Assembly: GCF_964194025.1 (NCBI RefSeq)
Contig: NC_134474.1
Coordinates: forward strand, 37,510,001-37,574,000
Source of the DNA: Convolutriloba macropyga
Taxonomy: Eukaryota
Direction of reading: 5' to 3'
Length of the DNA: 64,000 bases
Part shown: piece after piece, positions 1 to 64,000 of the stretch
Numbering within the stretch: the stretch's first letter is position 1
Layout of the letters: the number at the start of each line of letters is the position of its first letter
Program-made: the position numbers and the translations under genes
The notes under the pieces: generated by a model
Databases searched by the model: none
What the model saw: the letters and a program-made list of their open reading frames with translations, nothing else
What the model was told of the DNA's origin: nothing

Positions 1-3000
1 GCATTACCATCTTCCCCTTTCTGTCCTGGTGATCCCGGTTGCCCTGAAAGTTGAGTTTTAAATCAAATTAAATTGAGATATAACTTGCACTCATTACTTT
101 TACCTGGAGCACCTTGACGACCGGGAGGTCCTCGATCTCCTTGGGCACCTTTGGATCCAACTGTTGAGCCTGCGTCTCCTCGAAACCCTTTGGGTCCTTG
201 CATACCAGGGTAGCCTGGCCATCCAGTTGTTCCCTGACTACCGGCATCACCGTTTAGACCTGGCTGTCCTATAGCAAAATTAATTATTTTCGCTTGTACT
301 CACTTGTTTCTTTGGGCTCAATATCCAATAACGAGGCAGCCGTTCAATTTCCATAGTATCACATATAACGGCATTTGCTGCCTTATGCAACCAATATTAG
401 ATCTAGATCAAACATGCTATCTATTCTCTTTTGCCCCCAGCTTAGTGGGCTTATAACTTTTACGCCCCCAGGGGCACGTGCTATCTTTACATAGTAACGT
501 GCTATATAACATTTAAATCGTAATTGGGGCATAAAAACATTGGGGGAGGGGCAGAATGGATCCCAAGCATGTGCAAAATTTAACGTGACCTTCATATCGA
601 AAAGCATACAAATCGTGGCATTTTTAGTTACGGAATCGCAGATTTTGTTTATCTGCTCTAATTTTGTGGTCTGATTCTTACTTGTGGATGTTGATCTTGT
701 TCCACAGTTTATGGGTTCCGTTATATCTTTGATATTTGGCTTTGAAATCTGATACTCACCTTGTAATCCAGGAATACCGATTGGACCTGGATATCCAGGC
801 TCTCCTTTTGGTCCAGTTGCTCCTGTGGGACCCATGGGAATGTCCCCCATTTCACCTTTTATTCCCATCGGACCTGGTGCTCCTTCGAGTCCCTTCTCCC
901 CTTGATAACCCCTAAGTCCGATTTGCCCTTCTGGTCCAAGTTCGCCCATGTCTCCCATGATTCCTAATAATTTACAAACTAGAATTGTGTTCCTAGTTTT
1001 CACGCACACTCAATAGCTGGTCGGTTTTTTTGTCGTTTAGAAGTCCTGTGTTAACTATAAGAGTTCATATAAATTGCGAACCTTTCAATCCAGTAGGCCC
1101 TCGTTGATCCATTAGAAACAGGCCAGATGCACCTGCTTCACCTTTAGTGCCCGGATATCCATGGTATCCAACATCGCCTTGTTCACCGATTCCACCTATT
1201 GTAATATTACCGTCCAGCTGTTTGATTTATTTTTGCATGAATGTATAACTACAGGTGATAATATTGTATCCTTGCCCCTTTACCTTGCCGTCCTTTGCTG
1301 CCTTGCATTCCCATGAGTCCTCGGTTACCCTGAGGTCCTATAATCTTCGAAGGTGAGATGTAAGTCCCGGGGAATCCCTTAAATCCTTCCATTCCTGCAT
1401 ACCCCGGATCTCCAGTCTCGCCTTTCAAACCTGCAGGTCCCGTTGGTGCGTTCAGAATATCTCCTGGGCTGCCACGAACTCCTTTTAGACCCCGGTCGCC
1501 TTGAAGACCAGGGTAACCCGTGTAACCACCGTCTCCTGGCTCTCCCTAAGTGAAAAAACTTTCTGGGGGAAAGACACTGGGGAGCTGTTTTTTAATCGGG
1601 TAGAATATAAGCTTGTATAATTGATAATTGAACCCCTGTATAATGGCATATAATGGTAATTGATGGTCGATTAGTTAGTTAGCTCATTCATGCTAATAAT
1701 CAATTTTCGTGAGGGGAGGGGTTTGGTCAAATGAAAACAGAATTTTTTATTGTTATGTTTATTTTATCCATGGCTTTGGAATGTTTATTCGTTTATAAAT
1801 GGGGCTTAATTAGAATAAAAAGTTAATGAATATAATTGAGTGTTCATACGTACTTTTTGGCCTTGCAAATTTCCCAAGTTGATTCCAGGGTCGCCTGTGC
1901 CACCTTTATTTCCCCGGTTACCGATAGTGCCAGTGGATCCTAGGTAACCGGGATGCCCTCTTTCCCCTTTTGTTCCTTGGATTATCCTCGTGACGTCAAC
2001 GGTTGCAGCTTCTCCAGTCTTGCCCGTTGCTCCCGGAAAACCTTGAGGACCAGGAATTCCCTGGCAAAAGCTTCTATTTAACTTTCAGTTCGTTTTGTGC
2101 TGTTTTGCAGATTTTTTGCGTCCTTTACTGTACCTTAGCGCCTTGAAGTCCTGTAGGACCTCTGTCACCTGGCATGCCTTGTTGACCAGGCACTCCTACA
2201 CAACCAGGAATTCCTCTGTCCCCCACAGGTCCAGGCAGACCCGGCAAACCTGCCACTCCTGGTTCGCCATATGGAGGCGGTGGACATGTGTTGCATTCTC
2301 CAATAGTACCTAAAGTTGTAATTTTAATTAGTTGTTAGCTTCGTTTCATGTTTTGGCATTTAATCTTACCTTTTGGACCAGGAATTCCTGTTGCTCCGAT
2401 TGGTCCGGGATAGCCTGGAAAACCTGGCCGTCCCTTAGGGCCAGGCGGTCCCTGCAGCCCCATTAATCCACTTCCAGGAACGCCTGAAAAGTTCGTCTTG
2501 TTTTCATGCTACTGTTCCCCATGGTGGCATAACGCTTTTTCAACTCTTCGCAATTTTAGCTTTTACAAAGATCCACCATCATTTCTATGCTGCCCGCCAA
2601 ACTTGATATATATCTTTACCTGGATTTCCGGGATCGCCTCTTGCTCCTTTGATACCGACTGAACCAGCGATTCCAGGTTTTCCCTGAGTGCCTTGTAATC
2701 CAGGGACAGATACACCAGGTAGTCCTTTGTCACCCTTTAGACCAATGCCACCGTCAGCTCCTGGTAATCCAGGTGATCCAGGAGTACCCATAGCTCCTAG
2801 AAAGCAGGAAACTATCGATGTATTACATAAGAACTTCATTCATGTCTATCTGAACTGAAACCCTAAACTTTGGCTACACGATGGCAGTTTTTTTCATCAA
2901 AATTATTTCCGATATTGTTCATTTTCAAAGATAGAAGGAGGAACTTTTCTGATTAGTTATTGCACACAAAACAATTTAACAGTCGAGCAATTTTGCGCTG

Positions 3001-6000
3001 AACCACCTAAAAGGCGGTTTTTTTACAGGTATATTAAAACCCAACAGTCGGAGAATATTCTTTTCTCACAGGGAAGGGATTTTAAAAACTCGTTTTCTGG
3101 AGCAGAAAGTTAAGGGCGTCACCGAACTTCTATTTTTTCTTTTTTTTTTTACTTTTTTTTTATTTTTGTTTTCTCAAACCAAATAACCCTTTTTGTCCTG
3201 TCTTGGTGACTATGAAATTGGAAAAGAGCAAAAACTAAGAATCTTTTTGTTTACCATTCCCTCTGGTGAAATCCTAAAAAGCTCATATTTTGGCAGTTAT
3301 TGGAATATTGAGTTTCTATTTCATCATTATCCCAAGAAAATTTTAAATTCAAAAATACTTTCATAATTTTTCTTTTTCTAAAGTTAAACATCAACGATTT
3401 GTTCACTATACATTCTACAAACATTAAGTATATTTCGTTACCCATATTTTAGTGACCTGTATCCAGCTGTTTTAACATGTTAAAACAGCTGGATACAGGT
3501 CACTGAAAATATGGGTAGCGAAATCTACTTAATGTTTAGAACTAGTCAAGAAATCGTTGATGTTTATGAATGCTTTGACATGATTAGTGAACTTACCGGG
3601 GGAACCAGTTTCGCCCTTCTGGCCATGGAAGTTCGCCCCCGGTGATCCGCTAGCACCTGGCCTCCCTGTTTGACCAATGAGTCCTCTGGGTCCTGTCATT
3701 CCTGGCTCACCTGTCGCCCCGTTCTCACCGGAAGCCCCAGTTGGACCCGGCAGTCCGGGTGAACCAGGTGGGCCTCGTATTTGGATGACATCGTCCAGCT
3801 TTTAGCGAATTGTATTCAATTAAATACCTAATGTTTTTGACCTGGCTGATTTATTCATGATTAGCAAAACTACCTACATTTAACGGAGGTCCTGGTGGGC
3901 CTGGCAAACCCACGGGTCCGGTGCTACCCATGTTCCCCAAATCACCCTGAAAGATTTTAGCTGCTGATTTATTAATGAAACGATATATTAGTCTAGGTAA
4001 CTTATTATCTGTTTAGGCGGAGGTTTCTGAATCTCTGGTGCGCACTATGATGCTGTTTTTGGCATTAGTCCTATTCTTCTGGAAACTAATGTGTTCAATG
4101 AACTAATGAAACTAATGAGATTTGTCTTCAATCGCTGAATAAGATTGAGTTTCCACTTGACTTAATAAATGAAGGATACCTTAAAACCTGGAGAACCGTA
4201 AGCACCGTCTCTTCCAGAAAGTCCATCACCTCCGGCATCACCACGTTGTCCTTTATTGCCCTGGCTCCCAGTAGTGCCGTCTGTTCCGCGAGTTCCAAGG
4301 TCCCCTCGTCTGCCAGGAAATCCGGGCAAGCCACTCAACCCTGCCGGACCAGGAATACCTGGCACTCCAAGATATCCAGCGTCACCCATCGATCCCTGAA
4401 TCAGAAATCATTTAAGTAGCAATCGGTTATTTCTTACTAGTTTTGTTCGATAGTCAACTAACTTATACTTGTCTAAATATTCTGGATCTTATTACTGATC
4501 TAGAATTTCTGAACGGCCTTCAAACTGATTGCAGATTGACACCGAAAATTAGGATTTTTTCATGAAGTTTGATGTTTGTTGATCAAAATAATGGCGACAT
4601 AGATCTTTCGTATTAGATAAGGATCTTTTCTTTAAAGTCATAAAAGTTGGGTACCTTTCTACCGAAGTCTCCAGGTGGACCTTTTAATTGGAGTTTTTGT
4701 ACTTCCTCCCATGTCCCGTCTGCCCCAGGTACTCCAGGGTAACCCATCTCACCCTTTTCACCAATGTATAAGGCCCCTGGTGAGCCCGGTAATCCCACAA
4801 ATCCAGCATCGCCCCTTGAACCCTAAGTTATTTTTTGGAATAAAATAAGGTCTTAAAACTAAATTACATTTCTTTGAGATTGAATGTCATTTTCCTAACC
4901 TTGACGCCGGTAAGTCCTGGTGAACCGCTGGCTCCTGGAAGTCCCCTTGGACCGGGAGAACCCTGGATTGTTAACATGATTTTTACTATTTGAATTCCTG
5001 ATGGACTCGAAAATAAGAATAACTGACCTGATCACCGCTTAGGCCAGGATCGCCATAGTCTCCTCTTTCTGGTTTTGAAACCGCAATTTTAGCTGGTTCT
5101 CCTTTCGGCCCTTTTATTCCGATCGAACCCTAGACAAGAAAAGTAAACGCCTTTACTGAAGGTTAAAACCTCTTGTGCTATGGTACTTATGATACGAAAA
5201 TGGATACTCTAACTTGTATCTTATTCTGTTCTGTTGCTAGCATTCCAACCCCAATTTCAATGGGTAAAAAGTAATGACCGTGAAACTTTTTAAGTCATTC
5301 TTGACCAATCAATTTATAATTTTCTTCGAAATGTTTCGTTTCCTCGCTAAAAGCTGTGCATAAAAAAGCTACTTTTACTTCTCTTTCAACGAATCATCAG
5401 CCACTTACTTGTGGTCCAACGTTGAAGCCGCTTGATGTTGATGTAGCAGGAATTCCCGGTTCTCCCTGAAATACAGCAGCGATTCACAAGCACTCATTAA
5501 ACCCCACACCACATAGTTTTTATTACCGCTGGGCCTTTGACTCCGCAAGATCCTGGGTTGCCTTGTTGTCCTTTGGTTCCAGGAATACCCTAAAATAATA
5601 TTTACAACTATTGTATATGCATTCAAACCTTATCACCATTTTCACTTTTCTTGAATTTGTTTGTGCCTCAATTAGATCTTACGGGAAGACCCTGTGCTCC
5701 AGAATGGCCTGGCAAGCCGTGCGATCCTTCGTCGCCAGTTATTCCTCCAATTCCTTCCTGGCCCCGGTCGCCTTTCACACCCTTTGCACCTGGAAGTCCA
5801 GGATAACCATGAGCACCTGGTGGACCTGGATACCCAAGAGGCCCTTGTCTACCGAAATCGCCCTGTGGTCCTCGAATGCTTTCACATCCACAGCGCGTAG
5901 ATGAGTAGCATCCACATACTTCGTTTGTTGAATTCTGAAACGTCGTCGGTAGTTGAAATTGGATTGCTTCCTGGGTTTTTCTTAAGTAGACCCCTATTTT

Positions 6001-6175
6001 CGGTATACTTACGATAATTGGGCGTCTATAGGCTCTGAGCTACTTCTAACTTCTACTTCAACTTCTTAATTTTAAGCACGATCATTGAGCTAACCATGTA
6101 TTGCTGCGCCACTGTTGTAAATATATACGATATGGTGATGCAGAACAGAGCGAAACCGTGCTGGAAGTTGACCAT
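1..6175 (-). CDS. COL4A: Type IV (basement membrane) collagen alpha chain, 5' portion, multi-exon; 3' part incl. NC1 lies outside the window
   Basis: Signal-peptide exon 6175-6095 ([27 protein letters not shown]|GT) splices in phase 0 to exon 5934 ([28 protein letters not shown]...), a Cys-rich 7S-like start, followed by [19 protein letters not shown]. About 20 short Gly-X-Y exons with GT-AG introns and frequent interruptions of the triplet follow, as in collagen IV. The alpha1-like vs alpha2-like class cannot be set without NC1. Confidence 0.88.
3385..3566. repeat. Loop-less inverted repeat (palindrome) in a collagen intron
   Basis: Perfect 54-bp palindrome 3451-3504 centred on AACA|TGTT. 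Imperfect arms extend to TAAACATCAACGATTT (3385) / AAATCGTTGATGTTTA (3566). Confidence 0.95.
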
Positions 6176-6535
6176 TGTAAGTCCGGCTGAAAAACGATGT
6201 GAATGATGTGAATGAATTAAAAAGCTTTATCTTCATCCTGCTGATTGTGCCTCAAAAATAGTATGCAAAATTTGAATTCATTGAATACCCAGTAGCATAT
6301 TAAGCAATTGAAAATTTAAGAACTACATAAATTTAAAATTCACGCGTACAATTCGATAACTTCGCTATTCTTTTTATAGACGGTTGGGTAGTATCATATT
6401 TGTTCTCCAATTACAACGATGAATTTCGGTGTTAAACAATTCTGCTTTTGACTATAATCTGCGCCCTAAACCATGCTGGGCATATAATATGTACATCGCG
6501 GGGAGAGGGGGGGTATACGTGTCCGGAAAAAGAGT

Positions 6536-6798
6536 CCCAGACAAAATAGTCCAAAATTGCAAAACAGTCGCAGACAAAATAGCCCCAAAAATTTCAAGAT
6601 ACTGACTCGACGCATTAATTAACAAAAAATTGTTACTATGGAATTCATCCAGACAAAAAATCAAACCGCTGCGCTTGGTGATTTTGGTTTTCGGACTACA
6701 TTCGAAGCATTATTTTAATATTAAAGCGGCACTTTCTTTTTGATTTATCTATAGATCGCTTTGAATGGGACGGTTTTTTTCGGACTATTTTGTCTGGG
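6536..6798. mobile_element. MITE-like element upstream of the collagen gene
   Basis: Exact 17-bp inverted repeat CCCAGACAAAATAGTCC (6536-6552) / GGACTATTTTGTCTGGG (6782-6798), with internal reiterations of CAGACAAAA. Outer ends and TSD are not resolved. Confidence 0.6.
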
Positions 6799-6926
6799 CT
6801 GTTATGTATGTTCATCGAGTAGAGTATATTTCCGCCTTCTGTTTATTTGAACTTGGGTAGTATTAAGCATTTATAGCAGCAGTTTTGTTGATGTTCTTCT
6901 TTGTTTGAGTACCATCAATCGGTTAG

Positions 6927-7163
6927 CTAAGATACTCTGGCAGTGCTTGGTCTGGCACTTCTGACCCGAGTGCTGTTTCTACTACTGCTGGGTTTTATAT
7001 CCGTCAAGCTGGCTGGAGAGTTGAAATCGCCCCCATTTCCAAGTTTGACCCCTGAGGTTCTAGCAGAAGAAGGTCTGAACTCAGAAGGGTAGAGTGGGAT
7101 GTGGAATCCACGGAGACATGGGGAGCCATCTAATTTATTATCTCCACAAGCACCGCAATCGTC
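6927..7163 (-). CDS. RING/TRAF zinc-finger protein, terminal coding exon
   Basis: Acceptor TTTCAG|GAC at 7163, phase 0. Reads DDCGACGDNKLDGSPCLRGFHIPLYP...RPSTARVS* to TAG 6929-6927 and completes the Cys/His motif begun in exon 1. Confidence 0.75.
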   Translation of the reverse strand, partial: DDCGACGDNKLDGSPCLRGFHIPLYPSEFRPSSARTSGVKLGNGGDFNSPASLTDIKPSSSRNSTRVRSARPSTARVS

Positions 7164-7440
7164 CTGAAATATGTTTGTTTTTTTTTAAAAATAAATATTG
7201 AATTGCATTTGTGAGACTTTGTTTTCATTAATTGAGTTTGTGAGACTTGCTCTAAACATTCTCGAGTGTTTCCGTCAAATTACGGTTAGTCACATGAAAG
7301 CTTTTAAATGAAAAAATAATTTGTTAAATCAACCATTAACTATTTCTTTTCTGTATGTCGCAGTTTCAGCAGCATCAAAATAAATCTTGACTTTTTGAGT
7401 ACTGCCATAAAAGCGTACACTAATTCTTCAGACCACTTAC

Positions 7441-8325
7441 CTCAAATAAATCCAAAAACGGCTCTCTGTGATATCTGCAAGCTTTGTCGTGATTCTTGGA
7501 TGGCTTGAAGTCCAAAGTACACCTGCGACAGCTTCGCATGTAGTCGTCATTCCTACTGGCCCTACTTAAACTGTATGCTGAGGTTGGTCGAGACATCAGA
7601 TCGTTGTAAATTGACCCGTGGCGAGGACTTGGGGTGCCGTAGCTTGAATACAAACGTCTGTACCGCAATGGTGTTAGACCTTTATATCTAACCTCGGCAT
7701 TGCGATTTACCTGTGCGGTTTGTATTCGGTCAATTTTCATCTCTTTGCTGTAATCTACGAGTGCTTTATGGTTTTTGCGTAGACTTTGAACATACTGTTT
7801 CTGAAGCAAATCTCTCGCACAGCGTTTCAGTAGCTGATGACTAAAAAGATTGACAAAAAGACACCGATGACCGCAAGCTTCGCACGACACTTCTCGATAA
7901 TGACAATTTTGTAGATGATCTTCGACGTTTTTGCGTTCAATTTTAAACCGGCAACCCTTGCTAGAATTTGGGCAAAGTAAAATTGTATTGGCACAGTATT
8001 TTTTGACATGAGTTTCCTTTTCTTTAGCGTATAAATGGCCCCCGCACTTCAAAGGACAGTGGTACTTAAGGCTATTTAGCTGGGCTTTGATTTGTTCAGG
8101 AAGATCCCGGGGTTCCGAATCCCATTCGGCGTCGCAAATTGGGCATTTCCGGGCAGCTGGACCAGATGCTAATTTCTTTCTAACACATCCAAAGCAAAAT
8201 ATATGTGGACACGTATTAGCAACGGGTTGCAGTAAAACATTCTGGCATTGGCCACAAATCAGCTCTATAGGTATTGTTTGTGCTCCGTCCTCCAAAACGA
8301 CGCTTTCTTTCGCAATTCCTGGCAT
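7441..8325 (-). CDS. RING-HC + TRAF/SIAH-type zinc-finger protein (RNF151/PDZRN/TRAF-like E3 ligase), coding exon 1
   Basis: C3HC4 RING (CGQC...CPHIFCFGC...CPIC) followed by TRAF-type fingers (CPLKC...H...C; CPNSSKGC...HLQNC; CEAC...H...C). Likely start MPGIAKES at 8325; an alternative in-frame ATG lies at 8460. Donor GAG|GTAAGT at 7441/7440. Confidence 0.85.
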
Positions 8326-9466
8326 TTTTAATACCGGCTGAGTACTCCAATAAACAGCAATTTGATACAATTTGAACACGCTTTTTATGAGCGGAACTTG
8401 TTTATGCGTTTTGTGTTGGTAATGACCAAATGTGAAGAGCTCTTGCTTTTGTGTATGCACAATAGCAATTGTGTTTTGAGTGATGAATACATTTTTGCCA
8501 AGAGAAGAATGCTACTAATACACTGTATACAACAAGGCTTTGAATTTGGTTCAAATATTTGAGCATTAGCCTTTTTTATTACTATAGTTTTTCGTTCGGA
8601 CGGCAATTTTTTGTATCGTTTTTTTGAAAATTAATGGAGCCATGCTTGATTATGAATAATTAACGGAGCCTTGTTTATTATTTGATGCTATTTCTGATGT
8701 TACATACGGTTTATGGCCTGTCTGGTCGATATAAAATTTTCATCAAAGTCTTAAATTTAAACAGCGATCTGAAGTCCGTGATATCGGCTACAAAGTCGTA
8801 TTATATGATTTTACAATAATTTGGCAATTCAATAGGAAATTGAATGGTCAAACTATTGGTGAATTGGTAAGCATTCTATAGAGCGAAACTATTTTTTAGA
8901 AAAATGTTGAAGATACAAAAGCGTTGTGATGTATTCTTTGAAGCTAGAGAGAAAGTTAATGTTTTTAATTGCCACTGTTGGTATTATCGTATGGCTTACC
9001 TGTTAGTCAGACGACTTGATGATGCAAACTCTGAAAAATGTAAAAAATACTTAGAATAGAAGAATTTCTAGCTAAACTGAGTTGAATTAGTTTGAATTAT
9101 TATTTCTTGTTGCAGAGGTCTAATTGAAGACGTTGCATTGTGCATTTGTTGGTTATTCTCCTTCTTTTGACGAAAGACAAGTGTTTTCTGTTCCCATCAG
9201 GCTTTTACTTAAGCTAACAACTATTTAGTCTTAAGTGGACTTTCTGTTTGCAATCCGTGCTTGTAACTTTGCTATTCGGTCAAATGTGTGAAAATGGTCG
9301 GTACAAGATGGCAATGTAATATGGGAACTATTGGGATATGTTGCTTAGACATTATATTCTTCGCAATGTTTTTACAGTGAGTTAATTTCAGATAGTTTTT
9401 GTCAACTTTTGAGCCGATCCATCTAAGCGTAGCACAGTACAGTGTTCTTAATATCAACTACCCACG

Positions 9467-9660
9467 ATGTCTATGCCCCTTAACCCAAAACCCTTCCTCA
9501 ACAATCTGACAGGGAAGCCCGTGTTTGTGAGACTAAAGTGGGGACAGGAGTACAAGGGGTACCTAATTGCTGTCGATGGGTATATGAATGTGCAGCTGGA
9601 CCAGACGGAAGAGTGGATCGATGGCAACTGCGCCGGAGCTCTTGGAGAAGTCTTGATCAG
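9467..9660 (+). CDS. SNRPF: Small nuclear ribonucleoprotein F (SmF), exon 1
   Basis: [44 protein letters not shown]...LGEVLIR closely matches SmF (Sm1 motif). Donor AG|GTTTAA at 9660/9661, phase 2. Confidence 0.96.
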
Positions 9661-9879
9661 GTTTAAATTTCCGCCGAGTTTAAGTCGACAATTTGAAGCT
9701 GTCGTATCTAATACAAATTTCATAGGGTACTATGAATTAGGCAATAGGGAAACTAGGGTATGCAGCCTTTGACAACCGTGCCGTGAAAGTTATTTTTGTC
9801 TTTGCTATACCATCAATCTAGTAGAAATAAAGAGAATTTTTCTACCAGAATTTGTTTTGCTCTAATGATTCCATAGCAT

Positions 9880-10580
9880 CAATAATAAAACTAAGTTAAA
9901 AACAAGAAATCAGGTACCGTTAAAAACAAGAATAAATCTTTTTAAATCACTAGTTTTGTCTCATTTAGATTTTAGTGCGGTTTTCAAAATTTACCATCTT
10001 ACTCTATTGACAGAATTAACAAACAGATAAACTGGGGCATAAAAGTTTGCTTTATGAAAACCAAATACGATACTGTCAGAGATCTACTCTTGGAGACTTA
10101 AAATTCTTCCAGCAGAGCTCCAAATAACACGGGTGTCATTAAATAGGTTTTTCAATATTCTCCAACAAACAAGAAATCGCTCTAATAAACATTTCAGATT
10201 TTTAGAAAACGAGCCAATTATTGCAAACTTACGAACCCATAACCTTTTCTTAGAAGAAAAATGGAGTAATTGTTCAATTGTTCGAAACTTTATTCGAAAA
10301 TGGAACACACTTCCAATTACAATTAGAAAAGAAACTTCGAAGACCAAATTTAAACAAAAAGTTACAGCGGAAATGCTTAAACTACACGAAAGAGTTCCAA
10401 TAGACAGAAGGGTTGCAGGATTCAAACATATTTTTTATTAAACCAATTTAAGGAAACCAAACCTTAGTTTGTTATGAATTAGATTGTAATAATAATGTAT
10501 GATTAATACATTAATACAATCTTAGTTTGTAATAATAATACAACCTTAGTTTGTAATAATAATGTATGATTAATAAATTT
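9880..10580 (+). mobile_element. 5'-truncated non-LTR retrotransposon (CR1/L2-group LINE) 3' end
   Basis: ORF2 C-terminus (QINWGIKVC...ILPAEL...KWNTLP...PIDR) is homologous to 13300-13858. Ends in short tandem repeats (TTAGTTTGTAATAATAAT). Confidence 0.75.
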
Positions 10581-10639
10581 CTAACATGTAACATTAACCA
10601 AGTGGTTAGTTTAATTTACATGTTTCAGATTTAAAAAAA

Positions 10640-13600
10640 AAATAAAGTATTTTTAAATCTTAACGCTCAATGCAGTTTTAAAGAATCTTTTTCTAACATT
10701 TCAAACTTACACAATGCAAAATTACGTTTTGCTGCTAAACATAAAATCTTTTTGCAAGAATTTAGATCAGCTGAAATTTTTTGTGAGCAGTTTAGTTTTA
10801 CTTTAAGCAGTCTGTGTAAGGGATATCCCAGGTTGAGGTCCAGACAAAAACTCTCCTCTGATCAGACTCACTCGAGCGCATACCCGTGTGTTTCCAGAGA
10901 GAAGTTACAGGGTCTGGACGGCAGTTCGAGCGCGCTATAGTCTGAACCATGGTCTGGAGATGGTCTGATCAGAGGTCACTTTGGTCTGGAAAGTCTGATC
11001 ATAGGCGGATTCGAGCGCACTTGAGTCTGATCAGAGGCGGCTTCGAGCACAAGATAGTCTTATTAGAGGCCAATTCGAGCAAATTATTTCAAGTTACCTA
11101 CTAACAGATGTTTCTGCTGAAACTCAACAATGCAGCAGCATTCTGATCAGAGAATCTTCGAGTCTCATGGGGTTGATCAGAACCAAGGGTTCCAGCTGAT
11201 AGCAACTGCCGTTCCACTTTGTGAAGATTTGGAATAACTGCAGATAAAGACGTTATTATGCAAAGTTTTCTTAAGTTCATCTATTCAGACAAAAACATGA
11301 ATCAACGGAATACTCAAAAAATTTTTCCGGCACCTGGGTTTTTTTTCATTAGTAATGTTTTTAGAGGTGGCATTGCCTTAATTCAATATATTATTGAAAA
11401 TTTCAATTTTCATGAAATGAATATATTATAGCGATAAATATATTATCTGAGCATATACGCACAACGGACTAGATTGAGTCTGATCAGAGTTTTTTTGGTC
11501 TGAAAAGTCGATCCATTGTCTGATTATGGTCTGAACAATGGTCTGAGTTTGACTCTAGACCATGGTCTGATCAGATCTTCTTCGGTGTGGAAAGTCTGAT
11601 CAGAGACCGTCTCAGTCTGGAAAGTCTGATCAGGCAATTTCGGTCTGGAAAGTCTGATCAGAGGAAATTTGGGTCGGGAACTCAAACTGGATGGCTAAAA
11701 GAGTAATTCAAAATAGACTGTTTTACGTTTGAACGGCTATCAGAAAATAGATTATGCAATTTGATGTTTGTCGAGAACAAATTTAAGTTTGAAATAATTG
11801 ACTCTAACAGCACTAAAGAAAGTCAATTCTTGAATCTGATTTTCATATTCAACCAGGCAAAAGATTTTTTTTAAATTAATACCTACCAAATAAAACAAAC
11901 AAAATATTGTCAACAAACATGCACAACCAATTTGAAAAATTAATTATTCCTGACAAATTATGTACCAGTTCTTTGCGGTGACTTAAATGTGAAATCATCA
12001 TCCTAAATCTCTAGGATGTTCTGCTCTTATTCCATTTTTCGTGAATACCGAAATCGCACAAAAAACCGCGAGTAAAACATTAATGCTACGTACCCACCCA
12101 CGCTTAAATTGGTGTGAACGGGTTACAAACATTTATATCTGATACACACTCCAAATTTATTTGCTCTAGCGAAAGCACGGTCGAATAAAGAACAGTAATT
12201 GCGACAAGGATTATCAGATTTTAGCATACTTGATAAAAATGAGTAAATAAGATTTCCTTTTTTGCGGCTGCTTGAATTGTGAGGAAGAAATAGAGAGCTC
12301 TCAATTGACGTTTTTAAATTGTGTCGATAAAGTGTACAATAACAAAAAATACCATCTTCGGTAGACAATGAAGTAACAATTTTAGCACTCAAGAATTTTA
12401 CATACGTCATTCAGTTCAATAATATGAAGATAATATTATAGTTTAGAAAACAGTAAATCACCGGGTCCACGATTTGTCCATGCATGGGCTTTAAAGGCGG
12501 CGAAGTTCGCAATTGGTACTCATATGCAATTTATTTTTAATGAATGTATTCAAAACAGTGTCTTTCCAACTGTTCTAAAACATGCATATGTCACACCAAT
12601 TCACAAAAAAGGATCAACAACACAAGTGTGCAACTATCGACCAATTTTGGTCACACCAACTTTTGCTAAGCTTTTATAGAAGCTTCTCCTTTTCCAAATG
12701 ATGGATCACATTAATAAAAACAATCTATTGAATAAAGAGCAATTTGTATTCCAAAACAAAAAATCTTCAACAGATGCAGTATTGTTTTTCACTGAGACAG
12801 TAATAGAAACCATGAATATGGGCAAAACACTGCAGCAATTTTCTTAGACCTTGCAAAAGCATTCAATTCATTTTCGCACAAAATATTTCTTAAAAAAGCA
12901 GATTGCTTCAACTTCTCTGAGCCTGCAGTTAATTTATTGAGATCTTTTCTCGAAGAAAGATCACAAGCGTCAAAATCGGCACCAAGGTCTCAGAACACAT
13001 TTTCGTTAATCGTTATTTTATGTCGATATGAACCAGTAGAAACAATTGCAACAAAAATTGAAAATATTTTACTGAAGACGGACAGTTACTTGAAGGAAAA
13101 TCAATTCACTTTGAATGATAAAACAGAACTACTTTATTTTTCTACCAGGGACGAATTAGAACCAAAAGTTACTTTTAACGGAAATTTAATGAAATCTGCT
13201 GAGAGTTGTCGTTATCTAGGAATACACCTTGACTCAATATTGACTTTTGGAGCACATCTAAATGTAGTTTTAAAAAAAGGCGGCCGCCATTCGCTAACTA
13301 TATCTAGTAAGAAACCATATACCTTTGGAAGTAAGGTTGCAAGTTTTCAAATCTTTAGTCCTGTCTCATTTGTCATTCAGTGGAGTTTATCTACAAACAT
13401 TGTCAGCAAAAAATATACAGCGTATAAATTGACAGATTAATTGGGGCATAAAAGTGTGTTATATGCGTCGTAAATTCGATCATTGTCGTGATATCCTTCT
13501 CAAATCGCATGTCCTACCAGCTGAGTTAATTATTTCAAAGTTTAGTGTTTTGGAACTCCACACAGACTTGAATCAGAGGATAGTATCAGAAACATTTAAA

Positions 13601-13935
13601 AAATGTGCAAACCGCCTACAGTTAAAACAGAACAAACGGACAAAACAGCTGATAATAAGAACGCAAAAGTATACTAAGCAGAGTAAAAGGTCTTTGATTT
13701 TGAAGAGCATACATAAATGGAATAAGTTACCCTCTAACGTAAGAGCGATGGCGAACAAAATTCTTTTCAAAAGAAATTTAACAGAGTTTTTGCAACGTCA
13801 GCGTGAAACTTTTCCTATAGATAGACAGTTAGGATCATTCGTGTCTTATTTTATATAGTAGAACGAACAGCTTAATGGGTAACATCAATTAATAACCAGA
13901 AGTCTGATGTGTAATTTTGATTATTTCAATAAATA
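10640..13935 (+). mobile_element. Decayed LINE ORF2 (APE endonuclease + RT, CR1/L2-group), interrupted by a MITE
   Basis: Endonuclease remnants (LNLNAQ, WLK, VLCGDLN) and RT motifs (SKSPGP, VTPIHKKG, NYRPI, FLDLAKAFNS, RYLGIHLD), C-terminus KWNKLP. Many frameshifts and deletions. Confidence 0.85.
10827..11690. mobile_element. Non-autonomous DNA transposon with subterminal tandem repeats (CACTA/CMC-like architecture)
   Basis: Imperfect TIRs CCAGGTTGAGGTCCAGAC / revcomp CCAGTTTGAGTTCCCGAC (15/18), flanked by AT on both sides. About 30-bp subterminal repeats built on the palindrome TCTGATCAGA at both ends. Confidence 0.65.
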
Positions 13936-15489
13936 TTCGTGATTATTCTGAAGGCATGTAAACTTTAACCTTTGGGTTATATTATTAATTTACATGTTTG
14001 GAAAAAAAGATGATGGAAGCTCAGAAGTTAGTCCATAAAAAGAACGATGAATGTTGTCAAATAAATTTGAGAGTTTCAAACAGTTCCAATCGTTTTGAAT
14101 GCGTCCGTGAACTCAACGCGAAAGCATCAACAAAACGATTTCGGCAGAGAAAACAGCCAAAAAATCATTCATTACATTCGCAAAATATTTGTGGAAAATT
14201 AGCTTTAAATTTTTGTGTGGCCGAATCGAATTGATCGGTAAAATATTTAGAGCTTGCAATCATCGATGTTTTTGATTGTAACAAAAGAAGGAGGTTCGGT
14301 AATGTGCGTTCGCACATGATGTTCCGACCCGAGCTCATTTACATTTTTGACTTAATTTTCAACCAACTGTAGATATAACAAAAATAGATGTTTGAGTTTG
14401 AAACAATCGTTGCAAAAACGTAACTACTAATTGAATTACATAATGCCATATCCCGTCACAGTGCCAAAGAGTTCTGGCATTAATGAGGCTGCGAGAAAAA
14501 AACGATAAACAAAATAAGCAAAAACAAACATTTCCCGGCAAAAACTGAATATCTAAATTTAAAAGCACCTAGTAACAACTTCAAAATGCTGTCAGATAAA
14601 ACTTAAACTACACAAATTTTACTTTTACTAACAATACAGCAGATGGAAATTATTCCTAATGATACTAGACAACAAGTTGACAAAGAAAACCAATAATGTG
14701 GCGAAATTCAAAAATTAATCAACATTTTTCAAACCAGGAAATTTCAAAATTCTTAAATATCATTAGCTTTTAACAAAATAATCCTTGATAAGTTACTGAA
14801 GTATTTTTACGAAACCAAAAGGACCTGTGTTTTGTTAGACTAAGCCTTAGAAACTGACTAAAGATGCAGAAAAACTCAAAAAGTTTCAAACGATTTGCGA
14901 AAACACAAACTATTGATACCATTAAAATAAATAGCTATTAAAATAAATAGCTATCATCTGAATTATATGTGTTTTTGATTCAATTGTTATTTCTACTAAT
15001 TCAGCTACAGGATTTGTACTGTGAGATCAGATACGTTTAATTGGGTCACATTTGAAAACCATTGGGATATGTTATTACGCGATTGTGCTGAAAGAAGAGA
15101 AAAAGAATCACAAAAGTTGACCACTCAAAAAACATACATGAAACCGCATATTGTACAAAACGTCAGTGACGGCATAATATCGGTAGATGTTTCGTTTAAA
15201 TACAACAAGTTGCATTGGACCTGTCAATGATGTAAACAAGTTACAAGTTGACAAAAAGAACAACCAAAACTGAAAAATTTAAATTTGAAAAGTCTTTGAA
15301 AATGTGTACCATAAACTTTTACTTTTCGCTATAAACTGACTGGTTCGAACTGAATTTTTTCTATTTTCAATTAATTTTTTAACAGCAATGGGATTCTTCT
15401 TTTCCAACAATTTTACTCGAAAAAATGAACAAATAAGAACAAATACATTAGAACCACGATTTTTTTTTTAGAAAACTCGTAGTATCAAC

Positions 15490-16480
15490 GCCCATTAAAT
15501 TCAATAGCTTTCAACGGAAGCCACTACATCAGCTAAATTAAGCCTCGATGGGACCCCACGGATGTTGGCCTTTTATAAGTCACCAATAAGACATTACAAC
15601 AAGTCATTGACTATGAAAACAACAACAACGTTGAAAAAACCAAAAATTCAGTAGAAAAGTGCGAGAAGTAACTGTCGAAGCCATTTTAGCCATAAGCTTT
15701 TCTCTGCAAACTCTTTCTCCTGTTCATTGAACGTCTTCTCTAAGCCAAAGGAAACTATCAATATTAGGATAAGGTAATAAGATTTCAAAACAAACCAATA
15801 ATACAAAAACATTAAAAAAAATTTTAAAAAAATTTGAAATTTTGTGGCATTGAAGTCATATAAAGAATAGTTAGAAGATAAAACCGCCAACCAGATTAAT
15901 TTTAATTGCATTATAAACGAAGAGGGTTTTGTCAATACCGAGACTGACTGACGGTTCGCGAAAAAGAGTTTTAGATTGGTTAATGTTCAAAAATATTCGA
16001 ATTTTTTTAAAGTCTTTACACTCATTAATTTTAATAGCTTCCAACGGAAGGCAGTAAATACGCTCAAATATGCCCCGATTGGAAGACAGGGATGTTTATC
16101 ATGCATAGGTAATCAATAAGACATCACAATACGTCCAATGACTATGAAAACAACAAGAAAAACGTGCAAAAACCAAAAATTCAGTAAAAATGCGAGAAGA
16201 AATTGTCGAAGCCGTTTAAAACATAATCTTTTCTCTGAAAACTTTATATGTGATCCATCGAACGTCTTCTCTAAGCTAACGGGAGCTATCAGTATTAGGA
16301 TAATGTGATAGGATGTCTAAAGTAACCATTAATAAGAAAATATACAGAAATTTGCAGTAGGAAGAAGGAGGGTCCTGTCATCACTGAGACTGATGTTTCT
16401 TTTCAAGAAAATAAGTTTGATATGTTCATACTAAAAAAATTTTTGAAAAAATTTTTTTTTAAAAGTCTTAACAGCCATTA
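15490..16480. repeat. Diverged tandem duplication, ~530-bp unit x2
   Basis: Collinear blocks such as AATAGCTT(T/C)CAACGGAAG, TGACTATGAAAACAACAA, AAAACCAAAAATTCAGTA and AACGTCTTCTCTAAGC recur about 530 bp apart. Confidence 0.85.
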
Positions 16481-17399
16481 GCTGTCCTTTCAAAGCACGA
16501 GATAGACTCACTTAATGCTCATTATGGAACATATTGCACTTTTCGTCAATGAGTCTATGCTATAGGACACCAAAAAATTATCAAATCAGCAAAAAGAATA
16601 CCAAAATTTCACTTAAAATTACGAAAACTCGAGAGTCGAAGCAAAAAAACATGAGCAATTCCTTGGAATTTTTTGCTCAGTGGGCTTCATTTGACTGTAA
16701 ATCAGGTTTTTCATTATGAGAACCTCGATATGAAAAGTGACTAGTCTCTAGTTGACTTAAAAAAAAACAAAAACAAATTGAAAAGTAATCCCAAACAGAA
16801 TTCGATTTTTTTATTGTGAACTTTCCTATGAGACCAGTACTGGTCTTTTTATTGTCTTTGGTCTATTAGGAACACAAAATTGGTTAATTTTGTGGCGTGA
16901 ATTTTAATTTTGAAATACTGTTTTTTATAGAAAATATCCTAATTTAAAGAAAATTTACACTAAAAGTGAACAAAAACATGCCAAATATCCCGTGTTCACA
17001 CAAAACTTCAATCCTCGATAACTCCTTAAAAAAACGAAATTGAAAAAAATCTTTTTAATTTTGATTTCTACTCTAGACGAGCTTTTTAATGATACCACTC
17101 ACAATTCTCTACGATGAATATATCGATCGGCCAAAATTGTCTGAACAAAAAAACCCATTTGAGTATATAGTCCCCCCCACAAGTGGGGTCGGAACAATAA
17201 CCGTCGCTGACATTCTCAAAATAGTTGAACAAATGCGGACAAAATGCAGCCTACTTTTGTTTGTGTAATTTTTTTGCGTGAAAGATTAAATTGTTTTAAT
17301 CTTAGATTATATAAATTTTTGGTTCCAACTTTTGACAAAATTTTTTTGAAAATTATAAACAAACTGATCAATTTCTTAGATTAATATATATTTCTCATC

Positions 17400-18300
17400 A
17401 TCTTGGTTTGAGAAGTGGAACAATCGCTAGGCTCGCCCATCTTGAAAACTTAAGATGTACACCAGAAAACCATTGTTCAAGAAAAATTGAAGATAAAAGA
17501 TTAGAGGGTCACTTGCTGAAATCTTATATAACGGAGAGAACCCAGTGCGTTAAATATGTTTCAGGGAATACAGAACTGATAATAGTTTACTTCGGAGAGC
17601 CTCAAGGCTCGGTGTTAGGACTGGCCCTATTCATATATATCAATGACATCGGTCACCAAATAAGAAAACAGCCATAACGCTTTATTATAACGAAATTGTC
17701 CTACAGACAATAATAAGAGTTTGGTGGTAACTTGTTTCGGCGAGAGCTCCTAAACATATAGCAAAAAATTAATAATCAATAGTTAATATAGAGAAAACTC
17801 TATTTTGACAATAGGTCTGAAATGCTTGAATTCAAATTAAGTTCCTTTATTGAATGCGAAAGTGTAGTAAACAGTATGATAAAAACTAGTACTTGGTGGA
17901 GCATTTGAAGAACAAAGGTGCAAAACTGACAAAAAAAATGTTGCCCTGTTTTATAAGTTCAGATTTAATTCCAAAGTAAAAGCTCGTCTTTTTTACAAGT
18001 GCTCCAATCTGTATAATCAACAATCAAACATTTTACCCGAATATTTTCTCAAACATTTTAGTCTGTCAATATTAAATGAAAGTCAAAAACATGGAATACT
18101 TCTGGCAACAGAACTGCTTATCTACGAAATAGTAACAAGTTTCGTCTAAACAATTAAGGTGAGAAGAAAGTTCCTTTTTGAAGTAGAAAAGATGATTTAA
18201 CAGAACACGAAAACGCACTAGAAAACTACTTAATTTCGTGTGTGGATTCCACCTGAGTTTTGTTAAAAAGGTTGAATAAAATTGACTTGATTTAGTCGCA
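17400..18300 (+). mobile_element. Old LINE RT remnant
   Basis: LLKSYITERTQCV...GEPQGSVLG...FIYINDI are non-LTR RT motifs. Heavily decayed; boundaries approximate. Confidence 0.7.
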
Positions 18301-20136
18301 ACTCACATCATGCTTTCCTTAGAAATGGTGTCTCAGGAAACGAACAAATTGTTGATTTTTTTAAAATTAATGTTTGGTATCGTTAAGTTCTCTGCCCTCA
18401 AAATATCAACTAAGTGCTTTTTACTATAATCCAACCAACACTTTTTTGTTTCTGCCTCGTTTGCTTTCGGATGAAACCTTTCATACAAATGGACCAATTT
18501 TTTGAAAAAGTATCAGAATATCCTTCATCCTACCTTGTGGTTAAAATATGTTAGATGCTTCCCAACGGCAGGATTACACTAGTCAAGGTTGTATCCTTTC
18601 AAGACTGTAGGCTTATTTGTTTTTCTTGCCACGGTCTTGTTACTTACGCTCTTTTGAACAATTTTTTTTGCTACTGTTTCTATTTAGAAGACGCGCTCAA
18701 TTTATCATTCAGAAAACGCGGTCAACTGAATAGCTCTGTATCATTCGAACGCGTATCATTGGCCAGTAATATCTATAAAGGACATTTTTGAGAGCTCCAG
18801 AAGTTTCAGGAAAAACAATTTTGTAAGCACAAATACTAAGAAAGATGTAGATAACTTCATATTGACTGACAATAGAGGGCTTAGACAATCTTCCGTCTTT
18901 CTCAACTCTAGCCCACCTCTTCTTTAAATATTTTTTTGCTAAGCTTTAAGTTGAGTGTTGATCTTAGTTTTTCACGACTCAAAAGAGGCGTTTTGGTTAT
19001 CATTTTTTAATGTAAAGTTCATTTCCGCAGTTGAAAATGATTTTTTTCTTGAACAAAAAAGAATTGCAGAAAGAAGTGAGATTGGCATTTTTGTCTTTGC
19101 CGGTTCTTGAAAGGCAGCTAGAAAAGTAATTATGAGAAAATTTTCACTTGTAAGTTGGAGAGTTTTGGCCATTTTATTTATTAAACTCTAAGATCATTTT
19201 TGAGTTAGTTATGTAATATTTTTGGTTTTAGTCGAATTTTTAGTTTTGTTTGGTTGAGTTTTGTTGACTTTCTGTTGGTTTCTATCGGTTTTGTTAGCCT
19301 TTTAGTTCCATTGGCAAAAAGGCATCAATTTATCTTTTTTTCAAGTAAAATAGCTCAATAAGGTACGAATAATTGAATAAATTTTCAAAGTTTACGGCCC
19401 TTTTCGTCTTATTTTTTGTCTTTCGTGATATTTTTTATTGGGTAAATGTTTATCAATATGTATTTTAGGGTTATTGTTGTCGAGAGGAGAAAATTGAATG
19501 TTTGATGTTGTAGTTTCTAAAAAAATTGTAGCAATTATTCCGGAGTTTTTCATGCGTTTGTTTGTTTATTGTTTAGTATGTTTGTCATGTGGTTGTTCAC
19601 TGATTGTACACAAGTGTTTTAGAAGTTCTGTTGAGAGCAGCTCTGGGTACTTCGCATCTTTAAGAGAGAATTGTAGAAAAGTAAAGAGATTTTGAATTTT
19701 GAGTTCTTCATTTTTCCCTTCTGCTCGACCTTCCTTGATAAATGATTTTGTTCTATTTTTTGGTAGTCTTTCTCTGGACATGGATTATATATTACTCGGT
19801 CTTCTGAAAAATAATTGTTTGGGAGAGGCAGTTTGTGAAACATTTGCAGTAAATTGTTTCCATTTTGTAAATTTTTCAAGAAATTTTCGGGTTTTACTGT
19901 TCGCATTATATTTGTCCCTTCATTTGGCGTTGAAATTGAATGATACAATGAAGTGAAGTATAATTTACTTTGCTAAGAGTATGGCTAAGGCCTGCGTTGT
20001 TTTTGTTCGAGTTGATTCCGCAGCGTTACGGCTATTATTTTTGGTTTGAGGTGTGACGCCTATTTTTCCTGTTACACATTAAAGCCGCAAACCTCAGCAG
20101 CAATTTTCAGCTTACCGTACTGCTCTGCAACTGGTT

Positions 20137-21141
20137 AATAGCCGCGTCCTCAATTCTAGGCGGCTATTATAGCGCTCCTAGTTTTTTACAATTCAAAGAA
20201 TTTGAATTGTATTGGGGCGCTGTCTTTTTGTTAAGATCTGTTCACACATTTTCATGATTTTTGAAGTCAAATTGGAGCAGTGATTTTGGTCACGCCGAAA
20301 CAGGAAGTGGAGCGAAAAAGCGAGTGGTTTTGCGGCGTGAAATTTTTTGCTCTAAATTTAAAGTATAGTGAGAAAACGATGTTTGAACTAAAATTCGCTT
20401 TCTCGCTAGTGGTTTTTCGTTCACATGCGGCTTTGGTTTTTACTGTTTTTACAATTTTTTGGATCGGATTTTTTTCTAAATGGTTTTCCAATCCATTCAT
20501 AGTCCCTTCTAGGTCTAGTTTTCTGTTTAGTCAATGAAAATTCTTTGAATTGTACGTCAGGACTTGTCCTGCTATGTTTTTTTACTTCGTCTAACAGATT
20601 TTTGTTTCGTCTTACCGTGACTTCTTGGAATTGATTTTTTCAATGACTTACCTCACTCAAAAAAATGAAAAAAATGACTTCTGAGCTCACTTATGAAACT
20701 TTAAATTTTATGAACATTTTACTTATTAATGGTCAATAGTGTGCATATAAGTAGTGCCAAACATATACCCTAATTCTTGAATATTAGTCTTGAGTTTTTG
20801 ATTTCAAATATTAATTTTGGGATCTTTTCCGTTTGTGCCCCCCCCCAAATATTGCACGTGCATGAGGGGGGGGGGGGGGGTGCAAATAAAATGCGCCCAC
20901 TAAGCTGAGGGTGCACAAACGCAAAAGATCCTAATTTTGAAAAGCCCTATTAGGGCTTTCTCCTTATAGAGCTTATGTGTCTCATAAAAATGACAGTGCG
21001 AAGCTAACCCAAAAAGTCTAGTGGTCTATTAAAGGACTGGTGGCCGATCTGTCTATTTTATTTCTATAGTTGTTTCAATTCATGTAACGCCACATCTATT
21101 TACGTCTATCGCGGCTATTTACCGGCAATCTGCCGGCTATG
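20137..21141 (+). mobile_element. Helentron/DINE-1-like non-autonomous element (HINE), family A, short copy
   Basis: 5' AATAGCCGC...GCGGCTATT inverted pair. 3' subterminal GCGGCTATT + hairpin CCGGCA-ATC-TGCCGG + CTATG, embedded in T-runs with no TSD. Both ends are homologous to 32746-41627. Confidence 0.75.
20820..20931. mobile_element. 112-bp MITE with 8-bp TSD
   Basis: TIRs GGATCTTTTCCGTTTGTGC / GCACAAACGCAAAAGATCC; TSD TAATTTTG (20812-20819, 20932-20939). The empty site is visible in the sister element near 41459. Confidence 0.85.
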
Positions 21142-21724
21142 TTTTTGTGTGTGTGATGTCTTTTGTTACATTTGTCAGATGTGAGTTTTAACTGAATTGC
21201 TGGATATGGAATTACCCGTATAAAGGAGCTTAGCTAGTGGTATTCCTATCCTAAAATGATATTGTTGTAGTAACGTTTTTATTCCGTATTTTGCAAGTGC
21301 CGGCTGCAGGACAAAAACTTTCTGGTTTCTGCTAAGTTTGATTCTATGTTAATAAAGGGGTGCGGGTTGTATATACGCATGTGTAATATTTTTCTTTTTT
21401 TCTTATTTATCAATCAATCAGACGCTAAAGCGTGATACTTGATAATGTTTTTGATAATTAATGACGGAGCTCAATCTCTAAATATTACGATAACTTAAGT
21501 TTGCTCTTAACTTTTTCAGGGTCGTTCAACGATAAAGCACCGCAACAAAATGTAATAAGCACTATAATTTTTTGCAAATTGTTATCTTTCTATCTCTATT
21601 CTACGTCCAGGAAGTCTACGTAGCTATTTCGGCATCATGTGGGCCATGTTTAAGCCTTTAGGTAAACTGCATGTTATTGTCCACCTCAAAGTTTATTGAT
21701 GAAGTTTTGGTATGGTTTGTTTAG

Positions 21725-21782
21725 GTGCAATAACATTCTGTACATCAGAGGAGCAGGTGAAGAGGAAGAAGGAATGGCCTGA
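21725..21782 (+). CDS. SNRPF: SmF, exon 2
   Basis: Acceptor TTTAG|G at 21724/21725 gives (R)CNNILYIRGAGEEEEGMA*, the Sm2 motif IRCNN(V/I)LYIRG plus an acidic tail. Total protein 83 aa. Confidence 0.93.
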
Positions 21783-22215
21783 CACTGATTGCATACTGAC
21801 TATTCTTTATTTCCAAGAACCACAGCCGAACTGGATTTCCTAATTTACTTTGTGAGAAACATGAACGTATTGAAATTTGCCTGCCGCAAGCTTGCTGACC
21901 TCTGAAGCTCGCGTCTCTTCCGGAAAATTAAGAATCGAAAACTTTATGACGGAACTGTGTGATAAATTTTTCTAGTTGTTGCTAGTTGTGGCTGTGTAAT
22001 CCTGTGTTTCATTTTTGATATCCTTCTATGTTGTTGTTTTGAAAGACTTTTTGTTGTTTATACAAATTAAATCTTAAATGATATATTTTTAATGAAAGAG
22101 CACTGCTAGAGATCAATCGCTTCAATCCTAAGTTGTGCCATTTTTCATTCAGACCTCATGGATTTCTGCAATAGAGTATGTAATTTCTGATACCCGAATA
22201 GTGCTGTCTATAACT

Positions 22216-22461
22216 ATGGGTGATGCACCACCACCACCCCCACCCCTCCCAAAACCAACAGCAGTACCCTCTCAGAAACTGTATGCTCATTTATTGCCTT
22301 CGTATAAACCGAGAAACGTAAATGAAAACAATGATTCGACTGGAGATAGCAGCAAAGGTTTTTGGGAATTGTTCGAGAAATCGGCGCGGATTTTGCCGGA
22401 CCCGTTCAGAGATAGAAGCTATGTCGTATGGTACAATTGTTCTGTTCGACCACAGATGCAG
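22216..22461 (+). CDS. ACTMAP: Actin maturation protease (C19orf54/UPF0692 family), exon 1
   Basis: Pro-rich N-terminus MGDAPPPPPPLPKP... ending VRPQMQ|GTGGGT (phase 0). Splices to DGPKCGLVAL, recreating the Q-x-GP-x-CGLVAL catalytic Cys motif. Confidence 0.85.
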
Positions 22462-23011
22462 GTGGGTTAAAATCAATTGAGAATCTGAACCAGGTAACTA
22501 TTGATATTAACTGATACTTCACGTAACTAAAAATGCATAATTTTCGGTGGAATTTTTAACACTGGCGTTTCGGGCTGCCTTTACTACTCACAATTGACCG
22601 CTTGATTTACAATTTAAAGCAACTGAGCTAAATTGCGCGTGCTATTTGCACAAAGTTTTACTAATACACTCATTAACTAAACGAAACGGGTTATATATTT
22701 TTTGTCAACATCGGCTTTTTATAGTAGTTTTATTTGGTTTCAGCAAAATTTGCTAACAGAAGTAGCGACAGTTTCGCTTGTTGATAACCACGTAACTCGG
22801 CTCATTAACGAGGCGGTTTTAAGTCTCATTGTAATTTTTGAAACCGAAAGAATTTGGGTTATATTTGGTAACGTTAGAAAAGGATCAAAAGAATGAGTAG
22901 TTTTGAAAAACAGCGTTATTTGAACAGCTTTTAAAGTGGACGGAGAAGCTTTTACAGAAACAAATTTTGGGATTTGAGATATTTTTTGTGAAGAGCAGTT
23001 TTTTTTTTATT

Positions 23012-23468
23012 AATAGCCGCCGTCAGCCTCTCAAGCGGCTGCTATTTAGGCGCTCTCCTATTTTTAATTCGCTTTAACTTTTGATCACATTTTAAATTTT
23101 ACGTAAGTCATTATTTTCACGTTTGACTTCTGACTTACTTAACTCACTGTTTCAACTGAATTGATTTTAAATTCGTTCTTGAATTGAATTACGCAATATC
23201 GTGAATACGGACAAAAACAAAAGATTGAATCAAAAGAGACGGGATACACCGATAAAGCCCGGTCATTAAGTCATTCAATGAGGATTAGGTTATCAAAGTT
23301 TGCTAGCTGATATCGGTATTAAGCTTATTAGCCTTCAGTTTAGAAGCTCAATAAAGTATATTTGTAGAATCTAACTGAAACTGCACGCCAAATTAGAACA
23401 CTTTTTGAAACAAAGAAATTACCGATGTGCATCAACGGCGGCTATTTTCCGGCAATGTGCTGGCTATG
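23012..23468 (+). mobile_element. HINE-like element (same termini, different interior)
   Basis: 5' AATAGCCGC...GCGGCTGCTATT; 3' GCGGCTATTTTCCGGCAATGTGCTGGCTATG; T-rich flanks. Confidence 0.7.
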
Positions 23469-24557
23469 TTTTTGAATTTTTTAAACGTTTATAATGTAAT
23501 TGCAATGTCATGTCTCTTAGTTTGGAATAAAAAGGTCCCATTAACCGTTTAAAAACGCTGGAGTTGTTTTTTTTTGAAAACTTGATTTGCGTGTTACAGT
23601 TTTGATTTTAGATTATCGTAAAATTTTGGTCACCTTTTGGGTTCTGCCTGAATTTTGTCCGTTTCGAGATTTTATCTGATCATTCACCTTGACTGATGAG
23701 AGGAGAATTGGGGTCTCTGGGGAGATATAATTGACCTTTAATAGTATTTTTGTCAATAGTTAATGGCTTTTATGTCTTTGACACTGTTTTAAACCTTAAG
23801 TTAATTTTGCCTTTATTTGTTATTTTTCATTTCTGATCAGTAAATTTCATTAATGAAAGGTAGCACTTGGTTTTCTAACAAAGCATCAGTGATTTTATAT
23901 CATATGGTCTGTTTAAAATTGATTTTCTATGGTGTTCACAACGTGTATTTTCGTTTTGCCTGTTTTTGTTGTTTGATCACTAAATATCCTTTATGAAAGG
24001 AGACTGTTGGGCTTTATAAGTAGTTAACCAAAACTTTGTACTTGAGGTCATTAGTTTATCCTGTTAATGAGTTCGAGATCATTTATCTCCGATATTTTTA
24101 AATGATCTTTGAACTTTGCCTCTTTTTCTTTATTTTTCTTTTCGACTTGTATAACTTTTTAACCTCAAGTGGTGATCTCAAACTAACATAGCTTATAAAA
24201 GCTTTTATGGTATGGGCATTTTTATTCCTGAAACGTTTTCTTCTTCGTAGAATTTTTGAAGGAATGATTGTCTAAGCAAAAACTTTTTTCTCGCTGCTGA
24301 TTTGAACTTAGAAGTTCAGTCTACTGTTTTTGTTTCTATAGTTGAGGTTATACTAAGTTTTAGGTGACTTTATCGGCCAAATAAACGCTGAAGTCGCTTT
24401 TGTTTCCTTGGTTTACAATTTTAGATGAATTGACGAAAATAATAGAGCTATTAGTTGTCATATTTTCGGATTTTTGGGGGCCGCGACGCCAACTCGAGCG
24501 AAGCCTTTACTGGCGGCATGTTCGAAAACAAGTTAAATATTGAATTTTTTCACCATC

Positions 24558-27500
24558 TGTGATATCTCTTGCTACGGAGTTAGATATCTACTATCGTAGT
24601 CGGCATAATCATACTCTTCTGGAGACCAAATTCCGACTGGTTGAGGTTCTGGTGGGCTTACAACCGGTAATTCAAAGGATGTCTCAACTGCTGGTGGTGG
24701 TAGGGCCTCCTCCTGGATAACCGTTTCGGTTACTGGGTTATTCTGTCTTTGGAGCACACCAAACTCTCGAATCCAAAGTAATCTGGAGCTTTTCTGTTCC
24801 TCTTTGATTTTGAGGTCGTCGGGGTGACAGTCGAAGAGGCTGCTATCGAAGAGGTGGTTGAAGTGTTCGGTTTAGCTGACTTGAGTGACCGACTTGTTCC
24901 GGCTTGAGGTTTGTTTTGTTCCGTTTTCGAGTCGACATAGCCTGAGAAATGTGCTATTCGCCGAAGAATTTCCGGAAGCATTATCAGATTGAGGTCATCT
25001 TTTTCACTAAGTCCACTAAGTAATTGGTCCACCAAAGTCTAGCTGGATTTCTTCGTTAGGTTCAGAACAATTCCGTAAAGGTTGCCATTTTAATGCTGGA
25101 ATGACGGGTTTTAAATTTGTACCATTCTAAGTGCAGGGTTTGCACTGTGTGGTCTTATTGAGGATTTCCCTATGCATGTAGGGCCAGAATGCATATTGAC
25201 TCAGGGTAATCATACCCCAACTGCCTGGATGGGTAAGATGCAATGATTCGAGAACCGCATCCTTTATAGAGTGTGGTATGGCCACACGGTCGTGCACAGA
25301 CGCATCCAGAGCAAACGTGCAGACCTCTCCAGTACGAATGGAGGTAGGGATTGACCTCCTCACATCTTTGTTCACATCGTCTTGGAGGATGCAATCAATC
25401 ATATTCTTTCAAGACTGCATCCTTGCTTGTGAGTACTGCGAGAAATCCCTTTGTGAACAATTGAGTCAAATTGTTCTCAGAGACCTTCTCCTTTGAGAGT
25501 TCCAAGTTTGGCGATGCTGGGCCCTCGTTAGAAGAATGGGTGGAATTGACCGCCGAATTGGCTGTAGACTGAAAGGTTACTCTGCTGTTCGCAGGTGTTG
25601 GTGGAGTTTGTTGTGATGCATGATTGACAGTTTTGTGGCGTGGTATTTATATAAATTGTTGCAATGGCGTCACGAATGCGGGTAATTGTTGCAACCGCCA
25701 TTTCCTCATCATATATTGGTTTGTAACTTTTGCTTTTTGATGTGGTTGGCGAGAAATGTAATCTACCAGCCTCATTTTCGCACCTCGTTTATGTTCAATA
25801 TTAAAATCAAAAGGTGATAATCGATCCACCCAATGAGTTAAACGACTATTGTAGGACTTGTTAGATCTGTATTCCTTCATGATTGAAAGTAATGCCCGAT
25901 GATCTGTAATGATTGTGAATGATTTTTCAAAAATAATATTTAAAATACTCAACGGACCACACCACTCAAAATAGTTTAATTCTTTGACGCTATAACGTTC
26001 CTCATTTGAGTTAAGGAAACGAGACGCCGGGAATGCGACTGTATGCCAACCTGTTGGTGACTGTTGTTCTAATGCAGCTCTTAATCCACCTCTGGATGCA
26101 TCGCGGATTTCCAAACGCGTGTTCTCTGTGGCATTTGCTACTTTGTTTTTAATATGTTGGAAGTGAGTTTCAAGTTCATTATTCCAAATATTTTTAGTGT
26201 TCTTTTTAAGTAAAGGTCGAAAAGGCTGGCATAATTGAGAAAGGTTAGGAATTATTTTCACAAGGTAATGTACAGGTCTGAATAATGATTGTAATTGTTT
26301 TAAATTTCTAGGTGCTGTTAAATTTAGAATTGCTGATTTTTTAGTCTCAAGTGACGCGAATCCAGATTGGGTAAATTTCAACCCAACCATTTTATTTCAG
26401 CGACGTGGCATTTGGGTAATTTTATTATTAAATTATCCTCGTCTAATTTTTGAAGACATTTATAAACTAACTTTAAATTATCTTCTTTTGATCCACGGCT
26501 AACTACTATAATGTCATCTAGAAAACAATGAGGATTATCCAGTCCAACTAATGTGTAATGCATTCTATTTTGGAATGCCGCTAGCATGTCAGTTAGCCCG
26601 TAAAATCCGGTAATAAAACGATATGTACCTGTACCCCCACCGCTAACAATGTTAAAATTGCAACGCCTGGAGGTTTCCGGGTCTAACTTTAGTTGACTGT
26701 ATACGTATTTCAAATCGGGTGTTGAGAATTAAGCTGTTTCACGTGATGCGTTTCTGTTTAAATTTTGTTGTATCGTGTCACATAGATTATCAACATTACG
26801 CATTTGGTATTTGTTTTTGTGTATAGATTTATTTAAATCTTTGTATTTAAAGCTAGTTTAACTGTTTTATCTCTTCAAGTTTTAATCGGAACAACTATTT
26901 AACTTCATGATGTGCTTTTCATCTAATAGTTTTTTTAAGTTCTGTGTTTACTAAGGATTGAAGGTTAATAGGAACTCGGCGTCCTTTTTGATGTGTTGGT
27001 GTAAAATGTTTTTGAAATGTAGATTTTACTGTGTGTTTTAATGATTTATCAATTCGAGAGATTTATCAATTCAGTCAAATGCTATTTGTTTCTTGATTAA
27101 ACATTGGTTTTGATCAATATTTGAGACTTGTTTAGTTTGTGTGAGTGATAGTCCAAGCTGAGAGAAGAGATCTTGTCCAATTATTGGCCTATGACCGTCT
27201 TCAACGACTGTAACATTGACATTTGCAGCTGCTCAATTGTTGCATTTCACTGATGTAATAATTACACCGATGGCCTTGATTAATTCGTTGGAGAAAGTTT
27301 TTAGCCCGTGAGTCTCCGGAGATTGTAACCAAAAGCTTTCTTGTCTATTCAATACTACTGCGTTTGCTAGTGCAAACGCTCCCCGAATCCACTTATCTTT
27401 TTTGTATCTGTGTTTCCGATGCGAATGTTCACATTAACTGGTTCCACTTCTCTGTTATTGTCACTATCAGAAATTACAGCAACACAATTATCATCAAATT

Positions 27501-29342
27501 AATCATAATCAGAGCCATAGTTAGCATCATAAATACTGTATCCTTGGAACATAGTCTCAATTTGATTTACTTGTTCTACCGTGGCAGAAATAGCGATCGT
27601 TGCTGCATTCAGAATTAGTATCATCTACGTTGTTGACCCTTGATTCTGGCTTCATTTGTAATTTTTTCCTTCTACAAACTTTTGCAAAGTGATTTGCAAT
27701 TCCAAAGTTTTTGCAGTTGTTTTCTGCAAGCAGGGCAGTTCTGACGATGACTAGTTGACTATCCATAACCACAGTTTATATTCGTCGAGGGTCTGGCTCT
27801 GTTCNNNNNNNNNNNNNNNNNNNNNNNNNNNNNNNNNNNNNNNNNNNNNNNNNNNNNNNNNNNNNNNNNNNNNNNNNNNNNNNNNNNNNNNNNNNNNNNN
27901 NNNNNNNNNNNNNNNNNNNNNNNNNNNNNNNNNNNNNNNNNNNNNNNNNNNNNNNNNNNNNNNNNNNNNNNNNNNNNNNNNNNNNNNNNNNNNNNNNNNN
28001 NNNNNNNNNNNNNNNNNNNNNNNNNNNNNNNNNNNNNNNNNNNNNNNNNNNNNNNNNNNNNNNNNNNNNNNNNNNNNNNNNNNNNNNNNNNNNNNNNNNN
28101 NNNNNNNNNNNNNNNNNNNNNNNNNNNNNNNNNNNNNNNNNNNNNNNNNNNNNNNNNNNNNNNNNNNNNNNNNNNNNNNNNNNNNNNNNNNNNNNNNNNN
28201 NNNNNNNNNNNNNNNNNNNNNNNNNNNNNNNNNNNNNNNNNNNNNNNNNNNNNNNNNNNNNCATATTCGCAATGAAAACATCTCGGATGATAGATTCCTC
28301 GTGGCTACCGAGATCACAGTTCAATGACAGCTCTACGAGAGATCCGTAGTGTTTTTTGACTGGTTCTCCTTTAAGTTTTTTTTTGAGTTAGGAAAGTATA
28401 ACGATCGGAAGTTATATTTCTCTGCTTGGTGAAGACGTTATCCAAACTCTCACAAAGGTCCTTTGTAGAAATTTGATCAACCTGAATAGTTGGTTCTTGA
28501 GAGCCAAATATCCGACGGCCTTCCATACCAAGGCTAAGATAGGTGAGCGAGACAGCTTTGGTGTCTTAAAACTTCCATGGTCTATCACCGCACAGCATTC
28601 ACGCCGCTTCATTTTTCTGACACTTGTTGAGCCATGCATTCTGAGTTGTTCATTCCGAATTCTGCGGTCTCTTTCGCTTTGAGCTGTGCTATTGTCAACA
28701 TCTTCTTCGTAGATAGGTTAGGGAGGAAAAGTAACTTTATCTGGTGGTGCTTCTCGTAGGATATCGATCGAAATACCCTCTTTAGCAAGTATGGCTAGCT
28801 TCAAAATTATTCTCCAACGTTCCCATCTCAACGGGGGTTCCAATGTCGGCCGTTCCCAAAAGGGTTCTATTCCCAAAAGAGCACGTTTTTTGGTTGCTGA
28901 CTTCGCCATGTGATATCCCTTGCTACAGAGATATGTATTTGAGCCAAGAATACGTAAAGATTTAGTGAAGTTGGATTCGAGGTGCGAATCCACTGTATTC
29001 TGTGAAGTGTAGGGTTACAGCTCTCAATTATATCAGGCAATAGTGTTACGATTGCGGCACTGTTCTAAGACGTGGAATTCCTTCTCGAATCCTTATTGAA
29101 CTATTCGGGTATCAAAAGAGGAGAGATTGAGAACAACTGAATTTCAGAAATAAAGTGATGAGAATGAAAGATAATTTTAAGTAATAAATGGGAAAGCGTG
29201 ATCATACTGAAAACTTGACTTTACAGTCGGAGGTACAGTTTTACCTATGTGAATACATATATGAATAAACTTTTAACTTAGCTAACACAGGGACAACTAA
29301 TAATTTAGTATACTTTGTAAGTTATGGTACAACCGTACCACA
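24558..29342 (-). mobile_element. Decayed Ty3/Gypsy LTR retrotransposon related to the 44893-51653 element
   Basis: 5' LTR 29342-28909 (TG...CA), PBS TGGCGAAGTCAGC, and frameshifted gag/PR/RT (FLDD)/RNase H/integrase remnants. The 3' LTR is reduced to a ~22-bp stub at 24558. TSD CCATC at 24553-24557 and 29343-29347. Spans an N gap. Confidence 0.9.
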
Positions 29343-30733
29343 CCATCGATTAACAATATCAACAATTCCCCTCTGTGTATATGAAAGATAGCTGAGAATT
29401 TTTCAAAACAATCGATTTTTCAGTCAGTCGGTTTCGACACTGAAGTTTTAGATTCAAGCATACGATCATTTCACTGTGGATACTCCCGACTTAAAAACGC
29501 AAAAACTGGTAATTTTTAATTTTGTTCTCAATTTTGTCAAACCGTAACAGCGTTTTTCTTTTCCTCTGTTCCTGGCGAATGTTAGACAAACTGTTGATTT
29601 ATGGGATAAATTCATTTCCGACTCGAGAAGTTTTTAAAAAGTTTAAACTTTCAATGAAAGTCTTCAAGGGCTAAAAGGTCTCAAAATAGTTTTAACGCGG
29701 ACTAAAGTTCCAGAAGCGAGTTCTGGGTATATCCAGCTTTGTTTTAAGTACAAGTATAATCATTGAACTGTTCCCTCCCCTCCCCTCCCCTGGAAAAAAC
29801 ACGAAAAGGTTCCAAAATTTTTTTTTCATTGAAATTTTTTTTGCAGAAATCTTTTAGCATGAATGTCACGTGAGTGAATATGTTTCCGCATACTGAAAAC
29901 TAACAGCCATATCTGAAGTTACTCTGCACGCTGATTCACTTGAAGTTGTTTTGGGAAGGAGAAGCACTAAAAATTTTAATGGTTATGTCTTGTGGTTCAT
30001 ATGACATGGAATGCAATGGGTTCGTTCAAAAGTGACTGTCTACAAGTTGTTGCAAAAGAACCTACCATTAAATATTTTAGAGTTTTTGTTAACGGATGTA
30101 ATTGCAAACTTTTTCTGGCCGAACTTTACAAATATGCATTCTTAAGTGTTCCAAGAACTCATTACAGTTATCGCATCGATTTCAGCACATGATAACCCTA
30201 TGAACATAATGCGGTATCTATGGAATGAATTTGATTTGTGTACAAATTCAATGCTCAAGTTGTTATTCGCCGAGTATTCTCTGGTTTAGTGCTCACATTT
30301 TTTTGGTGCTCTGTCTGGGAAGTTTGGAACATGATAAAGTGCAGCAAACAGAATGCTTGCAAGCAAGCAGACGAATAAAATATTTGAATTTATGAGGTGC
30401 AGAGCCAAACAGGATTCAGAAGGTTGAGATCGACTATAAGGAAAGAGTATAGTCATCAAGTCCATTGAGCTGGGGATGTGAAATTTTACTTGCGTTATTG
30501 ATTATTCTTGTTGAAGTTCAACCAGAACTTCTGTTCGATAGATGCGCTACTACCCTTAAAAAATCATAAACTTTCAAATTAAAATTGTTTTTTTACATGC
30601 CTGCCGTTTATGAACCAAACTTCATCATTTTCTCAAATTGATAAAGTTCGATTTTCTTCAAATGATCTAATAAAAAATGTATCAAAATCCTGTTTGTTAG
30701 TTCAACGTCAATTCGCCTTCAATTTTCGTTTAG

Positions 30734-31348
30734 GACGGTCCCAAATGCGGCCTTGTTGCTTTATCAATTGCAAACAAAATTGACGTCGATGTCATGTTCA
30801 AGTTATGCGTAGACTTGGGTTTCACTCAATTTGGGGAAATGTTTTCTGCAAATTGGATGACTCAACTGGTCAACAACTACGAATTAGATTCTAGGTTCAC
30901 AGCTGAAACTTTTGAAACGACAAAAATGTCGTGGAGTTTGGTTCAACATTGTTTGGATGATGGTGGATTTCTGTTAGTGCCATACGATTTGGGCACCGAC
31001 ATGAAAATAGGGTTCGTAAACGGAACAAGAGCACACTGGGTGTTAATTGTTGGAATAATGTCAACAAACGATGATGATGATTTATCTGCGCAACCAGATG
31101 AATGTGAACAGATTTTAAAGTATTCACACAACGGTCCCAAATTCGTGAATGAGGGAAATTTGAAATATTTATTGGGATTCCATGGGAAGACAAGACGGAT
31201 GTGTTTGTATGGATGGGATGAATTGATAACGAGTAATATGCAGTTACATCAGCCAGGGAAAACTGTGGAAGAAGGATTTGTAATCCCTGAAGAGGGAATT
31301 AATAAAACTTTGAGCGGAAAATTTGTTATTTTGAAACCCAACAAATAA
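30734..31348 (+). CDS. ACTMAP: Actin maturation protease, exon 2
   Basis: Acceptor TTTAG|GAC. Motifs GPKCGLVAL, GFTQFGEMFSA, LLVPYD, AHW, HGKT, SNMQL are diagnostic of ACTMAP/C19orf54. Total about 286 aa. Confidence 0.9.
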   Translation, partial: DGPKCGLVALSIANKIDVDVMFKLCVDLGFTQFGEMFSANWMTQLVNNYELDSRFTAETFETTKMSWSLVQHCLDDGGFLLVPYDLGTDMKIGFVNGTRAHWVLIVGIMSTNDDDDLSAQPDECEQILKYSHNGPKFVNEGNLKYLLGFHGKTRRMCLYGWDELITSNMQLHQPGKTVEEGFVIPEEGINKTLSGKFVILKPNK

Positions 31349-32840
31349 GATATGAATTGGATGCAATTAAGTTTAGAAATTTGTTTCCTGTCCCAGAAAA
31401 ATTACGATCACAGTTAACAGTATTTAGAATTTTATTATACATTGATTACGTGGGTTGACCTAACTTAATTGTACTCAGTGCAAACGAAATTTACTTGATG
31501 GCGTTGTAGCCATCAAACTTTCCATTTACGTTCTATAAAATAGTTTCATTTCACTGATCTATAACTGATGCGGCACTACACACAAGTCTTTATCATGCCA
31601 TTTTGTATGTCTCACCATTGTCTCACCCTTCTCTATTCCAACCCTTAAAAATTGGCGTTGACAGTGGAGAGTTTTTTCACGCAAACTGTTCTTTCTAAAA
31701 ACAAGCTAACTTAAAGCCTACATCAAATTTTACAAATTCCGCGACTTTTTTAACGACTGTAAACAGATTTGGAAACAATTTTTGATAACAAGAGCGCTAC
31801 TTTCATTGTTTCTATCAAGAAATTTTGTCACAAAACATAATTTCTGGATGGAAAAGGCAGTCAGTTAAAGTATACTTCTTTTTTGAAGCTAATATTGTCT
31901 TTTCCTGACTTCCACTTCAAGCTCTCATACTAGATTGTAGCTTCATTCAATGGAGATGTACAATGGAGATTGTGTACAATGGAGATTGTACAAGTCTCAT
32001 CAGTATGTTCTCAATTTATTTAATTAAATCACCGCCAGTTTTTAGAAAAGCAGGAAAACTTTATGTGAAGTTGTTTTTCCGGATAATCAAATTCATATTA
32101 GACTTTATACTCTTAAGGTGGCTCCAAATAAGCGGCAGCTTGATTTAATGGAACACTTGTATGATAGTTCATTATGTTATAGTTTGAATGATATTAACTT
32201 AGGTGAAATTTGCGTTGTTGACAATTTTTTGCAGATTTTTAAACAATAACTGAAATGATGTTACTTTGTTAAGGAAGGTCTAGTATAACAGAATTGTGAC
32301 CGAGTTGCAATTCTAGCAAACAGGAGATCCCGAAAAAATTATATTTTGCAAATCCTGTTTTTATTGCCTGGTTGTTAAATGACGTAATTTTTTGTGCTCT
32401 CCATTAAATCCCTCATTTGATTCGCTTCACGACGTTCAGTGTTGGACTGCGGAATGAGACTAAAGCCGTTTAGATTTGGCAGAAATTAGGTTCCCTAAAT
32501 TTTAACTTAAAAGCAACCTAAAACTTTCGGCAAAAACTTGACATATTCTTAAACTCTAATTTTTGATTGTTGCTCTATTCTTCGACAATATTTTCTTCAG
32601 TTTTATATTTTCTGTAATCTCACAAGCAAACCTTGAAAATCTTGCGTTATTCCAGCTTGTTATTTTGCTTGTTTTACTACCGCAAAATTTTACTTCCGCA
32701 AATTGTTGATTTGGCTGCTTTAAATTGAAAATTCTTTCATTGTTTAATAGCCGCGTCAGAAATTCCAGGCGGCTATTATTGCTATCCTGTTTTTTTTACA
32801 AATCAAAGAATTTGAATTGTATTGGGGCGCTGTGTTTTTT

Positions 32841-33333
32841 AATAGCCACACAGCGATAGCTGTGGCTATTATTGGCCTTCTCATGACTTTTTTTTTATTT
32901 CGTCGTTGCGATTTTTGTTACGACTATATGACGTCACAATCACTTCAAATCTGCTTTTTGTTCATTCGTTCATGCAATTTCAACTGAAGTGCTTGTATGA
33001 CGTCATTTTTCGCTCTTAGTGGAGCGAGTTTTTCGTTCATTCGCGTGATCAAATTTTTGGTCACACTTGACTTACGTCACTCTCAAAAATGATTTCCTCA
33101 CTTTGAAGTTGACTTTTATTTACTTTAATTCAAAGAGATAAGGTCAAATGGATGTGTGTCACTCTAAATGAAGGTTATTTGAGAGCAGCAAAAATTTATA
33201 TAGATTTTTAATCAAAATATACCATATCGGCCTTCAATGAAAAGACGATTTTTTTAATCTGTCTTACTGTTTTTTTTGAGACTGCAGGTCTAAAAAGCTA
33301 TTGCGGCTATTTTCTGGCAGTCTGCCAGCTATG
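32841..33333 (+). mobile_element. HINE-like element nested in a T-run of the family A copy
   Basis: 5' AATAGCCACA...TGTGGCTATT; 3' GCGGCTATTTTCTGGCAGTCTGCCAGCTATG. Host sequence resumes on both sides. Confidence 0.75.
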
Positions 33334-33341
33334 TTTTTTTT

Positions 33342-36300
33342 AAATATGTGTTCACACATTTTTCAATGACTTTGATCTTTCAAAACGGGATAAACAGGTA
33401 AAGCCCAGCGGGCATTGAGTTTCATCAGAGGCCCAAAGGGGGCTTTACTAGTACTCCAAGTGCTTAGAGTGGTGCAGCTGCTGGTATGGGTAAGGTTAAA
33501 AGGTCTTTTTTAGGAGTTTTTGGGCTCGAAATCGTTCAATTTTTAATGTTTTTTGTGATTTTTTTGAGTTTTTTGTTTGATTAGTCTTAGGTGGAAGTTT
33601 TTAAAAGTTGATGAAGGCCTTGTGCGAGAGAAAATTACTTGTTATGACCATTTTATAAGCTATGTGTTTTGGTACTACAAACACTAACACGCAAAAATGA
33701 TACTAATTTTTGCCCTTTTTTCAAGTTTTTTTGAAAATTTTTGTTATTTTTAGCGTTTTCCCGGCTTCAGGGGCCAGTGAATCTCCTTTAAGGTTTGATA
33801 ATATGACACTTTATAGTTTCTAGTAATAATGGATTCGTTTTCAACATTTTAATGTCCCGAATTTTAGCATTCTTTTTGATAAAATCTGCATTTTTTTTGA
33901 GAATTCCTAAAGTTTTTGTCAATTTTTGATATTCGTCCATTCTCAAGTGCCAGAAAACCTATTCCACGGCCTGATCAAAATTTATTGTATGGTGGTTAGT
34001 TTCAATGGTTTTGTTTTCAACAATTAATCTTTTCGAATTTTAAAAATTTTTTTGAAAGAAATTTGCAATTTTTTTCAAATTTTTTCAAAGCATTTGTCTT
34101 TAATTCCTAACACGCAAAAAATGATACTAATTTTTGCCATTTTTTTTCAAGTTTTTTGAAAATTTAATATGTGTTCAATTTAATATGTGTTTTTTTAATA
34201 TGTGTTCACACATTTTTCAATGACTTTGATCTTTCAAAACGGGATAAACAGGTAAAGCCCAGCGGGCATTGAGTTTCATCAGAGGCCCAAAGGGGGCTTT
34301 ACTAGTACTCCAAGTGCTTAGAGTGGTGCAGCTGCTGGTATGGGTATAATTTAAGGTTAAAAGATCTTTTTTAGGAGTTTTTGGGCTCGAAATCGTGCAA
34401 TTTTTAATGTTTTTTGTGATTTTTTTGAGTTTTTTGTTTGATTAGTCTTAGGTGGAAGTTTTTAAAAGTTGATGAAGGCCTTGTGCGAGAGAAAATTACT
34501 TGTTATGACCATTTTATAAGCTATGTGTTTTGGTACTACAAACACTAACACGCCAAAATGATACTAATTTTTGCCATTTTTTTCAAGTTTTTTTGAAAAT
34601 TTTTGTTATTTTTAGCGTTTTCCCGGCTTCAGGGGCCAGTGAATCTCCTTTAAGGTTTGATAATATGACACTTTATAGTTTCTAGTAATAGTAGATTCGT
34701 TTTCAACATTTTAATGTCCCGAATTTTAGCATTCTTTTTTGATAAAATCTGCAATTTTTTTGAGAATTCCTAAAGTTTTTGTCAATTTTTGATATTCGTC
34801 CATTCTCAAGTGCCAGAAAATCTATTCCACGGCCTGATCAAAATTTATTGTATGGTGGTTAGTTTCAATGGTTTTGTTTTCAACAATTAATCTTTTCAAA
34901 TTTTAAAAATTTTTTTGAAAATTTGCAATTTTTTTCAAGTTTTTTCAAAGCATTTGTCTTTAATTCCTAACACGCAAAAAATGATCCTAATTTTTGCCAT
35001 TTTTTTTCAAGTTTTTTGAAAATTTAATATGTGCTCAATTTAATATGTGTTTTTTTTTTTAGTATGTGTTCACACATTTTTCAATGACTTTGATCTTTCA
35101 AAACGGGATAAACAGGTAAAGCCCAGCGGGCATTGAGTTTCATCAGAGGCCCAAAGGGGGCTTTACTAGTACTCCAAGTGCTTAGAGTGGTGCAGCTGCT
35201 GGTATGGGTAAGGTTAAAAGGTCTTTTTTAGGAGTTTTTGGGCTCGAAATCGTGCAATTTTTAATGTTTTTTGTGATTTTTTTGAGTTTTTTGTTTGATT
35301 AGTCTTAGGTGGAAGTTTTTAAAAGTTGATGAAGGCCTTGTGCGAGAGAAAATTACTTGTTATGATCATTTTATAAGCTATGTGTTTTGGTACTACAAAC
35401 ACTAACACGCCAAAATGATACTAATTTTTGCCATTTTTTCAAGTTTTTTTGAAAATTTTTGTTATTTTTAGCGTTTTCCCGGCTTCAGGGGCCAGTGAAT
35501 CTCCTTTAAGGTTTGATAATATGACACTTTATAGTTTCTAGTAATAGTGGATTCGTTTTCAACATTTTAATGTCCCGAATTTTAGCATTCTTTTTAAAAT
35601 CTGCAATTTTTTTGAGAATTCCTAAAGTTTTTGTCAATTTTTGATATTCGTCCATTCTCAAGTGCCAGAAAACCTATTCCACGGCCTGATCAAAATTTAT
35701 TGTATGGTGGTTAGTTTCAATGGTTTTGTTTTCAACAATTAATCTTTTCGAATTTTAAAAATTTTTTTGAAAGAAATTTGCAATTTTTTTCAAGTTTTTT
35801 CAAAGCATTTGTCTTTAATTCCTAACACGCAAAAAATGATCCTAATTTTTGCCATTTTTTTCAAGTTTTTTGAAAATTTAATATGTGCTCAATTTAATAT
35901 GTGTTTTTTTTTAATATGTGTTCACACATTTTTCAATGACTTTGATCTTTCAAAACGGGATAAACAGGTAAAGCCCAGCGGGCATTGAGTTTCATCAGAG
36001 GCCCAAAGGGGGCTTTACTAGTACTCCAAGTGCTTAGAGTGGTGCAGCTGCTGGTATGGGTATAGTTTAAGGTTAAAAGGTCTTTTTTAGGAGTTTTTGG
36101 GCTCGAAATCGTGCAATTTTTAATGTTTTTTGTGATTTTTTTGAGTTTTCTGTTTGATTAGTCTTAGGTGGAAGTTTTTAAAAGTTGATGAAGGCCTTGT
36201 GCGAGAGAAAATTACTTGTTATGACCATTTTATAAGCTATGCGTTTTGGTACTACAAACACTAACACGCCAAAATGATACTAATTTTTGCCATTTTTTTC

Positions 36301-39300
36301 AAGTTTTTTTCGAAAATTTTTGTTATTTTTAGCGTTTTCCCGGCTTCAGGGGCCAGTGAATCTCCTTTAAGGTTTGATAATATGACATTTTATAGTTTCT
36401 AGTAATAATGGATTCGTTTTCAACATTTTAATGTCCCGAATTTTAGCATTCTTTTTGATAAAATCTGCAATTTTTTTGAGAATTCCTAAAGTTTTTGTCA
36501 ATTTTTGATATTCGTCCATTCTCAAGTGCCAGAAAACCTATTCCACGGCCTGATCAAAATTTATTGTATGGTGGTTAGTTTCAATGGTTTTGTTTTCAAC
36601 AATTAATCTTTTCGAATTTTAAAAAATTTTTTGAAAGAAATTTGCAATTTTTTTCAAGTTGTTTCAAAGCATTTGTCTTTCATTCCTAACACGCAAAAAA
36701 TGATACAAATTTTGCCATTTTTTTTCAAGTTTTTTGAAAATTTAATATGTGTTCAATTTAATATGTGTTTTTTTTAATATGTGTTCACACATTTTTCAAT
36801 GACTTTGATCTTTCAAAACGGGATAAACAGGTAAAGCCCAGCGGGCGTTGAGTTTCATCAGAGGCCCAAAGGGGGCTTTACTAGTACTCCAAGTGCTTAG
36901 AGTGGTGCAGCTGCTGGTATGGGTATAGTTTAAGGTTAAAAGGTCTTTTTTAGGAGTTTTTGGGCTCGAAATCGTGCAATTTTTAATGTTTTTTGTGATT
37001 TTTTTGAGTTTTTTGTTTGATTAGTCTTAGGTGGAAGTTTTTAAAAGTTGATGAAGGCCTTGTGCGAGAGAAAATTACTTGTTATGACCATTTTATAAGC
37101 TATGTGTTTTGGTACTACAAACACTAACACGCCAAAATGATACTAATTTTTGCCATTTTTTTCAAGTTTTTTGAAAGTTTTTGTTATTTTTAGCGTTTTC
37201 CCGGCTTCAGGGGCCAGTGAATCTCCTTTAAGGTTTGATAATATGACACTTTATAGTTTCTAGTAGTAATAATGGATTCGTTTTCAACATTTTATTGTCC
37301 CGAATTTTAGCATTCTTTTTTGATAAAATCTGCAATTTTTTTGAGAATTCCTAAAGTTTTTGTCAATTTTTGATATTCGTCCATTCTCAAGTGCCAGAAA
37401 ATCTATTCCACGGCCTGATCAAATTTTATTGTATGGTGGTTAGTTTCAATGGTTTTGTTTTCAACAATTAATCTTTTCGACTTTTAAAAATTTTTTTGAA
37501 AGAAATTTGCAATTTTTTTCAAGTTTTTTCAAAGCATTTGTCTTTAATTCCTAACACGCAAAAAATGATACTAATTTTTGCCATTTTTTTTCAAGTTTTT
37601 TGAAAATTTAATATGTGTTCAATTTAATATGTGTTTTTTTTTAATATGTGTTCACACATTTTTCAATGACTTTGATCTTTCAAAACGGGATAAACAGGTA
37701 AAGCCCAGCGGGCATTGAGTTTCATCAGAGGCCCAAAGGGGGCTTTACTAGTACTCCAAGTGCTTAGAGTGGTGCAGCTGCTGGTATGGGTATAATTTAA
37801 GGTTAAAAGGTCTTTTTTAGGAGTTTTTGGGCTCGAAATCGTGCAATTTTTAATGTTTTTTGTGATTTTTTTGAGTTTTCTGTTTGATTAGTCTTAGGTG
37901 GAAGTTTTTAAAAGTTGATGAAGGCCTTGTGCGAGAGAAAATTACTTGTTATGACCATTTTATAAGCTATGTGTTTTGGTACTACAAACACTAACACGCC
38001 AAAATGATACTAATTTTTGCCATTTTTTTTTCAAGTTTTTTTGAAAATTTTTGTTATTTTTAGCGTTTTCCCGGCTTCAGGGGCCAGTGAATCTCCTTTA
38101 AGGTTTGATAATATGACACTTTATAGTTTCTAGTAATAATGGATTCGTTTTCAACATTTTATTGTCCCGAATTTTAGCATTCTTTTTTGATAAAATCTGC
38201 AATTTTTTTGAGAATTCCTAAAGTTTTTGTCAATTTTTGATATTCGTCCATTCTCAAGTGCCAGAAAATCTATTCCACGGCCTGATCAAAATTTATTGTA
38301 TGGTGGTTAGTTTCAATGGTTTTGTTTTCAACAATTAATCTTTTCAAATTTTAAAAATTTTTTTGAAAATTTGCAATTTTTTTCAAGTTTTTTCAAAGCA
38401 TTTGTCTTTAATTCCTAACACGCAAAAAATGATACTAATTTTTGCCATTTTTTTCAAGTTTTTTGAAAATTTAATATGTGTTCAATTTAATATGTGTTTT
38501 TTTTTTAATATGTGTTCACACATTTTTCAATGACTTTGATCTTTCAAAACGGGATAAACAGGTAAAGCCCAGCGGGCATTGAGTTTCATCAGAGGCCCAA
38601 AGGGGGCTTTACTAGTACTCCAAGTGCTTAGAGTGGTGCAGCTGCTGGTATGGGTATAATTTAAGGTTAAAAGGTCTTTTTTAGGATTTTTTGGGCTCGA
38701 AATCGTGCAATTTTTAATGTTTTTTGTGATTTTTTTGAGTTTTTTTTGATAATATGACACTTTATAGTTTCTAGTAATAATGGATTCGTTTTCAACATTT
38801 TATTGTCCCGAATTTTAGCATTCTTTTTTGATAAAATCTGCAATTTTTTTGAGAATTCCTAAAGTTTTTGTCAATTTTTGATATTCGTCCATTCTCAAGT
38901 GCCAGAAAATCTATTCCACGGCCTGATCAAAATTTATTGTATGGTGGTTAGTTTCAATGGTTTTGTTTTCAACAATTAATCTTTTCAAATTTTAAAAATT
39001 TTTTTGAAAATTTGCAATTTTTTTCAAGTTTTTTCAAAGCATTTGTCTTTAATTCCTAACACGCAAAAAATGATACTAATTTTTGCCATTTTTTTCAAGT
39101 TTTTTGAAAATTTAATATGTGTTCAATTTAATATGTGTTTTTTTTTTAATATGTGTTCACACATTTTTCAATGACTTTGATCTTTCAAAACGGGATAAAC
39201 AGGTAAAGCCCAGCGGGCATTGAGTTTCATCAGAGGCCCAAAGGGGGCTTTACTAGTACTCCAAGTGCTTAGAGTGGTGCAGCTGCTGGTATGGGTATAA

Positions 39301-40557
39301 TTTAAGGTTAAAAGGTCTTTTTTAGGATTTTTTGGGCTCGAAATCGTGCAATTTTTAATGTTTTTTGTGATTTTTTTGAGTTTTTTTTGATAATATGACA
39401 CTTTATAGTTTCTAGTAATAATGGATTCGTTTTCAACATTTTATTGTCCCGAATTTTAGCATTCTTTTTTGATAAAATCTGCAATTTTTTTGAGAATTCC
39501 TAAAGTTTTTGTCAATTTTTGATATTCGTCCATTCTCAAGTGCCAGAAAATCTATTCCACGGCCTGATCAAAATTTATTGTATGGTGGTTAGTTTCAATG
39601 GTTTTGTTTTCAACAATTAATCTTTTCAAATTTTAAAAATTTTTTTGAAAATTTGCAATTTTTTTCAAGTTTTTTCAAAGCATTTGTCTTTAATTCCTAA
39701 CACGCAAAAAATGATACTAATTTTTGCCATTTTTTTCAAGTTTTTTGAAAATTTAATATGTGTTCAATTTAATATGTGTTTTTTTTTTAATATGTGTTCA
39801 CACATTTTTCAATGACTTTGATCTTTCAAAACGGGATAAACAGGTAAAGCCCAGCGGGCATTGAGTTTCATCAGAGGCCCAAAGGGGGCTTTACTAGTAC
39901 TCCAAGTGCTTAGAGTGGTGCAGCTGCTGGTATGGGTATAATTTAAGGTTAAAAGGTCTTTTTTAGGATTTTTTGGGCTCGAAATCGTGCAATTTTTAAT
40001 GTTTTTTGTGATTTTTTTGAGTTTTTTGTTTGATTAGTCTTAGGTGGAAGTTTTTAAAAGTTGATGAAGGCCTTGTGCGAGAGAAAATTACTTGTTATGA
40101 CCATTTTATAAGCTATGTGTTTTGGTACTACAAACACTAACACGCCAAAATGATACTAATTTTTGCCATTTTTTTTCAAGTTTTTTGAAAATTTTTGTTA
40201 TTTTTAGCGTTTTCCCGGCTTCAGGGGCCAGTGAATCTCCTTTAAGGTTTGATAATATGACACTTTATAGTTTCTAGTAATAATGGATTCGTTTTAAACA
40301 TTTTAATGTCCCGAATTTTAGCATTCTTTTTGATAAAATCTGCAATTTTATTGAGAATTCCTAAAGTTTTTGTCAATTTTTGATCTTCGTCCATTCTCAA
40401 GTGCCAGAAAACCTATTCCACGGCCTGATCAAAAGTTATTGTATGGTGGATAGTTTCAATGGTTTTGTTTTCAACAATTTATCTTTTCGAATTTTAAAAA
40501 TTTTTTTGAAAGAAATTTGCAATTTTTTTTAAAGTTTTTTCAAAGCATTTGTCTTTT
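33342..40557. repeat. Tandem satellite array, ~860-bp unit (six full, two 641-bp deleted, one partial)
   Basis: Anchor GTTCACAC at 33350, 34204, 35068, 35920, 36783, 37650, 38514, 39155, 39796. Units differ mainly in homopolymer lengths and a few SNPs. Confidence 0.97.
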
Positions 40558-40891
40558 ATTCAGTTTTTCCTGCCTCTGTAGCCAGGTAACCTCATCCAGG
40601 TTTTGATAGTATGTTTTTAAATATTTGTCAAGGGGCAATTGATTGGTTTTCAACATTTTGATAGAACAAATTTCCATTTTTTTTGAAATTTGAAAATTCT
40701 AAAAATTTTTGCCTATCGATCTTTGAATTTTTTAAGGCTTAGAATTGGGTTACTGAATAGCCTCTAGAGACAAGAAATGACTCTGAAGAAATTAGTATCA
40801 CGATTTGCAAATTTGCAATTGATTTCGTTTTAAAAGTTTTTCGGTCATTTTTGAGTTAACCGATCTTCAAGAGCAAATGAATTTTTTTTCA

Positions 40892-40986
40892 GGTCTTGCA
40901 GATATAATACTGTTCCGATATCAGAAACAAGAATTGGTCTTGCAGATATAAAACTTTACCGATATCAGAAACAAGAATTGGTCTTG
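40892..40986. repeat. 44-bp tandem repeat x2
   Basis: GGTCTTGCAGATATAA...CCGATATCAGAAACAAGAATT at 40892 and 40936; a third start at 40980. Confidence 0.85.
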
Positions 40987-42920
40987 AACATATTTTTGAA
41001 TTAGGTATGTTTAAAGGGATCAAATTTTGGGCTCAAGAGGGTAAATTTTGGGATCAAATTAAAGGGATCAAAGGGGTAAAAGCTTCAAGAAATTTAGCAA
41101 TGAGCTTTTTTGCTTAGTTTCTTTGATTGTTTGTTTCTCAACTTTTTTGAGATGAATTTGTGTTCGTTAGGCTGGCATTGTTCATTGGATCTGCTGGTCA
41201 GATAGAGTACTTCTATGTTTTTCATTCAATTATTTGAATTGTTTTTCAGGACTTGTCCTGCTATGTTTTTTTACTTCCTCTAACAGATTTTTGTTTCGTC
41301 TTACCCTGCGTCCCGCGTTTTTGTTTTTTAGGTCGATTGCGTGACTTACCACACTCAATAAAATGACGTCTGAACTCAATAGTGTGCGTCTAAGTAGTGC
41401 CAAACATATATGCCCTAATTCTTGATTATTAGAGTCCTGAGTTTTTGATTTTGAATATTAATTTTGAAAAGCTCTAATAGGGCTTTCTCCTTATGGAGCT
41501 TATGTGTCTCGTAAAACTGACAGTCCGAATTTAACCCAAAAAGTCTAGTGGTCTATTAAAGGACTGGACTGGTGGTCAGAGCCACAAGCATCCATCGAGG
41601 CTATTTTCCGGCAATATGCCGGCTATGTTTTATTAAGGTAGTCTTTTGTTTCAGCACCTTCACTTTTTGTGATTCATTAGTTTTGTTGAATATCATTTTC
41701 CACCGAAAAACACAACAGCTTGGTATTGCAAAATGAATCTCATTGTCAATGTTTTACAACTATTGAACTTAAATCAAATCGACGCTTGAGGAAATCTTGG
41801 AAGATTTTTTGAGGATTCTAATAGAAAACCGTACTCAAAATTGCTCCAAAGAATTAAAGTGCTTCAAATTGTTTTTGGATGATTAAAAGAGTTTTCTATT
41901 CTCACAAATGAAATATTTTTAAATTAAACTTTAAGCGTATGCTGGAACAATATGTGCTACGCACAGACTCGCACGAGCCTTCTTGTGTTCAATTTCGTCA
42001 AAAACCGACGAATTCCCTCAAATTTGATGCCGACTTCTGCCACCATCCTCTACGCGGGAAATTTTTGAGAAGTGTGAGTACAAGCAATGTCCTGCTTCTG
42101 AAAATTAATTGTCTTGTATTCAAATTTGGAAAAATAATTGATAAAGATGCGTGGAAATCTCCGGTTACAAATCAATAGCAAAGTTGGGCCTTGGTTATCG
42201 TAAGCCTTGGTCTAGAACAGGATTGAACAAAACTTATTAACGAAGGTTTTGGAACTTTAGACACTTGATGTCTGAACTTGTTTTGTTGTTTTACTTCAGA
42301 GAGTTCTTGGTCTGTTTCTGAACCTGCGAACTTATGCTTACCTGAACTTGTAGCTCTGTTTTCTTTTGATGTTTCCTTATATAATTGAGAAACGGTTTTT
42401 AATATTGAATAACTGATTTGGCGAATTTTTATTTTTGTTAAATTAACGAAATATAATTTGTTACGATAGCAGATATACTTTGTTATCATAAATTTGTAAA
42501 GTCCTTGTCCAAAAAATTTAATATTTGTGTTGTTAGACGAATTAGACAAGAATGATGTTTTAGGGTGATCAATCGGGTGAAAGTGGCGCTTGGTCGCGTA
42601 ACACCACAACCAAAGCCTTTCATTCTCTAAAATTTCCTAAAAACAGTTTTTAGTAATGTTTGACAGGAAACTGATTTTTTATCCCTTCATTTTATTGCCG
42701 AAGTTTTATTGTGCTTTCATAAATTCTTTCTGTACAAGGAGTGGCAAAATTGAAGTAGACAGCTATTTTGTTTTATCAATCCAACAACCAATTATAGCTG
42801 CTGCTGTTATGCTGGCAAGGTTCGATTGTCGAGGAAAATTAATTTTTTGTCCTTAAGCCTTTCAGGTTGAAAGCAGTTGCAAAATTCTCGAAGCGGAAAC
42901 AAAATTGTCAATTTTGAACC

Positions 42921-43185
42921 ATGCTCAATTTCTCTTCCAATTACTTTTATGCTGATGACATTCGACCTTTGATAACTGCTGGGAATCAAACTCCGAGGAG
43001 CGGAATTTCCACAAAATTTGATTCTTTGGTCGATTATGCAGAGGCTAATGTTGTTCAGAAAGAGAGTCTTTTGCAAGAAAAAGTGAGACCTGAAGATGCA
43101 GCATTGCTATTGGACTACAGATGGCCAATTGGAGCACCAGATGCGAAAGATTATTTCGTTCAGGAACAGTTTGCAGTGTTCGTAG
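42921..43185 (+). CDS. PHF10: PHD finger protein 10 (BAF45a/SAYP) orthologue, first coding exon
   Basis: DYRWP...YFVQEQFAVFVG matches the SAY-domain start of PHF10 (EYKWP...YMLQEQVSEYLG). Donor G|GTACTG, phase 1. Start codon uncertain. Confidence 0.8.
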
Positions 43186-43786
43186 GTACTGACGTTTTGC
43201 GTAAATGATGTAATCCGGTTGGATAGTAAGACTTACGGGGGAGGGGCGTTCTTATAGCGGACCTTTTTTTTTCTTTAAAAAAATGAAACCTTGCTTGTTG
43301 AAATACAAAACTGATGTAAAAGCTCGATTTAGAATTTTATTGTTCTACGGCTTGTAGAAGTGGAGTCTTGTAGAACAGTGGTGGTACCGGCACCAAATTG
43401 AAAATTCCTAGATACTGATCTGTTCGTTTCGTTTTCTATTCTGAACGAGCTTAAATTTTTACACAAAACCTAACCCATGCCTTCAGTTAGTAATGAAACC
43501 TTCTGTATCGCTTAGTTGTACAGTCAACTGAGACATACCCAGGAAGCTCCTTTTGGCCCTCCTCAGCCCCCCCCCCCCCCTAGCCTCCTACGCTTAGTTG
43601 TATTTCTAATTTAATTATGAGTTATATGCCCTAATAAGAGGTGATACTAGCCATGACAATTAGTATATACCCTTATGAACGTGTAAAAACATGTCAATTA
43701 TAAATGGGTATATTCCACCAGTCGAAGCAAATAGTTGCAAGTTGCTTAAATAATTGCTGATAGCTAAAATTTTCTTAAGATTGCAG

Positions 43787-44299
43787 GCTGCCCATTGTTC
43801 CATCGGAGATTCAGCGAGCTCTCTCGTCGACCAATCATGTCGAAAGAGCGTGACTACTTACTACGAGAGGGAATTATCCAACCAAACAGTGATCCCCTTT
43901 CAGCAAACGCTACCTTAACCGCAGTTGATGCTGACGAGGCTGTTTTTGTCATGCAGTGCTACTTTCCGAGACATTTCACAGCCTACAAAGCGTATTGGTT
44001 GCCCGAAACGACAAGACGTCGAATCGAAGCATACATGAACTCGGGCTGCACGAGTTCTAAACGCCAAAAAGTCGACTTTCATGAAAACAAAAATTCGTCT
44101 CACGACAGAGCGGTTTGCAGCAGCTCGTTGTGTGAGACAAGCAGTTATAATCGCAGCGTGAATCGACTGCGAAAAGAGAACTGTGTGAACGGCGTATTGG
44201 ACTTGCAAACCATGGTTGTTCATCGACCGAAAGGACGTATGACTAGCCGCCGTGTGTTTAAAAGCTCGCAGATCTCTTTTTCTAGCCAGAACAATAAAA
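43787..44299 (+). CDS. PHF10: PHF10 orthologue, exon 2 (SAY domain)
   Basis: TTGCAG|GC gives GCPLFHRRFSELSRR (cf. GVTSFKRKYPDLERR), LTAVDADE, YNRSVNRLR, LDLQT. Donor A|GTAAGC at 44299/44300. Confidence 0.85.
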
Positions 44300-44892
44300 G
44301 TAAGCCAAAATAATGCGCTATTATCTATTTTTTCATTAATAGCTGCGATAGCGAAGGCTGAGTGGAGCTATAATTAGTCTTCCCTTGGTGTTTTAATAAA
44401 CGGAGGAGTATCGGTTTTCTTTAGTTTTTTTACTACTCTAATAGGCGTTATGGTTTTCTCCTTTTTGCGACTCCAAGAGGCGTTGTGTCTTCTTGCTTTA
44501 ACGACTCGAAGATGAGTTTCGTAGAAGTGTCTTTTTCATCATTTTAGTTGGAGGAAATTTTGAAGCATTACATGAAATGGGTGAAAACATTTGACTTCTT
44601 TGAGTGTTGAACAAATGTGGAGAGTGGAGCGAAAAGAGAGTGGTGTTTGTTCATGCCTGTGTTTTTGACAGGGCAAGAAATTGGTTTGAGATGTTTTCAT
44701 TGTGGCTTCTGCGAACTGTTTTTTTAATACTTTTTTGGTTAAATGTTTGATTAAGCTAGGGGAATGATTTCAAAGGTTATATTGATAGTGTTTTCGCATT
44801 TTTGTTATTAATTCAAATTTTATGCTGTTGGGGATAAAATAGACGCTTATTGTTTCTCATTTTAGAAAAACAAATAGGCAGTTTTTTGAGCC

Positions 44893-45311
44893 TGTGATAA
44901 CCCTGACTATAGGGTACAATCGTGCTGTGAATCCACGTAGATTTAGAATGAATGGATTCGAGGTACGAATCCAAGTTTCCAACGTCAATTGGATTGTTAC
45001 TTTTAGAATTGACTACAATCGCGGTGCGAATGTAGACAAATTAAATGATGATGGATTTCTCCTTCAAATCCGTAAGTTTTTATCTAGTGGAAAAGAGATT
45101 AGATTGTGAACGACTGAATTCAGTGAGAAGATTCAAAAGAATGAATAGTTGAGTAAAAGTGGGAGGTGTGAACAGTATGAAATAATGACTTTTTAGTCGG
45201 CGGTAATTTATAATTATGTGAACATTGACTTTTAGTTTTACAAGGACAAGTATAAATTAATTAAGTACAATTTACTAAATGAGAACTAAATTATGGTACA
45301 ACCGTACCACA
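44893..45311 (-). repeat. 3' LTR
   Basis: 419-bp direct repeat of 51234-51653. Confidence 0.95.
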
Positions 45312-45747
45312 TATCCTGCGCTGAGCGAAAAATTTTAAACTGCATCAGTATAAAATTTAGAATAATATTAAAATATGTACTGGTTATTATAGATAGTATA
45401 CATAATGAGTAACGATAAATGAGTGCCGTAGGATTAGTGTATTTGAGTCGCGAATGTAAGAGAGAACGAACATAGCGGAAACTGACGACATATGCAGTAA
45501 ATTTTATGCACGCGATATAAATTAATGCACAAACGTGATGCGAATCCATCCAACTTTATAATACGCGAATTAGCGTTACAAATGTAACATCAAATTAAAG
45601 GAATGTAGAACTAACACACAATGAGAATTAAAATTAAACGAAAACATGAAATGAATGGAAAAGCAGCGCAATTCCGAAATGATTTTAACAATTACAGATT
45701 GGAAATAATTCAATAAGTTAACAATGACAGTTTGAAATAGTTTTAGT

Positions 45748-48700
45748 TTAAATTTGATTTTCCGCATCGAATACACTCATGCTAACTTCACGAGCGTAAT
45801 TGTCGTAATTGTATTCTTCAGAGGACCAAGTTCCCACTGGTGGTGGTGCAGAGGGGCTTGTAATCGTCAATTCATAGTCTGTTTCGGGAACTGGCGGCCG
45901 TGTAGCTTCTTCATGGAGAATTGTTTCGATCACCGGATTTGTTCGTTTCGGTTTTTTGGAAACCGGAGCTGTTGAATCGTCACTAACCGAATTGACCGAA
46001 CTTTCGAATCCGTAATATTCTGGGGCTCGTCGGTTTCGTTTAGTACTAGTATTTGAGGGAGACGTGGTTGAAGACGTTACTGAAGGGGCAGCAACAGACG
46101 ATGCATTTGACGTATTCAGACTCACCGATGTGTTACGTGATCGTTTTCCTCCGACTTGGGGCTTTCGTGGTTTTCGTGCCAACATTGCTTTTGAAATGTT
46201 GCTATTTGCAGATGACACACCCGATGCTGCATCTGACTGTGTTGGACGGTGTCGAATTTTGATCTCCCCGCGAAACTTCTTCTTTAAGTCCTTCGTGTGC
46301 TGTGCGATTTTTTCTTCCGTGGTTTTATCGTAAGGCAGGGGTCGACGTTGCGCATATTGCCATAGTTCAGTATTCCTTTCGGCGCGAGTACCGAATTTAG
46401 CAATATCGCTATTGCGAACACTTACTTCAGGTACTCCTGGTTCTTTGATGACGGTTGTCGTATCTGATGTACGAACAACCGTACTTCCTGGTGCCAGTGT
46501 TTCCCAAAGACCGCGAAGGTCTCGTTTGGAGCGTTTAGTCACCTTGCGAGCGAGCTTCAAGTCCAGTGACTTTTCCGATCTGGGGATGGGGTTATTCAGT
46601 TTTGGATGTAATATGAAGCGAGAGACAGATTTGTTGTGTTCGCCGTTGTAGCGGCGTCCGGCGTCAACTTGTGCCCTTTGCATTGCCTCTTCAATTAGGA
46701 TGTCGCTTCTGTCTCCCGTCACCCATCCATTTTCATCCAGGTAGTCCTCAACAGGGACAGTATCAGCGTCTAAATAGTGGTGAAGAATGTTTTCATATGA
46801 CAGATTAGATGATTTAGGTGTTGTACTTATATTACTTAGTGGTGTGTTTGGCTTTCGTCCAAAGTGTGCTTGGAAAGGTGTTACATTTGTAGTCTTTTGT
46901 TTACATATACGTAATTGATATACAATTGACTTTATTGCTTCTTTAATTGTGAATGTTTTATTTCTATTGTCTAATTTCATGCAGCCTAAGCGTCTTTTAA
47001 TTGTTTGTATTAAACGCTCCACTAATCCTATGGCTCTATGATCGTTTACAGGGGCAGGTAGTATGTTAATATTATGTTGTTTGCAAACGTTTTTAACTTT
47101 ATAACCTATTAAACATCGTGCTTGATCAAGTCTAATATTTCGGGGAACACCGTGGATTTGAATGTAATCGTCTAAACATTTTAGTACATTTGGTCTATTA
47201 GCTTTATCAAATACTTCTACAGAAGGATATTTGGAAAAACGATCAATACATGCAAGAAAATATGTATCTTGATCTTTTTCATTCGTGATAGGACCTCCAA
47301 AATCAATCTGTATTTCTTCATTTGGCTCTGTACATGGCAATAAAGGTTTCCAATTAGACGCCGGAATAACAGGTTTAAGGTTCTTACCAATATCCGTGCA
47401 AGGCTTGCACGTGGCCGCTTTATTTAGAATTTCGCGGTGCATGTACGGCCAGAACGCGTATTGGCCAAGCGTTATCATCCCCCAACTTCCTGGATGCGTT
47501 AAGTGGAGGCTTTCCAAGACCGCGTCTTGAATGGAGTGTGGAATCGCAACGCGTTCGTCCACACAAACACATCCTGAGCGGACGTGCAAGTCTCGCCAGT
47601 ACGAGAATAGGTACGGGTTGACTTCCTTGCATCTCTGGGGGTCATCTTGAAGTATGCAATCCCGTACCTCCTTCAGAACTGCGTCCTTGCTGGTCAGTAC
47701 TGCCAGAAAGCCTTTTGTGAACAACTGTGTCAAGTTGTTCTCAAACACCTCTTCTTTTGACAATTCGACACTAGGGGAAGAGTGTCCATCATTCGAAGAT
47801 CGGGTCGTTCCTGAATTTGGAGTGGATTGAAATGTCACTCGGCTGTGGGTAGGGGGAGTTTGCGGGTTTCGGCTGTGTGAAGGAGAAGTACTCATTTTGT
47901 GGTTTTCAATTACGTGGATATGAGTTTGGTTGGATCTAGTATTTACTTGTGACTGGATTTGAGTTGAATTTGTACTGGTATTAGAATGAGATTGCAATTG
48001 TGCTGCGTGTGCAGAGTATTTAAGAAGCAACTGATTTGTGTTTCGATTAATGGCCGAAAGCAAATTGGAATAGTTTGTTGAGCGAGGATGTGAGGCACGT
48101 GTGGAATGTGTGTCAATGACGCTGTTAAAGTGTCGTGATTGGCAGGTTTGTGGTGTGGTATTTACATAAATTGCTGCAATTGCGTCACGAATGCGGGTAA
48201 TTGTTGCTACCGCAAATTCCTCGTCATATTTGTTTGTAACTTTTGCTTTTTGATTTGGTTGGCGGGAAATATAATCTACCAGCCCCATTTTTGCACCGGG
48301 GATATGTTCAATGTTAAAGTCAAAAGGTAAAAGACGATCAATCCATCGTGTTAATCTACTATTTTAAGATTTGTTTGATCTGTGTTCTTTCATGATTGAG
48401 AGTAATGCTCGATGATCTGTGATGATTGTAAATGATTTGCCAAATAAATAATATTTAAAATATTCGACGGACCACACAACGCCTAGTAATTCAAGTTCGT
48501 TAATGCTATAACGTTCCTCATTTGAGTTAAGGAATCGAGATGCAAATGCAACTGTATGCCAACCTGTAGGTGAACGTTGTTCTAGTGCTGCTCCTAACCC
48601 TGCTCTAGAAGCATCGCATTTGATCCGCGTTTCCAAGTGAGGATTGTAGTGTGTGTTTTCTGTGGCGTTTGCTACTCTATTTTTAATTGCTTGGAAATGT

Positions 48701-51234
48701 GTGTCATGTTCTATGTTCCAAATAAATTTTGTGTTCTTTTTTAATAATGGACGAAGAGGATGACATAATTGGGATAAGTTAGGAATGAATTTACCAAGGT
48801 AGTGTACAGAACCTAAAAATGATCGGAGTTGTTTTAAATTTTTAGGTGCTGTTAGTGATGCGATTGCCGCTGTTTTTGACTCAAGTGGAGCTATTCCAGA
48901 TTGACTGAATTTATGTCCTAACCATTCTATTTCGGTTTTTGCAAAATGACATTTAGGTAAGTTGATTCGTAGATTATCCTCATCTAATTTTTGTAAGCAC
49001 TGGTAAACAAGTTTTAAGTGGTCTTCTTTGGACCCACGGCTAACCACTATAATGTCATCTAGAAAGCAGTAAGTATTTTTTAGTCCGACTAAAGTATAGT
49101 CCATTACTTTTTGGAAAGCTGCTGGCATATCAGTTAAACCGTAGAAACCTGTAATGAACCGATATGTTCCCGTTCTCTCACCGCTGATAATATTAAAGTT
49201 ACAATATCTGGCCGTTTCCGGATTTAATTTAAGTTGGCTGTATGCGTACTTCATATCCAGTGTGGAATAATATGCTGTTTCCTGTGATGCGGATGTGTTT
49301 AAATTTTGCTGAATTGTGTCAATCAAATTATCAATATTTGGCATTTGATATTTGTTTTTGTGAATAGACTTATTTAAAATTTTTGAATCTAGTGCTAATT
49401 TAACTGTTTTATCTCTTTTAACTGTAATAACTATAGGTGAGATGAAATTTTTGTCGGAACAACTATTTAGTTTTATGATGTGTTTTTCATCAAGTAATTT
49501 TTTAAGTTCTATATTAACTAATGGTTGTAAATTAATAGGTACTCGTCTTCCTTTTTGATGAGTAGGTGTAAATTCACTATGAAATGTAGACTTTACTGAA
49601 TGTTTTAAAGATTTACCGACGCGGGTGATGAGTTCAGGAAAGTCAAAAGAAATTTGCCGCTTAATTGGGCATTGATTTTGATCAATGTTTGCCACTTGTA
49701 TTGATTGGATTACTGAGAAACATAGTTTTGGGAAAAGGTCTCGTCCAATGATTGGTCGGTGACCATCTTCAACGACAGTTACATCAACATCTGTGGCTAT
49801 CCAGTCGTTACACTTTATTGATGTCTTGATTATAACTATTATCTTGATTATGTCATTGGAGAAGGTTTTTAAATCGTGTATTTCAGGGGACTGTATCCAA
49901 TAGCTATCTTTGCATTCCGATACCACTTTGTCTGCTAGACTTTTGTTAACGATCGTACAAACACTTCCTGAATCCACCAATGCTTTGGTGCTTGTATTTC
50001 CAACTCGAATGTCCAAATTTACGGGTTCTACCTCACGGGTGTCGGTATTGTATGAGATTGCCGCTACACAATTGTCATCGTAATCATCGTAGTCGGAATC
50101 GTAATTGGCATCGTATATGCTCTTTTGTTGAAGAAGTTTGCTAATATTATTTACTTGTTCGGTCACTGATGTCGTGGTGCCGACTGTAGCCGCTTCCGAA
50201 ATTGAGTCATCTACGTAATTTACTCGAGATCTAGGTTTGTTAGCTTGTTTTGGTTTTCGACAAACCTTAGCGAAATGGTTAGAGATTCCACAATTTTTAC
50301 ATATTTTCCCACGGGCGGGACAATTTTGTCTATGAGAGGGAGTCCAACCATACCCACAATTTGGACAGATTGTCGGTTTTACGAATTGATTTGTAGATGG
50401 TCGCTTTCTATTCCACGATCCTTGGACATTGTTTATCGAGTGAACTTCATTAGTTGAATTGGTTGTTGCGGTTCCAGAGATTTTTAGTTGTGTTTGTATG
50501 CCCATTTCGATACTAATCGCAATTTCGAGAGCTTTTTTAGGTTCTCGTGTTTCTTTTAGCAATTCTCTTTGGATTTCTCCATCTTGCATGTTAGCGATAA
50601 ACACATCCCGTATTATCGATTCCTCACGGCTTCCTAAATCACAATTTAGGGAAAGTTCTCGAAGGCACCCGTAGAACTTTTCCACTGGTTCGCCTTTCAT
50701 TTGTTTTCGAGATAAAAATGTATATCTGTCAAATGTAATATTCCTTTGTTTGGTGAACACTTCATCAAGGCATTCCCAAAGAACTTTCATGGTCACTCTG
50801 TCAATTTAGATACTTGGTTCCTGTGAACCAAAAATTCGTCTCCCTTCAACTCCCAGGCTGAGATACGTTAGGGATACTGCTTTACTGTCACAGTATTTCC
50901 AAGGCTTTTCCCCACATAGTATGCCCACAAGTTCTGCTTTCTGGCATCGGTTAAGCCATGAGTTTTTTAGCTGTTCATTCCTAGTACGTCTGTCTCTTTC
51001 GCTTTGAGCAGTGCTGTTTTGAACGTCCTCCTCGTAGATGGGTTCTGGAGGAAGGGTAACTTTGTCTGGGGGGTCATCAAGAAGAGTATCGATTGATATT
51101 CCTTCTTTAGCCATGATGGCTAACTTTAGCATGACCTGCCATCTGTCCCATTGCAATGGAGGTTCCAACGTCGGTTTTTCCCAAAAGGGCTCGATTCCCA
51201 AGAGTGCGCGTTCTTTTGTAGCTGACTGCGCCAT
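45748..51234 (-). pseudogene. Single-frame gag-pol polyprotein (~1828 codons) with two premature TAA stops
   Basis: ORFs 50806-51315, 48364-50796 and 45748-48288 share one frame. Two zinc-knuckle motifs (CPNC...H...C, CKNCGISNHFAKVC), protease LVDSGS, RT FLDD, RNase H CDAS/TDH, integrase HHCC + IDF/LDQ/VER. Confidence 0.92.
51221..51233 (-). promoter_or_regulatory. Primer-binding site, probably tRNA-Ser
   Basis: TGGCGCAGTCAGC directly abuts the LTR and is complementary to a ...GCUGACUGCG-CCA tRNA 3' end. The Ser assignment is from recollection of invertebrate tRNA-Ser acceptor stems. Confidence 0.8.
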
Positions 51235-51653
51235 GTGATAACCCTGACTATAGGGTACAATCGTGCTGTGAATCCACGTAGATTTAGAATGTATGGATTC
51301 GAGGTACGAATCCAAGTTTCCAACGTCAATTGGATTGTTACTTTTAGAATTGACTACAATCGCGGTGCGAATGTAGACAAATTAAATGATGATGGATTTC
51401 TCCTTCAAATCCGCTAAGTTTTTATCTAGTGGAAAAGAGATTAGATTGTGAACGACTGAATTCAGTGAGAAGATTCAAAAGAATGAATAGTTGAGTAAAA
51501 GTGGGAGGTGTGAACAGTATGAAATAATGACTTTTTAGTCGGCGGTAATTTATAATTATGTGAACATTGACTTTTAGTTTTACAAGGACAAGTATAAATT
51601 AATTAAGTACAATTTACTAAATGAGAACTAAATTATGGTACAACCGTACCACA
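51234..51653 (-). repeat. 5' LTR
   Basis: 420-bp direct repeat, immediately followed on the minus strand by the PBS. Confidence 0.95.
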
Positions 51654-54600
51654 GAGCCTATTACGAGTTTTCTATTGTTACCTGAGCGTTTTTGTCATCT
51701 GAATTAAAGTAAGGTGTTCATTTTATGTGCACTTTGTATATGAGTAAATACTGGAATCTTTTATTTTTTATTTCATTTGATTTTTGAGGCTAATTAATTC
51801 ATTAATTAACTTTAAATTGCTGTTCTATTTTTTTCTTGAGTGGATTCTGTATGTAACAGTTTTCTTGAAGGTTTCTTTTTTGTGCAGAGCTGACACCGCA
51901 AGCTCAAGATGTTTCCGGAATTCTTTCGGCTGTATAATAGTCAAAATTAATCTAGAGTGAAATTGAAGCCTGAAGTGAAACTTGTAAAAAGCGTTGTTGT
52001 ACTGCTGATTAATTGTAAAAATCGGAGCGAAAATGCAGAAGTTTATTGATAACATTTATTGATAAGTTTATTGATAACAGACAATTTATGAAAATTTAAC
52101 CATTTTTGTCAAGTTCTTGCAGTTTTTTTCTCTTTTTAAAATATAGGAACAGTTTGTTAGCCTATTATGATTTTTCTGCTGATTGGTCATTCATTTATTG
52201 ATACGAAGTGCAGAAAAGCAGATTTTTACTTTTTTTGCATTTCTGATATGCTACGTTTTTCGGCTTTCTTCTATTGTTTTTTTTGCTTTAGATTGATTCT
52301 AGACGTCTTATGGTTTGCTTCCGGCTTTGTTTTAGAGCAAGCAGGAAATTGAGTGAATAGAGTTTGAAAATTTTGTTTCTGTGAACAAAATCGAAGAGCT
52401 CAGAAAAGAGTTATTTTAATCCTGCCTTCTTTTGAAACAAAGCGAAAAATGTTGGTGTGCTTGTGTTGGGTAATCCAATATTATCAGAGACTTTTTTTAT
52501 TGTCTCAATTGCGTGAAATAATGTTTTCCGTTTGTAATTGTACTCGTACAAATTGAAAACGTAAATGTTTTGGGTTCGTTTTCGGGATAATTTGCTTTTT
52601 GGCTACTTTTTCTTCCGCTATTTCAATTAAATATTTTTTTTCTGATCTTTGATGCTGACTGTCATCACGAACTAGTTATCTGAAAGGCTGGTTGTTTGGC
52701 GAAGATGTCTTCCAGTTGTTTTGAAATTTTCTGGGAATATTTTTCCCGGCAACGAGAAGTGAGAGCTAGCAAAGAAACCGGAAATTCAGGGAGTGAACAG
52801 AATTTGAAAAGCAATTTTAAACATATTTGAATGGATCTCTAGAATCGTTATTTTGTTCATCCCTTCTTTTAAAACAGCAAATAATGTAGGGGTAGAAGTT
52901 TTTCGCTGAGTGATCAAATATTTTTTTTCAAGTGCTGCTGTTTCAAGCTGTTTTTTAGTTTTATGTTATCTAAGAAATCTATATTGTAAGCTGAAGGAAG
53001 AGCCTTCAGGTAGTTTCGATAGCAGTTGAAAGTTTTCTGTCAATTTAATTGATTTTTACGCTATTATCAAGTTTTTCCACTCTTTTTAGGATTCATGCTA
53101 TTTTTGCAGTTTTGGGCCCTTCATGTTAATTTTTTTGCATTTAATGATAGTTGAGTTGAAGCCCAATGGTTCCAGTTAGTTTTTTTACGTTTTAAATATA
53201 TAGTGCCGGTAGACCCCAGTTTCGTTGACAAAACAATTCAAAAGTTATTTATAATTTTTCTTATTTCTGTTAGTTTTCTCTATGTATTTCAGAAGAAGAG
53301 ATATTTTTTAGCTTGACGTGGGTTGTCTAATATTATGCCAGCGATTGCTCTGTCTCGATTGCATGTAAAAAAGTTTTTTCATGCACTTGTATTCTTGTTG
53401 TAATTGAAAATGGAATTGAATTTCCTGCTTTTTTTTAGTAATGTACTGTTTTGGCTAATTTTCTTTTTGTTGTTTACTTCCATTTTCGGCTCTGATGCTT
53501 GCTGGCATTAGATTCTAGATTTTAAAAAACTATCTTTTTTCGGTGGGGACAATTTCGTGTCGTTTCGTAACATTTGCGGTGCTTTTTGCAGGAAGTGCTG
53601 TGCGTTCAAGCGAAAATGTGTGGTGTCACTATTATGTAACTCTCTGGAATTCATATTCAGTGATTTTGAGGGTCTAATTGTTTTTCAAACGAAAAGTTGG
53701 CTTATATTTACTGGTGTCTATGGTGGTGTGCTACATTAATCTTGTTACACTAATCTAGTGTTTCCTGCTTTGCCTATGAGTTCTTGAAAATTTTTAGTAC
53801 TCGCCTTTTTGCTGGCCCGATTTTTTTGTTAACCCAATTTCTCCCGATCGATATATTATCTCTTTTCAAAAGATACAGAAATGAGATTATTAGAAAGCCT
53901 TCGAAAAACCGCTTTGTTGAACAAAGTTTATCATTTTACTGGCTACTCGTGACAAAATCGACCTTTCAAATTTGAAAAAAAAAACCTTTTGCATTTCCTA
54001 CTTGCTTAAATGTGCAAGTACAATTATGTCCTCTTAAGTGCATATAATTTGAATAGACTAATGACAGTATCGAGATAAAACTAATAGAATAGATGCAACA
54101 ATTTAAACTGACCGCAAATAATTGGGTGTTAAAAGTGTCCAAACAGCAAGAAACAGATGCAGTAAGTATAATAACATGTAATGTAATATCATTTGAAAAT
54201 GATTAACAGTAAATTTTCGGTTCGTGTATCACGAAATTATAGTTTTCGTTTTGTGCCGTTACGGTCAGCAGAAGGCGGTTTTTATATTGCTAATAACTAA
54301 AGATGAGATTTTGAGAACGTTCATTTTAATTTGTGATGTTGTTCGTGGCATTTTATAAGGAGTCATTTTTTTATTTTAGGAATTAAGTTAAAACTGAAAT
54401 ATTGAGTTATTTTAATAGTCATGTGTTTGGAGACTTGTGTACATCTGAATATACTCATTTCAGTTGTAAAATTGAACTAACCGTATTAGGATGATCGTAG
54501 ACGTAAAGACTGACGAAGTTGTTGACAAACCAACAATAACGGTAAATTTGCTGAGTTTATTTACCGAACACCAAAACCCAGCATAATCTAATTTGTGCTC

Positions 54601-54944
54601 TTATTATTGAGTTAAAAGATGAACACTGTTATTAACCGTGCTGGACGTGGGGTGAGAATGATGAAAGTGGTGGCGAATAGTAAAGAAAAGAAGTTGGCAG
54701 ACAGAGAATTGAGGCGGCGGTTAAAAGAAGTGGATCGGGAGCGTTTGATATTAATATGCAAGGAGCAAATAGCCTGTGGCTGCCAGGAGTGATGGAATGG
54801 AAACAGGAACGGAATCAGAGGAGGAGATTATTAGGGAAATGATTTGTATCTCGTATTATTATTATCGTCATCATCATTGTATCTATCGTCATCAACATTA
54901 TCGTTGTTTTATATATGTATATAGTCTTGATTTTCTAATTTAAT

Positions 54945-55892
54945 TTAATGTGGTTTTGGCTCCACTTTCCGTACAAGATTGACATGACCGAACTCTTCGT
55001 CATTTACCGAGAACGCAAGAAGCATAGCGGGAGCCGATGGGCCAGCGTGCGTGCCCGCATAACTTTCCCAGTGACCTTCTGGCTGTCCTGGTGAACTAAC
55101 ATAGATATAGACATTAGTTGCAAGCGCTCGCGCAATCATCCGTAGGTTGGTTGAACTGAGCTCAGTAACATCTTCGGTCGAGTTACTAGACCGTACCCCA
55201 TCGGGGAGATCAAATAGGTAACGATTCGGTCCTGTTTGTCGCAGACGTTTCACCCAGTCTTCGATAATCCCACCAGAATCGCGATCTCCATTAGGCACTG
55301 CCGATAATGCTGAACATACGCAGTTGTACGTATAATGACTCGTACGTACGGCTCTATATTGGAACTGAGTGACATCGAGGGAATCCGAACTGAAAGAATG
55401 TAGCTATGTGATTACAAAAGTATTGTTTATAGGATATTTCAAAGGACTATGTTGCTTACTTCTGCAACACTCGAGAAACTGATTTAGTTCCATCAAATGG
55501 GATTCGCAATTGCTTACATAGTCGCGCTACTCGGAGCCTGTTAATGTGAATCATAGGTTCGGTCTTACGAATCTCGATACGTTGTTGGCACTTTTCGCAC
55601 TGTCGCAATTCGCTGGCAAATCGGACGTAACCTTTCGACGTGGTACTTGCCACGAACCAAAAGGTCGAGCTGCACGCGGTTAGGGTGACCTTCGTCTTGA
55701 TGCATCTTCAGTAGCGTAGGATATGCGTCTTCACTGTGAAGAACTTGTTTCCCACTTCTGCAAGGTTTTCCGTCCCGGATAGTGACTAGGCCAAGCTTCG
55801 TCCGGAAATGTTGTTCTTTGCGGATGAAGCTTTGAGGATGTCTTAGAGAGCTTTTTGTTGTGTAATATCTTGTTATACTCACTGACGTCCAT
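54945..55892 (-). pseudogene. Two-exon gene: integrase-type H2C2 zinc finger fused to an OTU-like cysteine protease; two frameshifts
   Basis: Exon 1 55892-55460 (MDVSEYNKI...LLKMHQDEGHPNR...KYHV...CEKCQ...LCKQLRIPF). 70-bp phase-2 intron 55459-55390 (GTAAGC...TTTCAG). Exon 2 55389-54945 (YNCVCSALS...NG; MIARALATNVYIY; W.SY; GHVNLV). Confidence 0.65.
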
Positions 55893-56285
55893 TATATTTG
55901 AAAGAAACTTGAGTTTTACAAAATTCATAATTTTGGTCAATTCTGAATATTTTTACAAGTTGGGGACTGAAATTTTGCACCCCCCTCGATTTTTTGAAGA
56001 CGATATGACTGAACCAAGCTGGGGTCACCATCGCCCTAGGGCACCCCTAAGCTATTTACAAACCAGGATTGGTAGTGCCAGCTTTACCCAGTACGGATCT
56101 ATTAACACTTATAAGGGGAGAAAGTGATAATTCTGGAGTAAAATCCGAAATCGACCATTTTTGAGTATAATGGACGCTTTTCATATTAGGGTGCAATAAG
56201 GCCCTAAGCCTACGTCTGATTAGGTAGAATACGAACTATACCCCCCAAACTGCGCTATGTAAACAAAGGACCCAGAAACACAAAT

Positions 56286-56603
56286 TTAGTAGTAGGAAAC
56301 TAAGTATACGTTGACTTGTCGGCCATTTTGATTATTTTGGTAATTATGTGCTTCCCTCGTGACTAGGCCGTCAGCCTGTAACTGTTTGACTGATACGTAG
56401 TCCCTAACCCGGAATTCCCCTATGTAAACAAACTGCCCGTGACCCCGGAAAATCTCGGAACCTGTATTTGTGTTGTAAGTTGTGTTATTTGGGCGGCCGT
56501 CTTGACTGACCTTAGTAAGTGCGTCACCATATTGCGGCATTGGTATTATGGAATGTAAACAAAGTGGCCAATAGCGTTGTAGAGAGCTGAATACTTGTGT
56601 CAT
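56286..56603 (-). CDS. Orphan 105-aa ORF inside the 2.9-kb element
   Basis: ATG-initiated, intact, protein-like composition (FVYIGEFRVRDY). No family confidently recognised. Confidence 0.4.
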   Translation of the reverse strand: MTQVFSSLQRYWPLCLHSIIPMPQYGDALTKVSQDGRPNNTTYNTNTGSEIFRGHGQFVYIGEFRVRDYVSVKQLQADGLVTREAHNYQNNQNGRQVNVYLVSYY

Positions 56604-58730
56604 GATGACGTTTGTTTGTTTAAGCAAACATATTGTTTGCTCAGCTTAGTATAAAAGCGGCTTCCACTATAAGCGCAGCGCAGAAGTTGCAAATCGCGAA
56701 CAAGTTAATTATCGATTGTTTGGCATGGTTTGTCGGTATTTTTGAGCGAGAGGCTCTTGTTAATCGTGATTAAGCGTCGTTGCGTTTAACTTTGCCGGGG
56801 CCAGTAGGCGAGATGCTCTGAATAGTCGCTGAGTCGAGCTTAGATTATTTGGCAGTTTTGCCGGTTAGTTCGAGCGGGTAGCTCGATTAGCGTTCTAGCG
56901 TGGTTCAAATCGCTTGGTGACTAGTTAGTTGTAGAGCTATTGCTCTGGTAGTTTTTGAGTTACGGCGTTTATCGCGGGTATATAATCGAGCCGTAGTTTT
57001 TTGTTTTCTCGGGATTTTTGGGTTGATTTGTGCTTACGGATTACCAGTCAGTACTCTGAGTAGTTCTAAGTGTGTGTTAGTTAGTTAGTGCTGTAGAGTT
57101 GCTGTTTTAGTTGGATAGCAGTTGTTGATTGTTGCTTATTTAGATTAATATTTACTGTTACTTTGGTTGATTTTTTATCTATTTATTTTGTTAATTGATT
57201 AGTTGCACTAACTGTTTGTTTGAGCCGGAAAGAGCAAGTAAAAGGGGTCATAAACAAGATCGAACCACCTAACAAAACAACCTTTTGAGTTGTGAGATCT
57301 GGGCGCTAGTGCCCGTTCTAGGCTGCCCAATAAAGTTCAGAATCTTACATCAGATCTGACTTTTTGTGAAAATTGAAACAAACTAGAAATATGTCTGTTT
57401 AAAAAAAATCATCTGTACTAGATTTTGTATACTTGTTGGTTTTTTCACTAACTTTTTATTGAGCCAGTCTGAATTATTTATTTGTCCAACACGTTCTGAC
57501 TAATTTATCAAGTTTTTGCTGTTTCATATCCAAGTAAAAATAAGATTTTTTTTGGCGAAAAATTTTGTCGATAGTCAACTGTGATCTGTATTATCAGTTT
57601 TCATAGAACCAACGGTAGTTAGTGTCATTATTTACGTTTTCGGGAGTACATTTTACTGTTGAAAAAAATCGGTTTAGCTCTTTGATGTTAGCAGCTGCCA
57701 ATCCAACTTAATTTTTTTTTGTGATTTCGAATAATATCTTTTTTCGTTTCTGATCATCTGTCTCAGTCTTGGAAATTGATGTATATTAAATGAGTTACAC
57801 TAGAATGTTTTTTTTTGAGAAAAATAATTGAGAAAAAATGCTTTTACTACGTATAATATGCAGTTTTATTTGAATTTCATTTTATTTCATCTTGATTGAT
57901 ATCACAAATTTTCGCCAATTCCGGAAGACTGTTATCGGTATGCATATGTTGTTACTATCTGTTGTTACTATTGTTTCGACTGTTGTTATCTTGGTTCTCT
58001 GGTTTTGATTTCTGTTACATAGCACAAAAGTTGATTTTTTTATCAAAGTTTTCTGTTAATCTGTCATCGTATCTAATGATAAATTCCTAATGGATCAGTG
58101 GATGATGTAAAAATGCTTTATTTAATAAGTTTGCAGTTGTCAAAATTTGATTTCTGTACTCGAAATGATTGTCTGGTTACCGGTCAACTCTTATTTTAAT
58201 AGGGGGAAGACGATCTTAAAATAAATATCTATAGATTTGCGTCTCCGTTAAATCTAGTTTTTTGGACTCTGATAAATTGGTTAGCAAATGACAGGGTGAC
58301 GTTTTAACTGCAAACGCACATTGCTGATTCTCTTTGTCTTCTGTCCGAAGCGAATAACGTCTCTTGTTTCTGTCAAAATTATTGGGGGTGACATACCTAT
58401 GACAACAATTTACTTAATATCACCATACGAGTTCTTTTTGCCACAAATGCAAGTTAATTAAATTAAAAGGGATTGTTTTTGTAAAACAAGAAACGGTATT
58501 TTTAATTTTTCTCCATGGGAACTTTGTCTTATTATTTTGTTTGTTGTACCCCTCTTTGAACCTGTGGATCTTTATTCACGCTTTCGATCTCTCCACTTCT
58601 GGCCTTAGGCGGTAGATACTAGACACTTCTATGTCACGTTGTCATCTGCAAGTCATATGTAGCCTTAAATTTTGTTTGGAATATGTCCGAACTAATAAGC
58701 AGTAATTGTTATGATAGCTTGTTTTTTAAG

Positions 58731-59024
58731 GTTTTCCTCTTTCTCTAACCTCAAAACAATACCAGCCAGCCATCTCAACTAGACCAGCATCGGAATTGAA
58801 ATACCTACCTCTGGGAACTGTGGATCGAAGTGTTCCTGCAGTGGAACTTCTGGACTCTAAGGAGGATCCGGACTTTCCGTCCTCTGTTGTCTCGGATGGT
58901 GGTGAGAATGACAGGGAACTCAGTTCTGATTCAGGCTGCTTATCAGACGAAGAAAAAGAAAAAGTACAGACAGGTCTCAAATGTAACCAATCAACTACTG
59001 CTAAAGAAGCGGATGCCAAGAAAG
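58731..59024 (+). CDS. PHF10: PHF10 orthologue, exon 3
   Basis: TTTTAAG|GT, phase 1, gives SFPLSL...SELKYLPLGT (cf. YPVAL...DELRYLPLNT), then an acidic Ser-rich linker. Donor at 59024 is the best phase-1 candidate. Confidence 0.8.
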
Positions 59025-59246
59025 GTCGTATAATTTCTATGCACCCACCAATGCTTAAGGTTTCAATTGCAGAAAAGGTTATCAAACGGTTAATTTGAAC
59101 ATTCAGTATAGCCTTTTAAATCCAGACATCAAGTTTTTAGACACCATGAAACAAAGAGCATACCCTACGAGTCATTCTCATTATTAAAGTTTTCTCTGTT
59201 TAAGAAAATTTTTTTGTTAAATTTATAGTTAACATTAAGTGTTTAG

Positions 59247-60022
59247 ATGTTCAACTACTCCTGTCTGATCAGCCACAACTGGGCGAGTTGTGTGCAGCGT
59301 GTTATGGTGACTCTGATAACAACCAACTGTCAGTGCCCGAATCTCTTGTTAGGTGCACGACATGCAAGAGCGATTACCATCTGAGTTGTCTGAAACTGAA
59401 ACCCGACCTGCGCAATCATTTTGGAACCACTGGCTGGACTTGCTTCAAGTGCAAATCATGTCCTCAATGTGAGAAAAATGTTACAATTACTGAATGCAGT
59501 GAAACGCATTTTGAGAACCAGTCGGTATTTCGATGTTGTAACTGCGATAATTTGTACCACGTGAATTGTTTGTCAAATGCGAAATCTGAGAATCGGTTTG
59601 ATTCCCTAAAACCTGTAGGAAGATGGGCGTGTCCCAAATGCGGAAATTGCGCATCTTGCCTCACCCGATGGTCATTTGAGTGGAAAATGGAGTTCACGCA
59701 ACCTGTTGAAATGTCGCACTTTCCGAAGTTCCTTCAAACACATTGCTTGGATTGTTCGAACAAGTTCAGAAGAGGGCTATTTTGTTCAGTGTGTTTGAAA
59801 GTGTTCAACACTGAGAAGAAAATGTTGGTGAGTTCCACCTTGCAATGTGGTCGATGTTTCCTCTTAGTTCACATGGAATGTGATGCGAGAATTCCAAAAG
59901 AGAACTTGCTCGAGATTTTGTCGACACGATTCTATATTTGCCGAATTTGTAGAGGCGAAGCCCCGAATGTGCTTGGATCATACGTGAAAGAAGCTGAGAA
60001 ACTTGATAGTCCGAATTTGTGA
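59247..60022 (+). CDS. PHF10: PHF10 orthologue, last exon (tandem PHD fingers plus extra Cys-rich/PHD module)
   Basis: Double PHD (CAAC...CTTC...HLSC...WTCFKC; CPQC...CCNC...HVNC...WACPKC), then CASC...CLDC and a third PHD. The four exons sum to 1848 nt (615 aa + stop). Confidence 0.88.
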
Positions 60023-60299
60023 GAGCTGAAACGTTTAGTTGCCTAAAGAACAGATAGATTGACTGACTGGCTGACTGACTGATAGAAAAAACCGTCAATT
60101 TTGTTCAACTGATTTTAACTAATACTTTTTATGCACAGATGAATGTTAGTCTTTTAGATATGATACAAAGTCCCTGCAATCGGTATCCACACAAATTTCT
60201 GCTTAACTTGCTTCTGTTTTTCTTTGATACTTAAAATTTTCTTCATAAGTTGTAAACCAATTTTGCAGTGGTGAGGTTTAGCAAAATGAAATAGTTGCA

Positions 60300-62000
60300 G
60301 AGTCAGATATTTTGACAGAAATTGGTCAAGATAACCCGAGACTGCCTGCGGTTAGCACGACGCAAATGCCAAAAAATTGCCGCACCCCAGATCTTTTGGG
60401 TGGCAATGCAAGGTGAAACGTTTTGTCTTGGAATTACCTATCACAATAACTAGGTATCATGCTAGAAATGCAGAAGAAAACTTAGAAAATGGGACCTTAC
60501 TCGCTAATTGCAGCTCTCTTGGCGCTACAACAGCGGGAAGATATTCGATTTGTTCGATTATCATGTTAATTTGCGCAGATTCAAAAAGGATTCGCCTGTC
60601 AACAGTTTTAACCGCATGAATAACATCGTTTTTGTTATTTTCTTCAAATTTTTTGTTTGTTTTCAAAGTTTCTTGAATACAGCTGTAGTTTTTGTACTTC
60701 ATCAACTGCAGAAAATACAACTAGATATAACGCATGAATTACGAGGACCGTAAAAATTACGAGGACACATGATTTTAGTAATATTTTGCTCAGAACGCAG
60801 CTGAAGAGGTAAAGACCCCTGGCTCGTGAACTCGTACTCGCCTATCTGTCTCACTTGCCTGATAGAAAAGGCCGTCGAGAAGCTTATCCGGAACAGAATG
60901 CCCAACAACTTTAAGTTTTCTGGGTCACTAGTGAAGAAAAGACCGGCTACAGAAACCAGAGGTACACGGGGCCAGCTCATAAGGCTGTGCCATAAACGGG
61001 TTCGAGTGGAAACCCGNNNNNNNNNNNNNNNNNNNNNNNNNNNNNNNNNNNNNNNNNNNNNNNNNNNNNNNNNNNNNNNNNNNNNNNNNNNNNNNNNNNN
61101 NNNNNNNNNNNNNNNNNNNNNNNNNNNNNNNNNNNNNNNNNNNNNNNNNNNNNNNNNNNNNNNNNNNNNNNNNNNNNNNNNNNNNNNNNNNNNNNNNNNN
61201 NNNNNNNNNNNNNNNNNNNNNNNNNNNNNNNNNNNNNNNNNNNNNNNNNNNNNNNNNNNNNNNNNNNNNNNNNNNNNNNNNNNNNNNNNNNNNNNNNNNN
61301 NNNNNNNNNNNNNNNNNNNNNNNNNNNNNNNNNNNNNNNNNNNNNNNNNNNNNNNNNNNNNNNNNNNNNNNNNNNNNNNNNNNNNNNNNNNNNNNNNNNN
61401 NNNNNNNNNNNNNNNNNNNNNNNNNNNNNNNNNNNNNNNNNNNNNNNNNNNNNNNNNNNNNNNNNNNNNNNNNNNNNNNNNNNNNNNNNNNNNNNNNNTT
61501 GTNNNNNNNNNNNNNNNNNNNNNNNNNNNNNNNNNNNNNNNNNNNNNNNNNNNNNNNNNNNNNNNNNNNNNNNNNNNNNNNNNNNNNNNNNNNNNNNNNN
61601 NNNNNNNNNNNNNNNNNNNNNNNNNNNNNNNNNNNNNNNNNNNNNNNNACTGGCGTATTAATCTATTTTGACGGACAAAGGCTTAGCCTAAAGTTGTCCC
61701 CAACGGTCTAAGTAGATGGATAGAGGCCTGACTCAGAACCTAGAAGAATCGTTTTTTGGACCAGTAAAAAGAGCAATGAGAACCTTTATCATGGAGTTCA
61801 GCAGCGTTCAAATACTTTCACAGCCGTTTTTTTCATTTTCATGGACTGTGTTGTTGAACTCGTGGAATGCATTGCTCAGGACATGGCAACTTACAGCTAA
61901 GACCGAAGCCTGAAGAAACTTCAGGAGTATGTGTAGAGAGCACTTAACCAGATCGGATAAGATCGAATAAATTAAATTACGAACTGGAATCTAACAAATT
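60300..62000 (-). mobile_element. Old LINE remnant (RTE-like), spans an N gap
   Basis: VPLVSVAGLFF (cf. ISLLSVAGKIF) and STAFSIRQVRQIGEY (cf. TxDxIFxxRQxxEK). Boundaries approximate. Confidence 0.45.
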
Positions 62001-62599
62001 TATTGTTAAGTGGGGCTCTTCACGACCCGCTCCCTAGAGTTCAAAAGGGCGTTTGTTCCCAAAGCCTTTCATAGGAGAAGGGGCAGCAATGTTTTGAAAC
62101 TGTACGTATCAAGAATTAACACAAGACTTTTCCGAGAAAAAGGAGAATAGTCCACAAATTAATACAACAAAAATAACCTAAAAATAGGAAGTTTTGTCAC
62201 TCCTATACAGTACATCAAATAGCTCAGTCAGTACGTTTTTGCACCTCTGCCACGGCCAATTCAACTTCCTATATGCTCAAAATTTGAAACTATGACAAAA
62301 ATTGAACTAAAAATTAGTGACCGCTCCGCATCTGCCTTAAAACTATATTTTTGAGAGGTGAAAAAATAACAGCAGGAGAAACGAGAACTTGGAACAAACT
62401 AAATGAACAAGTATTGCTAGATGCTATTCTCAGGCTATCAAAAAGGTTGGAACTTGCGGCTGTCATTAAATTCAAAAAAATTATGGAAAATTGGCAGGAA
62501 TTTGAAATACCTTACTAGTTGATTGAATCGTTTGTGCCTGTTATTTTATCCCACTAAATCATGTCAACTGTCAATGGATTGCAATGTTGGTAAGTCAGT

Positions 62600-63550
62600 G
62601 TTTTATCTTTGAAACAGTTGCTGAAATTTTAAACAAGCGAAATGGTTCCTTGACACAAAATGGAAAAATAGCTGATGTGATTAAGTGTCGTTCAATTTCT
62701 AAGGTACCACCAGCTCGTAGAAGTTTCTTTTCCCCGATTAAAACAATTTCTAAGTAAACAAAACTCATTTAACCCTAATCATATTGGCTACAGAAAAAAG
62801 TACAATTGATGCTATTTCGGCAGTATCTGAGAAAATAAGAAAACTTTCATCAAAATAAATATACCACAAGGTACATTAATTGATCTCACCAAAACCTTTG
62901 TTGATGTAGATCACAATATTTTGTTTTTAAGTGTGATAATTTGGGCTTGAGGGGATTAGTTGGGATTTTGATGAGCTCACATTGAGAATACCAAAATCAG
63001 ACTTTTGATTAAAATGGACAAAGTCTTCAATAGCACATGGGTTTCCCAGGGTAGCGAGGCAAACTCAAATTTGATTTTATTTGCTGACGACTTGCTTGGA
63101 AAGTAAAACGAAGGTAATGGAGATGTGAGTTTGAAAATGAATACTTGCTTTAGTAGTAAAAAGAGACTAACATTACATAGCGACAAAACTGTCTTAATTA
63201 ATTTTTCATGTAAAGTACTAAAAATGGATGGTATTGGGTCACTAATGAAACGTGGAGTGGCAAAGGCCATAGAATGGATTTTAACGATCTGAAGTTAGAC
63301 TTTCAGGTAGAAATATTGTTAAAACGTGCTTCTAAGGTAGCATGTATAATGTATCTTATGTGCCTTTTGAACAGCAATCAGCTATACAAGGTTTAAGAGA
63401 GTTATATTTGACAAAGTTTTCATTTTGGAGTAGTAATTTGCATCAAATATCATAAAAATTGGGAAGCAAAAAAATCGCCATATTTTCAAGCCTAGAACGT
63501 ATGAAAGTCTTGCTAAGTTTGAATAAAATTTAAAATCGGCTGCATTAGAG
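62600..63550 (+). mobile_element. Old LINE RT remnant (CR1/L2-group)
   Basis: Degenerate motifs in order: DLTKTFVDVDHNIL, VSQGS, LFADD. Confidence 0.65.
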
Positions 63551-64000
63551 AACTACTTATTTATTAGTTGTTTAAGTTGATGACAAATCACTTTACAGAT
63601 ATTTTAGATCAGATATTTTAAATCAGAGACCAGGATGCAAAGACATTATACACATAACCTGGGTAACAAAGCTTTTGAAATATTTAGAACATGCTAAAAG
63701 TTATTGGAATTGCTCGACAATATATCCAGACTACATAATCAAGACATCTATCATACCCTATCATCCCATCTGGGACCAACGATGACCATCTATGACTCAC
63801 AAGCAGGAGTAATGGAACAAAGGGACTAATTTTTTTCTGCAAGACCAAATAAATATCCACAAATGCATCAATAAATCTGGCTAGGACAGCGTTCAAATCT
63901 TGTACTTGCCTCTTAAATCCCTATGACGTGCAGCAGATGAGATGGTACTGTCTGAATTCTCTCAATCAAGGGTGACGTAAAAATTTGTTTTCTTTGACCG

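Follow-up and report, generated by a model that had tools for sequence, protein, structure and literature searches.

A finger–OTU gene lacking a DDE core within a 2.9-kb LTR-like mobile element of Convolutriloba macropyga

The window analysed here is a whole stretch of 64,000 nucleotides of Convolutriloba macropyga DNA (assembly GCF_964194025.1, contig NC_134474.1, positions 37,510,001 to 37,574,000 of the forward strand), and all coordinates below are counted from its first letter. Its content is of animal type, with collagen-like exons, open reading frames (ORFs) encoding RING/TRAF and PHD-finger proteins, and one Gypsy element, and on the minus strand of its right part lies a broken gene that joins an integrase-like H2C2 zinc finger to an OTU-like domain (Table 1). 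The full Gypsy element occupies 44893-51653 on the minus strand, with LTRs of 420 and 419 bp, a 5-bp duplication (GGCTC), TGT..ACA ends, and a TGG primer site that overlaps the start of gag; its gag-pol is a single frame in which two stops intervene, one near 50806 and one near 48364. A second, related Gypsy copy at 25647-28928 is more decayed, 76-84% alike, and contains an N gap. A satellite-like tandem array spans ~33300-40700 and consists of about nine units of 850-870 bp and two 641-bp spacings, 97-100% alike in parts. A 37-bp sequence occurs twice in opposite directions (53821-53857 and 17117-17153), flanked on either side by 34-53 loose-ended contigs per run, and is the end of an abundant small repeat. 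No Rfam match was found over 52000-60000, and the 64-kb window contains no second copy of the finger–OTU gene or of the element that carries it.

Table 1. Coordinates of the features of the window, with the strand on which each is read.
Feature	Position	Strand	Remarks
Host ORF, RING plus TRAF zinc fingers	7420-8511	-	
Host ORF, ACTMAP-like protease C-terminal domain	30734-31348	+	
Left target-site copy TCAGT	54460..54464	+	Empty allele has one copy
Dispersed mobile element, 2,885 bp	54465..57349	+	TGTAAAA...TCTTACA; ~15-bp imperfect inverted ends
AATAAA, candidate gene poly(A) signal	54556..54561	-	~385 nt past the stop; putative function
Broken finger–OTU gene, ~290 codons	54945..55892	-	H2C2-like finger and OTU domain; opposite in direction to the LTR-like signals
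Exon 2, OTU catalytic domain	54945..55389	-	Cys 55322-55320; His 54986-54984
Predicted 70-bp GT-AG intron, phase 2	55390..55459	-	Donor GTAAGC at 55459; acceptor TTTCAG ending at 55390
Conserved segment G/E-P-M...L-C-x-x-L	55460..55587	-	N-terminal part of the OTU module
Integrase H2C2-like finger	55588..55800	-	His 55702 and 55687; CEKC 55599-55588; second frame break at 55600
Start ATG and first frame break	55800..55892	-	ATG at 55892, MDVSEYN; break somewhere in ~55860-55800
Three TGTAAACAAA copies in ~305 bp	56258..56563	+	Candidate enhancer between gene start and TATA box
TATAAAA, candidate LTR promoter	56650..56656	+	Sole plus-strand TATAAA in the element
AATAAA, candidate LTR poly(A) signal	57329..57334	+	Sole plus-strand copy; 15 nt before the ACA end
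Right target-site copy TCAGA	57350..57354	+	5 bp with one mismatch, or 4-bp TCAG plus an extra terminal base
Host ORF, PHD fingers	59204-60022	+	

A first-pass annotation of this DNA had read the gene as a protein of about 290 residues, obtained by correcting two frameshifts and removing a 70-bp, frame-preserving GT-AG intron, in which the finger passes directly into an OTU-like protease. Three-frame translation recovers every motif on which that reading was built, namely HQDEGH (H-x4-H) at 55702-55685, CEKC at 55599-55588 in a different frame, and TYNCVCSALS, ARALATNVYIY, and GHVNLV in exon 2, whose stop ends at 54945. Some 43 codons separate the last finger Cys from the intron donor, close to the ~45 residues that had been given and too short for an integrase core. 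The predicted intron has the best consensus at both ends among 20 in-frame GT-AG pairs; the unspliced frame terminates at its donor, and it has no counterpart at the same place in the unbroken frames of two relatives, P0008 and P0023.

The two frame breaks fared differently. An N-terminal profile made from three relatives, which were found via the OTU exon alone, ranks both broken frames of the window first and second among 1,587 six-frame window fragments, and the two abut at profile positions 97/98; bridging the break with an X gives the N-terminal part 44.4 bits, and the highest of 1,000 shuffles reaches 9.6. The break at 55600 is seen in each of the sequencing runs, where 5-8 contigs per run differ in length exactly there, and since other copies differ in length at this place, the break is not common to all copies. 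The upstream break, which had been placed near 55850, is needed judging from the sequence, as the gene start fits the M-x4-Y-N start of the relatives (of 1,105 ATG-led 11-mers in the window, two reach that score, one being the gene start); its position is bounded only to about 55860-55800, where three frames score alike, and no length difference at this break was present among the 12 listed of 135 indel rows. The window copy is a decayed pseudogene, with its two frame breaks and an Asn where 18/22 rows have Asp, and the coding places at which it departs from nearly all contigs include three residue-changing and two silent ones (the 5 listed of over 1,200). None of four window frames gave an acceptable Pfam match on its own; their sole matches, CHAP (E 0.083) and HTH_21 (E 0.11), were rejected.

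An exhaustive search with exon 2, run with no length limit, returned 24 matches, 22 of them real and the longest 286 aa; the remaining two, P0021 and P0022, are Ig/pentapeptide repeat proteins and were dropped. Two relatives are intact: P0008 (286 aa) and P0023 (273 aa) each consist of one unbroken frame, which starts with M-x4-Y-N and leads from the finger straight into the OTU domain with no DDE core. The finger region and OTU domain are likewise in one frame in P0010 and P0007, and it is from these four contiguous frames that the absence of a DDE core is drawn, since the libraries call genes without splicing and short fragments are therefore uninformative on other exons. P0008 and the X-bridged window reading share 28% identity in an alignment of 239 columns (E 5e-28), and the landmarks of the two (window/P0008) fall at His 65/64, CxxC 100/101, NC 168/165, and a length of 293/286. 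The G-P motif and the catalytic Cys are 51 apart in 4/4 relatives and 56 apart in the window copy after splicing; P0007 has a segment lengthened similarly to that of the window copy. Members are 25-35% alike across the family, and a tree of 20 OTU parts resolves several well-separated subgroups, with the window copy beside P0001 and P0002 (100/99). The tails of P0003 and P0014 match DNA past the stop of the window gene, and divergent contigs match the OTU exon alone, ending at 54944, the stop codon, from which we infer that close relatives are copies of the element and that distant ones are held by coding sequence.

Searches for longer or additional relatives added little. A word-index homologue search with query A1 gave 4 matches; the source labels of 4 relatives are Logan for one and ENA for three. 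Neither a profile/word-index search with A3 (502-2000 aa, 7,999 candidates) nor a word-index homologue search with exon 2 (259-2000 aa) yielded a relative in its size range, both being weak negatives. A candidate locus, L001, was rejected, as it matches just 19 leader residues of P0019 and fails the family profile. The direct joining of finger and OTU-like domain without a DDE core, which had been proposed from the window copy, is borne out by the unbroken P0008 and P0023 with their same spacing as a conserved arrangement, and we consider it very likely that these proteins form a real family, which is apparently undescribed.

The finger itself is less uniform than the domain that follows it. 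All four H2C2 ligands are present in the window copy and P0008, and the fourth (the last Cys) is absent from P0023, P0009, and P0010. Of the integrase affinity that had been expected of the finger there are sub-threshold signs: the Integrase_H2C2 profile (PF17921) matches 2/23 rows, P0008 and P0023, at E 3.8e-4 (20.9 bits) and 6.1e-4 (20.3 bits), both under the Pfam cut-off of 25.5 bits; the true integrase of the neighbouring Gypsy element likewise scores just 23.3 bits on this profile, under the same cut-off. The N-terminal part of the P0008 model gave middling, mixed matches, with the Ty3 entry 7q5b (Z 5.6) among unrelated rows. An additional Cys stands ahead of the finger CxxC (residue 94 of P0008) in P0008, P0023, P0010, and the window copy, and might replace the missing last ligand. 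By eye, P0023 also contains Y..P..Y..F, which may be compared with the YPYY motif before the finger of Ginger1.

The structural match to OTU proteases that the first-pass annotation had anticipated was found in a predicted model of the relative P0008, folded with a 23-row alignment in place of the window copy (pLDDT 81.7); a single-sequence fold of window exon 2 reached a pLDDT of 35.7 and was set aside. The first 24 VIA rows for the P0008 model are OTU enzymes, among which we take VCPIP1 and 3von to belong, and the best is OTUD1 (Z 11.3, rmsd 3.4, 129 residues aligned). All 34 among the matches listed by Foldseek against the PDB are OTU domains, none of which reaches E 0.001. By sequence, the Pfam OTU profile (PF02338) matches 0/23 rows at E<=1, and a PDB sequence search with A1 and A2 gave nothing below E 0.4. 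Nairovirus OTUs match the model at Z 9-10.6, with alignments that begin at model residues 103-106. The segment LCKQLRIPF is present as had been noted, and its reading as a linker does not stand: it is modelled at pLDDT 95-98 and, because it aligns with the N-terminal part of the nairovirus OTUs, it belongs to the OTU module.

The gene lies within a bounded, polymorphic 2.9-kb mobile element, a point new relative to the first-pass annotation. In the contigs of four runs (two samples, one study), every one of the 14 bins over 54453-57490 has a depth 8-141 times the median of the flanks, where the ratios use 12/16 flank bins, the four with other repeats being left out, and summed contig depth is not equal to copy number; tens of related element copies are implied. 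Single places within the finger–OTU gene are covered by 13-23 contigs, and by bin the depth is 7.7x for the 3' untranslated part, 15x for the bin holding the intron, and 22-28x for the exon bins, a pattern that would fit selection on the coding part. Three segments (55755-56188, 56623-56839, and 57274-57349) reach 60-140 times flank depth versus 15-28 times in the gene, and the promoter and end modules seem common to more abundant repeats that may lack the gene. An empty site is present in one contig of run X3, which joins 54463 to 57361. In runs X1 and X2, a contig of depth 44-50 links 53994 to 57162 with 17 other letters between, and is perhaps a second haplotype without most of the element, or another copy. 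Besides exon 2, the element contains no ORF of at least 120 aa.

The signals of the element run in two directions, with the TATA box and terminal AATAAA pointing away from the gene and the gene and its own AATAAA (54561) facing the opposite way. The chance of an AATAAA so near either element end is about 5%; the stretch between TATA and AATAAA is A-poor (A 0.21), and no GT-rich stretch follows the terminal AATAAA. The TGTAAACAAA motif, which we take to be a forkhead-like site, has three of its four matches in the window within 56258-56563, the motif having been chosen after it was seen. A kappaB-like site at 56411 was not retained, as its count was reached by 10/100 shuffles and is not above chance.

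Several of these features are those of an LTR: TG..CA termini, short inverted ends, a 4-6-bp duplication, and a TATA box followed by an AATAAA near the 3' end. LTRs of animal Metaviridae/Gypsy elements have short inverted ends, a TATA-like stretch, and, in some clades, an AATAAA close to the 3' end (PMC3601003), and duplications of 4-6 bp accompany most LTR retrotransposons (PMC12440569); the neighbouring Gypsy element likewise combines TGT..ACA ends with a duplication of 5 bp. The element's 5' end fits TGTNANR, and the 3' end is one base off CNTNACA. A TGG primer site is absent after the right target-site copy, the window holds no full-length element with a primer site, gag-pol, and a polypurine tract between two such repeats, and loose contig ends at the element termini do not occur among the 24 rows listed. 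The LTRs of the neighbouring Gypsy element are 420 bp long and lack an AATAAA, versus the 2,885 bp of the present element. Gypsy elements, mainly of plants, are known with antisense extra ORFs (PMC4408406, PMC8220671). On balance, the element is slightly more likely than not an LTR.

The main alternative, which we consider rather unlikely, is that the element is a non-autonomous, Ginger-like cut-and-paste transposon whose transposase lost its DDE and GPY/F domains early and was kept as a helper, the finger binding the element ends and the OTU domain protecting a partner, and that an autonomous Ginger1 or Ginger2 transposase moves it in trans. Ginger1 transposases have the order finger-DDE-GPY/F-OTU and 1-4 GT-AG introns, the transposons have TGTNR ends, and the OTU-bearing ones are 2.6-4.6 kb long (PMC2836005); the present element is 2.9 kb long, begins with TGTAA at both ends, has one intron, and has the two outer domains in the same order. 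TGT..ACA ends are common to Ginger transposons as well (PMC2836005), and Ginger2 is able to make 4- or 5-bp duplications (PMC10045372). However, the inverted ends measure ~15 bp rather than 40-270 bp, the target is TCAG(A/T), neither CCGG/CCGT nor RTATAY, and the TATA box and terminal AATAAA are directed away from the gene, while the OTU domains of Ginger1 are recognised as pfam02338 (PMC2836005) and those of the present family are not. The ends, with their TCAGT/TCAGA duplication, lend no support to the Ginger1 or Helitron context that the first-pass annotation had named. Our best explanation of the whole, on which we are evenly divided, is a Gypsy-type solo LTR that carries an antisense accessory deubiquitinase gene.

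As to the encoded protein, the first-pass annotation had left it between an atypical deubiquitinase and a ubiquitin-binding decoy. In the P0008 model, the core helix starts with Cys166 and the last strand with His276 (DSSP); the Cys is kept in 15/15 covering rows and the His in 12/15, one of them doubtful. A catalytically weak or dead decoy, which we regard as improbable, would account for the loop before the Cys, where the usual DG is replaced across the family (Gly at -2 in 0/15, Asp at -3 in 4/15), and for the third triad residue, which is not kept (Asp/Asn at His+2 in 1/11); the additional Cys two residues past the nucleophile (N-C-x-C; residues 166-168 of P0008), invariant in 17/17, might also bind metal or be oxidised. 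These departures make "atypical" a fair description, but the retention of Cys and His across members that are 25-35% alike renders an active Cys-His enzyme likelier than a decoy. Their placement is that of the turnip yellow mosaic virus (TYMV) OTU, a Cys-His dyad that is active without the Asp and the oxyanion hole (PMC3744425), and another pared-down Cys-His OTU can be active (PMC10318531). We consider the intact finger–OTU members probably catalytically active.

A viral source is more doubtful still: the gene could be left over from a large DNA virus or a polinton-like element and have been taken up later by the repeat. Among Atlas clusters, those nearest to exon 2 consist of small hypothetical proteins, 60-100% viral and mostly of Nucleocytoviricota (0.92; 0.90, with OTU in 19% of members; 0.89), and in BFVD the best match is to a protein of a fish herpesvirus (E 2.5e-4). 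Yet these are likenesses of feature and fold that are common to OTUs, the whole of P0008 gave no usable Atlas match, and the element holds no other gene. No true relative was found in the viral contigs scanned, no locus of a relative in these or in the JGI metagenomes scanned, and no phage match for the family. The two breaks, and the want of a Pfam match for any single piece, would fit a single accidental deletion inside an ordinary transposase copy, or frames read together by chance. This view is very hard to maintain against 22 relatives, of which the unbroken ones are ~30% identical and keep the same spacing of finger and OTU, and against the tens of related copies in the runs, whose depth runs on without a gap over finger and OTU; it would require P0008 and P0023 to be independent deletions with identical spacing.

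Under the solo-LTR reading, the locus would be the solo LTR of a Gypsy-type family whose long U3 carries an accessory gene on the opposite strand, with a two-way promoter at ~55900-56680. In one direction this promoter would drive the element RNA (TATA at 56650, AATAAA at 57329) and in the other a spliced antisense mRNA (AATAAA at 54561); an intron could survive in a retroelement because the gene is antisense, so that splicing would not take it out of the RNA used for copying. The product of ~290 aa may be an isopeptidase of the Cys-His type that takes off ubiquitin or a ubiquitin-like tag and acts in trans, its targets being either the element's own proteins or host silencing or defence proteins. 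The integrase-derived helical finger would then serve for docking onto DNA, chromatin, or integrase and not for catalysis, and the simplest origin would be an integrase or Ginger1-type transposase that lost its core long ago. Bao, Kapitonov, and Jurka (2010) suggested that the proteases of such transposons act in transposition (PMC2836005). We tentatively propose, as a possibility about which we remain doubtful, that an animal Gypsy-type lineage keeps an intron-bearing, stand-alone deubiquitinase gene in the antisense of its LTR, aimed by a reused integrase finger, as a counter-defence comparable to viral OTUs that each element would carry twice and each solo LTR would retain in expressible form.

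Why transposons carry OTU and Ulp1 proteases was raised as an open question (PMC2836005), and a protease long kept apart from the DNA-cutting core implies usefulness by itself; the compact natural 286-aa member P0008 makes the OTU-in-transposon question testable. Should the carrier prove to be an LTR, it would also be one of few LTRs to contain a complete, spliced accessory gene, which solo-LTR formation would spread. Within the literature searched, outside which lie Repbase and most subscription journals, we found no published DDE-less finger–OTU protein or OTU gene within an LTR. The finger–OTU gene on a mobile element is a real, conserved new arrangement of known parts, and comparison with the known systems indicates what is shared and what is particular to it.

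Among known OTU deubiquitinases, OTUD1/OTUD3, yeast Otu2, nairovirus vOTU, and TYMV PRO share with the family the fold (Z 9-11) and the placing of the Cys and the His where the core helix and the last strand, respectively, begin; at 8-22% identity to these enzymes, the family differs in having N-C-x-C rather than D-G-N-C-L, no kept third triad residue, and an integrase-like finger in front. Ginger1 transposons with a C-terminal OTU have an H2C2 finger, H2C2-like in the present family, upstream of the OTU domain, and share a GT-AG intron, a TGTNR start, and a length of ~3 kb, whereas the present element lacks the DDE core, the GPY/F domain, the long inverted repeats, and the CCGG/CCGT site, and its OTU is missed by Pfam (PMC2836005). 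Helitrons and Helentrons also exemplify an OTU-like protease carried by an animal transposon (PMC6431247); unlike them, the element has no Rep/helicase ORF and has TGT..ACA ends and a target duplication. Ubiquitin-pathway domains occur in giant planarian elements (PMC6431247), and plant Tat/Ogre antisense eORFs (PMC4408406) and planarian Burro (PMC6431247) resemble the present case as accessory cargo that is partly antisense or ubiquitin-linked, but their ORFs are located between the LTRs or within the polyprotein, have other domains, and are not known to include an OTU. Animal Gypsy/Metaviridae solo LTRs, finally, share with the element the TG..CA termini, the TATA box followed by AATAAA, the 4-6-bp duplication, and the polymorphic insertion, and the element stands apart from them in its length of 2.9 kb and in carrying a whole spliced gene on the opposite strand (PMC3601003).
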